Source: Oopsacas minuta (Eukaryota; Animalia; Porifera). From it: 64,000 bases of DNA. The stretch spans positions 481,690-545,689 of the forward strand of contig JAKMXF010000354.1 in the NCBI GenBank assembly GCA_024704765.1. The letters run 5' to 3'. Shown piece after piece: positions 1-64,000 of the stretch (within the stretch, counting starts at the first letter, position 1; every line of letters begins with the position of its first letter). The notes beneath the pieces were generated by a model. It was given only the letters and a program-made list of their open reading frames with translations. It did no database searches and was not told the DNA's origin. Position numbers and translations under genes: made by a program.

Positions 1-1
1 A

Positions 2-3000
2 CCGTTAGATGCTGAAAGATACGCTTCATATTTCAGTACAATTAGCGTAATATTCGCACACAACACTTCTCTTACAGTAGCTATTGTAATATCAGTACAG
101 GATGTTAATGAGTTCCCTCCATCCTTCATTTCTCCAACTTCTTATCTTGAATTTGTGAGTAATATTCAGCTAGGTACTCTCCTCATAACGTATTTAGCTA
201 TTGACAGAGATATCTCATACAATAAAGTAGAATACTCATTGGTTGATGCAATACCAGGTCTGTATATATCTCCTAGTACTGGAGAATTATATCTCTCCAG
301 TAGAGATATATTCTCCCTCTCTTCTCCAATCAATGTATCTATAATGGCACGAGATAATGCTCCTAATACACAGAATAGTACAACAGAATTACTATTGAAT
401 ATAATCATATACAGTATTGATATGTTACAGCCTTCTCCTTCCTATCCAATATTTATATTCAGTGTTAGAGAAGATCAGCCACTTGGTTACGTAGTTGGTA
501 TGATAGAATGTATTAATTCAGTAAATATATCCTATGTGCTACAATCTGATAACACGTTTTATGTACAGAGGGAGACAGGTAAACTGATTCTGGACAAATC
601 TCTCAATTATGCACAACAACAAAGTTATACGTTAGATACGTCATGCTACTCAAACAATCTAAGCTCTCAATTCTTCACAATAGTAACTGTAGTAGATATT
701 AACGAGTATCCCCCTGTATTATTCCCAGATATCAATACAGTATACCTCTATGAGAATACAACAGTAGGAGAGCTGATACACACAGTTTCATGCTATGACC
801 CTGATAACTCTTCTACACATCTGTACTATGAAATAACTCATGTAGAACCTAATCAATCTATATTCACTATTTCCCATGCTACAGGAGAGATATATCTTCT
901 GAATACATTAGATTATGAAATACACACATCATACACTCTGTATATTACTGTATATGATGGCATATCTTCACATGCTAATACACAAAGGTTAGAAGTAATA
1001 TTGACAATACATGTACTGGATATTAATGACAACTCTCCAGTATGTCCTCACATACTTACACTACACATAACTCATGAAGATAATAACACTAGAGAGCTAG
1101 TTAATGTACTCAACTGTTCAGATACAGATTCCACTGCTATAACTAATTTAAAGTATTTTGAGATAAATACTTTGTATGGAAATTATTTTGAGTTAGAAAT
1201 GCAAGGCAACCCACCCGCTTGGTATTTATACTTCCTGCTTGTTGAGGCTAGAGAATCTCACAACGGTTCTCTATTCAATGCATATTTCCATAACATTAAA
1301 TGTTGTGACGGATCTACTCCAGAGCTCTGTACAGTCATGTTAGTGCTGGTTACTACTGTTGTTAAGCCAATTTTAACTGAAGGGCTAAATGCTACTCAAC
1401 TGGGACTTGCTATTAGATCTGAAGGTTTGGAGAATGTGATCACTCTCTTCTTCAACATATCCGAAAGCAATGTAAGTTAAATTACAGTTAAAGCAGATAC
1501 ATTTTATTTATTTAATATGCTATTCTGTAGTGGATAGCTGTTGTGGATCATTTCAAATTGGTGACAGCTAACATTCTCACAGCTTATTGTATTAGAAATC
1601 CATTCAAATGCTCTATCCTTGAAGATTGTTCTTCTCAGAGGTAATCACATACAGTTAGGGTTGCTTATAGCGAATTCTCATGTGCCCGAATCTAATCTAC
1701 AAATTTTATCGGTAACAATGACTTAGTTCATAGTAAGAGAATATCCATTAGCGACCTTGACTCTACGAATCCTTTAGCATAGTTAAAATAATTAATAAGT
1801 TTTCGCTACCTACCAATTGTACAAAATATCCAATAATATAATTATTTAACGATGAAACTAAATTGTTAATTAATACATACGTATATTAGCTCAGCCTTTG
1901 ATGTCTTCTCACCTAATTTTAATGTTGGTATTTTACTGAGAAATAATTACAAATATTTAATTTTGCTTATGCATCATATAAAAACAATAATATTTACTTA
2001 GAATTGCAAATATTAGTCATACATGCGTTTCCGTATATTAATTGAATAGCAAATATGCTCATTGTGTGTATCGAATCGTCCTGGTCTGAAGCACTATATA
2101 CACATATTTATTTAGATATGCACTACTATAATACCCAGAAGATATATGATAGGTAGTCCTAAGAATAGTACAATAATAGACGAAGTGAACCCGAAAAACA
2201 AATAGCTGAAGAAGCTCAGGTTGTAGTTAATGTGACGTTTAGCCTTCTCAGCCACAATAAGATTAGCAACGCTTCCGATTAGAGTAAAGTTTCCTGCGAT
2301 TGTTGACACCCAAGAAAGGATAAGACTAGCTACGATTGTGTAATCTCTTGAATTAGGATCCATATTCTGAACTCCAGGCAAGCACTTTATGTAATCAACA
2401 ATCAATATTACCATGGGTACGTTACTGAGAAGATTAGACCCAATTATAATGAACAGAGTAAATACCATTACTCCACCAAACGAACGAACTCCCATGTAAT
2501 CTTTGAGAAGATGAAAGGTTGCTTTAGGTACATTTGTCTTCTTGAATCCCTCTAACCAAATAAAGAGACCACAGAATAGGAGGATAACGCCCCAATCCAG
2601 GTGTCGAACTGATTCTGTACTACTTCGTTTGTTCAGTACTCCATCAACCAGTAATAATATGCTAGCCATACAGATGGGTATTAAACCAATATCAAAGTAA
2701 AGGTTTGCAGCATTATGTGGTGGTACACACAGTAGTATAATTGTAATAGTGAGGGACAGTACTAGGATAACCCAGAATAACCTGTTATAAGAGGGCGTGT
2801 GAATACAGAATTTGCAAGGAGCGTAAATTATCGGGATATCAGAGTTGCCGCCATCTGGGTCATATAACATGATCCATGAGCTCGTAATATCTTGATTCGT
2901 ATCTCCATTTTGGGGGGCAGCATTGCACACATGAGGACTTGTTCTGCAATAAAACCTGTGAGGAGTACGAATCTTCAATCTGTTAAAAAGAGCATTCTGT

Positions 3001-6000
3001 AACAACGGGTGTTTCTCATCACATTGAAATGTTATTTCTTCCTTCTTTCCGTTCTGAATTACGTTATTGTCTCCTATACCAGATACCTCATGCACCACAG
3101 AGCCGTTAGTAATGTGATTTGATTCAATCTTGTTATTGGATATACTCTGAATACTTCTCGTGTCTTCTTCATGCTGTGCTCCTATATTCTCACTTATTGA
3201 GTTGGTTAGAATAATGGGACTATGAGAACTCGTGTCACTGCTGACATATTTGTTGTCTATAGATACTTCGTTTATATTGGTATTCTCTTTAGGCTGTTTC
3301 TTCTTCCTCAGATAGAAGCAATACGTGTAGATATAGAGTAGACAAGTATTCAAGAAGAGACCAACTATAGCTGCTGGGAAAAGAGTTAGAAATGTTTGAG
3401 ACAAGTTCAGGCCTATATTAGCTGCAATATACGCATTTTGTGGATTCCCCATGACAGTAGCTGCACTGCCGATATTAGCCGAGCTTGCTATCCCTAGCAA
3501 CAGGGGTAGGAATTCTCTCTTACTTCTCTTCTGTCTTCTATGTTCAAGTAGTATTAAAGGAGTTAGCAACACACATGTAGCATCATTAGTAATAAGTGCT
3601 GAGAGAGTTCCTGACATTATACATATTACCCAGAGGATAGTGTAGAATGATCTCTCCTTCTTCATGAGGGGTTTTAATACCAGAGAGAGGAGGCCTTCCC
3701 TCTCTAAGTAATAAGCGAATAACATCATGCCGAGCAATAGACACAATGTTTGCAAACTATTCTTCCTCCCTAGAATGCAATACACTTCATCTTGTGTTAA
3801 AACAAGCACTACTGTCATTAATAATGAGCCGAATAACACTGCTGCAATTCTTCCAAACCGGAGACATTTGAAATCACACACCAAACACGGCCAAATTATT
3901 AGATAGCAAAGAGAGCCCAATATTAATAATGCTACAGCTGAGAGAGGTGTATTTACCTCATGATGCAGTAATATCTCGGTTATACTCACATTGCAACTCG
4001 CGTTTCTATGATCGTATATTAACCTGCACTGTGTTAATTCTTCTCCAGCCATAGATATCACAGCTTTATGCGAAACATTAATTTGTAACTGTTTTATAGC
4101 TATTCCTCTGCAGGATTCTGGCCTACTGGCTTCAGGGATTTGTATTGCGCCCTACCAATCCGAGAGTTATGCCTGATTTTTTATTTCTTCTCAGTAGAAA
4201 AGGTACCATAGTAACCTATACTATGCTTATGTAATATTCTGTTTGAGTAATACAATGTGAATGGTGATTCAATTTGAGTCCTTATAGCTGTGATTAACAT
4301 TGAGTAAGGTCTACCTCACAGTTAAAGATTTCATATACACTAAGCTGATGATTAGTTCTTATGAGGGCGCATCTGTATTGTTAACTCTGTTAAATCATGC
4401 TTGTGGAATTTATCTCATTGTTTAGCACGTTTGTAATTAAGGTAATAGTATTACAATACATTATTCTGAATTATTTGATTAAAGTGATTGTATTACAAAA
4501 CGTTTCCTATTATTAATGCCATTAATTAGCAGTACCAACTATGCATAGGGGAGCATTTCACTTTATATAAATATCGTATTCACACGGCTAATACGTACAC
4601 TTTATTAGTTTGGGTAAGAGTGACGTATATTTATGGTAGGTGTGTCTTATAAGAAGATATTTTCATGTGATTGCTCGCGAATAAATATCTATTAACGTAG
4701 TTGTTTTCATCGGTAAACATCCCATAAATTCTACCTCAAACTGAATCATTAAATGTTTATATTATCTGTTACACTCTGGCCTTAGTATATTCAGTAATTA
4801 ATTACCTTTGATAAATCCTTATTTATTGACGACATTAACTGACTTCTGATAAGAATACATAACAAACAAAAGACGGTTTTGTTTTCATATCATTAATTGT
4901 AACACCTTTATCAGTATTCAAAGATAATAATTGGATTAATTATAAGAAAATGTTACAAATGATTTTGTTTACAGAAGTAATATCCTGTTATGCAATATAT
5001 TATCAATAAACAATTTGTATAGACTTTAAATTTACAGTATGGAAATACCCGCTTATAAAGAAGCATGAAATTGTACAAATATTGTTCTAAACAATCAAAA
5101 GTAATATTGTGTGGGAGTAGACTGTATAGTACAAAGGCCCATGACATCAGTAATATAGTGTAATGTGTATTTTATAAATTATATTTCAACACTCTAATAG
5201 ACAATCAGATTGGTTCATTCCAACTAATGTAGTAGTGCAGGATGTATATCAAGTTATTACAGGGAGTGAAGCTGAGCTAGAGGTTCATTTCTATGTCTCT
5301 CTTCCTGATCTCCCTAAAGACCCAGATGGAGCTACAGATTACGTGGTACCAGGGGAAGTGCTGTTCGAGGCTGTAAATAATAGTGGCGTAATCAAAGACA
5401 TCCTTACAGCCGTTACACCAATCTCAGTTATTACTGTCTGCCAGAATGATAATGAATTGCTTGTTTATGTTCCAGCAGCATTTATAGCAGGAGTACTGTT
5501 TTGTGCAACTCTGTTAATACTAATATTCTTCTTGTATAAAATCTACAAGGCTTGTGAACGTCAGTGTTCCAATAAAAAGTAAGTTGACTGAATTAAGTTT
5601 CATTTTTTGTTGATATCTAAATTAAGGTCAATGCCTGAACATTCGGAACATATACCAATATATAATGAGCGAGTCGAGAACTTTATGAGCTGAGCGAGCG
5701 AAATATCTAGACGAACCTATTCGCTCTTCTCAGGGATATTGCGAATGTAGGGACTTGAGTGAAAAATTTGGAACGTTTGGCGATCAATTGCTCCTGTACC
5801 ATAACACATAATTTTGGTTGTACCTTGGATAATCTACTTTATTATGTTAATATTAAATCTTGCAGGAAAGTATTCCCAGTAGAACCAGAAAAAATTGTAC
5901 TGAGTAACTTATCAAGAGAACCAGCAACTCAACAATTAACAGAGAAGAGTCTGTGTATTAGTTCTATCAGCACACTCAGTAGTGATATAAGTAAGGAAGA

Positions 6001-6631
6001 ACAGGTTAATACATCTAGAAGACCTGCTATCAATGCTGAAATACAAATTGATCAAAATCAAAATGAAGGAACTCCTACATTTACATCAGAAGAGAAAGAA
6101 GTTACTACTTTAGAGGATTCTAGCATTATGAATCCATTCTGGGAAACTAATCCTCGTTTCTGGAGTTTCCAAGAGAGGAAGGCAGGTAATGATGAATATT
6201 ACGTGACACCTCTACCCTCAGAACAAGAGCAAGGTACTACAGTAAGAGATACAGACTCTCCTATTACAGAATACTATAGTAGTACAGATGTGTCTGTGTT
6301 TAGCAGTCAGACTAGTCTAGGAAAAGCTTCTGTTAAAGCAACAGGAAAAGCTCGTGGTAGATACGATCTAATGGAACTTGCTTCTATGGAAAGTTTAATG
6401 GTACAAAATCCTACCATGGATAAGCCCTCTATTAGTTCTAGACCAGAATCACATAACTTGACATCTGGTACTACATCAAGATCTACTATCCTCTATCTCT
6501 CATCAACTACACCTAGTAAATCTAATACTTCGTTACAAGAACTGCCAAGATGTAGCACAGCTGCTAATATTGACTCTCAAGAACAGAACAAGAAGATTTT
6601 CAATCCCAAGATGGCATGGGATCAAGATTAA
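2..6631 (+). CDS. Cadherin-repeat transmembrane protein (FAT/protocadherin-like), 5' partial. Exons <2..1471, 5241..5578, 5866..6631
   Basis: The frame is open from base 2 (DVNEFPP) and carries cadherin motifs DINEYPP, LDYE and DINDNSP. A GTAAGT donor at 1472 (phase 0) joins a CAG acceptor at 5240; this exon encodes a TM helix (VYVPAAFIAGVLFCATLLILIFFLY). A GTAAGT donor at 5579 (phase 2) joins a TGCAG acceptor at 5865, in frame with the Ser/Thr-rich tail ORF. Confidence 0.8.
2112..4052 (-). CDS. LSI2: Lsi2-like (ArsB/CitMHS ion-transporter superfamily) silicon/metalloid efflux transporter
   Basis: Motifs GRIAAVLFGSLLM, SALITNDATCVLLT, ASSANIGSAATVMGNPQN, LSNVPMV and WVSTIAGNFTLIGSVANLIVAE match recalled plant Lsi2 motifs. 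Two TM bundles are separated by a long hydrophilic loop. First ATG is at 4052; the ORF track starts at a GTG at 4061. Confidence 0.85.
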   Translation of the reverse strand: MAGEELTQCRLIYDHRNASCNVSITEILLHHEVNTPLSAVALLILGSLCYLIIWPCLVCDFKCLRFGRIAAVLFGSLLMTVVLVLTQDEVYCILGRKNSLQTLCLLLGMMLFAYYLEREGLLSLVLKPLMKKERSFYTILWVICIMSGTLSALITNDATCVLLTPLILLEHRRQKRSKREFLPLLLGIASSANIGSAATVMGNPQNAYIAANIGLNLSQTFLTLFPAAIVGLFLNTCLLYIYTYCFYLRKKKQPKENTNINEVSIDNKYVSSDTSSHSPIILTNSISENIGAQHEEDTRSIQSISNNKIESNHITNGSVVHEVSGIGDNNVIQNGKKEEITFQCDEKHPLLQNALFNRLKIRTPHRFYCRTSPHVCNAAPQNGDTNQDITSSWIMLYDPDGGNSDIPIIYAPCKFCIHTPSYNRLFWVILVLSLTITIILLCVPPHNAANLYFDIGLIPICMASILLLVDGVLNKRSSTESVRHLDWGVILLFCGLFIWLEGFKKTNVPKATFHLLKDYMGVRSFGGVMVFTLFIIIGSNLLSNVPMVILIVDYIKCLPGVQNMDPNSRDYTIVASLILSWVSTIAGNFTLIGSVANLIVAEKAKRHINYNLSFFSYLFFGFTSSIIVLFLGLPIIYLLGIIVVHI

Positions 6632-6774
6632 CATATCGCGCTTACAGCCCATTTTAATTTATCTATATGTAATTCGAAATTTCTTTTTTTACCCCGTCCT
6701 TATTTGTAAATTAAATTTATATTTTACTAATATCATCTTTCTGATAAATCCTCGCTAATTGCTTTGGTATAAGC

Positions 6775-6900
6775 CAAGTTCGATATAACCGACATGAATT
6801 GACCGAGTTTAGAATTTTGGCCGATTCGAGGCCGAGTTTGTACAATTTGAGGCTTCGATATAAGCGGCTATTTCTATATAACCGTGTTCGATATAAGGAT
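6775..6900. repeat. Degenerate MITE-like relic with repeated TTCGATATAA motifs
   Basis: TTCGATATAA occurs three times in about 120 bp of intergenic DNA and resembles the other short MITE-like relics in the window. Confidence 0.35.
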
Positions 6901-7009
6901 TATTTCTTGCCCTCTATATTCTACATCAGTCTTTATAATAAATTACTCCCAAATTTATTTTTTAATATACACTTTTATTCAGTTTAGAAACAAAAATCTA
7001 ATACGTAAT

Positions 7010-8500
7010 TTAATCAAAATAACCTTCCATATCAATATCCGGGTTGAGAATATTATCTTTCAAATCTGTCAAGTTAAGTTGATTGAGTATTAAGTTCTCG
7101 CACATTTCTTCTAATCCTGTTTCTCCTATTAATACTGCTCCTACCATCTTTTCCTGGAAGAGAACTATCTTGATATATTCGTCCCCTTTTCCATATCTCA
7201 GGAGAAACTCTACATCAATTTTATCTAAACCTGCTGCATGAAAATTTCCTAATAGAATGACTTTATGGCCGAAGAACTTGGTCGAATGCGTGAATAATTC
7301 GAAACAAAAATCTTGTAGAATATACTCATCATTCAAATGAGAAGCAATACACTTTCCAGCATAGTTTCCCATCTGTAATGCTTGTGTCCATAATCTCATT
7401 TGGAACCAGAAATTATCCTCGATAGCACTACCTGTCCAATTGACAGTACAAGCGTCTCCAGCTGCATACACGTTAGGGAGAGATGTACGCATTTCTTCGT
7501 CAATGATTATCCCACCGTCTGTTGATATCTTCAAGTGAGAATCTTTTGAAAATGGATAAACATTAGGCTGTACACCTGTAGCTGATACTACCATATCACA
7601 TTCTATTATCTTGCTATTTGTAAGGAGTACATGTACAGGCCATTCTCTATTGTAACCTTCTACCATTGAATTATTCGTCTCTTGTAACTGTATATGTTTT
7701 ATTTCACAATTATACTCAATTCGTATATTTTTCCCTGTCAATACGTCATCAATATCTAATTCATCTGTCCAATCAGGACCCAGTGCACTCCCCCTGATGT
7801 GTACCCCTCCAGGAGCATATGCTAGGTTACCCTTGCTACCCTGTATGTAACGGAACCCTTTCTTATCTTTATTCCTAGTTTCCTTATTTCCCATTTCAGA
7901 TAACATGAACTGAGCAGCACCCTTGTCTAAGAACACAGATCCAATAGCATTATCTCTTATTACCCACACTACTTCTGTTCCTTTGATCTTATACACTAAT
8001 TCCAATGCGATACCGCCGTTACCAACGATAACAACTCTCCGTGAATCTCTCAATTTAGCTTGTACCAACTCTACACTATCTGTGTCTCTTATACCATATA
8101 CACATGTACTCTCATCTCCTATCAGCTGAGGAGTAGCTCCTGTACAAATACATAATTTGCTGTAACGAATTGAGAAATTATTATTGATAGTTACAGCGTT
8201 ATGTTCTGCTATTAATGTGGTTACAATTCCATATAGTACTTTAACTCTATTGATCTCTGTTGTTAGAGATCCTAATGATAACTCCTCAATATCAAAGTTA
8301 AGCACTGTACCAGACTCATTTCTAATATTGACAGCTCTTTTGACAACAGGGGAGCCTGATACCAAGAGTATAGGTAGTTTAATATTCTGTACTGATAGAC
8401 TCTCTGCACAAGATACTCCAGCTATTCCTCCGCCTACTACTATGATTGGGTTATGAGTTGTTATTTTATTCTGTAGGATTATTGGATAGGCTTCAGCCAT
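7010..8500 (-). CDS. PYROXD1: Pyridine nucleotide-disulfide oxidoreductase domain-containing protein 1
   Basis: FAD motif IIVVGGGIAGVSCAE, NAD motif VVIVGNGGIALE, GSALGPDW, WFQMRLWTQA and C-terminal NPDIDMEGYFD; single ORF of 496 aa. Confidence 0.93.
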   Translation of the reverse strand: MAEAYPIILQNKITTHNPIIVVGGGIAGVSCAESLSVQNIKLPILLVSGSPVVKRAVNIRNESGTVLNFDIEELSLGSLTTEINRVKVLYGIVTTLIAEHNAVTINNNFSIRYSKLCICTGATPQLIGDESTCVYGIRDTDSVELVQAKLRDSRRVVIVGNGGIALELVYKIKGTEVVWVIRDNAIGSVFLDKGAAQFMLSEMGNKETRNKDKKGFRYIQGSKGNLAYAPGGVHIRGSALGPDWTDELDIDDVLTGKNIRIEYNCEIKHIQLQETNNSMVEGYNREWPVHVLLTNSKIIECDMVVSATGVQPNVYPFSKDSHLKISTDGGIIIDEEMRTSLPNVYAAGDACTVNWTGSAIEDNFWFQMRLWTQALQMGNYAGKCIASHLNDEYILQDFCFELFTHSTKFFGHKVILLGNFHAAGLDKIDVEFLLRYGKGDEYIKIVLFQEKMVGAVLIGETGLEEMCENLILNQLNLTDLKDNILNPDIDMEGYFD

Positions 8501-8926
8501 TTATACAAGTAAATAAATCTAAGAGCTAGTTTTAGCAACATAATATGAGCTTTGGCTCGTAACTCCTCAGATATCCTATGAGCGTAGGAACACTATGAAA
8601 AGATGAGCGGGCATTACCTGGACGAAAATGAAAAGTGGGTCCTCTATTCTGATGCCAATGTATACTTTTGGTTGTCAAATGTCAAAATGTACATAAGATA
8701 TACTTGAAAATGCAAAATTTAGAATCAGTGTGTACGTAACCTTAATTGTTTTGTATGGCTTAAATAGATCAAAACCTCTTATATTTTTTATTTTATTTTA
8801 CAGAGGGAGATCTGCTTGAATACGTTCTAAGTTCTAACAAATAAAAGTATGTAGCATATATGATATGATTTTACTTGGCATCAACATTAATATCGAATTC
8901 ACAATTATGATAATAATATTTTCAAA

Positions 8927-10258
8927 TCATGATACCCATTCAGTTGGATTCCATACTAGATGTACAGGATCAAGCTTCCTCTTCCTCTTCTTGGTCCCTC
9001 CTTCATTTTTGCTACACTCTTCTACAAGAATGACATGTGAACTTTTCCAGTACTTTATCAGTCCATAGTACTGCATGGTACTGATTAGATCCTCAGCTCT
9101 TACTCCTGAAGTTACTGATAAATTCTTGACAGAGAATACTGGTGTTCTCTTCTCCTCCTCATCTTCTCCAGGAGTAATTAGAGATATTAAATGATCTAGT
9201 ATTACACTACGCCAGTAGCTACGGTAAGCTAATAAGCCTAAGTCTGATAGAGGTTGTTCAGGACTTCCTTGCTTCTCTTCATGTCTTGACAATAAATAAG
9301 AGAATTCTATTAACATGTTACCGTAGCCCTTCCTCAAATGCTGTGGTAATACCATGATACAAGAGAGGTTATGGTCTTTGTCAGATAACTTCTCCTTTGA
9401 AAAGTATCCTATGAATCCCCAGTGAGGTCCTTTACCATCTTCATTCACCCACTGGTATAGCAGATAGAAGAGGAACGGACTCACGTCTCTGTAGATGGTC
9501 TTGTGGTCAAGAAATAGTTTAGACAGCAGACATAAATTCTGACAAAAACGTTTGTGAAGTTCTCCATCTACTTCAAAGAAAGATAGATTATCTTGTCTAT
9601 ATATCTCAGTACCAGGGGGACCAGTAGATGAACAGTGCTGTAGATGTAGAGATAGAGTGTCAGAGCTTGAGAAGTATTGGAAACATTTAGGACACAAGAA
9701 CATCTGGGGGAGGGAAGAGAAGACCAAAGGGTAGGGGCTAGGGAATGAGGGCTTGATATTGTTCCGTTCAAATACTACTACTTCAGGGAGAGGTCCCTCA
9801 CTAATGTGTTTGTCTGATAAACTGAAGGGAAGAGAGATTACGTTAGAAGAGGAACATTTTAGTTTTAGCTTGTCTTTTGCTTTCATTTGTGCTTCTCTGA
9901 ATAGAGATTGTTGTTTGCTGGGAATAGGATTAGAACGGGGCAGCTGTCTCTGTCGTGTTGGGGGAGGAGAGGATAGTTGGTTATTCAGCTGATTGAGACG
10001 AGACCTCCAGATGTAAGGTGATATTAATCGCGAGTGAGTGCCCTTAGTAGGTTGTATTTTGGTCGTGGAGCTTGATGTTTGGTGTTTTTGTTTATTGATA
10101 GGATTAGATTTTATTTTAGGAATATGTTTGCTTGTAGGAGAGACTCCATTGGATTTAGTCTTATTAATGTCTGTATTGTTTTGAGATTTTGATAACTTTA
10201 TCTTCCTCACAGAACGACGCGTAGCTGACCGGGTGATGATAGATGATCCCTGGTCCAT
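8927..10258 (-). CDS. MYST-family histone acetyltransferase (KAT5/KAT7-like)
   Basis: C2HC finger (CPKC..HLQHC), FCQNLCLLSKLFLDHKT, GYFSKEK, LSCIMVLPQHLRKGYG acetyl-CoA motif and GSPEQPLSDLG with the catalytic Glu. The N-terminus is basic and low complexity. Confidence 0.92.
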   Translation of the reverse strand: MDQGSSIITRSATRRSVRKIKLSKSQNNTDINKTKSNGVSPTSKHIPKIKSNPINKQKHQTSSSTTKIQPTKGTHSRLISPYIWRSRLNQLNNQLSSPPPTRQRQLPRSNPIPSKQQSLFREAQMKAKDKLKLKCSSSNVISLPFSLSDKHISEGPLPEVVVFERNNIKPSFPSPYPLVFSSLPQMFLCPKCFQYFSSSDTLSLHLQHCSSTGPPGTEIYRQDNLSFFEVDGELHKRFCQNLCLLSKLFLDHKTIYRDVSPFLFYLLYQWVNEDGKGPHWGFIGYFSKEKLSDKDHNLSCIMVLPQHLRKGYGNMLIEFSYLLSRHEEKQGSPEQPLSDLGLLAYRSYWRSVILDHLISLITPGEDEEEKRTPVFSVKNLSVTSGVRAEDLISTMQYYGLIKYWKSSHVILVEECSKNEGGTKKRKRKLDPVHLVWNPTEWVS

Positions 10259-10544
10259 TTAAGCTAGAGTTTCAAAAATATTTCAGAAGATGAAACAAAT
10301 GCAATGCAAATTTTCGAATATAAATTCTTGTATTCAATGCAATTTATACACAAAACAATAAAACAACTCCTAAAGACAACAACAAAAGGTTTGTCTAACG
10401 GGCGAGGATCGTTCCGAACGAGACACGTAACAAATTCTTATTAGTGTTCATCGTCCGCGTCCGTTAGACGAACTCTATTGTCGTTATTACTAAATATTAT
10501 ATTCTGTCACTTCCAACTCTAAAGAGAACTTCAGAAATAATCTA

Positions 10545-10609
10545 CAGTGAAATCTCGTTAATACGAAACTCCTGCTTTCCTTGTTGTTCGTATTAACGAG
10601 ATTCCAGTG
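10545..10609. mobile_element. 65-bp MITE-like element with 23-bp terminal inverted repeats and TA flanks (Tc1/mariner-pogo type)
   Basis: TA-CAGTGAAATCTCGTTAATACGAA ... TTCGTATTAACGAGATTCCAGTG-TA; 21/23 bases match between arms; a related relic lies at about 25587..25647. Confidence 0.6.
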
Positions 10610-10752
10610 TAACTTCATTTAGGATCAAAAGACGTGTCAGAGAATAATTTCGAGATATTTTTGAATTTTAGATTATACACATTAATAGTTAATAGAAAAC
10701 GATTTAAATGCATCCAATGGAAAAAAGCGCAGAAAAGCAAATATCAAATAAC

Positions 10753-13700
10753 TTAGTGAAGAACATGTGCTTTATGCAAAGTAAAACCATCCATCAGAGA
10801 ATATATTTTTGTTTCTTGTTCAAAACTGGCAGTTAGCCAGAGCTTGAGTGGATGGAAAAGCAAATTAATTCTGTTTCGTAAAACCTTCCCAGAAGGAGTT
10901 TTATTTTTGAGATTACACATTTGGAGGGGAGAAGAGTAATCAGAAAATAATAGTACATCTGAGGATCCACTTCCAGATACAGCAGTAAGATCTGTACTGG
11001 GATATTTCGCTACAGAATCTAGAGTTTTTAGCCCTGTAGAGAATCTCTTAATAAAATCGTGTGTTCTTATATCAGAGATTTGTATCTCATCTTCAACAGA
11101 GAATGTACAGAATCTATCTTGTGATTTACTCATCATATTAATACTCAGTATTGAGTGTGAATGTACACGCATAGACCATGTAGATAAATTCCTACGTTCT
11201 CTCATATCGAATAGTAGCACATAACCTTCACAGTCTCCTGCTAGAAATAGGTCGTTGTTAGTTGGGTGTAGTGCTAGAGAAGATACATTATCTTTAAAAG
11301 GTAGAGATATCGTTTGTCTTAACATCTCACTATGCAGGTCCCAGATATGTATTAGAGGTTCATTAGCTGCTACAAACAATAGCCCAGCTGTTTCATGATA
11401 CTTCAAACTAGTCAGCTTACAGTTTGTTCTGTAAGCTAGACTGGGTATAGCACGCCAGCCTGATACAATAGAAGGAATACTTTGATCCTCAGGATTAGTA
11501 GAGTTAGGAAATACTTCTATGTCTTTCCATATCCTGATATTACCGTTATCTTCTAGAACTAGAAGCAATGGATAGTGTATAGGATTCAAATACTCAATAG
11601 CTGATAATCTGGAGTTAATAGAAGATACTGCATTGAAGGAAATAGATGGGAGTAGAGGATCAGCTGTTTCCTCATGATCAGGAGAACTGAAATTGTATAT
11701 TTTCACTAATTTATCTGTTGCAAGAGCTAGGTTACACTCAAAGGGGTGGAACTTCATAGTCACACTATTTTCTACTACATAATCACAGCTAACAGCAACA
11801 GTATTGTCAATAGCTTCTTGTAATTGGCGAGGAGAATATACACAGAAATCTGTGTGATTAGCTAATGTCTCATTCTTTCTTTTAGAATAGTAAATCTTAA
11901 GAAAAGGATCTATATCCAATTCAGGTCTAGCTCTCAGTATAGGTTTAGTGAAGTACCTAGCAGACCATGGATATAACCCTACTGTTGGTGCAGGAGGTTG
12001 ATCAGGGGTATCATTTGCCGAATGTACAGACATGAAACTAACTTCTGGAGATAAAGTGAATTGAGGATCTTGTTCTTCTTCTGAATCATAACACAAGTTT
12101 TTAACCATCGTATGAACTTTAGGGAATACAAATGCACAGAGATGTTTAGTCAGATTAGAAACACTCTCACAGGAATCTTCTCTCATTAGCATTAAGTTAT
12201 CCCATATCTGTAGATATATATTGTTAGGTGAACTGAGTGTAGGATTTCTGAGTAGAGAAGAAGGTACTTTAACATCCATGCTAGACCTTCTCCTGTGAGA
12301 GGAATGAGAGGAGCATGACATCAGTATATCACCGTTAGAATTAAAATCTACATGGTTAGGACCTGATTCACTCAGTGGGATATTTTTATTGGTGTCAATA
12401 ACCGCAACCCACTCATCAAATAGTGTAGAAGTTAGAATATGTTCATTTGAATATGGTTCGCTATTCCGTGTATGATCTACATGTGTTCTAGCTATCGTAT
12501 TAAAGAACTGTTGATCGAACTGGTTAATGAATGCCTGCATTATTGTAACCATTTCTCTACGTACGATAGGACTAGCATCCCTGGTACCCATATTGATAAG
12601 GAGAGACATAATGTCATGACTAATTGTATCGCTCTTCTGAGATGGTACTTGTGATTGACTCGTGAGAGCACTTAACGCGGATATAGCACATGCTCTCACT
12701 TCTGGGGACTGATTATTCATAAGCGGATAGAGTATTTCATGAGCAGAGCTACGATGAGCAGAGGAAATAGCTTGTTCACTTCCTTGCCAGAATCTAGACA
12801 GGCAAAGACACAGCCATTGTAAGAGAAAGGGCTGGGAATTTGGACACATTTCTAACTGGGACAGACATACAAATCCTAACTCAATATTGAAACAAGCTTC
12901 ATTACCCAACGGATAATCATCACATATTCTGCTTAGAACGAAGCATGACATTGATCTATACTCAGGTTCTAAGCTTGTGTCCTTTACGGCATTAACGAAG
13001 TATTCAAAGCTCTTCTCTCTAACCAGATCGACTTTACAGTCAGGCTCTACAGCCAGGATCTTAGCCCAGATATATATCATTAATCTCTTAAGCTCTACGA
13101 ATGAGCTATGTAGTAACTTCAATACATACGGGAATATACCTACTGATAGGACTAAGTGTACAGCTTGAGGTCCTTCGTCCATGTAAGTACATAGAAGATT
13201 GAGTGCTGAGAGGCGATCCGCTTTACTAAGTAAAACCTGTAATAAGATTGGTAGTTGTTCAGGAGGGGAATTTATATCTGGTGAGTAGCTACAAGCATTT
13301 AGACACCGAGAAAAGCATTTTATCTGTTCTGTGAAGAATTCAGTGGAGTGAGAACGATGTAGAGGATTGGGATAAGGAGTATCCTTATAAATATCCATCT
13401 CTTTGAGGAGAGAATTTAGCGTATTGTCCCAGCTCAGCCAGAGATGGTGTTTGTAAGTGGGAGGGAGAGGGGGATGGGAGACAGGGACACACCCGTAATA
13501 ACGCATTAGTCTATCTGCAAGTAGAAAGTTTCTAAAGAGACTAGCAACTAACAAATCTTGTCTGAAGAGACGTAGAAATAAATCTCTAGGTAGAGTAGTC
13601 CATGCTATCGTATCTGTTATAGCAGTAAATACCCAGTTTAGCTCTCCTACGAGAGATCGTCTATCAGCTATTTTCCCTGGCAGAGCATCTATCCTCTCAA

Positions 13701-14556
13701 GTGTTATGTTATCTGCCCAAGGGATTAGATCTCTGTTTTGGTAGGAAAATGATAAGATGGATACCTTAATAGGAGTAGTGAGTGTAGCAGAGAATAGATC
13801 AGATGGCATGAGAGGGTGTATAGGGAGTAGTTCGTCTTCAGAGCAAGCAGCAAGATGAATACTGTTAGCTTTGTAGTCAGGGACCTGTGTTACACCGTAT
13901 TTAGCTTGATCTTTCTGTCTCTGTTCAGCAAACGTGTTATACCATTTCACTACAAGTCCGGCTAAAGCACAATCCCATACGAATACAGAGGGTGCACCTA
14001 TCCATATGATTAGGTCGTAAATAGATAGAGGAATATATTGAGTATAATCCTTGTTAAATATCCATATCTCTCCATTCTGAGTTGGTTTAGGAACTCCATG
14101 TCCGTTGTAATGGAATAGGACTCTATCATCTTGAGCTTGATTACGAAGTGATACACATAGCTTCTTTACTTCTTCTGTTGTAGGTTCTATCGATACCTTG
14201 ATGCGGGCTCTAGGCTGCCAACGCTCATACTGACGCTGTAGAGCTTGTCCAATTGCCTCTACAGCTTTAGCTCCAGTCATAGGATCTATCCAACACTCCA
14301 TTCTAGCTGAGTTCTTAGGTCTGATACTGTCAGGAGGATCAACTCCAGGGTTGAGACAGAGAATAAGAGCTACGGAGAAAGTCTTCATTCTATCCTTTAC
14401 GCGCCATTTCCCTTTGATAGGCTCATCTTCTATGTTGTCTTGTTTGTGACGGGGCTCTGAAAATAGAGGAAGGGGGGAGAGTACAGGGGAGTGAGTAGAG
14501 AGGGAACTAGACTCATTCGTGGGGGAGGGACAAGAGTTCAATTGGTCTTGTGTCAT
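10753..14556 (-). CDS. RPTOR: Regulatory-associated protein of mTOR (Raptor), intronless
   Basis: RNC domain (WRVKDRMKTFSVALILCLNPGVDPPD, RVLFHYNGHGVPKPT, LFRQDLLVASLFRNFLLA), then a HEAT region and C-terminal WD40 repeats; 1267 aa. Confidence 0.96.
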   Translation of the reverse strand: MTQDQLNSCPSPTNESSSLSTHSPVLSPLPLFSEPRHKQDNIEDEPIKGKWRVKDRMKTFSVALILCLNPGVDPPDSIRPKNSARMECWIDPMTGAKAVEAIGQALQRQYERWQPRARIKVSIEPTTEEVKKLCVSLRNQAQDDRVLFHYNGHGVPKPTQNGEIWIFNKDYTQYIPLSIYDLIIWIGAPSVFVWDCALAGLVVKWYNTFAEQRQKDQAKYGVTQVPDYKANSIHLAACSEDELLPIHPLMPSDLFSATLTTPIKVSILSFSYQNRDLIPWADNITLERIDALPGKIADRRSLVGELNWVFTAITDTIAWTTLPRDLFLRLFRQDLLVASLFRNFLLADRLMRYYGCVPVSHPPLPPTYKHHLWLSWDNTLNSLLKEMDIYKDTPYPNPLHRSHSTEFFTEQIKCFSRCLNACSYSPDINSPPEQLPILLQVLLSKADRLSALNLLCTYMDEGPQAVHLVLSVGIFPYVLKLLHSSFVELKRLMIYIWAKILAVEPDCKVDLVREKSFEYFVNAVKDTSLEPEYRSMSCFVLSRICDDYPLGNEACFNIELGFVCLSQLEMCPNSQPFLLQWLCLCLSRFWQGSEQAISSAHRSSAHEILYPLMNNQSPEVRACAISALSALTSQSQVPSQKSDTISHDIMSLLINMGTRDASPIVRREMVTIMQAFINQFDQQFFNTIARTHVDHTRNSEPYSNEHILTSTLFDEWVAVIDTNKNIPLSESGPNHVDFNSNGDILMSCSSHSSHRRRSSMDVKVPSSLLRNPTLSSPNNIYLQIWDNLMLMREDSCESVSNLTKHLCAFVFPKVHTMVKNLCYDSEEEQDPQFTLSPEVSFMSVHSANDTPDQPPAPTVGLYPWSARYFTKPILRARPELDIDPFLKIYYSKRKNETLANHTDFCVYSPRQLQEAIDNTVAVSCDYVVENSVTMKFHPFECNLALATDKLVKIYNFSSPDHEETADPLLPSISFNAVSSINSRLSAIEYLNPIHYPLLLVLEDNGNIRIWKDIEVFPNSTNPEDQSIPSIVSGWRAIPSLAYRTNCKLTSLKYHETAGLLFVAANEPLIHIWDLHSEMLRQTISLPFKDNVSSLALHPTNNDLFLAGDCEGYVLLFDMRERRNLSTWSMRVHSHSILSINMMSKSQDRFCTFSVEDEIQISDIRTHDFIKRFSTGLKTLDSVAKYPSTDLTAVSGSGSSDVLLFSDYSSPLQMCNLKNKTPSGKVLRNRINLLFHPLKLWLTASFEQETKIYSLMDGFTLHKAHVLH

Positions 14557-14978
14557 TCTTTCTGGACAATCTATATTAGTGAATTGTGTTATAATAACTC
14601 AGTATTATATCAAAGATTGTATTGGATAGTATGACAAACAGGTTACAAAGTTCTTTTATAATTGCTTGCTGCCTCACCTCGTGGTTAGCACTACGTGTCC
14701 AGAATGCGTGCACAACACGTGACCATGATTGCACCATAATTTGTTATATTAGACAAATGGCTACGTATTATATTACTTATTTGCAATATTGTAATAGTAT
14801 TTAATCATTGCAATGCAGCAGTTCAGAGATATAAGAACTTTGATACAGCAACCATTATAAAAGATCTCTCCAACAACCTGCCCTAATTCAATAGTTCAAT
14901 TAACAATGCATAGATAATATATTAATATAGGGAATCTTTGTGTAGTATATGTATGTGTAAGACATAATGCTTATGGAA

Positions 14979-15431
14979 TTATTCCATAATTTTACCACTC
15001 GAATCAGAAAATATACTTTTCAGCCAATCTATGATAGGGATTGTATTGGCTCTCTCTATCATGAGGTTTACTTTCATAGCATTAGGGTCTTTACTAGAAT
15101 TCATAACTCTAGCTTCTATTGAGTGCTTCTGACTCTTTAGGCTGTAAACCTGTATATCTTGCTCTAGTAGTTCGTTGTTAAATTCATCAGGAACCACTTT
15201 TATAGGAGTTGCGATACTGTTTTCATTGTCAATAATTAGTACTATGGAAGAGTCAGTTACTAATTGTATTTTGTAAGTCTGACTGAACAGTTGCAGACAA
15301 ATTAGTATGAACAGACAAACTATTATAAGAAAGAAAAGGCAATTCTCGAAGTTGACAGAACAAGAGGACAAGTCTTTCTCATTAGCTTCATCTATCTTCT
15401 TAACTTCACACTTTTCTAAATCCAATGCCAT
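14979..15431 (-). CDS. Hypothetical type II single-pass membrane protein
   Basis: 150-aa ATG ORF with one hydrophobic segment (CLFFLIIVCLFILICLQLF) after a short charged N-terminus; no recognisable domain. Confidence 0.55.
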   Translation of the reverse strand: MALDLEKCEVKKIDEANEKDLSSCSVNFENCLFFLIIVCLFILICLQLFSQTYKIQLVTDSSIVLIIDNENSIATPIKVVPDEFNNELLEQDIQVYSLKSQKHSIEARVMNSSKDPNAMKVNLMIERANTIPIIDWLKSIFSDSSGKIME

Positions 15432-15979
15432 TTTTGCAGTTTGTTTACCGAACTGTGACTATATTTCGAATTTATATGAATGAAAATTATAACCATTTAA
15501 GTGCGTAAAGCCTAATACAGCTGGTTGTACGCATCTGAAGAAATGAGAAGCATTGAAAGGCAATCAAGTGTAGCCAAGTAAACGAGACAAGTTTTCTATA
15601 GAATAATAAGCAATTCATAAATATTATTAGGATAAGGAAATACATTTATGTCTAATATATTACATGATTAACCGAATACTGCATGGAAAATGTGTGATTT
15701 TATGACATCAAAAAGGTGCTAAATATCGTTTGTTCCTGGAATTGGTTAAAACGAAGTGGTACGATTTTAGTGTTCCTTTTCTTTACGAACTTAAAACCTC
15801 GGCCGTAATCGGTTAATCAATCAAAACCTTAATCAAAGAGCCAATAAAGTAACTTCTATTATATACGAAATAAATTTATTAAACAAAATTACGTAATGCA
15901 GCTTGCTACTAAATTCTGGACCGGGACTGGACTAGCTTGGATTGGACAAGGCAGAGCTGCTTATTAGAGCGAGTGGGGT

Positions 15980-16554
15980 CCCCTATATGTCTGTTGAGAG
16001 CAAGTCTCTAAGTATATTTCGATATTTCAACTATTTGTTTACTTTATATTCATAAAAACAACAATAAATTTACATATGAGAAATATGAAAATGCGAAATT
16101 TGGAATCAGCGTACTTGATTACCCCTATTGACTGTTGAGAGCAAGTCTCTAAGTATATTTCGATATTTCAACTATTTGTTTACTTTATATTCATAAAAAC
16201 AACAATAAATTTGCATATGCGAAACTTGAAAATGCGAAATTCAGAATCTGCTTACTTGATTACCCCTATTGACTGTTGAGAGCAAGTCTCTAAGTATATT
16301 TCGATATTTCAACTATTTGTTTACTTTATATTCATAAAAACAACAATAAATTTGCATATGCGAAACTTGAAAATGCGAAATTCAGAATCAGCTTACTTGA
16401 TTACCCCTATTGACTGTTGAGAGCAAGTCTCTATGTATAATTCGATATTTCAACTATTTGTTTACTTTATATTCATAAAACAACAATAAATTTACATATG
16501 AGAAATATGAAAATGCGAAATTTGGAATCAGCGTACTTGATTACCCCTATATGA
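15980..16554 (+). repeat. Tandem array of four near-identical 141-bp units (left arm)
   Basis: Units are directly alignable (CCCCTATTGACTGTTGAGAGCAAGTCTCTAAGTATATTTCG...) and differ by few substitutions. Confidence 0.95.
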
Positions 16555-16574
16555 CTGTTGAGAGCAAGTTTCTC

Positions 16575-16900
16575 AACCGGTTAAACCTGCTAAACCGGCT
16601 AAACCAGCTAAACCGGTTAAACCTGCTAAACCGGCTAAACCGGCTAAACCTGCTAAACCTGCTAAACCGGTTAAACCTGCTAAACCTGCTAAACCGGTTA
16701 AACCTGCTAAACCGGTTAAACCAGCTAAACCGGTTAAACCTGCTAAACCTGCTAAACCAGCTAAACCGGCTAAACCGGCTAAACCGGTTAAACCTGCTAA
16801 ACCGGCTAAACCTGCTAAACCAGCTAAACCGGTTAAACCTGCTAAACCAGCTAAACCTGCTAAACCGGCTAAACCTGCTTAACCGTCTAAACCGGCTCAA
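16575..16900. repeat. 9-bp minisatellite, consensus AAACCNGYT, about 35 copies
   Basis: Interleaved variants AAACCGGTT, AAACCTGCT, AAACCGGCT and AAACCAGCT. Confidence 0.95.
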
Positions 16901-18013
16901 CTTGCTCTCAACAGTCATATAGGGGTAATCAAGTACGCTGATTCCAAATTTCGCATTTTCAAGTTTCGCATATGCAAATTTATTGTTGTTTTTATGAATA
17001 TAAAGTAAACAAATAGTTGAAATCTCGAAATATACTTAGAGACTTGCTCTCAACAGTCAATAGGGATAATCAAGTACGCTGATTCTGAATTCCGCATTTT
17101 CAAATTTCTCATATGAAATTTATTGTTGTTTTTATGAATATAAAGTAAACAAATTTCAAAATTGAGGTAGAATCATACTTTCAACGGCTATCCTGGGGTA
17201 ATCGAGTATGCTGAGTCCGAATATTGTATTGTAAACAACATACTGTGAATATTTGTTTACTTTTATGTACATAAAGTAAACAAATTTCAAAATTAATCAT
17301 ATTTCACACCCTTTGCATAATATTCAAAATTATGCTTGAGATTTCCTTTAACTGCTAGTAAGGGGTAATCGTTATGTAGATTCCACTTTTCTCTTCAATA
17401 TATTTATTCCCAAAAGAGACTCGTATTGTTAATTAAAATTATTTCGAAGGCACTTACCATCGACATTGATTACTAATATCAAGCTAAGTAAAATCGTTAT
17501 AACACCCTATTTTAATTTGTTGGGAACTCTCTTTATCTATGTAAGATGTATTCCCTAAATGATAATTATTAATTAACTAATTTCTGAGAATTTTATTTAT
17601 GTAACTATTTCAAAATTTCAAATTATATTACAATTTGTATTTACCATATTTAATTAATTAAATAGATTCCATACATCGCTATTTGGTAATAGTTGAAAAA
17701 AGGTAGAATGAGACTACGTATGACAAGTATGATAATCTGACTTCCTATACGTAAATGTGTGATAGTCTTAAAGTTGGTCATATCACGATATTAAGAATTA
17801 CAATTGAAAATTTAGAATACAAAAAATATATAAAATAAAAAGACTAGCGACCCCATGGTTTTTCAGAGAATTGAATTATAGAATACAAAGGAAGGTATTC
17901 TGTTAATAAATAATTTCCAGAATTGAGTTCAAAGTTAAGAGCTCGTAATTCACAAAAAGTAAGAAATTAACGATTTTTAGAGGTTGATGCGGGTGATAAT
18001 TTTCAGTAATTAT

Positions 18014-18047
18014 CTATTTGTTTACTTTATATTCATAAAAACAACAA
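18014..18047 (+). repeat. Solo fragment of the 141-bp repeat unit
   Basis: CTATTTGTTTACTTTATATTCATAAAAACAACAA is identical to part of the unit at 16030-16070. Confidence 0.75.
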
Positions 18048-18336
18048 AATAATTAACAATTTAAAACTTGTTATAATATTCACAGACATGTGAGTAGTAA
18101 AACTGTAGATAACCATTGGAAATATTCAATACCGTCCCTAATATAACGGAATGTTCACAAATACATTGTATATTCGATCGAATATCACCCACAATATTCT
18201 AACACTTAAGATTATGATCTGTCATAGGCTATATTCTGTGTGCTTTAATTTGTTACTTCAGAGTTTAATTAAAGTTAAATAAGTTATCACAAAACACATA
18301 CATTGGTGTCAAGTGATATAAATAGGTATACACATT

Positions 18337-18891
18337 CTAATTAATTAGTCCTCTGACTCTATCCTCGTAGAGTTTATAGTATTCTGTAGCTAAGTAGAGG
18401 AATGGTGCGTCTACATCAATAGAATCCTTTGCAGAAGTTTCAAAGTAAGCTAATCCTTTCCCATCAGCAAATCTCCTGCCTTCCTCCGAATTAACAACCC
18501 AGCGATTCGTAAGGTCAGATTTATTAGCAATTAGTGCTCCTGGAAAAGCAATCTCAGGCTTCTGAGATCGCACCTTCTCCAACCACATGGGACAACTTGC
18601 TAGAGATTGGGGATCTGTGACGTCGTATACAAGCGCAACCATAGAAGGATTCTCCCAATAGTGTACAACAAGATCAGAGTATAGCTCATTACCACTTGAG
18701 TCTAGTATATACATTTCTACAGAGTGGGGTGTGTCTGGTATCTGAACTGTTTTAACACAAGTGCTTACTCCTGTAGTCAGACTGTACGATTTAGGGAAGT
18801 GAGTACCTTCAGAATGGAAGGTTTGTGCAAGCGCGGTCTTACCAACCTTTGAGTTACCAATCAGAATACATTTAGCCCTCAACAATACCAT
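18337..18891 (-). CDS. IFT27: Intraflagellar transport protein 27 (RABL4), small GTPase
   Basis: AKCILIGNSKVGKTALAQTF, FPKSYSLTTG, LDSSG, LVYDVT, ANKSDL and YFETSAK match recalled IFT27 sequence. Confidence 0.93.
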   Translation of the reverse strand: MVLLRAKCILIGNSKVGKTALAQTFHSEGTHFPKSYSLTTGVSTCVKTVQIPDTPHSVEMYILDSSGNELYSDLVVHYWENPSMVALVYDVTDPQSLASCPMWLEKVRSQKPEIAFPGALIANKSDLTNRWVVNSEEGRRFADGKGLAYFETSAKDSIDVDAPFLYLATEYYKLYEDRVRGLIN

Positions 18892-19131
18892 ATTATATTA
18901 TCTGACACATACACACACAAAAATCATTCAAGCATAGATACAAATACTACACAAGTAATTTCGTGAATACTCCCATCCTTCTATTATCAACTAAATATGT
19001 AATTTGAAAATTTTTATCAAAATAGCATATATCACATAATGTAATATAAAGTCATTGGCTGCCTATCAAAGTTACTATAATTACAGTATTCAATAAAATA
19101 CATCACAAATCCTATACGAATAAAAAGCCTG

Positions 19132-22100
19132 TTACAATTGAGGACCACTAGTGTCATTAGTTTCTGCCTTTTTGAGTCCAGTTTTGTTGAAAGAAGAAAT
19201 AGAGGTCAATAACTTTCCTCTCTCTTCGGGAGCTCCCGTGTGACTAGAGTCCTCACTAGAAGCAGCGCTAGACACGATTGAGGAAGCTGTTGATTGTGGA
19301 TCTGTTATGACGTATAAATTATAAATATTACAATAACCCACTTATGATATTATACCTTTATTCGTTTCTTTAGTTTCCACTTTAGCCGAAGAAGAATGTT
19401 TTTTCTCAATTATTGCTACAAAAATTCAGATAAATATTTCTTACAAAAACAGCCAATATTTTATCATATTTAGATTCACTTACTCCCTTGTAAAGAAGAA
19501 ACTGGGTAATCTGTTTCTGTTTCTATTTCAGTTAATTGTTTCTCCTTCAGAAGAGATACAGTAGAACTCGGATAAGACGAGACAGTATTTTTACTCTCTA
19601 CATTTATATAACTTTAGTATTAAAATAGAATAGTGTAGTAGCTTACTAATTGATCCTTCTTTCTCTTTTTCTTGCCTTCTTCAGACATGGATCGTTCTTG
19701 TGCTTTAGAAACTCTTCTAGCATGAGAAATCTATAATATATGTATAATGATATGATTATAATAATTAAAAGAAACAAAAGGAGTAATAACAAAGGTGATT
19801 CTTACAGTTTTCTGTTCATCAATTATACGTTTTTCTGCATTATCTGCAGATTGTTTGAGAGCGTCTTTTAACTTGGTTGATACCTAGAGCATAAACAATT
19901 CAAATATGATTATTAGCTCTAAAATATTGTACAACAGCAAACTATTGATACACATTTTAATAACACTCGTGTACACAACTATTCTAACACTAAATATCTA
20001 ACTAGCTTATTGCCTCTTATCTCCTTAATGAGGTGATGATGTCTCAGAATAGTTAAGACAGTCCTCAATGTAGGATCTAGTACAAGATTTGCTAAAATCT
20101 TCAAATCTTCCTCAATAAAGAAATATCCTCCCTTGGTTTCAGCCGTCTCTGCATCTTTACAATCATGATAGTATTTGATTTTGGACATGGGGATTTTGGA
20201 GGGATGTAGAGAGGCTATTTTGTACTTTTCATCTAGGACAGTTTGCAATTTCTCAACAAACATTGTGAATTTCTGGTACCCCATTCTACCACGTACATAA
20301 GCCGGAGTCTTATTAAACTCATCTTCAGTTAGTAAACCTATGCGAGAAACTTGTTTTGTAGATCTCGTTTTCTTAATCTGGGGTAAGGAGTTGTTCTGTG
20401 TAGTAGGAGGATTGGGTTGCTGTTTTATCTTAGGTTTTTCAATAGGAATAGCAGGAAGATGATCCAATGCATGCTTATACAGCCTATTCTCCTCCTGAAC
20501 TGATTCCAACAACTCTCCTAATTCACTTGTCTGTGAGTGTAGCTCATCTATTCTCCTGTTAAACTCTACAGTCATATCCTCTTGTGATTCTAGAACCTGT
20601 TCTAACTCCTGGAGATCAGTGTTAAACTCAGGGGTTGATTTACAGCTGAGGACGGAGATGGATTCCACTAAAATTTCCATTTTTGCGGTTAGATTATGGA
20701 CGAGATCCTCCATAGAGATAGTCTGGAGATCAGTCTCATATTTGGGGGAGGCCATACCCCGCTGATTAGATCTCCTGCTATTGGCTAAGCCATAAAATTA
20801 CAATAATATTAGTCAAGATTCAGATATTTATAGAGTATTTTCAAAATGTTTTAATAGTCATACTACTCGTCGTTCATCTGAGCATGGAAAAAGATATCAC
20901 AAATGCTAACAATTTACTGCCTAAGATTCAAATTACCAGCCCCACACACTACGGTCTGGATATCACCATATTAACTCAAAGATTTGTTTGTTTATTAGTC
21001 AGAGTTGGTTGGGAAAGTGCTAAGAACTATACACGTGAAATTAGACATGTGGATATTATAAATTACTTACTTTCAAAGTCGGTTTTTCCATCAGACTGAT
21101 CGGAATTGAACAATCTTCGAAGAAACTACAAAAACAAGTTGCTTATTTTTAATACAGTACGAGTTCACAATTATACACTCATAACGTGATTATACACGAG
21201 TTGTAGGACTGGCAAGAATTAAAGCTATGGAGAATCAATATCACTCATTAATTGAGGAGAATTTCCGGCTCTAATACGAGATGGGATCTTTGGTAGAAAA
21301 TTCCCTTTGCTAGTATTCTCAGATTTAATCTTATCTCTCTCTGATTTCTGATTAGTATTACTCCACTTGAAAATAAGATCTATACTTGAGTTGTGTGAAG
21401 ATAGACTGCAAGAAGATAATCTGCTGGGAATTGGTGTAACTCTCTTCTTTATAGAATTAGAATTGCTCTTAGACCCTGTCTGGAGTTTTTCTAATCTCTT
21501 GAGAGGATCTTGAAATATATTTCTCTCATCTTTCTTCTTCTTTCCTTGTTTGAATTTCTTTGCTCGTTTATTGAACAAGGCTATACTCTGTTCGTTATTC
21601 AGGAACCACGGATCATTCAGTTCTTTAATTTTATCAGAGGAATCATGTTGCTGGATAGACGAACATGATGATTCGTTTGTTAAATTATCTGTCCTGTTAG
21701 AAGCAACTGTTGTATTGGAAGAGTTACGGCTAGGCCAAGCCATTCGTAGATTCCTGTCTGTATCAGAGAGATCTCTGTGAATAGGTGTTTGTATATTAGG
21801 TAACGTTAACCCATTAGCTGAACAGTTGGACTGATTCGGATTTACTCTAGTATAACTCTCCATTATCTCATCATAAAATCCTATTGGTGTTTTAGGTAGT
21901 TCAATACAAGCTCCTGATATTGGTTTATCCCCCCAGGTAGCTACACACAACTGCTCTATGTCATCACCATCACTGTCATTCATATCCTCTAGAGATCTGA
22001 GAGCTTCACTTAGTCGACTACGTACCCACCAACCCTTGAAATAAGCCTGAATAACTAATACAGCTGTTTTAACTTCCTTCAAGCGAATATTATACCTCTT

Positions 22101-25100
22101 CCTCACGTAATTACCCCTCAAATATTTCTGAATAACTACTGCTGATTTACTAATGTTCCTGTAGGATAATCTTGCTAAGTATCCACGAGTATAAGATTGT
22201 ATAACTAGGATAGAATAGGTTATATCGTGTGTAGATTCATTTTTCAATAACACTTCTGCTTCACCAGTACCGTAGTATTCATGTTCTCTCAAATGATGTA
22301 CAGCTAATTTGTAAGTCTCTCTAGAATGCTGAATACGAGTATTCAATAGATTTCTAATTGAATCTGAATTCTTAAATAAATAATTTTCTAATTCTGTTAT
22401 TGTGATTAGTTGTTTGGTTTGCAATGTGTTTCTTTCTTCAATTTGTCTATCTATCATTTCTATAAAGTCATTTCGAGGTATGTTATACATATTTCCCTTC
22501 ATGTCTGAAGCAAGTGTAATCTCCCAGCTGTCTAATTTCTCAAGACATGGTATCTGCCTCTGTATTGATTCTCTGTACTCAATCTCCTGAGTGACAGGGT
22601 TACCATCTAATTCAAGAATATTGAGTCTGTAGTTTTCTCTCAAACAATCCAATAGAGAATTAAGGTTGTCAAGATAATTGAATTTAATCTCCAACCTCTC
22701 CAGCATAACCAATGCTGATAAGTTCACCAAAATATATATAGAGTTTCCATTAAGAGTAAGAATCTGTAAAGACGGTAGATAAGCCTGTTGTAAAGGCTCT
22801 AAATCAGTTATATTATTATCATCTAGTCTCAATACACTGAGTAACGGGTGATATAACATTGAAACAGTTTTGAGATTGTTACCACTCAGGTCTACGGTTT
22901 GTAGGAGAGGACTAAAAGATGTCTGCGGAATTTCTGACAGGTGATTATGTGTACATGATAGTTCTACTAGAGATCTAAGATTCTGTAGACCATCACCTCT
23001 AACAAGTAGATTCTTATCTACAAATAGTTTCTGTAAATTTACAAACCGAATAATCTCACCAAAATGAACGAGTCTGTTGCAATTCATTACACACTCAATT
23101 ACACGTGAATTCTTCACAATACTTTTCAGTACAGAAACTCTATTATGACTCAAATCAATATAATAGATGTTGTGTAGTCCCTTTAGATTGAATGTAGTTA
23201 AACCACAGTGCTGTAAAGATATGTGAGTAAGGTTGGGGACATGTTGTATACCTTCTAATGATACAGCAGGACAATGACAGAGAGATAAGGTGAGTAGGTT
23301 AGGAACTTTAACGAGACAGCTTAAATCAACAGGATATTTCACTTCATTAACAACTACTCTAGTTATCTGGTGTAGTGGAGTATTGACAGAGCTGTAGTCA
23401 GTTAAATGTGAGTGGGAGAGAGGCTTGTAATGGGTAGGGATTGGATCAGCTGGTATGTTCTTAGAACGGATTGGAGATAGAGAGGAGTCTTTCCATAAGC
23501 TATGTACTTTTAGCCAATTTAATCGTAGCTCTTCTAACAGTAATAATATTCTGTGAGGATTAATATCCTCTTCAGGGAGAGAGGGAATAGATATAGAAGC
23601 TGGAATTATGTCCATATCTAAAGGAATTGCGATTTCTTGAGAAGTATTATGCATATTTGTGTGTGATCTATTAATAATAGATTTGGGATGCATTTGACCT
23701 GGAGATAATAATTCTTGTTGTGTTGGACTAACTTTACCTAATGATTCACATAATTCAACTCTAGAACTATCAATGGAGTCTTCTCTAGTGGTATTAGATG
23801 CTACTGTATCTATATCTCGAGTATTCATTTCTTGTACAATACTACAATTTATATCTTGGGACTGAGTAACTGATGGAGAAGCAGATTGAACAGATTCCTC
23901 AAGAGTGTTATTATGAAATTCTTGTTTACGGGTTTTCAACAACAGCATTGAATACATTTTTCTTGCTACATTTCCTCTCCATAAAGTTTGTATTATAATA
24001 GTAGCATCGATAATTCTATGTCTCTGACTCAATAACTTGAAGTATGTAATTCTACACTGATACATTCTCCAAAGAGATTGTATCAAAACAGCTGATCTAT
24101 GTTTCTTCAATTCATTAGCTTGGATTAACTTTTTATGCACATTCTTAGCCATACATACCCTCCACCAGTTTTGTATTACAACACTAGCAGTGTTTCTACT
24201 GCGATCTCTTACAAGATTTCTGAATAACCGTAAAGCTATACTTCTCCTATAGAATGATTGTAGCTTGATTATACAGCGTATTTTAAGGTGATATTTGTTT
24301 CGTATTTGGGGATAGTATAGTTTATACATCTGGTAACCTCTCCATTGTGTTTGTATCTTCGTAGTAGCACTAGAATATAGGTTGTGCTGGAAAGCTGTTC
24401 TTGCATTTATAATACTTTCTCTCTCTTCAATAAATCGTTCTCTCAACTTATCAAGTTCTTCTGTTAAAGACATGGGATTATCATCATATGTAAAACTATT
24501 AGGAGATGTATCTTTATTAGAAATGTACTGGGGATTAGAGATATCTGTATTTATTGATTCGTTAGCTACTGAAAGTTGGCAGTTATCAAGGTCTAGATGT
24601 GGAGATGATATAACCTCAGATAGAGAAATAGCTGGCCTGTCGTGGGATACATTAGAATTTTGGAAAGGTTCTTCTGTAGGAGAACCTGTTGTAACATTAT
24701 TAACGAGTGATAGCACATGAGATTCGGGTCTCGTATCACAAGGAACCAGCTCAGCTGTATCTTTCAGGATTGCAGAAGTGGAATTTATCACATGCTGAAT
24801 TGGACTAGCATTTTCAACTGTTTCAGAATTATCAACTTTGTGTAATGCAAGAGAGAATGTCTCAATCTCCTCTTTGGCCTGATCTAATAATATTTGCGAG
24901 TTATCATTTTCAAGACATAAGTTTAGTTTCTTCTCAAGTTTCTGGTCGTAAACACTGGGTTTACAGATAATTTCAGCTTCTCTTACAAGTTGGTCTGTCT
25001 CGTTAGAGGTTGCAATGAAAGTATCTTTCAGTCGTTTGAGAGCCCAGAGAAATGGGTTTTGTGTTTTACTCATCTTTAAGAGTTTCCCAAACAATTGAAA

Positions 25101-28100
25101 TATTAATACAAAGAAAGAAGGAAGATGACTATATTTTGGGCAATTAACAATGAGAGAATTTATTGCATTAGAACCGCGAATAGAGCTGATCCCAAATATT
25201 TCAAATATCCCAACCTCTATCATTGAAACAAATTGTATAATTCTCTCGTTAGAGTCGAATTTTAAAATTAGTTTTCACAAGAATGTAACTTACCTATGTT
25301 TTAACAATTGAGCTAGCATTGGCATACCATTCTTACAAGCAGTCAGTGTTATCAGTTCTTCTAACAGAGTTCCTAGAGGCAACGCATCTAACATACAATA
25401 CGTACTATAGCTGAATAGAACAAGAATACCAAAAATGGAAGCGTGGTGGATAAATTCCAGGTAGATTAATCAGCAATCTCTGAGTATATCGATACGCCAC
25501 AGGACTACGTAGCAAATGCAAATTTGTAAAACTAAATTCAAAATCTCAAAAATCCTGTCCCTACAATAGATATTCTATTGATATTACTCTGGTTAATACG
25601 AACAAATTTTTACCTTCCGCGTCCGTCGGTGTTCGTATTAACGAGGTTAGAAAACGTTTTTATACTAAATGATATAACACTTCCTTACTAACTAATCTGT
25701 GGTGGGGTGGTTGGAGGCATTGATTCGATTGCACCAGCCCTGAGCGTTTCTCCAAATGTCATTTCGTATAATAAACGTCCTATATTGTATACAGCTTCTG
25801 ATTCTGAATTCTAAACGAGGGAAACTTGAAAACGAATTTAGAAGATATTGGCATAAATTTTCCACAATTTGGAGTCTGCAAAGATAAAAGAATCTCTTTG
25901 GGAACTAACATTACGAATTTCAAGAAGGTTCGCACTCATTTCATTAACCTTAACAATAGCAGCCTGTTTTGGAACTTTCAGTGAATAATTTCATTAATTG
26001 ATTATCTAACAAGCCAAGTCAGTCAGCTTAAATTTGTGAGGAAGCAATTGATAGAAATACAATACAATACGTCATAAAACGAAACTGAAACAATATACAT
26101 AATTCAATAACGTAACAAGAAATATTTACATAACACGTAGAGCTACATAATCATGAATAAATCAGTAGTTAATAGGAAGTAGAATTACCTGAATCTTTCT
26201 AATATTGAGAGTGTGATATCTTGAATGGTAAGATAGCCCAAGTAAGCTATTTTCAAGATCTGTCAATCTGAGAAGTGTCAAGAGGTAATAAAAAATATGT
26301 TAATTGTCACAGAAATTAAACATGCATGATCAGTGAAAAGGAAATTATGTCATATATATATCATTATCGTATTCTGTACTGCAATCAAGATGGACAATTC
26401 AAAATTCAAATCGTTTAGACTATTAATATAATTTATGATTATTATGACAAACGATTGACTTACTTGCAAACATCAGCCTGCAATAACACATTTCCAGCAT
26501 GAATATGACCTAATTTCAGATAGAAAGAACTTAGTAAGTATACGTATATGTAGGGAATATACGTATTTCACGAAAATATCTGCTGATAAGTAATTCAACA
26601 TACCTAAAATGAATCCTCTTTCTTTCAAGAAAATAATTGCCTACATAGTGTGACATAGCTAATCTCTGCAATTTTAGTGTAGTAAATGGACCCAATATAA
26701 CAGCAATATATAATTGCAATCAATCACACGTATGCTAATTCGTAAATGAATTTTCGCGCACATGAAACCTACCTCGATTATTTGTCTGCCAAATTTCTTG
26801 ATCTCATGAACAGGTAGAGCTCTTCCCTTACCTCCATACTTTTTCATGTAAGCAGCACGTGGTTTGGACTACATGAAAAACTAAGTAATTTGAAAGCAAA
26901 ATGAAATTAAACCCACACTGCAAAATCTACAAACGTATATGTACGTATATAGGAAGTGGGCTATTAAATCTTCTAATACATTCTTAAATTTTAACTAACT
27001 GCTCCAAACATCTGAAATATTATAGCTATTACTCGGATAAGTTTTATCGCTGGGGAAGCCGGAATTACTAGCGGTTAGATTAATTTGTGTATCATCGCAA
27101 AAATCATGAATTAGCCCACTAGGACCATAATTGATCAAAAAGTGATATTTGAGTAAATTCAATATGTAAATCTGTAGGTTTCGTGGTTGACTTTCATAAT
27201 TATAAGCCACTGAATAATGCTTTATAAAATGTAATAATTCTACTGAATACGACGGCTTATCCCAGGTACCGTTATTTAATACACGCAATTGTGATATCAT
27301 TTTTTGAATTAAAAAATTAGTCTTACAGCTATGATAAATACATTAGAGAGAATTATCCAAATATAATTACCAGTAAGTAATATATAACTCCATGAATCTT
27401 ATAGAAAGATTCCTTTCTGCAAATACAAGTAATGATTTAGAAGACAGTATTTCTATGACGAATGGTATTTAAAATACGTATATCCAACAACAAAACACAG
27501 AATGACTGATTCGCACCAGGGAGAGCGGGCAAAGAGGAAAAGATATAATTTGTATAATCCATTTTACTTTCAATATTTGCGGATTAGGAGTAGCTATAAT
27601 TAAACTGGATTATACTGAGCTTTGATGCAAGGGTTCTAATTAAGTATAAATAGGACAAAGAGTTGAGAATATGATTAACTATCCAATCTACCTTTATGTA
27701 TTGAAAGTGTATATATATAAGCAAAAAACATTTATTCCTTAGAAAATAACTACAATATACTCAAGAAATGTCTCAAGAACAAAAGAATTATCCAAGCGAC
27801 AGCACTAAGATACCAATGTTTGGCCCAACTGGTTCTGGAAGGGACAACACTTATATGGGGGGGACATTACCACCATTTCATAAAGCAGCAAATAACATAG
27901 ACGCGAAACACATATCACTCATGCCCAATCAAATCCCAAAAAACAACTATCAGGATAAGTCCATTAAATATTTTACAGATAACAAAACTTTAGATGGTCA
28001 CACAAAACCTAACGATAAATTGCGAGGATTAATTGAGAATAAAAGGCAAGATGGAGTAATAGATCTAACGGGTGGAAATGTAGCTACAGGACATCAAATA

Positions 28101-31100
28101 CAAATGCAAAACAAACCAAATTCACAACTTCGACCGCAACAGCATCCAAACATGATACCTCCTACAAGCTACACTTTACCAGCTAATGATACAAATGGGC
28201 AGTTCATAACTCAAACTACGAAATCAGATCCTACTCATACAAGATTGGCTTTAGACTCGATTTTATTACAAAGAAAATCATTGAACGATCAAATGTATAA
28301 TCCACAGCTAATGCAAAATGATCAGTATCAAACAAGTCAAACAACGAACCAGCAAAGAGTTGTGTCTACACAAACTAACATGGTACACAAACTGCCAACA
28401 GATTATACCCAAAACCCAGCACTTTATTACACACAACAGCCACAAAATATGCAGTTTCCTTCTTACAACAAGAGCTATCCTATTCAAATGCAACATAGAG
28501 ACAAAATATCTGCTGTAACAACACGAGAACAAATGACAGGAACTGTTCATACAGGAGATACGTTACAGAAAAATAACCTCCCTCAGGTACAAATGCAACA
28601 TAATCCTCAATATCAGTACACGAAAGTAAAACACCAATACAACGATAACCCTGTTCAGAATATTGGTTTGAATGGTGGCTATCAAAATACACAACAAATG
28701 TATTCAGTAAAACAGATGGAAAACAAACACGAAAATATTTATAAAAGGATGCCAAATTCGATCCAACAAGATGCGATTCAAGGGAGATCATATGTTCAGA
28801 ATGATAGCGTTATTAGCAATAATTTCGGTACAACACATTTAATGAGTCAGCCAAATTATGGTAATGGAATAACCGCGAAAAGTAATCAAATGGCAAATAC
28901 TCAAATACAAAGAACAGGTTACAAAACGATTCCTACGTTATATTCCAGGCAGTATGAGAATCAGAATCAGCTGATATCCACACAAGATCAGCAAAATAGC
29001 CTAAAACCTCTGACTACACCCAGGCCTACTACAATTCCTGATGAGAGTATAGCAAGTCAGGGACATCAATTCTACGATTTTAACAATAATAATACAGACT
29101 ATCAAGATGGTATTGCTATGAATAAACTCATAGATGTGATAGACAATGCAAATCTTTTAAATTATTCAGATCGCCCAGAAGCAGGGATACCTGTTCAACG
29201 AATAAAAGAATATTTGAAAATGACAGAAGTTAAGCATAATTTTCCAATGACGTCATCAGCTAACTATGGTTATACTCATCAAGACTTATCAACAAGAAAG
29301 AGACCAAATGATGCAAAGTGTGCTCACGTAGAGCCAACGAAAAAACAGACAATATTATCTCAATGCCCCGTAGGATATATGGATACGTTCGGTATGTATG
29401 AAAACTCACAGAATATCGGTTCTCCGTTGAATTTCAATGATCCATTAGTATACGAGATGAACCACACCTCTACTCAACAACAATTATATCATTCACGAAA
29501 CCTAAATATCCATCAATCTGGCTACCAATTAAACAATAACGAAATGAATCAGATAGTTCCTACTTCTAGCAGTTTACATTCCTCGCCTAGCTCGATTAGG
29601 AACAATGATTCTCCAGGTGTTGATCCGCTTGCTAAAAAGAGGAAAGATGATGACCAAGATTTTTCCACCAAAATAAGCGATGAAGGAACAATCTACAATT
29701 GGTAACAAATCACTCCTCACTCAAATTACACAAGCTTTCAGTTTACGCAATTATTACACATAAAATATAAATACATAGCAGATTTGTTATATAAATTTTG
29801 ATTTCAATTTTTATAATTTGATCATTGTGTATAATAATCAACCTTTTAATGTATATGATTTTATGGATGATCATCAATATGTACGTATACGTGTCACTTT
29901 TGTTTGAAAATAAATATTACTGTCAATTCTATATCTACATTTAATAAGCGTTTAACAAGTAAAGCTTAGAATATTTTGAAAACTAAGTGAGACACGGTAT
30001 CGAGTTTTGAGCTAAATAATCATTCTAGACTTTTGATATGATGAGACGCTATTATAATCTAATCAGACTAGAGAATTAGCGAGTTTGTCTACGTTGCATC
30101 TTAGGATCTGTGAAGAAATAGACACAATAGTGTCACTAGTGGTAACATAAAAATATCCATCGATCTTTGCCATATTCATTCAAATTTTCTTTTAACCGAT
30201 TAGATTCACTCTATAGATTTACGTATCTATTTACACAGACGATGCTATAAGAATTGCCCACTGAATTTACATAATAGATTGTTGCAATGCTGACATATGT
30301 ATAATATGCCTGGGTCTAATCATCAAAGAAATATACATTGCATCAGGTGAATATCCAACAGGTTTATCATTTATAACAGAATTAGCATTAAATGAATTAC
30401 CATTTCATAATCCATTAAAAGTGAGTAAAACAGGTAATAATTATCAGAATAACTATTATAGTATATCCCATCTTTGATTAGCTATGTGGATATGCTCTGG
30501 TTAGCATAAATTTTATGAATTAGGAGAATGAAATCTCGTGTGCACGTGTCTCAATCACTTTGCCGTGTTCAGTAATATTTATGCTGTAATATACAATTAA
30601 TAATTAAAATACACAAATATGTAATATGTAATAGTTTATTAAAACAGGGAGTCCTTTACAACAAATTCGCAAAAAGTTTACATACATATCAATTAACCAA
30701 ATATACGAATTGGTATATGACACAATTACAACAAATTGTAATGCGTATTTAATGGAAATTAAATCATAACTAAGTGTACCTTGTATATGTAATCTTTCAG
30801 AGAGCCTTCAGGGTTGAATTCCCTTAATATTAGTGCCCCTACTTCGCAAGGCAGTGCAAAGGTTGTTGGGTAAATGTAAGGATGCTGTGAATAGATAAAA
30901 TAAAGATGTATATAAAAATGAATTCATTCTAAGAGAAATTAGTAGTGTCAGTCGAGATGTTACGGGATTCAGGATAATCTTTTTATTTACAAGTAAAATT
31001 ATCAATTTTAATACTTTTCTTTTGTCTTGGTACAGGTAAATAAATAGTTAAGTCTTGCTGTTTGCAAAATATAATCAGCTACAAATCTGATGAATAATTA

Positions 31101-34100
31101 AACCATCAAATACAGCTCATATATATTGAAATGACGCTATATGATCCATATTAGTATAAAGAAACTAATTTGATTAGAGACATCTGCGTATCAAATAGCA
31201 GAGCCAAATCTAGCTGGACACAATGTGAATAATATGAGTCATAATTGCAATAATGGCCAATAAAATAATAGTACAATGTAACAAGATACATGCGATTTTT
31301 GTGTTGGGAATGCTTGTTACAGTTTTTGGAAATTTGTACTGCTAAATGTATTATGCGTAACTATTTTAATTTCTAGCTCATTGGGATAAAATAAAATATT
31401 ATTAATGAACATTCTATAAATAGATTAATTGAGAGAATATTAAAACCTCACTTCCTATCTCTAGTTTCATTAAGGAAGAGAAAGTACGAATAAAACAAAA
31501 TTGAAGTCTGTTTTTATAACCACAGTAAGAAAGAGATACGACATAGCTTTCAATTCGTGTATAATTGCAATTTTGTGTGGTTCGATTAATTCCAGGTCAG
31601 ATAACAGTTATCAAACTGGTTACATGAAAATCACACTGGTATAAGTATAAATTGTGTAACGTATAATGATTGCCCAATTTTGGGTTAGTCTGTTTCAGAT
31701 ATTATTGGAATTTTCAATAATTATAATGTATAGAAGTTATTAATATTAAAATAATCAATTAACAAGAGAGATAGAAGACATTTTGCAAAGAAGAAATAAT
31801 TACATATCATACCAACCTGGATGGTACATAAAGTTTTAAGTGCTGAATTTAATTCTCTCTCCCCTAAGGCGATATCTGGCCCATTCTCCACCTACATCCA
31901 AACATATAAAATAGTTTGTGAAAGAAAGGGAAAAATAAAATTGTGTAATTACCATGATAAGTATATGATCTGAGATTTTAGCGTCCACTTTAGATTTAGC
32001 TAATGAGTAATGCTTTCTCTGTCTCCAACCTAAACAGCAAGAAGGTATAAAATTCTCTAATTAAAGTTGTCTAGATAAATTATGATATAGCAAGTACTTA
32101 TTAGCTTACCAAAATCTTTAAGTGATTCCACTATTTGCCATTTTGGCTCAGATCTTAGTTGCATTGAAACATACTCGAGAGCTTCTTCTACAGGACAATA
32201 CACATTACGGATATTGGATTATGTGAGTTTTACTTCAGATGTGAGGGTATAAAATATTTATTTATTATAAATAAACATAAATACGAATAATAGGAAAAGT
32301 GTTAAGATAATCAAGCCATTGTAAATATATGTAAGTAGGAAGTATAGCAAATCACATATACTTAGGTTAACACAAATTCTAAAGTAAGTATATACAAATT
32401 GAACGGTATACAAGTGTGTTAGTTTACCATGCATCCTCTCTAAGAAATGAGCTGGATCGAAGAAGCTTTGTACGATAAGAGCGTTGGCAATAGCAGGATC
32501 TTGTGTTATGTGGTCAATAAATGTCTAGAAATGAGATTAGCATTAATAATAGATATCAAAGCTCTCTATAATATATGACAACCTGTAATCTTAACTGTCT
32601 ATCTTGAATAAAACTTGGATCCATATTTCCAAAAAACTTTTTAGGAGGAAGAGGGTGTGTAATACCGAAAATCTATAATATATCTCAATAATTACTGGCA
32701 ATATTCGTCAAATTAGAACATTGCAAGATTGCTTATATATTATTCAACGATTACTTCGTAATCACAGCTGTTAACTAGGTACAAAATTCAATTATATTTC
32801 CTGCAATCAGATAGCAGGTGTATGTATATTAGAGAAAATTCATTAATAATTAACAGGAAATACGTAGATGTGTAATACATCTACAAATGATTAATAATAC
32901 TATTAGTAATGTATACCCCAGGCTGTCCCGGTAACTGAAAAATGATTAGTGTATTTAGTTTCACTGTTTCAGTGACATTATGATGCAACAGGAGTTAACA
33001 GAAGGTAGTGGCGTCTCCTGAATTACCAGGCAGATTACAATAAAAATTTTCAGAAATATACAATACCACACAACACTGTTACATATGTATTACATCAGAA
33101 ATAGTATTTGGGTACATTAATATCACTAAAACACATATGTAATATTATACACATAAATTACTAACTCAAGGTAAATTTGAGACGTACTATTAGTTTCTGA
33201 TTCAAGTCATTGAAATCGCTGTAACGTTTTAATATCTAGAAAAATAATGATATCATAACGGAAGTTATGGTAATGTATTGTAACTGAGTCATTTCTTCTA
33301 CAGAATTGGTATTAGAATCAGAACTGAAAGAGCAACACAAATACATTAAAATAATTTAGAATACATATATAGTATCTGGCGGAGTTTCAGTGTATTAACA
33401 AGTGATATATGTAATTATATTTAGTTAACTGGGATAAATTGATGAATTGATAATTATCAATATATTACAGAATAGTAATAGTTCAAGAATGGCAGATAAG
33501 AATCCAATAGTTCCAGAACAGATAGAAGATGATGACCTAATGGATGCATTCATACAAGCAGCGAACAGAGATTCTAATCGTCTAACAGAGGATAACTGGG
33601 AGAAAGAGATAGAGCAGGTTCCGTTATTTATGACTAAACCAATTGATCCTAGTCAGGAGCTGAGTCCTGAAATAGCTGCTATTCAATCACTCATTTACGA
33701 TAATGAAGATCCAAACGAATCTGCTAGAGCTTACAAAGATGAAGGAACAAAATTCTTCAAAAAGACTCAATACAAGAAAGCAATAGACTCATACAGTGAA
33801 GGATTGAAACATGCAGCTGATTCAGATCTGAGAGCTCAGCTGTTGAATAACAGAGCTGCATCGCAAGCTTATCTAGGTAACCACTTACTAATTAACTAAC
33901 ACACTTATGCTGTTATTTTCCTTTAATATCTACTAAAACATTGCTTGGCATTAAATTCTCAATTTAGCTTACAATGATTGAATATTACTTTCGTATTTCA
34001 AATAGAGTTGAGAAGAATGTAATCAATTTAGTTTGTATCATGCAGGTAACCACGGGAAGGCTCTTGAAGACGCTACAGAAGCGATTAGCTTGATGTCTGG

Positions 34101-36563
34101 CTATGTGAAAGCAATGAGTAGGTGTGCTATGTCCTACTATGAACTGAAGAGGTGGGATGAAGCAATAGAGTGGTGTAAGAAGGTATTGTCCAGACAGGAG
34201 GGAGATGAAAAAATGTTAGAACTCAAAATGAGATGTGAGACGGAGAGAAATAAAGAGGATAAGAATAAAGAGAGAAGAATACTCCACAGAGAAGATAGAC
34301 TTATAGAAGATAACAAAATAATAGAATTGATATTTTCACATGGGATAAAGGTAGGAGGTAGTATAAATGGTCTCAGCACAACTCACTTAGAGAAACAGGG
34401 GCAATACAAAGTTATGATTGATAGTGATGGTAGTCTGTGCTGGCCAGTAATGTTGTTATACCCAGAAACACAGCAATCAGATCTTATTTCTGAGTTTAAT
34501 GAGAAATCTACATTAGGGGATCAATTGGAGGTTGTCCTATCTGAGGCTCCGGCCTGGGACACAGAGGGCAAGTATACGATGGAACGAGTGAGGGTAGCAG
34601 TGTACATGGAAGCAGAGAAGAAGTATTACAACGCCAGAATGAATCAGAGCTTGTTATCAATTCTTAAACACAAGAGCTATGTACTCACTTCATTAGTGCC
34701 TACGTTGCATTTGTATTGTAAGAAGTAAGATAAGGTCAGGAAATGATGTAACGTATGTGATACTGAAAGAATGAGTCAATTATTAATTCATTATTTGAAT
34801 GAATAGTGTATATTATGTCATGGGAGGAATTAAAGTAATGAGAATGGTAAATTTGTATTTTCTAAAAGGAATTCCAGAATTCAGAGAAAGTACACAATCT
34901 TCTTGTGATAATTAATGGATACAATTAGTATCAGTGAGTTAATTCCCTAATATTGTAAGCGTGCGTACACTCTTTTATCACCTTTCTTCAAATAGTATAA
35001 AATAGTTTGATGTCTGCTTTGATCAGATTTATAGGTAAATAATTGAATACGTAATATAGTCAGCTAAATAGTCAAACTAGCGTAACCTCACATCAATAAA
35101 TGCACAGTGTAATCAAATCAATATTTGGCGAAATACAGCGTTTGATAATAAGTAAATTTCCATGTGTATACTTGAGAATTATCAATATACGTCCATAAAC
35201 TGCAACATATCTACTAATCTGAATTAGTTAACTGAGGTATTGGGAAAATTATATGTAATGCGTATAAGATCTTAGCTGCAATTTGGAGACGTCAAATCTG
35301 ACAGGCACATCATATATCAGAGCAAATAATGTGCTTACACAATGCTTATATGTGGCTTACAAAACAAAATTTATAATATATAATTATAAGAGTTGAGTGA
35401 ATTTACGCCCATGCTGCAAAGAAATTTTCACTACAAATATCTATACAGATACGGGGTCAGCCATATGATTGATTATATCTTTCATTGAATATGTAATACT
35501 TATTTAAGATATGATCAAAGGAATCATTTCACCAAATCATATAATGCAATAACTGTAATCTTAAAATATTATTAACTTATTTAAATCAGATAAATATATT
35601 TATTTTAAAATATTACCTCATATTAATTACAAAATCTAGAAATATCTAATAAATAAATACCTTCCACGTGTTCTCAGGGAAAGGGCCTCTCTGTACAGTG
35701 ATTTCATATTCCTGTTAAGATTGCATATGAATGTAATGATAAGATATAATGTAATCAAGCATGGGAAAATTTGTTTACAAAAATATTTTTTAACAGAAAC
35801 TCATTGAAAATACGTATTTTAGCACTTAACGTATATGACCTTAAGCTGAAACTGAAAAATATACAAAGTAATACTTTATCAATTCTAAATATAATATTAA
35901 AACAAAGCTAATTTAAGAAAGGAAGGTATTTTACCGGAGTATAGTTATAACTGACTGGTTACAACTGGAGTTTACAGTACGTATATGATAATTACTGTTC
36001 ATCAAAGAATATACAATTCAATTAGTGGATAAACAGTCGAGGACATAGTAAACCAATAATAACATATAAGTCAGCAAAGTAAATATGTATACGACATAAA
36101 TTGCATCCGGAATATAATGATCGTAGCTTTAGTAATGTCACAGCTAAATGTTAATGGAAATCTTGTGAGTATTATTTCACTGGATTAGAAGTGTGTTTAA
36201 TTAGCTAATTATTTGCAGAAACATTGCCATCTATTAGAGTTATTTAATACCATTAGTTGACGAAAAATTTAATTTAGAATGTAATAATTAACTGCTATGA
36301 GTCTGTAACTATACCAAGCATGTTATCATTGTTATTTATTACAAACAACACCATATCACATTGTAAAGTTCAAAGATTTGTCTTCAACTTTCTTGTTTAG
36401 AAATTGTTATAATTCTCATTTTATTATTCCATTAAATAATTAACAGAGTTTCAAAACCACTCACCACAAATGATTTGAGAACAGAATAGCTAGAAACTGT
36501 GCATTTAAGAGGCAGGGCTTCATCCGTCATTGGAGTATTGCCCTGTATATTGTTGGTAGCCAT
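19132..36563 (-). CDS. PXK: PX domain-containing kinase-like protein (PX + pseudokinase + WH2), 21 exons: 36465-36563, 35661-35711, 33188-33235, 32583-32672, 32428-32524, 32110-32187, 31953-32029, 31817-31891, 30780-30884, 26773-26868, 26604-26640, 26464-26509, 26189-26267, 25693-25810, 25294-25387, 21071-21125, 19806-19883, 19647-19730, about 19484-19595, 19356-19415, 19132-19301
   Basis: GT-AG exons with compatible phases encode EYEITVQRG, KRYSDF, LPPKKFFGNMDPSFIQDRQ, RSEPKWQIVESLKDFGWR, HPYIYP, GSLKDYIYK, GHIHAGNV, LTDLENSLLGL, LLYEMTFG, ACKNGMP, STKLKDAL and a terminal WH2 (RGKLLTSISSFNKTGLKKA), collinear with recalled vertebrate PXK. Exon 19 needs a GAG acceptor to keep frame, so its boundary is uncertain. 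Confidence 0.92.
19979..20755 (-). CDS. SKA1: Spindle and kinetochore-associated protein 1, nested in a PXK intron (same strand)
   Basis: N-terminal coiled coil and C-terminal microtubule-binding domain (EDEFNKTPAYVRGRM, YFFIEEDLK, LTILRHHHLIKEIRG..LVRY). Confidence 0.9.
   Translation of the reverse strand: MASPKYETDLQTISMEDLVHNLTAKMEILVESISVLSCKSTPEFNTDLQELEQVLESQEDMTVEFNRRIDELHSQTSELGELLESVQEENRLYKHALDHLPAIPIEKPKIKQQPNPPTTQNNSLPQIKKTRSTKQVSRIGLLTEDEFNKTPAYVRGRMGYQKFTMFVEKLQTVLDEKYKIASLHPSKIPMSKIKYYHDCKDAETAETKGGYFFIEEDLKILANLVLDPTLRTVLTILRHHHLIKEIRGNKLVRYLVLE
21225..25073 (-). CDS. LRRIQ1: Leucine-rich repeat and IQ motif protein, nested in a PXK intron (same strand)
   Basis: IQ motifs (IQTQWRGY, IQSLWRMY, IQTLWRGN), an LRR block (LxxLxLxxN), an LRR cap (GNPVTQEIEYRES) and further IQ motifs (IQSYTRGY, IQAYFKGW). 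Likely start is ATG 25073. Confidence 0.85.
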   Translation of the reverse strand: MSKTQNPFLWALKRLKDTFIATSNETDQLVREAEIICKPSVYDQKLEKKLNLCLENDNSQILLDQAKEEIETFSLALHKVDNSETVENASPIQHVINSTSAILKDTAELVPCDTRPESHVLSLVNNVTTGSPTEEPFQNSNVSHDRPAISLSEVISSPHLDLDNCQLSVANESINTDISNPQYISNKDTSPNSFTYDDNPMSLTEELDKLRERFIEERESIINARTAFQHNLYSSATTKIQTQWRGYQMYKLYYPQIRNKYHLKIRCIIKLQSFYRRSIALRLFRNLVRDRSRNTASVVIQNWWRVCMAKNVHKKLIQANELKKHRSAVLIQSLWRMYQCRITYFKLLSQRHRIIDATIIIQTLWRGNVARKMYSMLLLKTRKQEFHNNTLEESVQSASPSVTQSQDINCSIVQEMNTRDIDTVASNTTREDSIDSSRVELCESLGKVSPTQQELLSPGQMHPKSIINRSHTNMHNTSQEIAIPLDMDIIPASISIPSLPEEDINPHRILLLLEELRLNWLKVHSLWKDSSLSPIRSKNIPADPIPTHYKPLSHSHLTDYSSVNTPLHQITRVVVNEVKYPVDLSCLVKVPNLLTLSLCHCPAVSLEGIQHVPNLTHISLQHCGLTTFNLKGLHNIYYIDLSHNRVSVLKSIVKNSRVIECVMNCNRLVHFGEIIRFVNLQKLFVDKNLLVRGDGLQNLRSLVELSCTHNHLSEIPQTSFSPLLQTVDLSGNNLKTVSMLYHPLLSVLRLDDNNITDLEPLQQAYLPSLQILTLNGNSIYILVNLSALVMLERLEIKFNYLDNLNSLLDCLRENYRLNILELDGNPVTQEIEYRESIQRQIPCLEKLDSWEITLASDMKGNMYNIPRNDFIEMIDRQIEERNTLQTKQLITITELENYLFKNSDSIRNLLNTRIQHSRETYKLAVHHLREHEYYGTGEAEVLLKNESTHDITYSILVIQSYTRGYLARLSYRNISKSAVVIQKYLRGNYVRKRYNIRLKEVKTAVLVIQAYFKGWWVRSRLSEALRSLEDMNDSDGDDIEQLCVATWGDKPISGACIELPKTPIGFYDEIMESYTRVNPNQSNCSANGLTLPNIQTPIHRDLSDTDRNLRMAWPSRNSSNTTVASNRTDNLTNESSCSSIQQHDSSDKIKELNDPWFLNNEQSIALFNKRAKKFKQGKKKKDERNIFQDPLKRLEKLQTGSKSNSNSIKKRVTPIPSRLSSCSLSSHNSSIDLIFKWSNTNQKSERDKIKSENTSKGNFLPKIPSRIRAGNSPQLMSDIDSP
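25587..25647. mobile_element. MITE-like relic related to the element at 10545
   Basis: Inverted GTTAATACGAAC ... GTTCGTATTAAC arms share the core of the 10545 TIR. Confidence 0.5.
27768..29705 (+). CDS. Hypothetical Gln/Asn-rich low-complexity protein, nested antisense in a PXK intron; may have extra 3' exons to about 30506
   Basis: 645-aa ATG ORF rich in Q/N/T/Y with basic motifs RKRP and AKKRK; it ends at a possible donor, TG|GTAAC at 29702. Confidence 0.7.
   Translation: MSQEQKNYPSDSTKIPMFGPTGSGRDNTYMGGTLPPFHKAANNIDAKHISLMPNQIPKNNYQDKSIKYFTDNKTLDGHTKPNDKLRGLIENKRQDGVIDLTGGNVATGHQIQMQNKPNSQLRPQQHPNMIPPTSYTLPANDTNGQFITQTTKSDPTHTRLALDSILLQRKSLNDQMYNPQLMQNDQYQTSQTTNQQRVVSTQTNMVHKLPTDYTQNPALYYTQQPQNMQFPSYNKSYPIQMQHRDKISAVTTREQMTGTVHTGDTLQKNNLPQVQMQHNPQYQYTKVKHQYNDNPVQNIGLNGGYQNTQQMYSVKQMENKHENIYKRMPNSIQQDAIQGRSYVQNDSVISNNFGTTHLMSQPNYGNGITAKSNQMANTQIQRTGYKTIPTLYSRQYENQNQLISTQDQQNSLKPLTTPRPTTIPDESIASQGHQFYDFNNNNTDYQDGIAMNKLIDVIDNANLLNYSDRPEAGIPVQRIKEYLKMTEVKHNFPMTSSANYGYTHQDLSTRKRPNDAKCAHVEPTKKQTILSQCPVGYMDTFGMYENSQNIGSPLNFNDPLVYEMNHTSTQQQLYHSRNLNIHQSGYQLNNNEMNQIVPTSSSLHSSPSSIRNNDSPGVDPLAKKRKDDDQDFSTKISDEGTIYNW
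33489..34728 (+). CDS. TTC4: Tetratricopeptide repeat protein 4 (CNS1-like Hsp70/90 co-chaperone), exons 33489-33876 and 34046-34728, nested antisense in PXK intron 2
   Basis: PLFMTK, AIQSLIY, YKDEG..F, NNRAASQAYL|GNH TPR across a phase-1 GT-AG intron, and WPVMLLYPE..QSDLISEF. Confidence 0.92.
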
Positions 36564-38114
36564 GTTAATATATACTAACAATATACAAGCTAGGGAATAT
36601 AATAACTAACGGAATATGACAAAAGATATACTTATTCGAGAAAAATGAGCAAAATATATATGAATGAAAAAGGATTTGTATAATATAAGGCAAACAAAAG
36701 ACATTCATTGCGCATACTCGTAAAAAATTAATAAGTACGGTGCTGTGCACAAAGACAACAGCTAGGTATTATGGTAGAATTGATAAAGATTATGACCTCA
36801 AACGTCTGATTATTATGCTAGGTGTAAGAAGAGCGGAGATAGCAAAAAGTCAAATGTTAACCAGTGCCGACATCAAGTATTCGTTTAGTGAATAATTTAC
36901 AGAGGCACTATATCGACGCACTAAATAATAGTATTTTGGGTTCCATTATAGCGCATCCACAGACAATTTTAAATTAATTCAACGAATGAATATTTGGTGT
37001 CGGCATATGTTGAAAAATTATATACATTTTGAATACAACCAATATATTCCTCGTGTGATATCAAAAATCTAATATCTAATTCAGTATAAATTAAGCTCCA
37101 TATATGGCAGTAAATAAAACAATTAACTGATGTTAACAATATCTATATCTCAAATAAGAAAGGAAATACACGAGGTCAAATAATAATCAATTATTGAAGT
37201 AATAAACTGAGATAAAGTTGAGGAGTTTATACTGCCTTGAGCAATAAAGTAAGAAAATCATCGCACACACAAAGGCTGGACAAGTAAATTAAGTATGAAT
37301 TTGTGTAATTTGGTAGTAGAGTGGGTTCAATTATGTATGTGTGATGTTGAGTGGGAATTAAAATCAACTAATTTGTAGTAATTATCGGATAAAATATTAT
37401 TGTATTTCAAAGTAAACCACTTATCTTCATATAATTATTTAATGGCATTAATAAGGTACTTTATTAAGATTAAATTTGTTGGGCCATAAAACTCCTGTGA
37501 AAATACAAGTTAGCGTATTTTCGTATTCTCATTATATTATTACGTCATGTGGATAATATTCAATTGACGTGTCAATTTTGATGGTAATTAAAGCTCCACC
37601 CAGATCTATTAGCTACTATAATTATAAATAGATGGTAGGATCACATGTATTTGAGATAGCGCCATGGCTCTACCCCCATTGGCGAATTTCTTGAGCACAT
37701 TTATAATAATGACTACGTTGAATGTGTGGTAGACAAATTTGATGTGAACGGAAAAGTTGAGGCAAATATCAATTAACACAGGCCTGAGTCTTAACCAGGG
37801 ATTGTAATCGATGTACATTCAATCGTACTGGGGGATAATTATGAGTATATAATATAATCCATACTATGCATAAACTGAATTTAGATCAGCCTCGAAAAGA
37901 ATTATCTGACTGTAGGGATATCTGCGATGCTAGCCATCCAAACATGAGTTCGAAATAACAGCTCAAAGCTAATACTGATGTCAGAGCATTAAAGGAGCGT
38001 GCTCCTATTTAATTGCAAACGAATTTCATCGTTATTCTGCATAAAATTCAGTATTCTTGTTATAAAAGTGGATGCTGGGACACTTTGTATAATTCACAAT
38101 TTATTGAAATTATG

Positions 38115-38200
38115 AAAAGGAGCGCGCGCTCCATTTTTCCTGGAGCCGAAGTGCGCTCCTTCTCTGAGTAAGGAGCGGAGGTGGGAGCACCACTCCTTTT
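38115..38200. other. GC-rich self-complementary element built from GGAGC/GCTCC motifs
   Basis: Closing stem AAAAGGAG/CTCCTTTT encloses hairpins GCTCCA..TGGAGC and CGCTCCTT..AAGGAGCG. Confidence 0.45.
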
Positions 38201-38537
38201 GCAGGGCGGCAGCGCGAAGCTAGAGCGCTTAATGATCTGGCTGAGGTCAACCCCAGTAAGCCCAATGTTAACGATAATAATATGATAAATTCCCGATTTA
38301 CTAAATGTAATTTATACATCAAATCAAAATACAGCTAATAATTAGCTATAAATCTAACCAACAAGATCGTAGAAAGAGTACACAAACGATAAATTGTCAA
38401 TTTCAATTCAGTAATTTAAATATCCTACTGTGTATGAGAATTGAGATATTAAGGTAGATATGTTACATGTATGTGAACGTAAGCAAACGACAACCAAGAG
38501 GCGAAGATTGCTACAAATACGCTTTCAAAAAGAATTA

Positions 38538-41500
38538 TCAATCGGTTTTGAGAATATCCATAGTGCTTCCCAGCAATTGAATCAGTTGTTGCTCGTAATT
38601 CTCAAAGTTCCTCTTCATAATCTCCACGCAAGGCCCGAGGAGTCTTTCAAACGCTCCAATGTCAAGTGCTACAGAATTTATAAGATTGAAATTACGATAA
38701 CTAATAACTGAAATTTTGGAGAGAAATGTCCCTGTACAAAACTGTAGGCTTCTCCCTAAACTTTATGACATAAGAAATATGATTATTAATATTAATTTAT
38801 ACCTGCACACACTACTCTGCCTTGAGCATATACACTGGCTGCTCTAGGTTTGTTCACAAGAAGAGCAAGTTCTAAGAAAATAATTGACTACTTATTTGTA
38901 TACATCAACAATAACGAAACGAAACTCTAATTACAAACCTCCAAAATATCCCCCAACTGAGACAACCGATATATCTACCTCTTCATCACTACCTTCCTGT
39001 TTAAACATATAAATTGGGAAATACACTTTAAAATATTAAAATGATATAATTACCTTATCTCTCATACGAATGGCTACTTCACCTTCTACCATCAAATAGA
39101 ATTCAGTAGCTGTATCTCCCTACATGAATAGGACACAGTTAAACAAGTAAATAAATTGACGAGAAATATATAGATTTAATCGACCTGTTGGATTATAAGA
39201 TCTCCATCACTGTATTCCTCTCTACGTAGGGCATCTGCTATGTTCATACGTTCATAGTTCTAGATATTAGAATACGTAATACAATAGTAATTATTTATTA
39301 ATATCAGCTGATTATAATACTCACATCTAGTGATGATAGCATAGGGATTGAGACTAAGAATTTCTCATACATCTTTCTCTGTAAAAAAATATTCATTAAT
39401 AAAGAGTAGGGAAAATTTTATTATTACTCAATGATGTGTGTGTGTGTGTGTGTTGTATTGCGAGAACACAGTTATAAGAAATTTTTGCTTCTCCCAAGGG
39501 CGTTCTTATAAGCGATAACCACTGTACGTAGTATTCTTGTGTTTGTTTTACGAATACAATGGATAATCATAAATCATTGAAATGGTACCCATCTGTCGAA
39601 ATGAGATAAACTAGTTTATTTACGCTTTTAACTAAAAGGAGTGAAGAATAAACTTAAATCAGAATTTGATTATAAATTTGAGTAAACATCCAGGTGTACT
39701 TTCAAAGATGAATTGTATCTCGCGACCCCCGATTTGAGAAACACTGGTATAGAATATCTGGGCTGCAGAATGAATGTTTTTCCAATGTGAGAGAGGATTA
39801 TACATGAATTCATCGTAGTGAATGCATTCTTTTCATAAAAATGTATTGTTCTAGAAATACGCACTACATTCCTAACTTACGTAATATTTGATACACACAA
39901 TAGATACATATTAGAATAATTACCTTTTTAGAAGCAGATTCCATCACAATTCTCCTGAATGACATTCTGTCCTAAGTTATAAATTATATTATTATAGATT
40001 CTTAACAATAAGAATGAATAAATATCATAAAATTGTTCTATGGACACGATGCGAGTTCCATTCAATACATATACGTATCCACTTAATCGGGTCAGATGGC
40101 CTTGTCTAAATGTAATCCTTTTAAGCAGAGTCTACTGTATTAGTATAATATAATATATTGTACCAGAGCCCAGAGAGTTCCAGCTGTTTTAGCAACAACT
40201 GTTGCTTTCCTAAAGAAAAGAATATAATTTCAATTATGTCATTCAGATATCATTAAAACTAATAAAAAGTGTAATTATAACATACCTTGGTGTGTTGTAG
40301 AGGAGAGCAAGTTCTCCAAAACTACCTTCATTATCATAATGTGACACCTGTGTAGATATTATAACACTAATTCATAATACAAATGTTAATTTTAGATAAT
40401 TTTAAGTCAAATAATTCATCTCTCAATAGGAATTACAGACAAGAATAATGCTCTCACCAATTTAGAAGTACTCTTATCATTTATGTAGACTTCATAGAAT
40501 CCTCTATATGATAGGTAATTATAACAATACTATGAAGTTAAATATCTATCCAAACTTCACAATTTGCATCTACTACTCCTATAAACGGAGTTCACCATAT
40601 GCTCCCCTGAAAAATCTTAGTTTTGTCCGTGGGTCAAAGTGTAAAATCGAATTTGACTAGTCATCTATAGAATATTCAAATAACCTTACTTCTCAATAAT
40701 ATAGAAGAAATCTCCGTCATCTCCTTGCTCAATAAGATGGTCACCAACTGCTGCCTGTTATAAAACACACAATTAAAACTAAACATTACATAATCAGTGC
40801 ATAAATGTAAATTGTTCACAAACCGTTTTTTCAAACATTGCATCTAATACAAAAGTTTTCTGCTCCTAAAGTGATACAAAGAATAAATATAAAGAATACA
40901 CAAGTATATTAATAATTACTCACAGGCTCTAAATTCTTAAATAAGAAACAATTACTGAATGCTTCACATAGTCTCCCTCTCTGTTCATCTGACTTAGGAT
41001 AACAGATCTACCAAATTTTATAATATAAATATTTTCAATACAACCTATTAGATACAAACTTATCTGAACCTTTTGTAGTTCATCTTCGTCTGATGGTGAA
41101 AAAGGCTCAGCAAATACTAACAAATATATAAATACATAACACATTACTCTTATTAACGGGTAATTAAATTAATAGAGAATGCTATACTTTACAATACCTG
41201 AACATCTCCTGCCTCTGTCAAACCGAACAGGAGTGGCTGCTTCATCTGTACAATAAGAGCGTATTAGTTTAATATGAAAATATACATACATACGCAGTAT
41301 AATTTAGAAATATATCTATCACACAACCAAAGCTGTGGTATCCGTATGTGACCGTCTCCAGCATAATATATCTACTATTATACACACCGTACAAAAATTT
41401 AACATTCAACAGCTATCGATTCCCTCGAACGATAATCAAAATGAACAAGTGATAATGTTGAGAGTTCCGTGACAATACACAATACGTATATATTATACAA

Positions 41501-41831
41501 GTTAAAGCAATGAAAAGAGGTAATACACGAGATGTAACAGCTGTTACTCACCGTCATCATCTGATGGCAGGGTGTCCATATCTCCATTTGCATCCTTCAA
41601 TAAAGTAGTGGGATCTGCAGTGAGACCAAGGAGAGAGGAATTATTTTCTTCTGATACTTCCATTTGTCCTACTTCGTTACCATTTCCTTGTTTCTTCTCC
41701 TTCAAATCAGTGAAATAATAAGCTGCATAATCCACAAGATCTTCAGGCTTCTTTCTCAATACAGATAAGGCGAATTCTTGTAATAATTCATTCAACCCTT
41801 CAGGAATAGTGATAGGATAGTGATCAGACAT
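38538..41831 (-). CDS. PRKAR2: cAMP-dependent protein kinase type II regulatory subunit, 16 exons: 41552-41831, 41198-41245, 41070-41116, 40924-41007, 40824-40865, 40690-40754, 40458-40503, 40286-40347, 40164-40209, 39924-39971, 39325-39378, 39185-39259, 39054-39119, 38939-38996, 38803-38871, 38538-38668
   Basis: RII D/D domain ([29 protein letters not shown]), inhibitor site [26 protein letters not shown], phosphate-binding cassettes [11 protein letters not shown] and [14 protein letters not shown], and FERLLGPC. Splice phases are compatible. Confidence 0.95.
39435..39526. repeat. (TG)9 microsatellite followed by a MITE-like relic ending in CACTGTA
   Basis: TG run 39435-39452; inverted TTATAAGAA/TTCTTATAA motifs; CACTG-TA terminus. 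Confidence 0.5.
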
Positions 41832-43314
41832 CTCAATGAATAGACTATTATAACTACAAGTATTAGCTAAGCATATATCGTAATATGGAAGATTAGTATT
41901 AGAGGAAATGTACGTGGAAAGACTTACTTATGTATTTAGCTACAGACTGGGGTAACTTGGAGAGATTCTACACACGCATGAGTTTGATAAATAAATAAAT
42001 TTATGAAAACGAGGTATATTTGTGATTGAATAAAATAGGCAGAATAAGTATATATTATTGGGGAAATATTTGTGACATTTTAAGCCTAATGTTGTATGAA
42101 ATATTAACCAATCAGATATAAGTCTATATTTTAGATTAATGATTTCCATAATTATTTAACCTAGCTAGTAGGAGAAGTAATAATAGCAATCGGTGACGTT
42201 TACATTTGTGGGATGCTATATGGTTGCTAGACTCCTGCAACCTCTAGGTGTAGTTCAGAAAAATCAGAGAAAATGGGAATTTTTGCAATAAAAGTAGCTC
42301 ATTTCGTTTTTAGCAAATGTCCTTTTAATCAATAGTAGATATAAGAAAGTCGTGGCTTTTGGAATAACCTAACTAAATAAATAGACTCTTATCAGATGAT
42401 GTCAGCGAATAATTCTTTCGTTTAACATGTTTCCCCAAGAATTGAATGGTAATATTGGTAGAGATACCAGTGAGGGTTATGAGATGTTGCAATCAAATTC
42501 TACTGAGGTGAGGAGATCGGGATAATACAACAGTACACATCTCTAATTCCCAATACCAGTGGCTACATTTGCTAGGTTCTTTATTATTGGAAATATATAT
42601 ATATTACTGCTACAGTTTGTGGAAATAGCTGAAATGAAAGAATTATCGTTATCTTAATTGATAAAACAATGAGATTGCTCAATCATATTGTGACGTGAAT
42701 GGAGAACCATTGGAGACCAACAGCTGTTTTCTTTGGATTAACAATCACATCCTATGCCCCAATGGTGCATAAATTATCAAGTGGCCGTGGGTGCAAACAC
42801 TGTTCATTTGGCGCTTGGAATTGTATTTTCCTTTGGTCGGTGTCAATAAGGCTCATATATTGGCTATAGATACCAACCATTGGCTTTACTCAAAAATATG
42901 TCATCATACACTTATCTGAACCTTACACTGTGCTAACAAATTAAAAACTTTGTAAATAGGATATTAGTGAGAATTCATTAACATTTTTGGAGTAAGCTAA
43001 AAGACTGAGTAATATTAATAAATAATTTTCCTGAGTAAACTATTCATTCTATAAGTAATGGGTGAATTAAGACATTTATAATATCCTCAATAAGCAACAT
43101 TATTATGTAATTGGTAATATAATTGGGGACAAATCTCTAGAGAAATAAAGTAGTGATTACAACAATATGGCTATGGCACAACTCACTATAATTTTGAATA
43201 ATATTATAGTCTATTTTGAAAATAGGCTCAGGTGGTTCTGATAAAAGAAATAAATATAATTTGAGTAAAATATCTAACACAAATAAATATTCATTTAAAG
43301 ACAGGGCCTGTACG

Positions 43315-44508
43315 ATGAATGAATCGAATCGAGTGTTAATTCATAATTATGAAGAACTAGCTAAGCATACCACTGAGCTGAGCAAGGCACTGCTAACTTA
43401 TGCAGGTCTCCCTGTCCTGGCTATATCTGGGGTATTCTTGTCGGCTCTTTGGAGCTTCTATATGATACAGAGGATGAAAGTTGCGCGGAACGAATATCAA
43501 ATCGTGAAGAGGAACAGTGACGATCATATGAATTACGACATGACTACCAAGAGTTTCCGTATAATGTCTGTCTACTATAGCTTCATGATGATGATTTGTG
43601 TGTCAGAATTCTTCTGCTGTAGTCTTACCTTATTGGCAGGTGTATTATTCGTAACGAAGCCGTATATATCACCTACATGGGGAGTAAATGACAATGGTAC
43701 GGAACGATGTATTGCAAACATACTGTTGGATGTAAGTATGCGAGAAATATACTTGACCATTCCAATGCACGTACAGGTTACTTTGTACCTCACCATTTTG
43801 GGGCTAATTCGGATGCTAGTGTATTATCTCCGTGACTCATATCGTAATGAGCGATCGTTCGGCTGGTCTTATTTCAAGCTATATGGATTATTCATGTCCG
43901 GTAGGATCATGACGTATTTCTTCTTTGCGGGCGTATTACAAACACTACCTTTTGCGATAATTTGGTTTACGGTATTTATAATATACGAGTCCTTCTGTAT
44001 TATTTACGGTTGTGTGGGTCTACAACGTATACTTAGAAAGAGGTATGAACTAGCTATGGGGGACAGTCAGGGGGGAGAAGTTACCGAATGGATGTGGAGG
44101 TATATCAAATTTGCATTCTTCAATCCTGTGTTGAATATTTGTCTCACGCTCTTCTCTATCACAGAATTCCTGTTTGTATTCGGTTTCTTCTTCGCTATGC
44201 TTGTGAATACAGAATGTTGGATTCAGGTTGCATTTGGGTCTCAAGTTAAATTCAGTACAATGAGCGTAGAGAACAAACAAATGCTTGTACTGGTGTACCA
44301 AATCATGTACAATATTATAGCAGATTTTGCTTATATTGGAACGATGGTTATTTTGGGAATTCCTTTCATTATGTACAGTTTAATTATCAGCATCAATATC
44401 GTGTTGCGTGCTTGCAGGAAAAAACGTATTTATGGAGACAATAGCTGGCTTGCTGAAAGATTGCTGAATGCGCCCCTCAAGGAGCGACGACCGAAAGAAA
44501 TATTCTAG
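43315..44508 (+). CDS. Hypothetical multi-pass (about 7TM, GPCR-like) membrane protein
   Basis: Long ORF with about seven hydrophobic segments, extracellular Cys residues and a basic C-tail; likely start ATG 43315; no family-defining motif recognised. Confidence 0.65.
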   Translation: MNESNRVLIHNYEELAKHTTELSKALLTYAGLPVLAISGVFLSALWSFYMIQRMKVARNEYQIVKRNSDDHMNYDMTTKSFRIMSVYYSFMMMICVSEFFCCSLTLLAGVLFVTKPYISPTWGVNDNGTERCIANILLDVSMREIYLTIPMHVQVTLYLTILGLIRMLVYYLRDSYRNERSFGWSYFKLYGLFMSGRIMTYFFFAGVLQTLPFAIIWFTVFIIYESFCIIYGCVGLQRILRKRYELAMGDSQGGEVTEWMWRYIKFAFFNPVLNICLTLFSITEFLFVFGFFFAMLVNTECWIQVAFGSQVKFSTMSVENKQMLVLVYQIMYNIIADFAYIGTMVILGIPFIMYSLIISINIVLRACRKKRIYGDNSWLAERLLNAPLKERRPKEIF

Positions 44509-44921
44509 CAATGAATTGCTCATAAAATTAGCTTATGACTGTAAGTGGATCCCACACCATATATTTGTTGAGATTTTGTAATACAAACTACGTAGTTATA
44601 ATATATTACGTGAAATTAACATTTCGAGGTTTGATTAATTAATTATTGGATGTGTAAATAGTATAATTATCTGATATTTTCACTTTTTTCTGTATGTACA
44701 AATATGTAAACCCCCAATATGCATTAGTTGCTTGTAGTCTAACACAGATCCCAGGCCATTAGTATAGCCATGGGACCGGTGCATCTCTTTACAGGTTACG
44801 AAGCTCTGAGGAACAGACAAATCGCAAAACTGTAGCCGTATCTTCCAATAATTCGACAGAAATTAAAACTGTTAATTTCGATTAGAATTACTGCAACAGT
44901 ACGAATCAGTTTCTCGCCATT

Positions 44922-45334
44922 AAGTACAAGCTACCTGATCACAAGTGATTGCTATCAGTGAGGAGTGTTTCAAATGCCTGAAGCATTATTCAATCCCTCC
45001 CTCGTCGGATCAAAACAGGATGGTAACCATGTTGCTATTAACAAATCAATCCTGAAGAGTGACAAGGACATTCAACACTATTTATGTAATAATATTGTGT
45101 TAGAAGGAGGTAATACTATGTTCCCTGGAATAGAGGAGAGATTGTACACTGAGTTATCTACACTCACTCCTAATATAAAATCTATCAAGATAATAGCACC
45201 GCATAACAGGAAATACAGTGCATAGATTGGAGGCTCTATGTTAGCTTCATCAAAGGCTATTGAGAAGATGTACATTACAAAACAAATGTTATGATCAATA
45301 TGGCCCAAAAATTATTCTTAGAAAATGTATATAA
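44922..45334 (+). pseudogene. Actin-like 3' pseudogene fragment
   Basis: KYKLPD, PEALFNPS, NIVLEGGNTMFPGIEERL, IKIIAP..RKYSA*IGGS and RKC. The conserved Trp is replaced by TAG at 45223-45225, there are frameshifts, and the 5' two-thirds are absent. Confidence 0.8.
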
Positions 45335-45571
45335 TTTGATGAAATCATTTTACTATTACTGTCTTGTAAGTCACAGAATTTGTTGTTAAACATTTGGTTG
45401 AAATGTATCAGAATTATAGGATTTGACAAAGAACTGTCATACAATAAATATATGAGTATTTATTCTAGAATTAATTAACTCCATCTACAGCAATAAAATC
45501 AAACTACTATTTACCATGTAATAACGGAAAAGTGATTAGAAAGTTGCTTAGTTTAAATTGTAACCATTCAG

Positions 45572-47446
45572 TCATAAATTTTGTTTGATGTTTTCTAACT
45601 TGTGTTTAAGTTGTGTGTATAGTTGTGGGTCTGTGTGATACACAGCTGCCATTCTCCTCTCCAATGCTAGAGTAGGATGTTGTATTAACTCTTGTTTATG
45701 TGAGTTTACAGTCTGTAATACTTCCTTCATTTTACGTTCAAACTCTTGTAAGCGTTCCTCTAAGTAATGTCTACCCTCTGGTCCATTTACTAATTGTCCT
45801 GCTTGTTCCTCGAACTCTTTTATAGTTTCCGTAGCTTGCTTTAATTTGTGCTCTGTATTCAAGACTAATGCTAAATTTGATTTCTTTATACAATCACTAC
45901 GTTGTTCTGCTACTCTCATCTTAATTTGGAGATTACTGATCGCTTCTCTTAAAACTTCATAAGTAGGAAATCTACCAGATTTCACTTTATAAAGTATCAT
46001 GCTATAACAGAATAATCATGAACTTGCCTTGATTTATTCTCTAGTCCCATAAGTTTATAGAGACGGTTAAGTGAGCGGTCAGAAGATGGGATAATGAGGC
46101 GTGGCGCATCCTCGGTAAATCCTATATCGCTCTCTCTCGCTTCTCTAGAATATTCTTCCAACAGACGTGATGTTTCACTAGTCTCATCAAACATTGATTT
46201 CACAGATTGTATACACTGATGCAATTCCTCCATTTTCTTATTCTCCACCTCATAAATATATGAGACCAACAAATACATACTACTCTGATATTTCACATAT
46301 TCCATGAACCTTTCCTGTCGATTTATTACTTCCTTTTGCTGAGCTATTCTATGTTTCATCTCTCCTTCTAATATTTCACCTATTTCACTCATAGCTATCT
46401 CTTCCACCTGTCTGGGTATATCTTTACACTCTTCTTTGAATTTATCCTCTGCTTGTAAGATCTCATCATGTGTTGATACAGTTAGAATTCTTATTGCCTT
46501 TTCATCTCCTTCCTTTTTAAGTTTTTCAGCTTTATCTTTGAACTCTGTCAAACATTCACTCTGAGATTTCATTTTATTCAATTCTAGTTCTAATCTCATT
46601 ACCTTCATTAATCCCAGAGACTTCATAGATTGTGCCTACCAGTGCATAATAATAATAATAATAATAATATAATATCTGGTATAGCAAATGAATAACCTGT
46701 AGTATTTTAGGATCTAAGTTAACCTCGTGTCTCGGTCTTCCTCCACTCAAACGTACTGCTGCTTCTTCAGGTGACATCTCTCTCATTTCTTTCAAATCCA
46801 TTGAGAAAGCTTTTTTACAGAAATTATTTAGCTCATTTGTGTACTCATTCTGAGCTTCAAAGAAAGAGTCCATGGAGACTTGGCAGAAGAATAGAGGCGG
46901 AGATTTAGTCTCAGGATCTAGTCGTTCATTGAGCTGTTTCACTAGTTCCAAGAGAGATGAGGCCATCTGATTGAAATTTTCAACCTGAACTGCTAATACT
47001 GCCATTGCTTTATTCGTTCTATCTATAGCGTGTTCCTTCTGTAACTCCAGGTTAGCTTTCTCAGCTTTCATCTCTATAACTTGTTTCTCTAGACATTTCT
47101 TAATATTGAGCAGATAAGCTCTACGTTTGTTAGCACGAACTATTTTCTCTTGTTGTTCTCTCTTCTCTTCCTCTGTCTCAGGTGGAGGCAGGTAGGAGTG
47201 GTGTAGGATCCGATCCAAGTCCTCTTTAGTGGGAATGGGCTCAGGAAGATGAGCTAGTAGGGGTATGTCCCCCCGCTTCACAAGGAGAGGGAAGTGAGAA
47301 CATAGAGTGTTTAGAAACTGTATGCATCCTGCTGGCATACAAGGATCTTCATCACAACACTCTGCTAAACGCTCTGCTATACTCATCAGCTCAGATTGAT
47401 CTGGAGACAATGTTTCACGGAGAGATTCCAATACTTTTCTGTCCAT
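45572..47446 (-). CDS. HAUS3: HAUS augmin-like complex subunit 3, exons 46697-47446, 46028-46635 and 45572-46001 (or 45572-45971)
   Basis: FFCQVSMDSFFEAQNEYTNELNNFCKKAF, SDRSLNRLYKLMGLEN and LALERRMAAVYHTDP match recalled HAUS3 segments. A 61-nt GT-AG intron and an AG|GCAAGT GC donor join the three ORF fragments in frame. Confidence 0.75.
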
Positions 47447-47534
47447 TTGGAATCTTAAAATAGATGCAATTATCCTTGATTAAAAGATGTTTGTTTCTTA
47501 AAGAGTAACCAAAATATGCATATAGTATATATGG

Positions 47535-47669
47535 TAGATTCCGGATTTAAGAACCCCTAGGGAGTAGCAATACATGTTCTTATAACCGGCAAAATATACA
47601 AGAATATATGAGCTGACGAACCGTTTACCAGAGGATGTTGCTTATATCCGATAACCGCCATCCACTGTA
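47535..47669. repeat. MITE-like relic ending in CACTGTA
   Basis: CCGGATTTAAGAAC..GTTCTTATAACCGG inverted motifs and a terminal CCACTGTA, similar to the relic at 39465-39526. Confidence 0.4.
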
Positions 47670-47798
47670 TATTTATTACAATTTCGGAATATAGCCCAAA
47701 AAAAGGCTATTAACCCCGCATATAATACAATATGTATATTTAATATTGACATTATTGAAGTGAAATGCATTGTAAATAATCTATAAATTCAAGTTACA

Positions 47799-49568
47799 TT
47801 ATATTGTATTAAACTCGTGTAGTAGAGTTCTCTTGTAAGGCTGTACTGGAATGTCTGTATATTGTTCATCAGTTCTAACAGTTTTAGTACTAACAACCTT
47901 ATTCTTGTATTCTAGCATTAATTCTTTCCATTGGTATATACCAGGGTATTTATCTCTGTCAATATCTATTTCTTCCCCCAAAGCATCAATAGCTCTGTAG
48001 TCAGACTTACAAGGCAAGTCTCCGCATAGAAATTTCTGTTGTGAGCTAATTGATAAATTTTGTAATTCATCTTCTAAGGTAGATTCCTTGCTTTTGGTTG
48101 TAATAAATCGTTTCTGTATATATTCTTCTAGTAATTGCTTACCGTTATCATCAGTTAAATCACAATACTCGCCAAGGAAATCCCAATACTCCCTCCAGCC
48201 TACGTTGAAGTTCTTAGCCAGCTGTCTGCCATCATACTCCAATCCTTTCTCGGGATCTAGACGTCTGTCTCGTGAGGATTTGTAGAGTGGACTCTTCATA
48301 CCGGGAGGACTTTTCCAATCTTTGTAGAACTTATTCGCTTTCTCTTGATTGAGAGGTCCTGCCCATGCTCGACACAGGAGCTGCTCCTTGATAGGAGTTC
48401 CATCTCTCTCTTCAGTATCCATGGAAACCATTTTATCAGAGTGTCTGTGTACTGGTTTTCCTAGAATTGGTGGAGTGGCATTATCTGGAGATCTGTAGAC
48501 AGGAACAAAGTAGTTCTCTGAAAATAGATTTTGTATCTGTCGTTTACGTTCAGGATATTTACGGCTACAAATAACTTCAAAGGGTATCTGCCCTTCTTTG
48601 TTAGGTTTTGCTATTTCAATAAATGATTGTGTTATGAGAGCAGCTGTAACTCTAACCGATCCGAACTTACAAGCAAAATGTAATGGAGTTTCTCCCAATA
48701 GAGCATCACCTGTATTGACATAGCTGGACAGACAGTTTGTACGTCTGGAGCTACGTATAGACAGCTGATCTTTGGGATAGAGTAGCTCCCATAATTGTTC
48801 ATTGTTCAAATGCTTTAGAATTATTTTAGCAGCAATAGCATTATCACTGAGTGCTGCTATATGCAAAGCATTATAATGACACCTTATCTGTAGAATAGTA
48901 GGGACATCACTAGAGGTTACTAAGAGTTTGGGATTAGAAGCGATCAGCTGTTCTAACCTATCTGAATCTGTTCTCTCTATAGCTAGTTTGATTTGATTAA
49001 GATCTTGCTGTTTAGGTGTCTTGTAATCAGATGGATCTGCGTCTGGAGCGGGCTTGCTTGATGAGCTGGAGAAACGCTGTAGACTAAATTCAAGAGCTTC
49101 CTCCTTATTTTTACAAACCTTGAATCGTACATCTTTGTAACGACTGTGTATAGACGTTAGTTCTGACTTTGATTCACAGAAGTACTGTTCAGATAAAGGA
49201 GGCTCAATATCTTCAACTGCAGATAAGTTTATGCCGTAGAGTATTGACTTTGTAGGAAATTGTTTGTCAACTTTTGGTTGTTCAGTGTCTTTGGAAATTG
49301 TAAGAGAATCAAGTTCATACGTCTTTATAAGTTTGTTTATCATAATTGAACGAGTAAAATCATTGATTGGGATTTCTATATTTACTCCACGGTTTACTAA
49401 TCTCTGTTTCAACTCTTCATTTGATATTTCTGCAAAGTTAGGGAGACTATCTGTATCTGTAGTAGTAGCAGTTACTTTCTTATCTGGTGGAATATCCATA
49501 AACTTTTGATGTAACCTGTTAGAGTCTAAGGCTTTGAAGTACAGCATAAAAGTATGACAATCGATCAT
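47799..49568 (-). CDS. ANKLE2: Ankyrin repeat and LEM domain-containing protein 2
   Basis: LEM domain (ISNEELKQRL..IPINDFTRSIMINKL), RFKVCKNKEEALEF, ankyrin repeats (NALHIAA, GETPLHFACKFG), YFVPVYRS, EKGLEYDGRQLA and WREYWDFL. Confidence 0.92.
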   Translation of the reverse strand: MIDCHTFMLYFKALDSNRLHQKFMDIPPDKKVTATTTDTDSLPNFAEISNEELKQRLVNRGVNIEIPINDFTRSIMINKLIKTYELDSLTISKDTEQPKVDKQFPTKSILYGINLSAVEDIEPPLSEQYFCESKSELTSIHSRYKDVRFKVCKNKEEALEFSLQRFSSSSSKPAPDADPSDYKTPKQQDLNQIKLAIERTDSDRLEQLIASNPKLLVTSSDVPTILQIRCHYNALHIAALSDNAIAAKIILKHLNNEQLWELLYPKDQLSIRSSRRTNCLSSYVNTGDALLGETPLHFACKFGSVRVTAALITQSFIEIAKPNKEGQIPFEVICSRKYPERKRQIQNLFSENYFVPVYRSPDNATPPILGKPVHRHSDKMVSMDTEERDGTPIKEQLLCRAWAGPLNQEKANKFYKDWKSPPGMKSPLYKSSRDRRLDPEKGLEYDGRQLAKNFNVGWREYWDFLGEYCDLTDDNGKQLLEEYIQKRFITTKSKESTLEDELQNLSISSQQKFLCGDLPCKSDYRAIDALGEEIDIDRDKYPGIYQWKELMLEYKNKVVSTKTVRTDEQYTDIPVQPYKRTLLHEFNTI

Positions 49569-49832
49569 CTTTCAAAGGGAATTAAGTAAATGATATCGCC
49601 ATATAAAATTTGGATTTCGAAATTGTTTAAATTAGTATAATTTTATTCCCCATTATTCTCACACTTATGACTCATCATATTTTACGAATAACCCAAGATT
49701 TAGAATAATTTCCACTTCCAAATGACTACAAGGATATTACCTAATAATAAATTACCAAACTAAACTATGCTATACAACAACAATATTTATCAAATAATCA
49801 TAAAGAGCTCTTTTAGATTATATAAAAGATAA

Positions 49833-50414
49833 TCAACTCTTAACATTTGTGTATAGCTTGAAGATAAACATACCAAATATATCAATTCCCAGATTGCCTT
49901 TAGAATCAAACAATTCAGCAATAGAACAAGATTTAGATTCACATTTTACAAATTTCGTCATAGCGTTCTGATAGGTAATAGTAACAGTGTAATTATGATC
50001 AAACCTCTTGAGTACTGTAGCAATCTTTACAGTGGAGTTAGTAATGAATCCAGCTTGATCTCGCTCAGTACCAGAGTACACATAACTCTTCTCAAATAAT
50101 AATGAGAAGATAGAGAGGGCAAGCATCAGTAGTGCATAACCAACAACACAAATTATAAGAACTGTAAATGATTTAGGATAACCTGTGAAATAATCGTATG
50201 TAAAAGCTACCACAGCTAACAGCACTGCCATTGCTGACATTATTATCTTAGCATCAGTCAGCTGATTCCTTTCCTGGAAGTTTAAACCCTTATTGAATAT
50301 CTTCTTTATTACGTCATCAAGTCCATGTTTCACACCTGTCGTATCCCATTTATCAAGTTTGATCGGTTTATCAATAAGGTTTTGGAAAAAATCAGAATTA
50401 CGAGATCGAGACAT
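49833..50414 (-). CDS. SPCS2: Signal peptidase complex subunit 2
   Basis: KPIKLDKWDTTGVKHGLDD, two TM helices, KRFDHNY and FDSKG. Likely ATG at 50414. Confidence 0.9.
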   Translation of the reverse strand: MSRSRNSDFFQNLIDKPIKLDKWDTTGVKHGLDDVIKKIFNKGLNFQERNQLTDAKIIMSAMAVLLAVVAFTYDYFTGYPKSFTVLIICVVGYALLMLALSIFSLLFEKSYVYSGTERDQAGFITNSTVKIATVLKRFDHNYTVTITYQNAMTKFVKCESKSCSIAELFDSKGNLGIDIFGMFIFKLYTNVKS

Positions 50415-51659
50415 GAATAACTCTAACGAGAGACTGGTTCTTATTTTCAAGAACAAAAGAAATTCTAGCTTAGCAATAATTATTTGAATAATGGGTTTTG
50501 TCGGGGAAAAATACGTATTTCGAGCCACTACTTGCTTCGGATTATTTACAAAACCTTCTTAAACATTGCTTAGTATCGTCATAGAAAGTGGTGTTACCTA
50601 ATTTTTGTGTGCGATTATCCCAAGGGCTACCAAATTAAAATATCTTCTCCTCCAATAAATTAAATAAAGCTATATCATTCTAACAATTCCCATTTTTAGT
50701 TTATGCTGAGCTAATGGTAGGACACTATGGCTCTAGTAGCAGCTATCCACGTGTGTCGCTTAAGAGAGTATGGCACAATTGGAGCAACATTCCTAAACAA
50801 ATTAGTAGAAAACTATTATTTCGTTTTGGACTGATAGAAGTTCAGGAATAATAATAGCCACGTATCCGTGTTAAAATTGTAATACGTATAGTTATGTGAT
50901 ATAATAATATTATATTTGCGTATTGAACCTTACTGCTAGTCACTTCGTCTCTAGAATACAAGTAGAATGAATAGCAACCTTCCACCACTCCAAGATAACA
51001 TAAGTGAATTTGCTTACTGCCAAATGGCTCTTTATCTTGTTAGATTTATGGCTCCACACTGGTACATATTTATATGTATTTCAGGAATAATTATTTATTA
51101 GATCTTATCATCAGGCCATTAAAAATTTATTCTACACAGAAATAAACAAATAATGTTTCGGACCACATTTTGTTTCAATGTAGATTAGTCAATTATCTAT
51201 ATTCCCTGATTTTTGAAATAAAATATCCAAATATGTAGAAATAGTATAGTACCGTATTTCCATGAATAATCGAGAGGAATACGCATCAATTGACTGCAAC
51301 AAATTAGGATTAGTTTCCAAAAATTATTTGTCTTTTCAAATTGTAAAAAATTATACGAAAAAATGGAAAGAATATGCGCCCATGCGGTTATTCAGGTAAA
51401 AAGAATATTAGTTTAATGATTAAGATTAGTTGAAAAACGTAAGATAAACTACAGCGAGAAATGAGAATTGAAGAAAAAAAGCAATAAAAATTGCATAAAA
51501 TATTTAGATGATAAATTCTGCGTTGAATGATTTGACTAATAAGTTGGGCCTTACAGCCAATAGAAATAAATCAAATTAGAATTGAAAGCAGCGCTTTAAG
51601 AGAGCAAGTATACTAATGTCCCGCTACAAATCTCGATATAAATTCTTCAAGTGCTAGTA

Positions 51660-53325
51660 CTATGACTGAGAGGATGGAATGATCTTATTATGCACCCTGG
51701 ATATGTGAGTAGTGAGCACGTACTTCCGGTAGAAAGATTTGAAACAGTAGTGGCATTGGAAGGGCCGCTCACCGCTATGCACTATTAAGTGACGTTTGAG
51801 TCCAGTATTAGACTTGTAAGACCTCTCACAGATGGAGCAATGGAATTTACGTTCTGACAGATCGGTGGTAGTGTTCTTGCTGTTGAGTGTAGGTTGGCTT
51901 GCTGTAGCGAAGTAAGTGGGAGGAGAGCTTGCTGAGTTGGAGGCATCTGTCTGTTGGATGTGAGAAGTAGGGAGAATGGAGTATACTTGAGGTCTATCTG
52001 GTAGACTTTGTACTGAATTAGACGAGGGATCTATTAGAGAGTTAGGGAGACTCAGGAAGGCCTGAGTATTAGGGCGAGGGTGAGGCTTGAATACACCTCG
52101 ACATGATTTACACTGGAAATGGTTTTTATTAGGTGTATGTGGATGCATGTACTCACTAGTCAGGGATAGGTTAGAGAAATTATTCTTGAGTGGAGGAGTG
52201 AAGGGAGAACTGTGTGGAGAGTTCCCTTCTCCAACTACATGCACACTCATAGGGGAATTGAGTGTAGTAGTAGGTGTGTTATTGGGTGTACTATGCTGAC
52301 TATTTGTAGTGAGAGCTATTGAACTCTGTAACGTGAAGTTGATTGGAAGATTAGGAATAGAAGTGTTGAGAACTGGAGAACTCATTGGTAGTATATTCGA
52401 ACTGTTTGTACTAGATGTTACATTTAATAAACTGTCTTGACCTAAGAAGGTAAATGGTGGACTGGTAGGTAGAGTATGAGAAGAGTTGATTACATGTGAG
52501 TTATTGTCTGATTTCACAATATTATTCGAGTTTAGGATAGTAGGGCTATTTGTCTTTGTGGGAACGGCTCGGTTGCTACAAGGAAGGTCAGTCAAATGAG
52601 AATCTTCATCATCTGATGGAAAATATTTGTTTGGGGGACTATGAAATGCTTCTGGGTGTATACTCACTTGATATACGTTTGCTAGAAAAGAAATTTTGTT
52701 ATTTTCTGTAGCTAAACCTGAACAGAATAATTGTGAGCAATATTTTCAGAATTGCAGTTATTATGCAAGTAAAGTATCGAACAAAAACTTTATAAGAATA
52801 ATATACGCCTAGTATTCATAAAGTTTGTAAAATAGAATTACAACATTATTAGCAATTTATATCCGGGAAAATATTAAATTTTCATTTCAATTTGCCAAAC
52901 TTATTGAATACAGTAACTTCTGTATATTTGTTTGTTACGTAAATAATACGTATATGTACGTTGTGAATGATAAAATGTGAATAAAAGTGGAATTACAACT
53001 TGTGCAGAAAGCATTTGCCTTAAATAATATTGCATGTAGTAAAATCCAGCAGATTCGTAAATTCACAGAATTGAGACTCACCTGTATCAGAAACTACTTC
53101 TCCATCTCCACATATTTCATCTGAGTCTTCTGAAGATCTGAATATAGAATTCACCCTCACGGTTTCATACAAGACCCTGTCCTCCTTTGATTGTAAGTGC
53201 ATGTAATATTCAACTGCAAAGTCCACATAGTTGGAGGGCCGTGCTTTCAATGCAGATACCACGAACTCCTGCACCATATCGTGTAATATTAGCGGAATTT
53301 CCATCACAAATTTCTTGGTGGCCAT
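51660..53325 (-). CDS. RII-type dimerization/docking domain + C2H2 zinc-finger protein (gene A), exons 53082-53325 and 51660-52717, 433 aa
   Basis: Exon 1 encodes IPLILHDMVQEFVVSALKARPSNYVDFAVEYY and ends G|GTGAGT (phase 1). The TTCAG acceptor at 52718 (alternative at 52682) joins in frame to an S/T/P-rich ORF ending in two C2H2 fingers with an HSGERPF linker. Confidence 0.75.
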
Positions 53326-55663
53326 TTATAAATCAGACTTCACAAGAATCAACTTGGTCTACTGCAACATGAAATATGTACTAGGTGGAGAATATGAACA
53401 CAGTATTAGAAAGACTCCTATATATGCCCAGTTTATGGATTGTATGCATAAATGGCGGCAATATGAGAGTAGCTGAGGTTAGGAGGAATGGCGTAATCGA
53501 AACTGTTAGTGTCTCAAATAAGCTGCAGAAGCTTGTGCTAGTGCCTTTGAAGTAAAATGGTAGAATTGTGTAATTATAATTGATTCTGTTGTCATGAGAA
53601 TGTATGTTTGTACCATCAAAATATGCTGGTATACTAAAAAGTAAGGATTCACCCGCAAATACGCTCTCACAAGTGCTAATGAGAAGTTATGAAAATGCAA
53701 TAGTTGGTTATATTTTGACACGCTGACTTGGGTGGTCGCGCGCGTGTCGTTTCGAAAGTGGAAAGTAATGGAGAAAAGCTTCTACTGACAATTAATGAAT
53801 TCTTTTCTTTCTCCATTTGCTGTTTTTCATTTAGGAATCAATCTGACTGGCATAGAAGAATCCCGCTTTAGGTTAATGCCAGACGATTCTGAATTTCTGT
53901 ATATTCAAGGAAAGAAAGCTGCAACATTGTGTTACCTGGAATGTGGAATCAATCCTGATACTTTGATTTATTGAAATAATGTAGTTCATTCCATATTGCT
54001 AAAATTAGAAAATCTAAAGCCATTTAAGAAAAGAGAAATTTTTACTAAAAAGTGTTGTAGGCGAAATTGCACTAGTATTTCGTGAATTACGTCAAAACAA
54101 CCAAAGCATCAACACGCAATCACTTACATGTTCTAGAAAGTAAACAAACTATTTATAAATCATATCAAATATGTCATGTCGCAATCAATAACTAGAGTGA
54201 TTGCTGCCCAAATTTCATTTATTAACAATTAAGTAATAATGTCTGAGAATTACTGTCACATAGTTAGCATGATATTACTAAGATGAACATGATAAAAAAA
54301 TTAAATATTTATATGCTGTCAGTGTCAAAGTGTGTATTTGTATAATCTATTGAAGTAATTAGGAGAATGTTTCTCAACATCTCACGAGCTATTCCTACAA
54401 TTATAGTTATTGGGAGCCCTCGTTCATCATCTAAGGTAATTAAACGAAAGATGAAGTGTCATTTTACATGGTATCTGTCAAGTATGAATGAACACAGGCA
54501 GCTTTGAGCAAAGCGCGAATAATGGTTAGAGGTGAATATTGAAACTTGTCTATTAACTTATCGATATTGTTATGCTATCTTTGACCACGAATGTTCACGT
54601 TGGGATCAAATTGTTCCTGATCTTTAACAAAATCATGTGACCACAATAAGTTGCATAATCACAGGCGTAGTTGAAAATCCCCCTAACTATAAGACCCATA
54701 TATCGTTGTAAAGTAATGTCGGAAATTTCGAATCACATGAGTAATCTCAATGATATTTCTAATGATAGGATTTTTCCATCATCATTAGGGCGATAACAAA
54801 CTTAAAGACAACTCTACATGTGTCGGCGGGCGGCATTTCACTAGCATCAGCTCATTATTTAAAATTATCATATACGTAATCAAAATTTCTTGATTCATGG
54901 CAAATATAATACACGGAAAGTCAAATTTGATTTGATGCCGTACATGACAGTTTAAACAGTAACGACGAAATATAACTCATCTCTATATGTATTTTTCTTT
55001 CAATATTATATATTTCATGTGTGGCTGCATAAAAATAAGATAACGGTGGACAATACAATATGCCACAACTAGTAAGTAGACAACAACAGCAGTATTTTAT
55101 ACTTTGATCAGAAAACTAAAATTTAGTTCAGAAATCGTCGTAGAATTTTATCAGAAAAAGGAATAATTAATAAAGGTTTCGATATCCCTAATCCAAATTA
55201 TACTTTGAGTTGAATTTTGATCAGAAAACGCTACATATAGGGGCTGGTTTCAGCTAATCCATAGAAATTCAACAACTCCGAAATATCTTGAGACACTATT
55301 GCAATAAGTAAGGGATAGGGATATTCCTTTCCAATCTCCATATCTAATTTCGATACTTCTGATCAGAGTTCTAATTTTCTGATTCCTCCGCGAAGCAGGT
55401 ACATCCCGGTATCGAGTTGAGAAGCGACCAAGCAAGCTTATTTTGCTTGTTCAGATACCAATTAATAAGACAACGAAACAATTAATAATATCCGAAATAT
55501 TCGATATAATCAATTCAAAAATACCAAGCTAAGCTATTGCATCATTCTCCAGTTTAGCTAAATCATATTTTCAGATCAACTTCAGAATGTATGATTCGGA
55601 TTTGAGGCCTTCAACTAACTCTAATCTTTCTTCTACATATTTTTCGAAAAGTGATTTTGGTTC

Positions 55664-56632
55664 CTACTGAGAGGCCTGCACATGTGTATAGTAATGGAGA
55701 CGTAGAGAAGAGAAGTGTTTGAACATGATATCGCATTCAAGACATTTGAACAGTGTGACTCTCCCATTAGGTTGAGAAATAATATTCTTTGTGATGATAG
55801 GTTGAGGAATAATATTGTTTGTGATGATAGGTTGAGGTGTGGGAGACTGTGTCTTATCCACAGCAATGTGTACGATATGTTGAGAATAATGGGTATGGTA
55901 CTCAAGTGCATCTCTGAATATGATACCACAGCATTTACATACTAATCCTTCCTCGAGGTTAGTGGAACAAGCGTGATTGAAGTGCTGAGATAATTGGGGA
56001 TGTCCGTTGTAAGTTTTTGTAGTGAAAGGGCGAGCTGAGGCAGGGGGAAGAGAATTGAGGACAAGTTTATGATGAGGTGGGGTACCAGGAGTGCTACACG
56101 GAAGATGGAGTGAATTATTAGACTCGGATTTCTCCGGTATTGATGGTGTTGTAACAAGTGAGCTAACCTCGTGAGAAATAGCAGGGTCTGTTACGAACAC
56201 GATTGCTCGGTTAGAGGACTGGTAGAGAGGTGTCTCACAGGTGCGGTACAGGAGTGTTCCTGGAGGAACAGACGCCTCATCACTCACAGAAGTCAGCTGA
56301 TAAATACCGTAAGGTGGAGATGGAGTTGTGAAGTGATGAGGCTGAGGAGAACTACTTATAAAATCACTATTCTGAGAGATATAACTCTGTTCAGGAACTG
56401 TTTGTTGTTTACTTGCGATACTGCTACATACATGCTCCCTGGGAGTACCAACTGTAGGACTCATTCTCCTCTTCCGTGTACATTCATTCCTATTAGCCCC
56501 TTCCTTCAACTTCTTATGATACTCAACTGCATAATCTATGTAATTATCAGGCCGTTCACATAGCGCTGAAGTTATGAAATCTTGAATCATATCTTGCAAT
56601 GCAGTTGGTAGAAGAATGGGAAATTCACACAT
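55664..56632 (-). CDS. RII-type dimerization/docking domain + C2H2 zinc-finger protein (gene B), single ORF of 322 aa
   Basis: LPTALQDMIQDFITSALCERPDNYIDYAVEYH at the N-terminus, an S/P/T-rich linker, and fingers CKCC..FRDALEYHTHYSQH and FKCLEC..FKHFSSLRLHYYTH. Confidence 0.85.
   Translation of the reverse strand: MCEFPILLPTALQDMIQDFITSALCERPDNYIDYAVEYHKKLKEGANRNECTRKRRMSPTVGTPREHVCSSIASKQQTVPEQSYISQNSDFISSSPQPHHFTTPSPPYGIYQLTSVSDEASVPPGTLLYRTCETPLYQSSNRAIVFVTDPAISHEVSSLVTTPSIPEKSESNNSLHLPCSTPGTPPHHKLVLNSLPPASARPFTTKTYNGHPQLSQHFNHACSTNLEEGLVCKCCGIIFRDALEYHTHYSQHIVHIAVDKTQSPTPQPIITNNIIPQPIITKNIISQPNGRVTLFKCLECDIMFKHFSSLRLHYYTHVQASQ
55768..55828. repeat. 30-bp tandem duplication inside gene B (PQPIITNNII/PQPIITKNII)
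   Basis: AATAATATT(C/G)TTTGTGATGATAGGTTGAGG occurs twice in tandem. Confidence 0.85.
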
Positions 56633-57543
56633 TTAGAATTATCCAAATACAAAATATTATGTCGAAAGAAAAGCAGTAAAACAAACAAACAAAGCTATGA
56701 TCCTACTACAATGTTTTATACTAGAGCAATGTTCACCCGCCTTGCAACTAAAGATGTTGGAATGGCATCCTTATACAGCCATTCTTTGTGAGAAGTGAGT
56801 TTATGTAACACCAGTTATCCTCTTTGCCTAGCATCATAAATATAAAGGAAATTTGATATGGAAGTAACCGCGGAACTATAGAACAATTAATTGATCTCGT
56901 AATGGCAACTATTTATAGTGTATAGAAATATAGTTAAAGTGGAGGTTGCATCATCTCTCCAGTCACTGATAGTTTCAGTTAAATGCTAAATAATTGTTTT
57001 GAATTCATACATAACATATCTCCTCACCGATGAATCACACTTGCAATGAGTGAAAGCAGTCAAATAGCAATGGATCGATTGTGTGGAGTTCTTTGTTCTG
57101 TAATAGTAAATATCATTATCAAATAATGACAGCTCAGACTGGTATTCAAGAATGAATTTTCATGAAATAATGTGTAATACTACACTTTAACTTATTTAGG
57201 TTGTAATTACCCAGCTCAATTGTTTGAAATAATGATACAAGTTATCTCTCCTCATAGATTCTAGACATTTGACCATTCTCATGTTCAAGGTTAACTTAGA
57301 ATAAATGCATCCAATTATTTCACCATAAATAATTTGATAGTATTGTAGATCCATACATATACAAAGCTACCGAACACACATTAAGACGATGTTTGTAAAT
57401 GATAGACAAGTCCTGACAATGTATACAAGGGAAATATGATAGTATTCTGTAGATGAACGTTCAACTAATGAAGAAATTGGATAGTTTAGTTGGTATATAA
57501 TATAAGGTTATATGTAATGAGAATATATTAGTAGAATAAATAA

Positions 57544-58755
57544 ATGAGTACAACATTTCATCTTGCTAGCTCAGGAGAATATCAATCAGAGTTAAAGAAT
57601 TTTAAGCTCAGAAATGGTGATAACAAACTTAGCCTGTTTGGTGCAGTTTCAGAGTTTAAAAATCTCACAACTAAGGTATTAGAAACATATATGGAAATTC
57701 TAGTACAACTTGAATGTATTGATAACGACCTAGAGAGGAAAATCAATGAAATAATTGAGATGAGAGATGTAGTTGAATGGCTATTCCATGATTTATCAGG
57801 TTTATTACAACAGAGGACGAAATTTACTCCGGTACAGTCTCAAATTGGATATTTAATCAGCGAATTGGAACAAATAATATTCATAAAGATACCAAATATT
57901 GAAATAAATTGGGATAGCAAATATAATCCAAGATTGGGTATCTCATATAATCCTTATAGGTTCCGAAATTATCCAATCTGGACGAATGGCAGGAAAGGGA
58001 AGGAAGAAAATACATTCAGCTTTCCTTGTGATCTAGCGATAGATTCTATTACTGGAATGATATATGCAGTTGATTATCAGAATTGTGAAATTTATGTTTA
58101 TGATAAATACGGTCAATATAAAATGAAGTTTAAAGACAGTAGTGTATTAAAAGGACCTCGTAAACTAGCTCTTCAGGGAAAGTACCTATACGTCATAGTT
58201 GAAACTGACGTTATTCTCAAATTCAATTGTGAAAATGGAAGTCTCTTAGATAAAAAGAAATTAAACTTTTTCATCGGTGGAATTGATTCCTGGGAAGATA
58301 AGCTATATGGAGGAGACTATGGAAAGTGTATAGTGCATGTTATGAACGAATCTTTCGTAGGGACTCAAACACTGAGCATTGATGCGACAGAAAAATCTGG
58401 TATACAGTATGTAAAGGCTCGAGAAAACGGTTTATATCTTCTCTTCAAATCTAGTAAAAATTGGTTACAAAAATTTTCTTATACTGGTGCGTTATTGAGC
58501 ACTTTTAGTACAGATGATTTTACAAGTGAAGTTTGGTTCTTTAACTTAGATCTTAGCAATAACATTATAATTACTGCGTCAAAATGCGGATTAATGAGAA
58601 TCTACAACCCGAAAGGAGAATTATTGAAGAGTTATGGAGACACCCTAGAAGATAGTGTCGGAACTATTATTACACCTAGAGGGGTTGTTTTAACGCAAGA
58701 TTACCGTATAATAGTATTGTGTTTGAAGGAAAAGCATTGCTTGCAATGTTTCTAA
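57544..58755 (+). CDS. Coiled-coil + NHL/beta-propeller repeat protein (TRIM-NHL-like C-terminus, no RING)
   Basis: Helical N-terminus followed by NHL-like blades (FSFPCDLAID..IYAVD, PRKLAL, IYNPKGELLKSYG, PRGVVLT..RIIV). Confidence 0.75.
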   Translation: MSTTFHLASSGEYQSELKNFKLRNGDNKLSLFGAVSEFKNLTTKVLETYMEILVQLECIDNDLERKINEIIEMRDVVEWLFHDLSGLLQQRTKFTPVQSQIGYLISELEQIIFIKIPNIEINWDSKYNPRLGISYNPYRFRNYPIWTNGRKGKEENTFSFPCDLAIDSITGMIYAVDYQNCEIYVYDKYGQYKMKFKDSSVLKGPRKLALQGKYLYVIVETDVILKFNCENGSLLDKKKLNFFIGGIDSWEDKLYGGDYGKCIVHVMNESFVGTQTLSIDATEKSGIQYVKARENGLYLLFKSSKNWLQKFSYTGALLSTFSTDDFTSEVWFFNLDLSNNIIITASKCGLMRIYNPKGELLKSYGDTLEDSVGTIITPRGVVLTQDYRIIVLCLKEKHCLQCF

Positions 58756-59130
58756 TATTTTATAGATTATTTTTCCGGTCTCGTAATTTGTGTTAATAGT
58801 CATACATGTATATTAAGATTTTTGACTGAGAAGCTGTATGATATATTTAATTATTTATTCCGCACATAAACATAAATAACAAATTGGTCTTACGTAACCT
58901 GCAACCTATTTAGTGACTTCATGAGGTTGCTATGGGATTGTATTTACATTAATTAACGTTATCCTTTGTCGAGAAATCGCATACCTTTAAATGGCCGGGG
59001 AATTACATACAAATTTGTCGAGGAATGCAGCGCCTCCGTTGATAGTTAGAAAAATACTAACAAATTATATTTGGCTAAATAATATAATATGATATATTCT
59101 ACTGTCAAATAATTCGAAGGAAGCATGTGG

Positions 59131-59192
59131 AGAGCTGTTAGGTCAAGATAAGTCCCTTTGAGTTTCAGACAAATCCATCATACACAGGATCA
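59131..59192 (-). promoter_or_regulatory. SECIS element in the SELENOO 3' UTR
   Basis: Minus strand CUGUGU-AUGAU-GGAUUUGUCU-GAAACUCAAAG-GGACUUAUCU-UGAC-CUAACAG: AUGA/GA core, helix II with 8 of 10 pairs, apical AAA, and helix I CUGU/ACAG. Confidence 0.85.
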
Positions 59193-59227
59193 GTATTGGG
59201 GAATAAATAACGTTAGATATCTACGAT

Positions 59228-61147
59228 CTACGAGGATCATGTAACACATATTCCTAAAGCATTAATAGGAGGTCTCTCAGAGTAGTTATTAGATATATGA
59301 GGAGTAGCTGCTTCGGGTGTTACAACAGTATCAGCTGGTTGGCTATAAGGTTGTTGTAATAGCTCCAGAACCTTGTTAACTTCTGTATAATCTCCCTTCT
59401 CAGCCGCTTCTATTGCAGCCTGTGCTACATAGTTTCTGAGGACCATAATAGGGTTATTGCGGTTCATAACACTTATTCTTGCTGTGTTAATACTTGTCGA
59501 ATCACTACCAGTTTCCATCCTGAGTCTTTCGGAATATTTATCAAGCCAGGCACACCAGAGAGCGGAATCTTCCTCTTGTTTCTGCTCTTGATTCATTTTT
59601 CCTAGATCTTTATGAGAATTAATCTTGTCTAGCTCGCTCTTAACTTTACTGATCATTCGCTCATCAGCAAACTGAGGAGATTGTTGCATTAGTTGCAGGA
59701 TTAACTCCATCTGTCTGGGGTCCATTTTAGGCGTACTCACCTTTTTCAATTCATCAATTGTAGAGCATTGGGATAGGATTTTGTTGAGGCACGCTATTTT
59801 TGACGCCTCGAAACCTTCAACTCCTGGTACCAACATTAAGTTAAGATTACGGAATGTATTCGTAAAATCTGCAAATGTTCTATGCATTGTGTCTAACAGA
59901 GTGTTTACTAGCTCCAGATCTCCTTCCATTTCTTGTAGTAATCCTAACTTACTTCTCATTTTAGTTATGTATTCCCTCTCATAAACACGCATATACTCCT
60001 CCTTTATGACCAGCTGACCTTCTGAGAGAGGGAGAACTGGATCCAAGGCCTCAGCCAATTTTCTTAAGTTCCACCCACAGATCTCTGGCTGACTAGAGAA
60101 CTTGTATCTCCCTCCATCATCTGATCCGTTACAGATGAAATCGGGATCATAATGGTCCATGAAGCCGAAAGGTCCGTAGTCAATGGTTAATCCCATGATG
60201 CTCATATTGTCAGTGTTGAGAACTCCATGACAGAATCCTACCGTCTGCCAATGTGAAACTAGTACTGCGGTTGAGCGAACTACTTCTCGGTAGAATTCTC
60301 GTGTCTTCTCCAAAAGAGGAATCTCCTTTGCATATATTTCTGGAAAGAAAGTGGATATACAATACTCTACCAGCTGCTGCTTAATATCCTGACGACCTAG
60401 ACTGGGGCCCTGTCTAGCTGTCTGCTGATCTCGTGTCTTGAAAATTTCGAATGAACCAAATCGAATGAAAGTAGGAGCTATTCTAGATACTATAGTACAT
60501 CTCTCTTCAATAGGATTTCCGCTATAAAATATATCTCTTACTACTCTAGAGTCAGATGTAATACAGCTGCCAGCTCTTGTCGTAGGAACACCTAAATTAT
60601 ACATTGCTTCACTACAAAGAAATTCACGTATACTAGAACGGAGAACTTTCCTCCCATCAGCTGTTCTGGAATAAGGTGTTTTACCCGCACCTTTCAGCTG
60701 GAGCTCCCATCGTTCTCCCTTCCCATTTATCACCTCTCCCAGGTAAATAGCAGCCCCATCTCCCAGCTGACCAGAGAAGTATCCAAATTGATGACCACAA
60801 TAACAATGTGCTGCAGGCTCGCTACCTGGTAATACCTTATTCCCAGAAAAATATTCTACAAAACTATCAATTGACTCCTTATCCGGGTCAATGTCTAGCA
60901 AAGATAGAGCAGATTTGGAATGTGCTACTAGAGTAGGGTTCTCAACTGGGGTTGGTTGTAATCGGGAGAAACATGCTCCAGTAACTGTACGGACATAGTT
61001 CTGTTCATCTCTATCTATGGGCAGTTGTTGTAAGGCTCTGTTATTAAATTTTAAAGATTCCATGATTGAAGCGGAATAGTATCGATAAGAGTGAGTGGGA
61101 AGTAACGAATATCTTATTAATCTGGTATACTGTAGTAACGAGCGCAT
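59228..61147 (-). CDS. SELENOO: Selenoprotein O (AMPylase pseudokinase) with UGA-encoded Sec; C-terminus CVTUSS
   Basis: HCYCGHQFG..GQLGDG, ELQLKGAGKTPYSRTADGRKVLRSSIREFL, GFCHGVLNTDNMS and IDYGPFGF. The TGA at 59237-59239 is followed by TCC TCG TAG. The N-terminus resembles a mitochondrial presequence. Confidence 0.95.
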
Positions 61148-61425
61148 ACAGCTGTTACAAGCTAACCACGGTATGTAAGTATGTATAAAATATTAGCATA
61201 TTAACCAATTGAACTGACAAACCAATTCTAGAGACATTTATTGCTCTCTGAGCATGTTACACATTAGTTTTTAGCAATTAATAATCTGAATATTAGAGAA
61301 TCTTCAAACTTATATAAGAACGTAAATAATACACAGTAAAATGCATTAATATATACAAAATGCGTAAGCATAGCAAACACAATAAAGCCGTTAGAAAGAG
61401 ATTACCTTAAAAAGGTCAAATAGCG

Positions 61426-62841
61426 CTAAAAAACGGTTTTTCCCAACTCCAACTCAGCTGATCTCATTGCTTGATCAACTTGCTTCATTGTGATATTAAT
61501 CTTTGAAATATTTTCAAACAAAAATTCGTGATTATTATACTTACCAGTCATTTTGGAGAATAATTGTGCTAAATCGACAAATTCATTCAAAGTGAATATT
61601 TCATTTTGTACCATGCGTAGAATCCCTAGTGCAGTCCTGTAGATGAACAGCTCTCCGTCTCTGAAGAACACATCCCATAATCTACATACAACTTCGATAT
61701 CAAATGGTTTACTGAACAGAGTGAATACCCAATCAAGCATGTAGAAATTTGATGTAATCCCAACGTAGTTTAATTTCTCGGCTATCTTAGGGAAGAAAGA
61801 ATGTAAGAGTTTATCAAATCCTAGAAAGAACAAATTCATACGTCTGTCATCTACTCTATAGAATGTCTGTAGAATCGGTTTATTCAGGAGATTAGCTAGA
61901 CACACAAACGCATCATACTCATCAAGGTTTAGAATAAGCAAAGCAGCTAGGTAAGACATTCCCTGTACATAGCCTATGTCAGGACGGAAACACGTGTATG
62001 CTCCAAGTAGATTATGTAACGGTTCGTAGAAAGGGCCACCTTCATTAAATATAGCTAATGTAGGGAAAGTACGTGCTATATCAAAGCGTATAGATTCTAA
62101 CGTATCTTCTCTACCTTTTAGAGTTTGCAAGAGATGAAGAGGTACATCAGTTTCACTCTCAACTTTCTGTGAAAAAACGCTGTCATGTATTTGAAGCTTC
62201 TTCTTTGCGTGGTCTAGGAAAATACCGTACAGATCTTCAGTAACGTTAAGTTCGTTAGGTACACACAGTTTCCAGACTTCAGCACGTACCTTAGGGGGTA
62301 GACCTCTCCACCAAGCTTCTTGTACTCGCTTGCTGTGAATAAACTTATCAGACCACTGAGGGAGAATTTGTTCAAGCCAGAGTTTCTGTAGATCCTCTTG
62401 CTCCTGTTCTCTATGATCTTGTTTCTCTCTCATAGATACAGTCCTTTCCAAATCTCTCTTCCTCGAGCCCTCTACCATCTTCTCGTACTCTCGTAATCTC
62501 TTCTTCTGCTCCTTCTGAGAGCGCTCAGGGGTACCCTTAGGACGCTGATGTAATATCAGCTGTCCTTGAGTGTCACTGTTTGTGAAGAGAGAAATAGAAC
62601 GTTTTGGCTTAGATTTGCTAGCTAATTTTATATTATCAGTTGAGCTGGAAAGTTCTTCTGATCGTATAGAAAGTTTACGTGTAGTTGATGTGACGTCATC
62701 ACATGTGGATATGGAAGCACCTAGAGAGCTGTGGCTTGAAGTATCAGTAGTCACTAATGAACTAGATTCATTCTGGAAATTAGAGTTTGACAGTTGATCT
62801 CCTTCTGCAAATATCTCATTCGAAGATTCCAGTGCACTCAT
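61426..62841 (-). CDS. TBC1D12/14: TBC1 domain family member 12/14-like RabGAP
   Basis: WWRGLPPKVRAEVW, IRFDIARTFP, YTCFRPDIGYVQGMS, FVCLANLLNKP and WVFTLFSK..CRLWD. Confidence 0.9.
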   Translation of the reverse strand: MSALESSNEIFAEGDQLSNSNFQNESSSLVTTDTSSHSSLGASISTCDDVTSTTRKLSIRSEELSSSTDNIKLASKSKPKRSISLFTNSDTQGQLILHQRPKGTPERSQKEQKKRLREYEKMVEGSRKRDLERTVSMREKQDHREQEQEDLQKLWLEQILPQWSDKFIHSKRVQEAWWRGLPPKVRAEVWKLCVPNELNVTEDLYGIFLDHAKKKLQIHDSVFSQKVESETDVPLHLLQTLKGREDTLESIRFDIARTFPTLAIFNEGGPFYEPLHNLLGAYTCFRPDIGYVQGMSYLAALLILNLDEYDAFVCLANLLNKPILQTFYRVDDRRMNLFFLGFDKLLHSFFPKIAEKLNYVGITSNFYMLDWVFTLFSKPFDIEVVCRLWDVFFRDGELFIYRTALGILRMVQNEIFTLNEFVDLAQLFSKMTGKYNNHEFLFENISKINITMKQVDQAMRSAELELGKTVF

Positions 62842-63506
62842 TTGAATGAGGTATTCTTTTATAAAATAATTAACATTGTATGAAGTGTATCATATCGTAA
62901 AAGAAATATGTATTTTGGTATATGATAATACAAAGTAGATTTTGTAAATATAAATAGGAATGTTTGAAGCTTTGTTGAGAGATAAATATTAACAATTTTT
63001 ACAACTATTATGCTTCATACTTGACGGAGTATCAATGGTGTATTATCTACGTATTTCTAATTGGGAGGGTGACGTTAGAGCTCGAGAAGGCAGATATTAC
63101 CCCGTGGGATGTAATCACGTATAATAAGTTACAAAATATTAATGATCTAGAATAGATATTTGTTTACGCGTATTTTCTAAATTTAGCTACTTTGCAAATT
63201 CTACCAAGTAATAGTAGTATAAAAGTAGATGTAAACGGAAGATGAAATTACACAGATAAGTAATAGCTTAAGCACGGGAGAATTTCTCATAACTTACATA
63301 GCTCTAAGTATAATGAACTTTGTAACTTGTGATGTAATTGAGCTAATAATAACTCGTCCAGTTTAGCATGGTATGATCATAAGATCGATCATGTTGTTGT
63401 AGGAGAGTCTACAAGTAAAAATATGTAATGCTATAACCACTGTCTTGTATTTCCCAAAACGTAGGTATAAATTTCCAGCAGAAACAGATACACACAATTA
63501 ATTGAG

Positions 63507-64000
63507 ATGAACAAGTACTATTCATATTTTATAACACTGGTACTTTCAGTGCTATTAACTTTAACTATTTGTGCTGATGAATGTATAAAGATTTCAGATT
63601 GCGCTTGTAGTACTGCGAAAAATGGTGAAATTGACTTAGCGGGCCTAGCGGGGGAGCAGGGGTATCTAGAAGCGGATAATGACCCTAAATATAAATTCCG
63701 TTTCTACCCGTGTGAAATCAAACAAGATTGGAATAATAGGTGTACCATACAGGATGGCCCAGCTCTTTGTCAGTATCTTTACAGTATAGGAGAAACTTTT
63801 AATTTGGGAAAAGTAGAAACTATGAGGGTAGAAAGCCATAGTGGACTTGTAACCGTATTTAATTATACGCAGGGCACTCCTGACGAAAAGGGTAACAGAA
63901 CCAGCGAAATTGAACTTGTATGCAATCCAAATGTAACTGAAACAGTTTTTGAATTTGTTGAAGAGCGTCCTATCATTCATTACAAATTCAGGTTAACTTC
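63507..64000 (+). CDS. Signal peptide + mannose-6-phosphate receptor homology (MRH)-like domain protein (CD-MPR/ATG27-like), 3' partial
   Basis: Hand translation: MNKYYSYFITLVLSVLLTLTICADEC..C.C....IDLAGL..YKFRFYPC..ALCQ..FNLG..YTQG..RTSEIELVCNP..FEFVEERPIIHYKFRLT. The frame is open to the window end, so the ORF track missed it. Confidence 0.75.
   Translation, partial: MNKYYSYFITLVLSVLLTLTICADECIKISDCACSTAKNGEIDLAGLAGEQGYLEADNDPKYKFRFYPCEIKQDWNNRCTIQDGPALCQYLYSIGETFNLGKVETMRVESHSGLVTVFNYTQGTPDEKGNRTSEIELVCNPNVTETVFEFVEERPIIHYKFRLT

Follow-up and report, generated by a model that had tools for sequence, protein, structure and literature searches.

The glass sponge Oopsacas minuta (Hexactinellida) carries, on the same strand as its gene for the type II regulatory subunit (RII) of PKA, two genes in which an RII-type D/D domain is joined to C2H2 zinc fingers. 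We consider it likely that these genes, A and B, arose long ago as paralogues and are confined to glass sponges, that their D/D was copied from the nearby RII exon, and that the fused gene was then duplicated. The window, that is the whole stretch of DNA that was analysed, comprises 64,000 nucleotides, and RII, gene A and gene B all lie on its minus strand. An earlier sequence-only reading had placed three RII-type D/D domains within 18 kb, and we found all three where it had put them, with N-termini of D/D type at 41831-41552 (RII), 53325-53082 (gene A) and 56632-55664 (gene B). A tblastn search within the window revealed no fourth D/D copy. The features are listed below; the genes between A and RII (43216..50528) were read from ORFs, the Pfam families of orthologous loci and tblastn.

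38538..41831, minus strand: PKA type II regulatory subunit (RII) gene, complete, multi-exon CDS
41198..41245, minus strand: RII exon 2, RGRRCS inhibitor/autophosphorylation site, acceptor tacag|AT, donor CAG|GT
41552..41831, minus strand: RII exon 1, 280 nt (93 codons + 1 base), phase-1 donor G|GTGAGT
43216-44508, plus strand: multi-pass membrane protein, between A and RII
44938-45322, plus strand: actin-like remnant, between A and RII
45572-47446, minus strand: HAUS3, between A and RII
47799-49568, minus strand: ANKLE2-like, between A and RII
49833-50528, minus strand: SPC25, between A and RII
51660-53325, minus strand: gene A, two exons
51660..52681, minus strand: gene A exon 2, S/T/P-rich region, CxxC element and two C2H2 fingers, stop at 51660-51662
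52682..53081, minus strand: gene A intron, 400 nt, GT..AG (spliced contig and public model)
53082..53325, minus strand: gene A exon 1, 244 nt, phase-1 donor G|GTGAGT (spliced contig and public model)
55664-56632, minus strand: gene B, one exon, 322-aa CDS

Cells position PKA by way of the D/D domain, its defining handle. Judged by its predicted domains, the gene at 38538-41831 is a genuine PKA RII gene, with a D/D, an RRxS inhibitor site and two cNMP-binding domains. Its CDS runs from an ATG at 41831 to a stop codon at 38540-38538, and tblastn of full-length RII-like proteins (P0118, P0125) placed exons across this interval. Exon 1 encodes the D/D domain (about 41691-41831; Pfam RIIa at 34.4 bits) followed by an acidic linker, and its orthologous ORFs (P0152, P0158-P0163) showed 64-86% identity. 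The inhibitor site reads RRCS and is located in exon 2, and the two cNMP-binding domains carry FGELAL-type motifs.

In gene A, exon 1 encodes the D/D (about 53182-53325) and then an S/D/E-rich linker, while exon 2 carries a degenerate CxxC element at 52071-52121 and a tandem pair of C2H2 fingers (51777-51839 and 51690-51755) connected by an SGERP linker, which is TGERP in the orthologous locus L002. We searched gene A exon by exon; the joined 421-aa protein is that of the public annotation. Exon 2 matched Pfam zf-C2H2 and zf-H2C2_2, the finger pair showed 87% mean identity in the orthologue alignment, and searches with the exon-2 region outside the family returned generic finger matches only. 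The intron was seen in a spliced contig from run X4 (depth 1234), whose joint 52681/53082 skips 400 nt (CT..AC on the plus strand), and it is also present in the public 421-aa Oopsacas minuta annotation (P0164). Gene B, as had been noted earlier, has no intron between D/D and fingers: it is an uninterrupted 322-aa ORF, and so are its 8 orthologues. It begins with a D/D (56501-56632), followed by a basic stretch and a conserved middle block, and has two C2H2 fingers set apart from each other at 55877-55939 and 55682-55744. The basic stretch, R-R-x-S-P, resembles the RII inhibitor site and is absent from some B orthologues. The look-alikes of gene B in the ESM Atlas were generic zinc-finger clusters only. 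The fingers of both genes fit C-x2-C-x12-H-x3-4-H and are kept in the orthologues of both; A and B are thus C2H2 zinc-finger proteins by sequence, with DNA binding predicted at most.

Both genes are expressed, as reflected by deep, exon-shaped coverage in run X4. This run is not recorded as RNA; we treated it as RNA-like because its depth follows the exons and it contains the spliced contig. Depth was about 2200-3400 in the exons of gene A compared with 58 in the intron, and 6000-16000 over the gene B ORF compared with about 104 in the neighbouring intergenic DNA. RNA-seq was generated in the O. minuta genome study (PMC10280926).

The N-termini of A and B could be supposed to be chance helical look-alikes rather than true D/D domains, given that single-sequence Pfam scores lie at or under the gathering threshold: the gene A D/D of the window scored 20.2 bits against a gathering cut-off of 22.4, and full-length gene B searched alone against Pfam gave no RIIa match. 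However, Pfam RIIa matched 13 of the 14 A/B D/D segments (best E 4e-5), and a profile built from the A/B D/D matched RIIalpha in the PDB at E 1.5e-8, ahead of RIIbeta (1.4e-3) and RIalpha (0.57), with no DPY-30, SPA17, ropporin or CABYR chain at E<=10. When the A/B profile was searched against 1.84 billion representative proteins, only five A/B clusters scored above 100 bits (100-110); they were followed by a gap, beyond which each single domain scored <=47 bits and was RIIa-type; the 150 matches next after the family were all of this type. An AF2 model of gene B residues 1-50 (pLDDT 80) predicted a helix-turn-helix with helices at 10-26 and 31-48, and its best 30 Foldseek matches in the PDB were all RIIalpha D/D domains (TM 0.63-0.75, probability 0.96-1.00), ranked above radial-spoke RIIa proteins, RI and DPY-30; the E-values were just 0.03-0.3, the domain being 50 residues. 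The full-length gene B model was of low confidence (pLDDT 43), and the fold search was run without it. The chance resemblance is effectively refuted by the profile, the 1.84-billion-protein search and Foldseek, and we regard it as extremely improbable. The profile match in the PDB, the 1.84-billion-protein search and Foldseek indicate that the A/B D/D is RII-type rather than of R2D2 or DPY-30 type.

The D/D-C2H2 family appears to be old and to be particular to glass sponges rather than to Oopsacas minuta, because A/B orthologues and the conserved linkage are found in other assemblies. At least six other glass-sponge assemblies contain A and B with their synteny conserved, and a Vazella transcriptome contains both genes too, one gene B orthologue (P0008) being from Vazella pourtalesii. 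The suggestion that the family is lineage-specific therefore holds insofar as it was found in glass sponges only; it is neither recent nor particular to O. minuta. In the literature that we searched on RIIa with C2H2, or on D/D with zinc fingers, we found no account of such a fusion. Orthologues are only 37-53% identical overall. Within gene B, conservation peaks in the D/D, with 88% mean pairwise identity compared with 60-71% in the fingers. D/D dN was 0.01-0.24 while synonymous sites were close to saturation; dN/dS, where estimable, was 0.01-0.09, indicating strong purifying selection on the A and B D/D in glass sponges.

Synteny in related sponges, proposed earlier as a check, was found to hold: the orthologues of B and of RII exon 1 share one contig in all seven assemblies, one of these contigs being 40 kb. 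B and RII are 14.8 kb apart in O. minuta and 20.6 and 28 kb apart in two other assemblies, and the order B-A-...-RII on the same strand is kept in the three assemblies where it was measured. The syntenic block spans from a RabGAP-TBC to a Wheel/TPR gene in these genomes. In another glass-sponge species the membrane-protein gene is followed by TOP2, with RII directly after TOP2; in O. minuta, TOP2 and GT10 have been lost from the block, as judged by tblastn. Since the whole block is syntenic, the conserved linkage dates the arrangement and is no proof of a local copy.

Several lines of evidence bear on where the D/D of A and B came from. A and B are nearer to each other than to RII, as previously claimed: their D/D domains are 46% identical over 46 aa in the window and 46-56% across species, compared with 33-37% between A/B and RII in a three-way alignment and 30-45% across species, and ML trees united A and B in one clade with support of 100/100. 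The best tree, from 50 columns, placed glass-sponge RII as the sister of A+B with weak support (UFBoot 44 / SH-aLRT 69), and one quick tree without long rows gave another RII-like group as the sister; the A+B stem branch is long, at 1.9-2.9 changes per site. By per-domain rescoring, RII exon 1 of the window was the second-best match outside the family (46.2 bits). Every B domain (10/10) and every glass-sponge RII domain (8/8) had the N-terminal motif [FY]-P-[IV]-x-[IL]-P, compared with 0/137 of the other D/D domains; a relaxed form of the motif also took in 7/7 A. A donor G|GTGAGT in phase 1 had been reported for both RII exon 1 and gene A exon 1, and we read it in the sequence of both. A shared phase has a prior of 1 in 3 and G|GTGAGT is the consensus donor; the phase match would by itself be weak evidence for exon shuffling. 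No linker homology between gene A exon 1 and RII exon 1 was detected by hhalign (E 0.74-0.76), the two linkers having in common only an acidic make-up and an S-D that immediately precedes the donor, so that the case for copying of the whole exon comes from phase and position only. The idea that RII exon 1 was duplicated onto a zinc-finger exon thus gains from the best-tree sister, the motif, the linkage and the phase, and is held back by the weak sister support and by linkers without detected homology. Outside the D/D, gene A exon 2 and gene B gave nothing significant by BLASTP, and hhalign aligned A and B at 35% probability, from finger and CxxC elements. A whole-gene tandem duplication of A/B is plausible, and an order with A first and B by intron loss would be parsimonious.

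The most likely course, in our view, is that the 5' coding exon of RII was duplicated locally in the glass-sponge stem lineage, which would have given the A/B D/D; the likely donor RII still lies 15-28 kb downstream of A/B on the same strand. The D/D copy would have joined a zinc-finger coding region via a phase-1 intron, kept in A and absent from B, and the fused D/D-zinc-finger gene would subsequently have been duplicated into A and B. The RII-type D/D might instead derive from a processed RII transcript or from some other RIIa-domain gene, older or dispersed, with the linkage coincidental or secondary. The weak sister support and the absent linker homology would fit such a source, as would the five to seven unrelated genes that now separate A from RII; a cDNA-derived copy could also explain why B has no intron and carries R-R-x-S-P, comparable to the inhibitor site of RII exon 2. 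However, that stretch is missing from some B orthologues, gene A retains a phase-1 intron in the corresponding position, and the N-terminal motif is common only to A/B and glass-sponge RII. The same-strand linkage over 15-28 kb in three assemblies, with a common contig in every assembly, also speaks against it: in a genome of 61 Mb (PMC10280926), placement within 28 kb by chance has odds of about 1 in 1000. We therefore hold a non-local source to be unlikely, and favour a local copy of the RII exon.

The D/D of A and B would be expected to form the usual antiparallel four-helix-bundle dimer, so that A and B would be finger proteins that form homodimers, and possibly also A/B heterodimers. In RIIalpha, the segment before helix 1 is required for AKAP binding and dispensable for dimerisation. 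The corresponding segment of A and B, E-F-P-I-x-I-P, varies little, if at all, between orthologues. RIIalpha contacts AKAPs through Ile3, Ile5, Thr10 and Gln14 (PMC3682517), and the A/B residues aligned with these are I/M, I/L, H/Q and an invariant Q, respectively. Since groove residues are kept in type and the N-terminus is near-invariant, the A/B dimer probably also provides a docking site for an amphipathic helix on a partner protein, which is the more speculative part of the proposal. A and B might in addition compete with RII for AKAPs, as suggested earlier. It is quite possible, though we would not call it probable, that the D/D serves as a dimerisation module only, AKAP docking having been lost and with it any link to PKA scaffolds. 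Dimerisation is the minimal property of the D/D fold, A and B have Ile or Val at the position of RIIalpha Thr17, where T17W is anchoring-defective (PMC3682517), and SPA17, a non-PKA D/D protein, binds AKAPs weakly by itself (PMC8339350); in addition, few AKAP helices may predate vertebrates, and one O. minuta orthologue was judged non-anchoring (PMC12203939). Loss of docking is harder to reconcile with an E-F-P-I-x-I-P segment that stays near-invariant among orthologues of just 37-53% overall identity, and with the invariant Gln aligned with Gln14.

We identified no cNMP_binding match in genes A and B by Pfam, and C2H2 fingers are found instead; lacking both the inhibitor site and the cNMP-binding domains, A and B would not be kinase regulators. 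They could still act as PKA regulators if their D/D paired with that of RII, either tethering the PKA holoenzyme to chromatin or titrating RII. The A/B D/D appears closest to the RII of its own species, the sampled tissue expresses both genes, and mixed D/D pairs that make AKAP-binding modules exist, for example SPA17-ROPN1L (PMC8339350). However, an identity of just 30-45% between A/B and RII and the long stem branch (1.9-2.9) suggest a diverged interface, and we consider such pairing very unlikely. The broader proposal, that A and B are transcription factors which dock onto the amphipathic-helix scaffolds of PKA via the RII-derived groove or pair with RII, is somewhat less improbable and still doubtful.

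Compared with known systems, A and B resemble the PKA RII D/D (PF02197; 2HWN, 2IZX, 4ZP3) in the same two-helix pattern with a predicted helix-turn-helix, in hydrophobic residues at the Ile3/Ile5 positions and Gln at Gln14, and in an extreme N-terminal D/D followed by a flexible acidic linker; they differ in having C2H2 fingers in place of the inhibitor site and cNMP-binding domains. An RII-like D/D is likewise reused outside PKA, for dimerisation and docking, in the R2D2 proteins SPA17, ROPN1/ROPN1L and CABYR, the human D/D superfamily having 18 members (PMC8339350). Most of those proteins belong to cilia or sperm, and the inventory includes none with zinc fingers (PMC8339350), whereas the A/B D/D was found in glass sponges only and lay apart from double-RIIa/IQ proteins in trees. 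The plan, in which a disordered linker connects a self-association domain at the N-terminus to fingers at the C-terminus, is shared with the BTB/POZ, SCAN and ZAD families of C2H2 proteins, as is lineage-specific expansion, and the role of the D/D would resemble that of SCAN, BTB or ZAD there. However, fold and origin are unrelated, the A/B domain probably deriving from a kinase regulatory subunit, and it may dock amphipathic helices. AKAP95/AKAP8, RII-binding zinc-finger nuclear proteins (PMC12203939), are likewise zinc-finger proteins tied to the RII D/D-AKAP system, with the polarity reversed: AKAP95 bears the amphipathic helix, and A and B bear the D/D.

Glass-sponge tissue is largely syncytial. 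If A and B do connect PKA scaffolds to their fingers, glass sponges would have a direct physical link from islands of cAMP/PKA signalling to gene regulation, and to our knowledge a link of this kind is known in no other animal. The genes raise the question of whether a non-kinase sponge D/D protein binds AKAP-type helices. Taken together, A and B represent an architecture new to the D/D superfamily and, as predicted from their sequences, extend the C2H2 repertoire by a new kind of self-association domain at the N-terminus. With the likely donor gene still adjacent in each glass-sponge genome examined, they would represent an unusually traceable case of domain shuffling in an early-branching animal.

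The window comes from the glass sponge Oopsacas minuta. A dimerisation/docking (D/D) domain of the RII type starts three of its minus-strand genes, namely the gene for the PKA type II regulatory subunit (RII) and the neighbouring genes A and B, and tblastn found no fourth D/D in the window. The features of these genes are as follows.

Genes with an N-terminal D/D domain (window positions)
41831-38538, minus: RII gene, with D/D exon 1, then the inhibitor site, then two cNMP-binding domains encoded in the exons after exon 2; stop codon 38540-38538
41831-41552, minus: RII exon 1, D/D plus acidic linker, phase 1 end at G/GTGAGT
41245-41198, minus: RII exon 2, RGRRCS inhibitor site
53325-53082, minus: gene A exon 1, phase 1 end at G/GTGAGT, as in RII exon 1
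53081-52682, minus: gene A intron, GT..AG
52681-51660, minus: gene A exon 2, degenerate CxxC element plus two tandem C2H2 fingers
56632-55664, minus: gene B, single ORF of 322 aa, two C2H2 fingers apart from each other

We then asked what the domain of A and B is. The D/D segments of A and B, 14 in all, were combined into a profile (A3), which was compared with solved structures. The E-value was 1.5e-8 for the RIIalpha D/D, 1.4e-3 for RIIbeta and 0.57 for RIalpha, and no DPY-30, SPA17 or ropporin chain was found at E<=10. Similarly, Pfam RIIa matched 13 of the 14 segments, with single scores near the gathering cut-off. AF2 modelled gene B residues 1-50 as a helix-turn-helix (33-row alignment, pLDDT 80); the best 30 Foldseek matches of this model in the PDB were all RIIalpha D/D, with radial-spoke RIIa proteins, RI and DPY-30 ranking below them. 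Because of the profile, Pfam and Foldseek matches, the D/D of A and B is of the RII type, as the sequence-only reading had held, and does not group with DPY-30 or the non-PKA R2D2 proteins.

Directly after the D/D of gene B lies a basic K/R-R-x-S-P stretch (residues about 52-62, window about 56447-56479; orthologues P0002-P0008), which is kept in some orthologues but not all. It has the look of a nuclear localisation signal; it is also similar to the inhibitor site RRxS of RII, except that Pro stands at +1. The middle block of gene B (residues 110-163, window about 56144-56305) is 70% conserved, carries PPGTLLYRTC and VVFVTDPAIS-type motifs and two short strands predicted at low confidence, and matched no family in Pfam or Atlas.

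Four public runs, all from one sample, cover the stretch, and one of them (X4) was singled out for its exon-shaped depth. Its depth was about 1600-3400 in the gene A exons, 58 in the gene A intron, 6000-16000 in gene B and about 100-300 in intergenic DNA. In one X4 contig, 52681 is joined directly to 53082; the 400 nt left out between them begin with GT and end with AG on the minus strand. They are exactly the predicted gene A intron, and the joint is the same as in the public 421-aa gene A model. From the exon-shaped depth and the spliced contig we infer that X4, whose type is unrecorded, is an RNA run; RNA-seq was produced in the same project according to the O. minuta genome paper (PMC10280926). 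Searches with gene A were run exon by exon, and the exon-2 product was 100% identical to the public model, NCBI 'Zinc finger protein [Oopsacas minuta]' (P0164, 421 aa), the only name given to gene A in the public record. P0164 is located on a 1,096,098-bp contig. Upstream of the gene A ATG, the match of an X4 contig stops at 53382 (minus strand), directly at an AG; further upstream the contig reads AAAAAACTTAC (minus strand) without a match. This contig end points to an additional exon in the 5'-UTR of gene A or to a leader sequence.

The proposed same-strand neighbourhood with RII was confirmed within the window, where the starts of gene B and RII are 14.8 kb apart. In six of six other assemblies, orthologues of RII exon 1 and gene B lie on one contig (40 kb long in one case). 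Two of these assemblies had 20.6 and 28 kb between the two starts; in a genome of 61 Mb (PMC10280926), the odds of chance placement within 28 kb of RII are about 1 in 1000. Four other assemblies have in common the gene order RabGAP-TBC, SelO, NHL, B, A, SPC25, ANKLE2, HAUS3, (GT10), actin, membrane protein, TOP2, RII, ..., Wheel/TPR. That RII might be unlinked in another species, where TOP2 follows the membrane-protein gene, was ruled out, as RII lies just past TOP2. Two further features of the window belong to this comparison.

Neighbouring features in the conserved block (window positions)
44938-45322, plus: actin-like C-terminal fragment that aligns with residues 250-371 of an actin of 374 aa, the sole actin trace in the O. 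minuta block
33447-34728, plus: Wheel-domain/TPR gene, downstream of RII

Compared with four other glass-sponge assemblies (loci L003, L005 and L011), the O. minuta block (43216-45322) is without TOP2 and GT10, which fits local gene loss in a compact genome. The Wheel/TPR gene is syntenic with loci L008-L011, and the conserved block therefore reaches past RII. In the most divergent species (L002/L005, assembly ERZ20067936), genes A and B have opposite orientations, gene B being the inverted one, and the actin gene is separated from the membrane-protein gene by an 850-aa hAT-family transposase ORF.

As to origin, the D/D domains of A and B are nearer to each other (46-56% identity) than to RII (30-45%), as had been noticed from the sequence, and form one clade with support 100/100. 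In both a 162-row quick tree and a 149-row careful tree, A+B had as its sister a clade made up of exactly the eight glass-sponge RII domains. Support for this relation over 50 columns, too few to settle the placement, was weak (SH-aLRT 74 in the quick tree, UFBoot 44 / SH-aLRT 69 in the careful one), and in one quick tree the sister was a different RII-like group. Two further results point the same way as the best trees. On per-domain rescoring, RII exon 1 of the window ranked second (46.2 bits) among the matches to the A/B profile from outside the family. All B domains (10/10) and all glass-sponge RII domains (8/8) had [FY]-P-[IV]-x-[IL]-P as an N-terminal motif, compared with 0/137 of the other best D/D domains, and a relaxed form also covered 7/7 A. 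The sequence-only reading had RII exon 1 copied onto a zinc-finger exon. The motif, rank and best trees favour this source for the D/D itself, and RII exon 1 and gene A exon 1 have the same phase-1 consensus donor, which is weak evidence of exon copying; however, their linkers showed no detectable homology (hhalign E 0.74-0.76), which counts against copying of the whole exon. We infer with fair confidence that the source of the A/B D/D was the RII lineage of glass sponges, in which the first coding exon of RII would have been duplicated locally. Outside the D/D, A and B aligned marginally (hhalign probability 35%), the degenerate CxxC of A pairing with finger 1 of B and the first canonical finger of A with the last finger of B. 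Gene A first, then gene B by intron loss, would be the more parsimonious order.

Gene B has eight full-length relatives (37-53% identity), one of them from the glass sponge Vazella pourtalesii, and gene A orthologues are present in the same assemblies. When 1.84 billion representative proteins were searched with the profile, five A/B family clusters scored 100-110 bits; below a gap came 150-odd RIIa-type proteins with no single domain >47 bits. Those non-family matches that could be classified were RII subunits, RII first-exon ORFs and a group of proteins that combine two RIIa domains with IQ motifs; none of the RIIa-type matches outside the family had C2H2 fingers, and the gene A finger region found only generic finger proteins outside glass sponges. 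These data show that the family is glass-sponge-specific, as far as public data go, and old within glass sponges. The module is thus lineage-specific as first proposed, but at the level of the class and not of O. minuta. In the double-RIIa/IQ proteins (P0013, P0019, P0025, P0056, P0064, P0074, P0088, P0144) the two RIIa domains are tandem and N-terminal, some are 2600-5000 aa long, and the AVEYF motif occurs in the second D/D as well.

None of the 18 human members in an inventory of the D/D superfamily has zinc fingers (PMC8339350), whereas the A/B D/D is joined to C2H2 fingers, and full-text literature searches turned up no account of RIIa fused to C2H2. We rate A and B as D/D proteins outside PKA whose architecture is new.

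The pair of D/D-C2H2 genes is expressed, conserved, glass-sponge-specific and linked to RII. Across species, dN of the D/D was 0.01-0.24 with synonymous sites near saturation, and dN/dS was 0.01-0.09 where estimable. The D/D is the most conserved region of gene B (mean pairwise identity 88%, with 60-71% for the fingers and 27-41% for the linkers), and its pre-helix segment E-F-P-I-x-I-P is nearly invariant. At the positions of RIIalpha Ile3, Ile5, Thr10 and Gln14, which contact AKAPs (PMC3682517), A and B carry I/M, I/L, H/Q and an invariant Q. The D/D of A and B would, with fair confidence, act as the dimerisation module of a finger protein and, with less confidence, it might also have kept the docking of amphipathic helices.

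Follow-up and report, generated by a model that had tools for sequence, protein, structure and literature searches.

A two-exon gene of Oopsacas minuta that combines an RII-type dimerization/docking domain with C2H2 zinc fingers

Proteins with C2H2 zinc fingers have repeatedly gained N-terminal self-association or effector domains, among them BTB, SCAN and KRAB. In the BTB/POZ proteins with few fingers, such as Tramtrack and the GAGA factor of Drosophila, and in the SCAN-ZNF proteins, a self-association domain is followed by a disordered linker and by C-terminal C2H2 fingers. Two fingers alone have low DNA specificity, and in this layout dimerization makes up for the short finger array; BTB, for example, dimerizes two-finger proteins such as Tramtrack for the reading of composite sites. 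The gene of the glass sponge Oopsacas minuta that we describe here, gene A, has the same layout, but its N-terminal domain has a fold other than those of the BTB, SCAN and KRAB proteins, namely a dimerization/docking (D/D) domain of 45 residues.

The D/D domain of the PKA type II regulatory subunit (PF02197; structures 2HWN, 2IZX, 2IZY and 1R2A) is, like that of gene A, a helix-turn-helix of ~40 residues at the extreme N-terminus, and the domains of gene A and RIIalpha are 35-39% identical in structural alignments. Unlike PKA RII, gene A lacks both the RRxS inhibitor site, which is absent from its public protein model (P0001), and the cyclic-nucleotide-binding domains, for which the Pfam model cNMP_binding gave no match in gene A, so that it is no kinase regulator. 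DPY-30 (COMPASS/MLL; 4RIQ) is a nuclear D/D-type helix-turn-helix dimer that docks an amphipathic helix of Ash2L. It appears at ranks 35-50 among our Foldseek matches (TM ~0.5, 18% identity), but Pfam places it in another family, and it lacks a DNA-binding domain. The R2D2 proteins (SPA17, ROPN1, CABYR, RSP7/RSP11) are, like gene A, carriers of RIIa that are not kinase subunits; unlike gene A, they are ciliary or flagellar, contain IQ or other modules and have no C2H2 fingers. We found no description in the literature of RIIa together with C2H2 fingers.

The window, that is, the whole stretch of 64,000 nucleotides that was analysed (GCA_024704765.1 JAKMXF010000354.1:481690-545689), contains gene A on its minus strand, and the features of the locus are compiled in Table 1. 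A second gene, gene B (56632-55664, 322 aa), lies 2.3 kb upstream on the same strand. Like gene A, it has an N-terminal D/D domain (46% identity over 46 aa) and its C-terminal end in C2H2 fingers. Unlike gene A, it has no intron, and its fingers are ~45 residues apart, with no Krueppel linker and with poor Pfam scores, whereas gene A has a conserved half-finger and a canonical tandem pair. Outside the D/D domain, the two genes share one generic finger only, which aligned at a probability of 7% when the profiles of gene A exon 2 and of gene B were compared.

A protein search with the exon-2 product gave seven further proteins from ENA assemblies, 45-64% identical to the query, and these pointed to eight loci in seven related assemblies. 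Most of the loci share the gene order of the window (SelO, an NHL-repeat gene, gene B, gene A, SPC25, ANKLE2 and HAUS3), and genes A and B are neighbours in most of the related assemblies. At one locus (L002:3975-4799, assembly ERZ20067936) the gene B orthologue is on the strand opposite to gene A, whereas the two are co-oriented in the window and in the other loci; this looks like a local inversion. Another assembly, ERZ25072740, holds two gene A/B loci, L003 (ctg112251, 2x coverage) and L001 (281x), with gene A introns of 2071 nt and 68 nt, respectively, which suggests that two species or haplotypes were present in the sample. Elsewhere in the window, positions 16547-16922 hold a repeat array of ~370 nt that is open on both strands, with (SRF/NRF/SWF)n as the translation of one strand and (LNR/LNL/LNQ)n as that of the opposite strand; it is probably microsatellite-like and not a gene.

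Table 1. Coordinates of gene A, its domains and the PKA regulatory subunit gene in the window.
Feature	Position	Strand	Remarks
Probable 5'-UTR splice acceptor AG	53381..53382	-	56-57 nt upstream of the ATG; one X4 contig, weak
Coding exon 1	53082..53325	-	ATG at 53325; 244 nt = 81 codons + 1 nt, phase 1
RII-type dimerization/docking (D/D) domain	53176..53304	-	residues 8-50 (MEIPLILHDMVQEFVVSALKARPSNYVDFAVEYYMHLQSKEDR)
Intron	52682..53081	-	400 nt, GT..AG, phase 1
Coding exon 2	51660..52681	-	2 nt finish the Ala82 codon, then 339 codons; stop 51662-51660
Conserved half-finger (HFQCKSCRGVFKPH)	52080..52121	-	residues 269-282; F-x-C-x2-C-x3-F
C2H2 zinc finger 1 (FHCSICERSYKSNTGLKRHLIVH)	51777..51845	-	Pfam zf-C2H2, motif scan
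Linker SGERPF	51776-51759	-	precedes finger 2; last Phe codon common to linker and finger
C2H2 zinc finger 2 (FQCHYCFKSFYRKYVLTTHISRVH)	51690..51761	-	zf-H2C2_2, motif scan
True multi-exon PKA regulatory subunit (RII) gene	~41831-38553	-	exon 1 at 41831-41547

The N-terminal domain and its relation to RII

The first 50 residues encoded by exon 1 are MATKKFVMEIPLILHDMVQEFVVSALKARPSNYVDFAVEYYMHLQSKEDR. The Pfam RIIa model scores gene A exon 1 at 18.7 bits (E 1.3e-3), below its gathering cut-off of 22.4 bits, and six of the eight orthologues match it weakly at E <= 0.1, the best value being 1.1e-4. When an HMM of exon 1 was built from the eight orthologues and compared with the PDB, it found 15 distinct sequences, all of them PKA RIIalpha or RIIbeta (best E 2.3e-5), with matches that span the entire D/D domain, and tblastn searches with real R subunits reached gene A exon 1 at E 1.6e-8 to 9e-7. 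The D/D domain that the original prediction had placed here, and that it had proposed to check with domain HMMs, is thus recovered as profile-level homology to the RII D/D domain, while the single-sequence Pfam score stays under the cut-off.

An HMM of the D/D domains of genes A and B, run against 1.84 billion representatives, matched 157 proteins at E <= 1e-3, many of which are exon fragments without the downstream parts. Genes A and B rank first, followed by RII-like N-termini with RRxS inhibitor sites and, lower in the list, by cNMP-binding R subunits and tandem-RIIa/IQ proteins. Besides six giant tandem-RIIa proteins and ~120 short fragments, the matches include 20 longer proteins, which were scanned with Pfam; RIIa was present in all 20 (above the cut-off in 18), and zinc fingers were present in none of these 20. 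The proteins P0031, P0055, P0074, P0078, P0091 and P0142 are giants of 2607-5043 aa with two RIIa-like N-terminal stretches at about residues 81-125. A word-index protein search with residues 1-52 of P0001 returned the query alone, the exon 1 of its relatives being short ORFs outside the length range, and the ESM Atlas look-alikes of P0001 were generic C2H2 clusters only (structure TM ~0.2, model pLDDT 0.47).

The AF2 model of the 52-residue domain (pLDDT 83) consists of two helices, at residues 12-28 and 33-51, with a four-residue turn between them. Compared with the PDB by Foldseek, this predicted model gave 27 top matches that were all RIIalpha D/D domains, with TM values of 0.6-0.8 (0.61-0.72 by query), 32-39% identity and rmsd of 0.6-2.9 Å; the E-values were weak (0.03-0.25) because the domain is tiny. 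These were followed by axonemal and radial-spoke RIIa chains, DPY-30, RIalpha and SPA17, the D/D domain of the last ranking 42nd in the list. In the profile alignment, the gene A positions that correspond to Ile3, Ile5, Leu9, Leu13 and Leu21 of RIIalpha stay hydrophobic. M8 and I10, which precede helix I, align with Ile3 and Ile5 and are conserved. From the sequence profiles and the predicted fold, we conclude that the N-terminus of gene A belongs to the RIIa superfamily as a diverged representative that comes closest to the RII type.

The RII gene of the window includes an ORF at 41169-41291 with an RII-type RGRRCS site, and its cNMP-binding exons extend down to ~38553; its D/D domain is ~37% identical to that of gene A. 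A tree calculated from 43 columns of 62 D/D segments puts genes A and B in one clade (support 99/96) on a long branch, and the RII gene of the window falls outside this clade. Within the reach of its 43 columns, the tree supports a single capture of the D/D domain followed by the duplication that gave rise to genes A and B, and it says little about the donor of the domain. Local exon shuffling from the neighbouring RII gene was also considered as a source of the D/D domain; it finds no support in this tree of 43 columns.

The likeness to RII bears on what the protein may do. The D/D domain could dock AKAP-like helices, or heterodimerize with the RII encoded 10 kb away, so that the protein would be tethered or sequestered at PKA scaffolds; if this were true, cAMP scaffolds would be linked to gene regulation. 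Both the sequence and the predicted fold place the domain closest to the RII type, which is the AKAP-binding one, the conserved M8 and I10 occupy the positions of RIIalpha Ile3 and Ile5, which are required for AKAP binding, and a true RII gene lies on the same strand. However, the D/D domains of genes A and B form a long-branched clade of their own, separate from the RII of the window, and their identity to RII of ~37% argues against heterodimers. Moreover, no AKAP partner was identified, and the related D/D domain of DPY-30 can dock nuclear partners that are not AKAPs. We regard a role in anchoring as rather unlikely, and we favour a nuclear, DNA-binding role.

Zinc fingers and the proposed mode of action

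Two Pfam models recognise the C-terminal fingers, each in two stretches: zf-C2H2 (27.8 bits vs a cut-off of 25.2) and zf-C2H2_4 (28.4 vs 27). The C2H2 motif scan places the fingers at 51839-51777 and 51755-51690, and the double-domain model zf-H2C2_2 matches across the linker at E 3.9e-8. As had been anticipated, the pair is canonical: CSIC..H...H and CHYC..H....H are joined by HSGERPFQC, and both fingers pass the Pfam cut-off. The linker, in the context H-SGERPF-QC in gene A, reads (S/T)GERP(F/Y) in all orthologues and is TGEKP-like.

The mid-protein CKSC that had also been reported is present, within FQCKSCRGVF. The conserved half-finger HFQCKSCRGVFKPH resembles a C2H2 finger in its first half but is without the usual pair of His; the Pfam scan did not recognise it as a finger. 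It is nearly invariant, with C, K, S, C, F, K, P and H invariant in the eight orthologues. The AF2 model of the exon-2 product, calculated with the eight orthologues, has a pLDDT of 38 and gives no information on the half-finger. The ~270 residues between the D/D domain and the fingers are of low complexity and probably disordered, with a few conserved short motifs, among them the CxxC half-finger. Neither of the gene A exon products has a Pfam match to BTB, SCAN or KRAB, and no nuclear localisation signal was identified in the gene A product.

Most non-kinase RIIa proteins (ROPN1, SPA17, CABYR and RSP7/RSP11) are structural components of cilia and flagella, and gene A might likewise encode a structural protein of this kind, for instance in collar bodies, whose fingers would bind protein or RNA and have no part in transcription. 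The radial-spoke and axonemal RIIa chains among the structural matches after RIIalpha are in line with such a role, as are the many ciliary-type tandem-RIIa/IQ proteins among the database matches. Several observations make it improbable, however. The linker is of the canonical TGEKP-like form, and among solved structures the finger pair is closest to arrays bound to DNA (ZNF568, CTCF, Aart, ZBTB proteins and Zif268). The recognition helices, KSNTGLKRH in finger 1 and RKYVLTTH, are invariant across the eight orthologues. Finally, the Pfam scan of gene A contains neither an IQ motif nor any other ciliary module.

Taking the domain analyses together, we consider it moderately probable that the product of gene A is a nuclear DNA-binding protein with two fingers, dimerized through its D/D domain. 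Going by what is known of the RII domain, the D/D domain is predicted to pair two chains in an antiparallel four-helix bundle of the X type. The dimer would then present two times two fingers to DNA, for a composite site of ~12 bp, and an amphipathic helix of a partner protein may also dock in the groove that the D/D dimer forms.

Exons, splicing and conservation of the locus

The minus-strand ORF 53325-53020 (ATG at 53325, stop at 53020) has 101 aa when unspliced and contains the predicted IPLILHDMVQEFVVSALKARPSNYVDFAVEYY of the D/D domain. Its donor, ACAG/GTGAGT (the slash marks the boundary), has its GT at 53081-53080 and leaves an exon 1 of 244 nt in phase 1, so that ORF and donor agree with the original prediction. 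The product of exon 1 comprises the D/D domain and an acidic tail that ends in ..VVSDT. The zinc-finger ORF lies downstream of exon 1 on the minus strand (52667-51660), and the product of exon 2 is a Ser/Thr/Pro/Asn-rich region with short conserved motifs, followed by the zinc fingers.

Contigs from four public runs of one sample were compared with positions 51200-57100 of the window. Three of the runs resemble genomic DNA in that their contigs are long and their depth is flat. The fourth, run X4, whose kind is not on record, is RNA-like by its contig pattern: it has 326 short contigs over 51200-57100, and its word depth, a poor gauge of expression in contigs, is high on both gene A exons and on gene B. 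One joint contig of X4 omits 52682..53081 (400 nt) and reads CT..AC on the plus strand, which is GT..AG on the gene strand; it is a single contig, and its shorter side has 28 letters, under the 31-letter rule of the tool. In the same run, the gene B ORF (55534-56715) is covered by many short high-depth contigs, and gene B appears to be transcribed too.

The product obtained with the 400-nt intron has 421 aa and agrees in every letter with the NCBI entry P0001 ('Zinc finger protein [Oopsacas minuta]'), which a protein search with the exon-2 product also returned (421 aa, 100% identity). Across the junction, P0001 reads ..GEVVSDTANVYQVSIHPEAF... The gene had been thought to be hidden across an intron, but its two-exon model was already public. 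The precomputed Pfam list of P0001 holds zinc-finger families only, so the RII-type N-terminus is unlabelled in the public record.

The orthologous loci show the same arrangement. In all eight, the finger ORF is preceded by a D/D exon with the end ..VSDT and the G/GT conserved, and the junction ..VSDT/AN(V/I)(Y/F)QV.. is found with its phase-1 position kept, across introns of 68, 77, 81, 288, 371, 400, 452 and 2071 nt. Each orthologue intron ends in YAG immediately before (A)N(V/I)(Y/F)QV, and the products have 421-439 aa. Because the X4 joint, the public P0001 model and the conserved junction of the orthologues agree, the acceptor is the one at 52683-52682, which reads tttcttttctag/caaacg and lies 36 nt downstream of 52718.

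The in-frame splice from the D/D exon to the zinc-finger ORF had thus been foreseen correctly, and a check for splicing over 52718-53081, as had been proposed, finds the exons linked by the X4 joint; the acceptor is not 52718, however, and the intron of 364 nt and the protein of 433 aa are replaced by 400 nt and 421 aa in the X4 joint, in P0001 and in the orthologues alike. We rejected the 364-nt intron on these three lines of evidence, and the 12 additional codons of the 433-aa model are intronic. Use of acceptor 52718, as the main or as an alternative form, is very improbable. The sequence ttctgttcag/g at 52720-52718 is a plausible acceptor that keeps the reading frame, but the sole joint seen in the contigs is the 400-nt skip, the public model has a 400-nt intron, and all orthologues join AN(V/I)(Y/F)QV directly, three of them with introns of only 68-81 nt.

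That two separate genes, one for a 101-aa D/D-only protein and one for an independent zinc-finger protein, were wrongly joined is hardly credible: an unspliced X4 contig spans 52654-53111 and prokaryote-style gene calls on the related assemblies give the ORFs separately, but the depth of that contig (58) is at the intergenic level of X4 against 1234 for the spliced joint (depth being a poor measure), a conserved ATG is missing from the exon-2 ORF and conserved coding starts exactly at the acceptor, and the exon end and phase are kept despite introns of 68-2071 nt.

We conclude that gene A is real and transcribed, and that its two coding exons give a 421-aa product. Values of dN/dS, determined by the Nei-Gojobori method for pairs with unsaturated synonymous sites, are 0.05-0.13 for the D/D domain and 0.04-0.06 for the fingers, with 0.17-0.66 for the exon-1 tail and 0.25-0.40 for the middle region. 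The D/D domain and the fingers are under strong purifying selection, and the low values in both terminal domains indicate that they are maintained together in one reading frame.

At the 5' end of the gene, one X4 contig leaves its match to the window at 53382, right at a polypyrimidine-AG, and continues for 11 further letters (minus strand, AAAAAACTTAC). A search for these 11 letters across the whole window gave no match, and the upstream splice partner was not found there. The loose end could correspond to an intron in the 5' UTR that follows a distant first exon, or to a trans-spliced leader; a trans-spliced leader of ~37 nt is described in the genome paper of the glass sponge Aphrocallistes vastus (PMC10282587).

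Significance of a D/D domain on a zinc-finger protein

Each of the two domains was known, as was the public gene model; what appears to be new is the RII-type D/D domain as a putative type of self-association domain on a zinc-finger protein. Members of the family of D/D-zinc-finger proteins were seen in Oopsacas minuta and in its syntenic relatives only, where the family consists of two tandem paralogues that are strongly conserved. The domain, with 50 residues, and the finger pair, with 60, are easy to express, which makes dimerization, docking and DNA specificity directly testable.

If the reading of gene A as a D/D-dimerized DNA-binding protein is true, the RII-type domain would be a further independent solution to the position that BTB, SCAN and KRAB occupy in other C2H2 proteins, and it would place in a new cellular setting a fold whose other known roles are in PKA anchoring, cilia and COMPASS. 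More speculatively, and with low confidence, the proteins of genes A and B might constitute a class of transcription factors specific to glass sponges, in which the D/D dimer docks AKAP-like helices or those of chromatin co-regulators. A module of kinase anchoring and cilia would in that case have been recruited as the effector and oligomerization domain of a transcription factor, and in this syncytial animal gene control might be coupled directly to cAMP/PKA scaffolds.

Follow-up and report, generated by a model that had tools for sequence, protein, structure and literature searches.

A conserved glass-sponge gene family joins an RII-type docking/dimerization domain to C2H2 zinc fingers

The handle that defines PKA compartmentalization is the docking/dimerization (D/D) module, whose known carriers outside the kinase are mostly flagellar or ciliary proteins, or metabolic enzymes. 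Within a 64 000-nt stretch of the genome of the glass sponge Oopsacas minuta (hereafter 'the window': assembly GCA_024704765.1, contig JAKMXF010000354.1, positions 481 690 to 545 689), one open reading frame appears to join such a module to C2H2 zinc fingers. Is this a real gene with a true RII-type D/D domain and, if so, what might its product do?

The frame, here called gene B, is listed among the open reading frames as a complete, intronless CDS of 322 aa plus stop (55664..56632, minus strand), which begins with an ATG and has in-frame stops immediately 5′; by our own arithmetic, 322 stop-free codons at ~35% GC would arise by chance with a probability of ~5e-11 per start. From N- to C-terminus its single exon encodes an RII-type D/D domain, an S/P/T-rich linker and two C2H2 fingers. 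An earlier note, made from the letters alone, had claimed that the frame is uninterrupted and that no splicing is needed to join the domains, and both points hold: 55664..56632 is intact, and because a complete Trinity transcript ORF from Vazella pourtalesii is colinear with the genomic ORF, gene B needs no intron. The linker, the two fingers and the lack of cAMP-binding domains described in that note were likewise recovered, as residues 47-227 are 38% Ser+Pro+Thr, the fingers have exact ligand spacing, and a Pfam search of the full protein gave no cNMP_binding match. Judged by the two cyclic-nucleotide-binding domains that follow the inhibitor site in a PKA regulatory subunit, gene B does not encode such a subunit.

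A true PKA RII regulatory subunit gene lies in the same window, 14 kb from gene B and on the same strand (38541..41831, minus; multi-exon). Its D/D domain lies in exon 1 (41552-41831), which passes Pfam RIIa at 34.3 bits (cut-off 22.4) and ends in a phase-1 donor; the gene also has an FGELALL-containing exon, and its last exon matches the C-termini of RIIbeta/RIIalpha at E 1.6e-13. Gene B residues 4-51 align to this exon 1 with an ungapped core, 38% of 50 aa being identical (single-pair E 2e-12), in agreement with the position-by-position correspondence drawn earlier from the letters. The proposed HMM check gave a mixed outcome, as the RIIa and zf-C2H2 models both matched the ORF, but both below their gathering scores. 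Specifically, RIIa scored 13.2 bits (E 0.07; gathering threshold 22.4) on gene B aa 1-51, gave no match at E<=1 on the full protein, and was also sub-threshold in the orthologue P0008 (15.7 bits) and in the neighbouring paralogue, gene A (15.4 bits).

Because full-protein Pfam searches thus gave no RIIa and only weak zf-C2H2 matches, family profiles were used to show the domains. A profile of the N-terminal regions of genes A and B and of the gene B orthologues matched RIIalpha D/D chains in the PDB (2hwn, 1l6e, 2izx and others), with E from 4e-8 to 1e-6 and residues 6-46 aligned on chain residues 4-44; the best 15 matches were RII D/D throughout, and RIIalpha scored 36 bits against 12.8 for RIalpha and 13 for a radial-spoke RIIa protein. 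In the reverse direction, the nearest matches of the family profile outside the family were RIIa proteins. An AlphaFold2 model of the gene B D/D region (pLDDT 73, from an input alignment that included RII sequences) is a helix-turn-helix, and its best 30 Foldseek matches were all RIIalpha D/D (TM 0.64-0.89, rmsd 0.6-1.8 A), the best six (2izy, 2hwn) superposing 38-40 residues at TM 0.69-0.86 and rmsd 1.1-1.3 A; RIIalpha D/D ranked ahead of RI, radial-spoke, DPY-30 and SPA17 chains. Profile, model, fold search and dN/dS together delimit the domain as aa 4-46 (56495..56623, minus).

Like the D/D of RII, this domain sits at the extreme N-terminus, with a pair of residues in an N-terminal strand (I6, L8) followed by helices at 10-26 and about 31-47. 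All core positions common to D/D families are retained (P9, L12, F19, L24, P28, A35, Y38, L42), and of the equivalents of RII Ile3 and Ile5, I6 is invariant while position 8 is Ile in eight of the nine sequences and Leu in O. minuta. The departures from canonical RII are a Gly8->Ala change at the start of helix I, YH for YF, and a Pxx[Y/F] loop, which in the family reads P-D-N-Y (Phe in P0009) and is neither PxxP nor the R2D2-type Pxx[L/I/V]. On these sequence comparisons, gene B residues 4-46 and the PKA RII D/D domain are truly homologous.

How the module came to be joined to zinc fingers is illuminated by gene A, which adjoins gene B and has the same layout (51660..53325, minus). A phase-1 intron separates its D/D exon (53082-53325) from an exon (51660-52681) that encodes a half-finger, CKSC, together with a pair of Krueppel-type fingers, the latter a classical tandem with an HSGERPFQC linker. 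The spliced product (P0035; 421 aa) is annotated simply as 'Zinc finger protein [Oopsacas minuta]', since Pfam RIIa misses these D/D domains at threshold. Between genes A and B the D/D domains are 46% identical and are the sole region matched by BLASTP, and hhalign aligns their finger regions colinearly (prob 61%, E 8e-5). The gene A D/D exon, with its ..VSDT/G donor, was found in five species; a homologue search with the gene A D/D alone returned only gene A itself, a weak negative given the word and length filters of that search.

The D/D domains of genes A and B share RP.N[YF] and SAL and form one clade apart from RII (support 98/96), which by sequence gives them a single origin and places the fusion before the A/B duplication. 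Separate captures of RII exon 1 by the two genes were considered and rejected on the same grouping. An ancestral fusion would then have joined an RII-exon-1-like D/D module to a C2H2 protein in a lineage ancestral to all hexactinellids sampled, and a tandem duplication after the fusion would have produced genes A and B. Exon 1 of gene A and exon 1 of RII both terminate in an acidic stretch and a phase-1 G/GTGAGT donor; derivation of the module from an RII exon is consistent with the data, though not proven.

At the other end of gene B, both fingers have the exact spacing C-x2-C-x12-H-x3-H, with all eight ligands invariant in nine sequences and with the hydrophobic positions in place (C-x2-C-x3-F-x5-[Y/L]-x2-H-x3-H). 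Finger 1 (aa 230-252, ligands C232, C235, H248, H252; 55877..55945, minus) is modelled by AlphaFold2 as beta-beta-alpha with pLDDT 77-81 and has weak Pfam zf-C2H2_4 and zf-met matches. Finger 2 (aa 295-317, ligands C297, C300, H313, H317; 55682..55750, minus) is near-invariant as LFKCLEC..FK..SLR.H...H and matches Pfam zf-C2H2 (PF00096) over profile positions 1-23 of 23, at 16.6-18.1 bits against a cut-off of 25.2; the orthologues P0005 and P0007 carry a precomputed PF00096 match. The full-length AlphaFold2 model, built from nine sequences, did not fold finger 2 as a finger, and as this model was poor overall (pLDDT 43) it was left out of the fold searches. An ESM Atlas query with the whole protein returned generic C2H2 clusters only and was uninformative.

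The spacer between the fingers is ~42 aa, varies in length and contains a 30-nt tandem duplication (PQPIITNNII / PQPIITKNII; 55778..55837, minus); the extra unit is missing from the other orthologues, and the contig of a close relative has a 30-nt deletion about there (place 55768). Where C2H2 fingers usually contact bases, gene B has atypical residues. Because its fingers also stand ~42 residues apart, with neither a Krueppel/TGEKP-type linker nor a tandem array, it is uncertain whether gene B binds DNA or chromatin.

Two segments of the linker are conserved. Immediately after the D/D domain, a basic cluster read from the orthologue alignment (RKRRMSP, aa 53-59; 56456..56476, minus) is NLS-like and includes an R-R-x-S PKA-consensus serine; a basic run is present in eight of the nine sequences, R-[RK]-x-S in six and lost in three, and the cluster is a putative NLS and putative PKA site. 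Further on, a middle block defined by invariant alignment columns (aa 111-161; 56150..56302, minus) follows the family pattern Y..PPGTLLYRT..A.V..TD.A.S..V..LVT and has a dN/dS of 0.09-0.31. It matches no known family in Pfam, and an ESM Atlas query with the middle region (aa 105-195) was uninformative, with scores <=0.57 that are meaningless; AlphaFold2 gives the block two short strands at pLDDT <50.

Eight full-length orthologues of gene B were found at 37-53% identity, and the order SelO-(NHL)-B-A-SPC25-ANKLE2-HAUS3 is kept across five genomes. Whole-gene dN/dS is 0.21-0.31, with values of 0.04-0.10 in the D/D domain, 0.12-0.25 in finger 2 and 0.4-1.3 in the linker; purifying selection on gene B works domain by domain. 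DNA from a close relative shows indels of 30, +3 and +3 nt within the CDS, in-frame only, and of 5, 1, 1 and 2 nt beyond it. Read depth is flat across genes and spacers, and the reads are therefore DNA of the assembly sample plus a low-coverage relative.

When 1.84 billion representative proteins were searched by profile, members of the family itself turned up in glass-sponge data only. A literature search found no description combining an RIIa domain with C2H2 fingers, and none of the 18 members of a published D/D inventory has a zinc finger (Dahlin et al., 2021; PMC8339350). The suggestion in the earlier note that the fusion is unusual, and that R2D2 proteins lack fingers, is thus sustained by that inventory and that search as far as it could be tested. 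The fusion of D/D and C2H2 domains is real, conserved and of glass sponges, and the combination is apparently undescribed, in that we could not find it described.

Taking the locus as a whole, we think it probable, as one joint reading, that gene B is a functional protein-coding gene peculiar to glass sponges and that its product is a D/D-dimerized zinc-finger nuclear protein, arisen via fusion and then duplication. The D/D domain would form an antiparallel X-type four-helix-bundle dimer, taking the part of the BTB or SCAN domain of other zinc-finger factors, and gene B would work as a homodimer or an A/B heterodimer that directs four (or more) fingers toward nucleic acid or chromatin. The largely disordered S/P/T linker would bear the NLS-like cluster and the conserved block between the two ends. 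The groove of the dimer, which keeps the Ile3/Ile5-equivalent determinants, probably binds a partner's amphipathic helix, not necessarily that of a classical AKAP. Ile3 and Ile5 are key anchoring determinants (PMC8339350), and because their equivalents are kept, gene B may, on its sequence, bind AKAP-type helices or RII.

Were the D/D domain to keep RII specificity outright, gene B might be tethered to AKAPs or enter mixed RII bundles, and so couple cAMP/PKA scaffolds directly to a nuclear or chromatin output, as the earlier note proposed; the data permit this reading, but we regard it as unlikely. It is in line with the domain being closer to true RII D/D than to any other D/D class (36 bits for RIIalpha against 12.8 for RIalpha and 13 for radial-spoke, and the Foldseek order), with the Ile3/Ile5 equivalents at the extreme N-terminus, with R-[RK]-x-S after the D/D domain in six of nine orthologues, with the RII gene 14 kb off on the shared strand, and with the precedent of D/D heterodimers documented for SPA17 and ROPN1L (PMC8339350). 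However, the A+B clade stands well apart from RII and has fixed substitutions of its own (SAL, P.N[YF], YH/YY, loss of the helix-I Gly), which suggests a diverged partner surface; SPA17 has a conserved D/D core yet binds AKAPs poorly (PMC8339350); and the RRxS site is gone in three of nine orthologues, within a linker that is nearly neutral.

Alternatively, the protein might be an adaptor that binds no DNA, its D/D domain docking, as in the R2D2 proteins, into a complex of the cytoplasm or the flagellum (collar body) while the fingers and middle block bind protein or RNA. Outside the kinase, known D/D proteins mostly belong to cilia or flagella (PMC8339350), the gene B fingers are single, widely spaced and lack the canonical linker, and the best-conserved block outside the domains (aa 111-161) resembles a peptide-type interaction motif. 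Against this, the paralogue gene A bears a Krueppel pair with the HSGERPFQC linker typical of DNA-binding factors, a conserved basic cluster follows immediately on the D/D domain, and that domain is closer to RII than to ROPN1L, SPA17 or radial-spoke proteins. We consider the adaptor decidedly doubtful.

More speculative still, and in our view quite improbable, is a role for genes A and B as zinc-finger regulators plugged directly into PKA anchoring, through an RII-derived D/D domain that would compete or co-assemble with RII on AKAPs; if so, the RRxS beside the NLS-like cluster would allow local cAMP/PKA signalling to reach transcription without CREB-type intermediates, a shortcut for signalling in an animal that is syncytial. 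A locus that is no functional gene, whether an ORF arisen by chance or a degenerating copy of RII exon 1 joined to junk, could account for sub-threshold Pfam matches of both domains, but is hardly credible and was rejected on conservation and dN/dS, given eight intact orthologues in conserved synteny, purifying selection focused on the domains with all eight zinc ligands invariant, a complete Vazella transcript ORF and in-frame-only indels in the relative.

The nuclear zinc-finger protein that we favour has functional analogues in the BTB/POZ-ZF and SCAN-ZF factors, which like gene B begin with a module for dimerization, continue through a disordered linker and end in C2H2 fingers, but whose dimerization folds are unrelated and whose tandem finger arrays are usually longer. 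The RII-AKAP system is tied to zinc fingers in the nucleus by AKAP95/AKAP8, a nuclear zinc-finger AKAP, although with the roles reversed: AKAP95 supplies the amphipathic helix, which docks on the RII D/D domain, whereas gene B supplies the D/D domain itself.

Among D/D proteins, the best match in sequence and fold is PKA RIIalpha/RIIbeta (PF02197), with which gene B shares an N-terminal helix-turn-helix of ~43 aa, the core and the Ile3/Ile5 equivalents, and the intron after the D/D exon of gene A has the same phase as that after the local RII exon 1. Unlike RII, gene B has fingers in place of the inhibitor site and tandem cNMP-binding module, and its D/D domain falls below the Pfam threshold, with the Gly8, YF and loop changes given above. 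The R2D2 proteins inventoried in PMC8339350 (SPA17, ROPN1/ROPN1L, CABYR, RSP7/RSP11) likewise have an RII-like D/D domain outside PKA, have a hydrophobic residue for the second proline of the loop, and may form heterodimers within the family; however, gene B is orthologous to none of these, with RIIalpha ranking well above SPA17 and radial-spoke chains, and R2D2 proteins are flagellar, with IQ or other modules and no C2H2 fingers, whereas the gene B family is found in glass sponges only. DPY-30, a COMPASS/MLL subunit, is similarly a D/D-fold dimer that clamps a partner helix in a chromatin setting (PMC8339350), but it belongs to another branch of the superfamily (Foldseek prob <=0.2, rmsd 3.2-3.8 A) and does not itself bear a DNA-binding domain. 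Set beside these systems, the fusion would bring putative nucleic-acid-binding proteins into the D/D superfamily. It is a clean natural case in which a domain was captured, probably from RII exon 1, and it is kept in two conserved and selected paralogues of one early-branching animal class, and the family profile from the D/D alignment can be used to seek further cases missed by Pfam RIIa.

Gene B (55664–56632, minus strand) is, as the earlier note had claimed, one uninterrupted open reading frame, with 322 codons running from an ATG at 56632, which has in-frame stops upstream of it, to a stop at 55664–55666. The window is AT-rich (GC content 30–40%), and by our own arithmetic a stop-free stretch of this length has a probability of about 5e-11 per start, so that the ORF by itself is not a product of chance. 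A collection of 5.8 billion clusters holds eight full-length relatives (37–53% identity, 100% coverage), one of which is a complete Trinity transcript ORF from the glass sponge Vazella pourtalesii (EukProt EP00800). This ORF is identical to the unspliced genomic ORF on Vazella-associated contigs, which confirms both single-exon structure and transcription in a relative of O. minuta, and with it the claim that no splicing is needed to join the domains. The gene order RabGAP-TBC, SelO, NHL-repeat gene, gene B, gene A (the neighbouring paralogue), SPC25, ANKLE2, HAUS3 is kept in four other genomes; in the most divergent genome (L007:5915–10825) gene B is inverted, head to head with gene A, and the NHL-repeat gene is missing. 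In O. minuta this neighbour is a 403-aa intronless ORF (57544–58755, plus strand) with a faint NHL-repeat signal, divergent from gene B and conserved in most glass-sponge loci. The stretch past SelO at L007 holds two UQ_con ORFs and also a fragment of a transposase.

Pairwise Nei–Gojobori estimates of dN/dS between gene B orthologues are 0.21–0.31 for the whole gene, 0.04–0.10 for the docking/dimerization (D/D) domain, 0.09–0.31 for a middle block (aa 111–194), 0.12–0.25 for finger 2 and 0.4–1.3 for the linker (aa 47–110), the deeper pairs being saturated at synonymous sites and the Vazella/L009 pair, with a dS of 0.28, being the most trustworthy. The sequencing runs have flat depth across genes and spacers and are therefore DNA; in a close relative's DNA contigs, indels within the gene B CDS are in-frame only (30, +3 and +3 nt), and those outside it are of 5, 1, 1 and 2 nt.

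On the evidence of sequence comparison, we regard the homology of the gene B N-terminus to the RII D/D domain as solid despite a Pfam score below the cut-off. The Pfam scan found no RIIa (PF02197) match at E<=1 on the full protein, and residues 1–51 alone score 13.2 bits (cut-off 22.4) over profile positions 3–35 of 38. The alignment drawn in the earlier note between the first ~45 residues and the D/D domain of the window's RII gene holds: against exon 1 of that gene, which itself exceeds the RIIa threshold at 34.3 bits, BLASTP aligns 50 residues at 38% identity (pairwise E 2e-12). Every core column common to 30 RIIa domains is kept (P9, L12, F19, L24, P28, A35, Y38, L42). When a profile of the first 50 residues of 10 family sequences was searched against all PDB chains, the 15 best matches were PKA RII D/D domains, the top one (E 4e-8, 36 bits) pairing residues 6–46 with chain residues 4–44 without gaps, and RIalpha reached E 0.69 at best. 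The reverse profile (residues 1–194, searched against 1.84 billion representative proteins) gave 27 matches at E<=1e-3. Beyond the family and the gene A D/D exon, ten further matches were scanned with Pfam, and all were RIIa-domain proteins (fragments of RII as well as proteins with RIIa in tandem, a few of these matches also showing weak IQ-type signals) except one YDG-repeat protein, which aligned to the linker/middle part of the profile. Also from this search came P0011, an RII-like prediction of 337 aa in which the D/D-plus-linker segment is present twice in tandem; this duplication may be genuine or may come from an error of assembly or of the gene model.

The AlphaFold2 model of the D/D domain, built on a 30-sequence alignment, has two helices (10–26 and 31–48, pLDDT 73), and its top 30 PDB matches in Foldseek are all RIIalpha D/D domains, the best being 2izy and 2hwn (TM 0.69–0.86, rmsd 1.1–1.3 A, 38–40 residues), with RIbeta, radial-spoke proteins, RIalpha, DPY-30 and SPA17 ranking lower. 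For so short a domain the Foldseek E-values are weak (0.05), and RII sequences are also present in the model's alignment; on both counts the fold result is corroboration rather than independent proof.

The linker is rich in Ser, Pro and Thr, as previously described (38% of residues 47–227), and residues 47–227 are disordered in the AlphaFold2 model. Directly C-terminal to the D/D domain lies a basic cluster, TRKRRMSP (RKRRMSP being aa 53–59, at 56456–56476, minus strand), in which R-R-M-S-P fits the PKA consensus R-R-x-S; R-[RK]-x-S is found in six of nine orthologues and lost in three. This cluster could act as an NLS whose serine is regulatory, or could be what is left of the RII inhibitor site. 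Within the middle block, aa 111–161 (56150–56302, minus strand; PPGTLLYRT ... A.V..TD.A.S..V..LVT) are strongly conserved, find no match in Pfam or Atlas, and are modelled at low confidence. Short extra contigs in the DNA runs (40–77 nt, 3–4 mismatches) cover 55943–56017, the segment encoding NGHPQLSQHFNHACST; some are at much higher depth. These contigs could stem from an allelic bubble, or from a short repeat at another genomic site.

Both C2H2 fingers have the exact spacing C-x2-C-x3-F-x5-[Y/L]-x2-H-x3-H, and all eight zinc ligands are invariant across gene B and its eight orthologues. It is this conservation, not a Pfam threshold, that bears out the two fingers: finger 2 scores 16.6–18.1 bits, under the cut-off of 25.2, and finger 1 is modelled as beta-beta-alpha (pLDDT ~80). 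The HMM check suggested in the earlier note thus left RIIa and zf-C2H2 both under threshold, and the domain calls come instead from family profiles and motif conservation. The fingers are separated by ~42 residues, variable in length and without a Krueppel linker; in O. minuta this spacer carries a 30-nt tandem duplication (55778–55837, minus strand; PQPIITNNII/PQPIITKNII, 29 of 30 nt identical), one unit of which is absent from the close relative's contig and from the other orthologues. The Pfam scan found no cyclic-nucleotide-binding domain in gene B, in agreement with the earlier reading, and each element of the architecture described there is thus borne out.

Gene A (51660–53325, minus strand) follows gene B in the same orientation, about three kilobases downstream. 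NCBI lists its product as 'Zinc finger protein [Oopsacas minuta]' and places it on the contig that also carries the product of gene B. Its exon 1 (53082–53325) encodes a D/D domain with 46% identity to that of gene B, and its second exon (51660–52681) a half-finger, CKSC, together with a tandem pair of classical fingers linked by HSGERPFQC; joined across a phase-1 intron, they yield the annotated 421-aa protein, and the D/D exon ends in a ..VSDT|G donor in all five species examined. In a tree of 30 RIIa domains (43 columns) the two D/D domains form one clade (UFBoot 98, SH-aLRT 96) separate from O. minuta RII, and by hhalign finger 1 of gene B matches the half-finger and finger 2 the first Krueppel finger of gene A, colinearly (prob 61%, E 8e-5). 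Most simply, the domains were fused once, long ago, and the fused gene was tandemly duplicated before the glass sponges in the sample split from one another. The fused D/D domain may derive from RII exon 1, which would fit with RII being its closest outgroup, with the RII gene (38541–41831, minus strand) lying 14 kb off on the same strand, and with features shared by RII exon 1 (41552–41831) and gene A exon 1, namely an acidic stretch at the end and a phase-1 donor, G|GTGAGT. These features are compatible with exon shuffling, phase agreement alone having a one-in-three chance. The RII gene is a true type II subunit gene, with an FGELALL-containing exon and a C-terminal exon that matches RIIbeta and RIIalpha at ~E 1e-13 versus ~1e-4 for RI.

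None of the 18 members in the D/D superfamily inventory carries zinc fingers (Dahlin et al. 2021, PMC8339350), no paper in the literature searched joins 'RIIa domain' with 'C2H2', and the paper on the O. minuta genome is silent on both PKA and C2H2. Pfam RIIa scores fall short of the cut-off in genes A and B and in their orthologues alike, and the architecture would therefore be invisible in routine domain-architecture tables; gene A, without a precomputed RIIa match, is annotated only as a zinc-finger protein. We class gene B as a lineage-specific protein of the D/D superfamily whose partner domain is new; similar fusions may occur elsewhere in eukaryotes.

Gene B thus has an RII-type D/D protomer at its extreme N-terminus and zinc-ligand geometry, both conserved, and between them a linker modelled as disordered with its basic cluster. 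The D/D domain would dimerize as RII does, and the protein may be a homodimer, or a dimer with the gene A product, displaying several fingers; we moderately favour this picture as a whole. The groove of such a dimer would probably take some amphipathic helix. That this helix belongs to an AKAP, with mixed bundles formed with RII, as the earlier note proposed, seems to us unlikely. The key anchoring determinants of RII, isoleucines 3 and 5 (Dahlin et al. 2021, PMC8339350), do have retained equivalents (I6, invariant in the nine-sequence alignment, and position 8, Ile in eight and Leu in O. minuta), and SPA17–ROPN1L heterodimerization is documented (PMC8339350); however, the D/D clade of genes A and B is marked by substitutions fixed within it, and the case of SPA17 indicates that AKAP affinity need not follow from conservation of the core (PMC8339350). 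Unlike canonical type II domains, gene B begins helix I with Ala, not Gly, and has 'YH', not 'YF', in helix II, and its loop reads P-x-N-[Y/F] rather than Pxx[L/I/V], the hallmark of the type II-like R2D2 subgroup (PMC8339350). An adaptor without DNA binding, the other live alternative, would suit the isolated fingers of gene B, but we hold it unlikely too; the canonical tandem pair of gene A points to a nucleic-acid setting for the family. A D/D-dimerized zinc-finger protein would follow the same logic as the BTB-ZF and SCAN-ZF factors.
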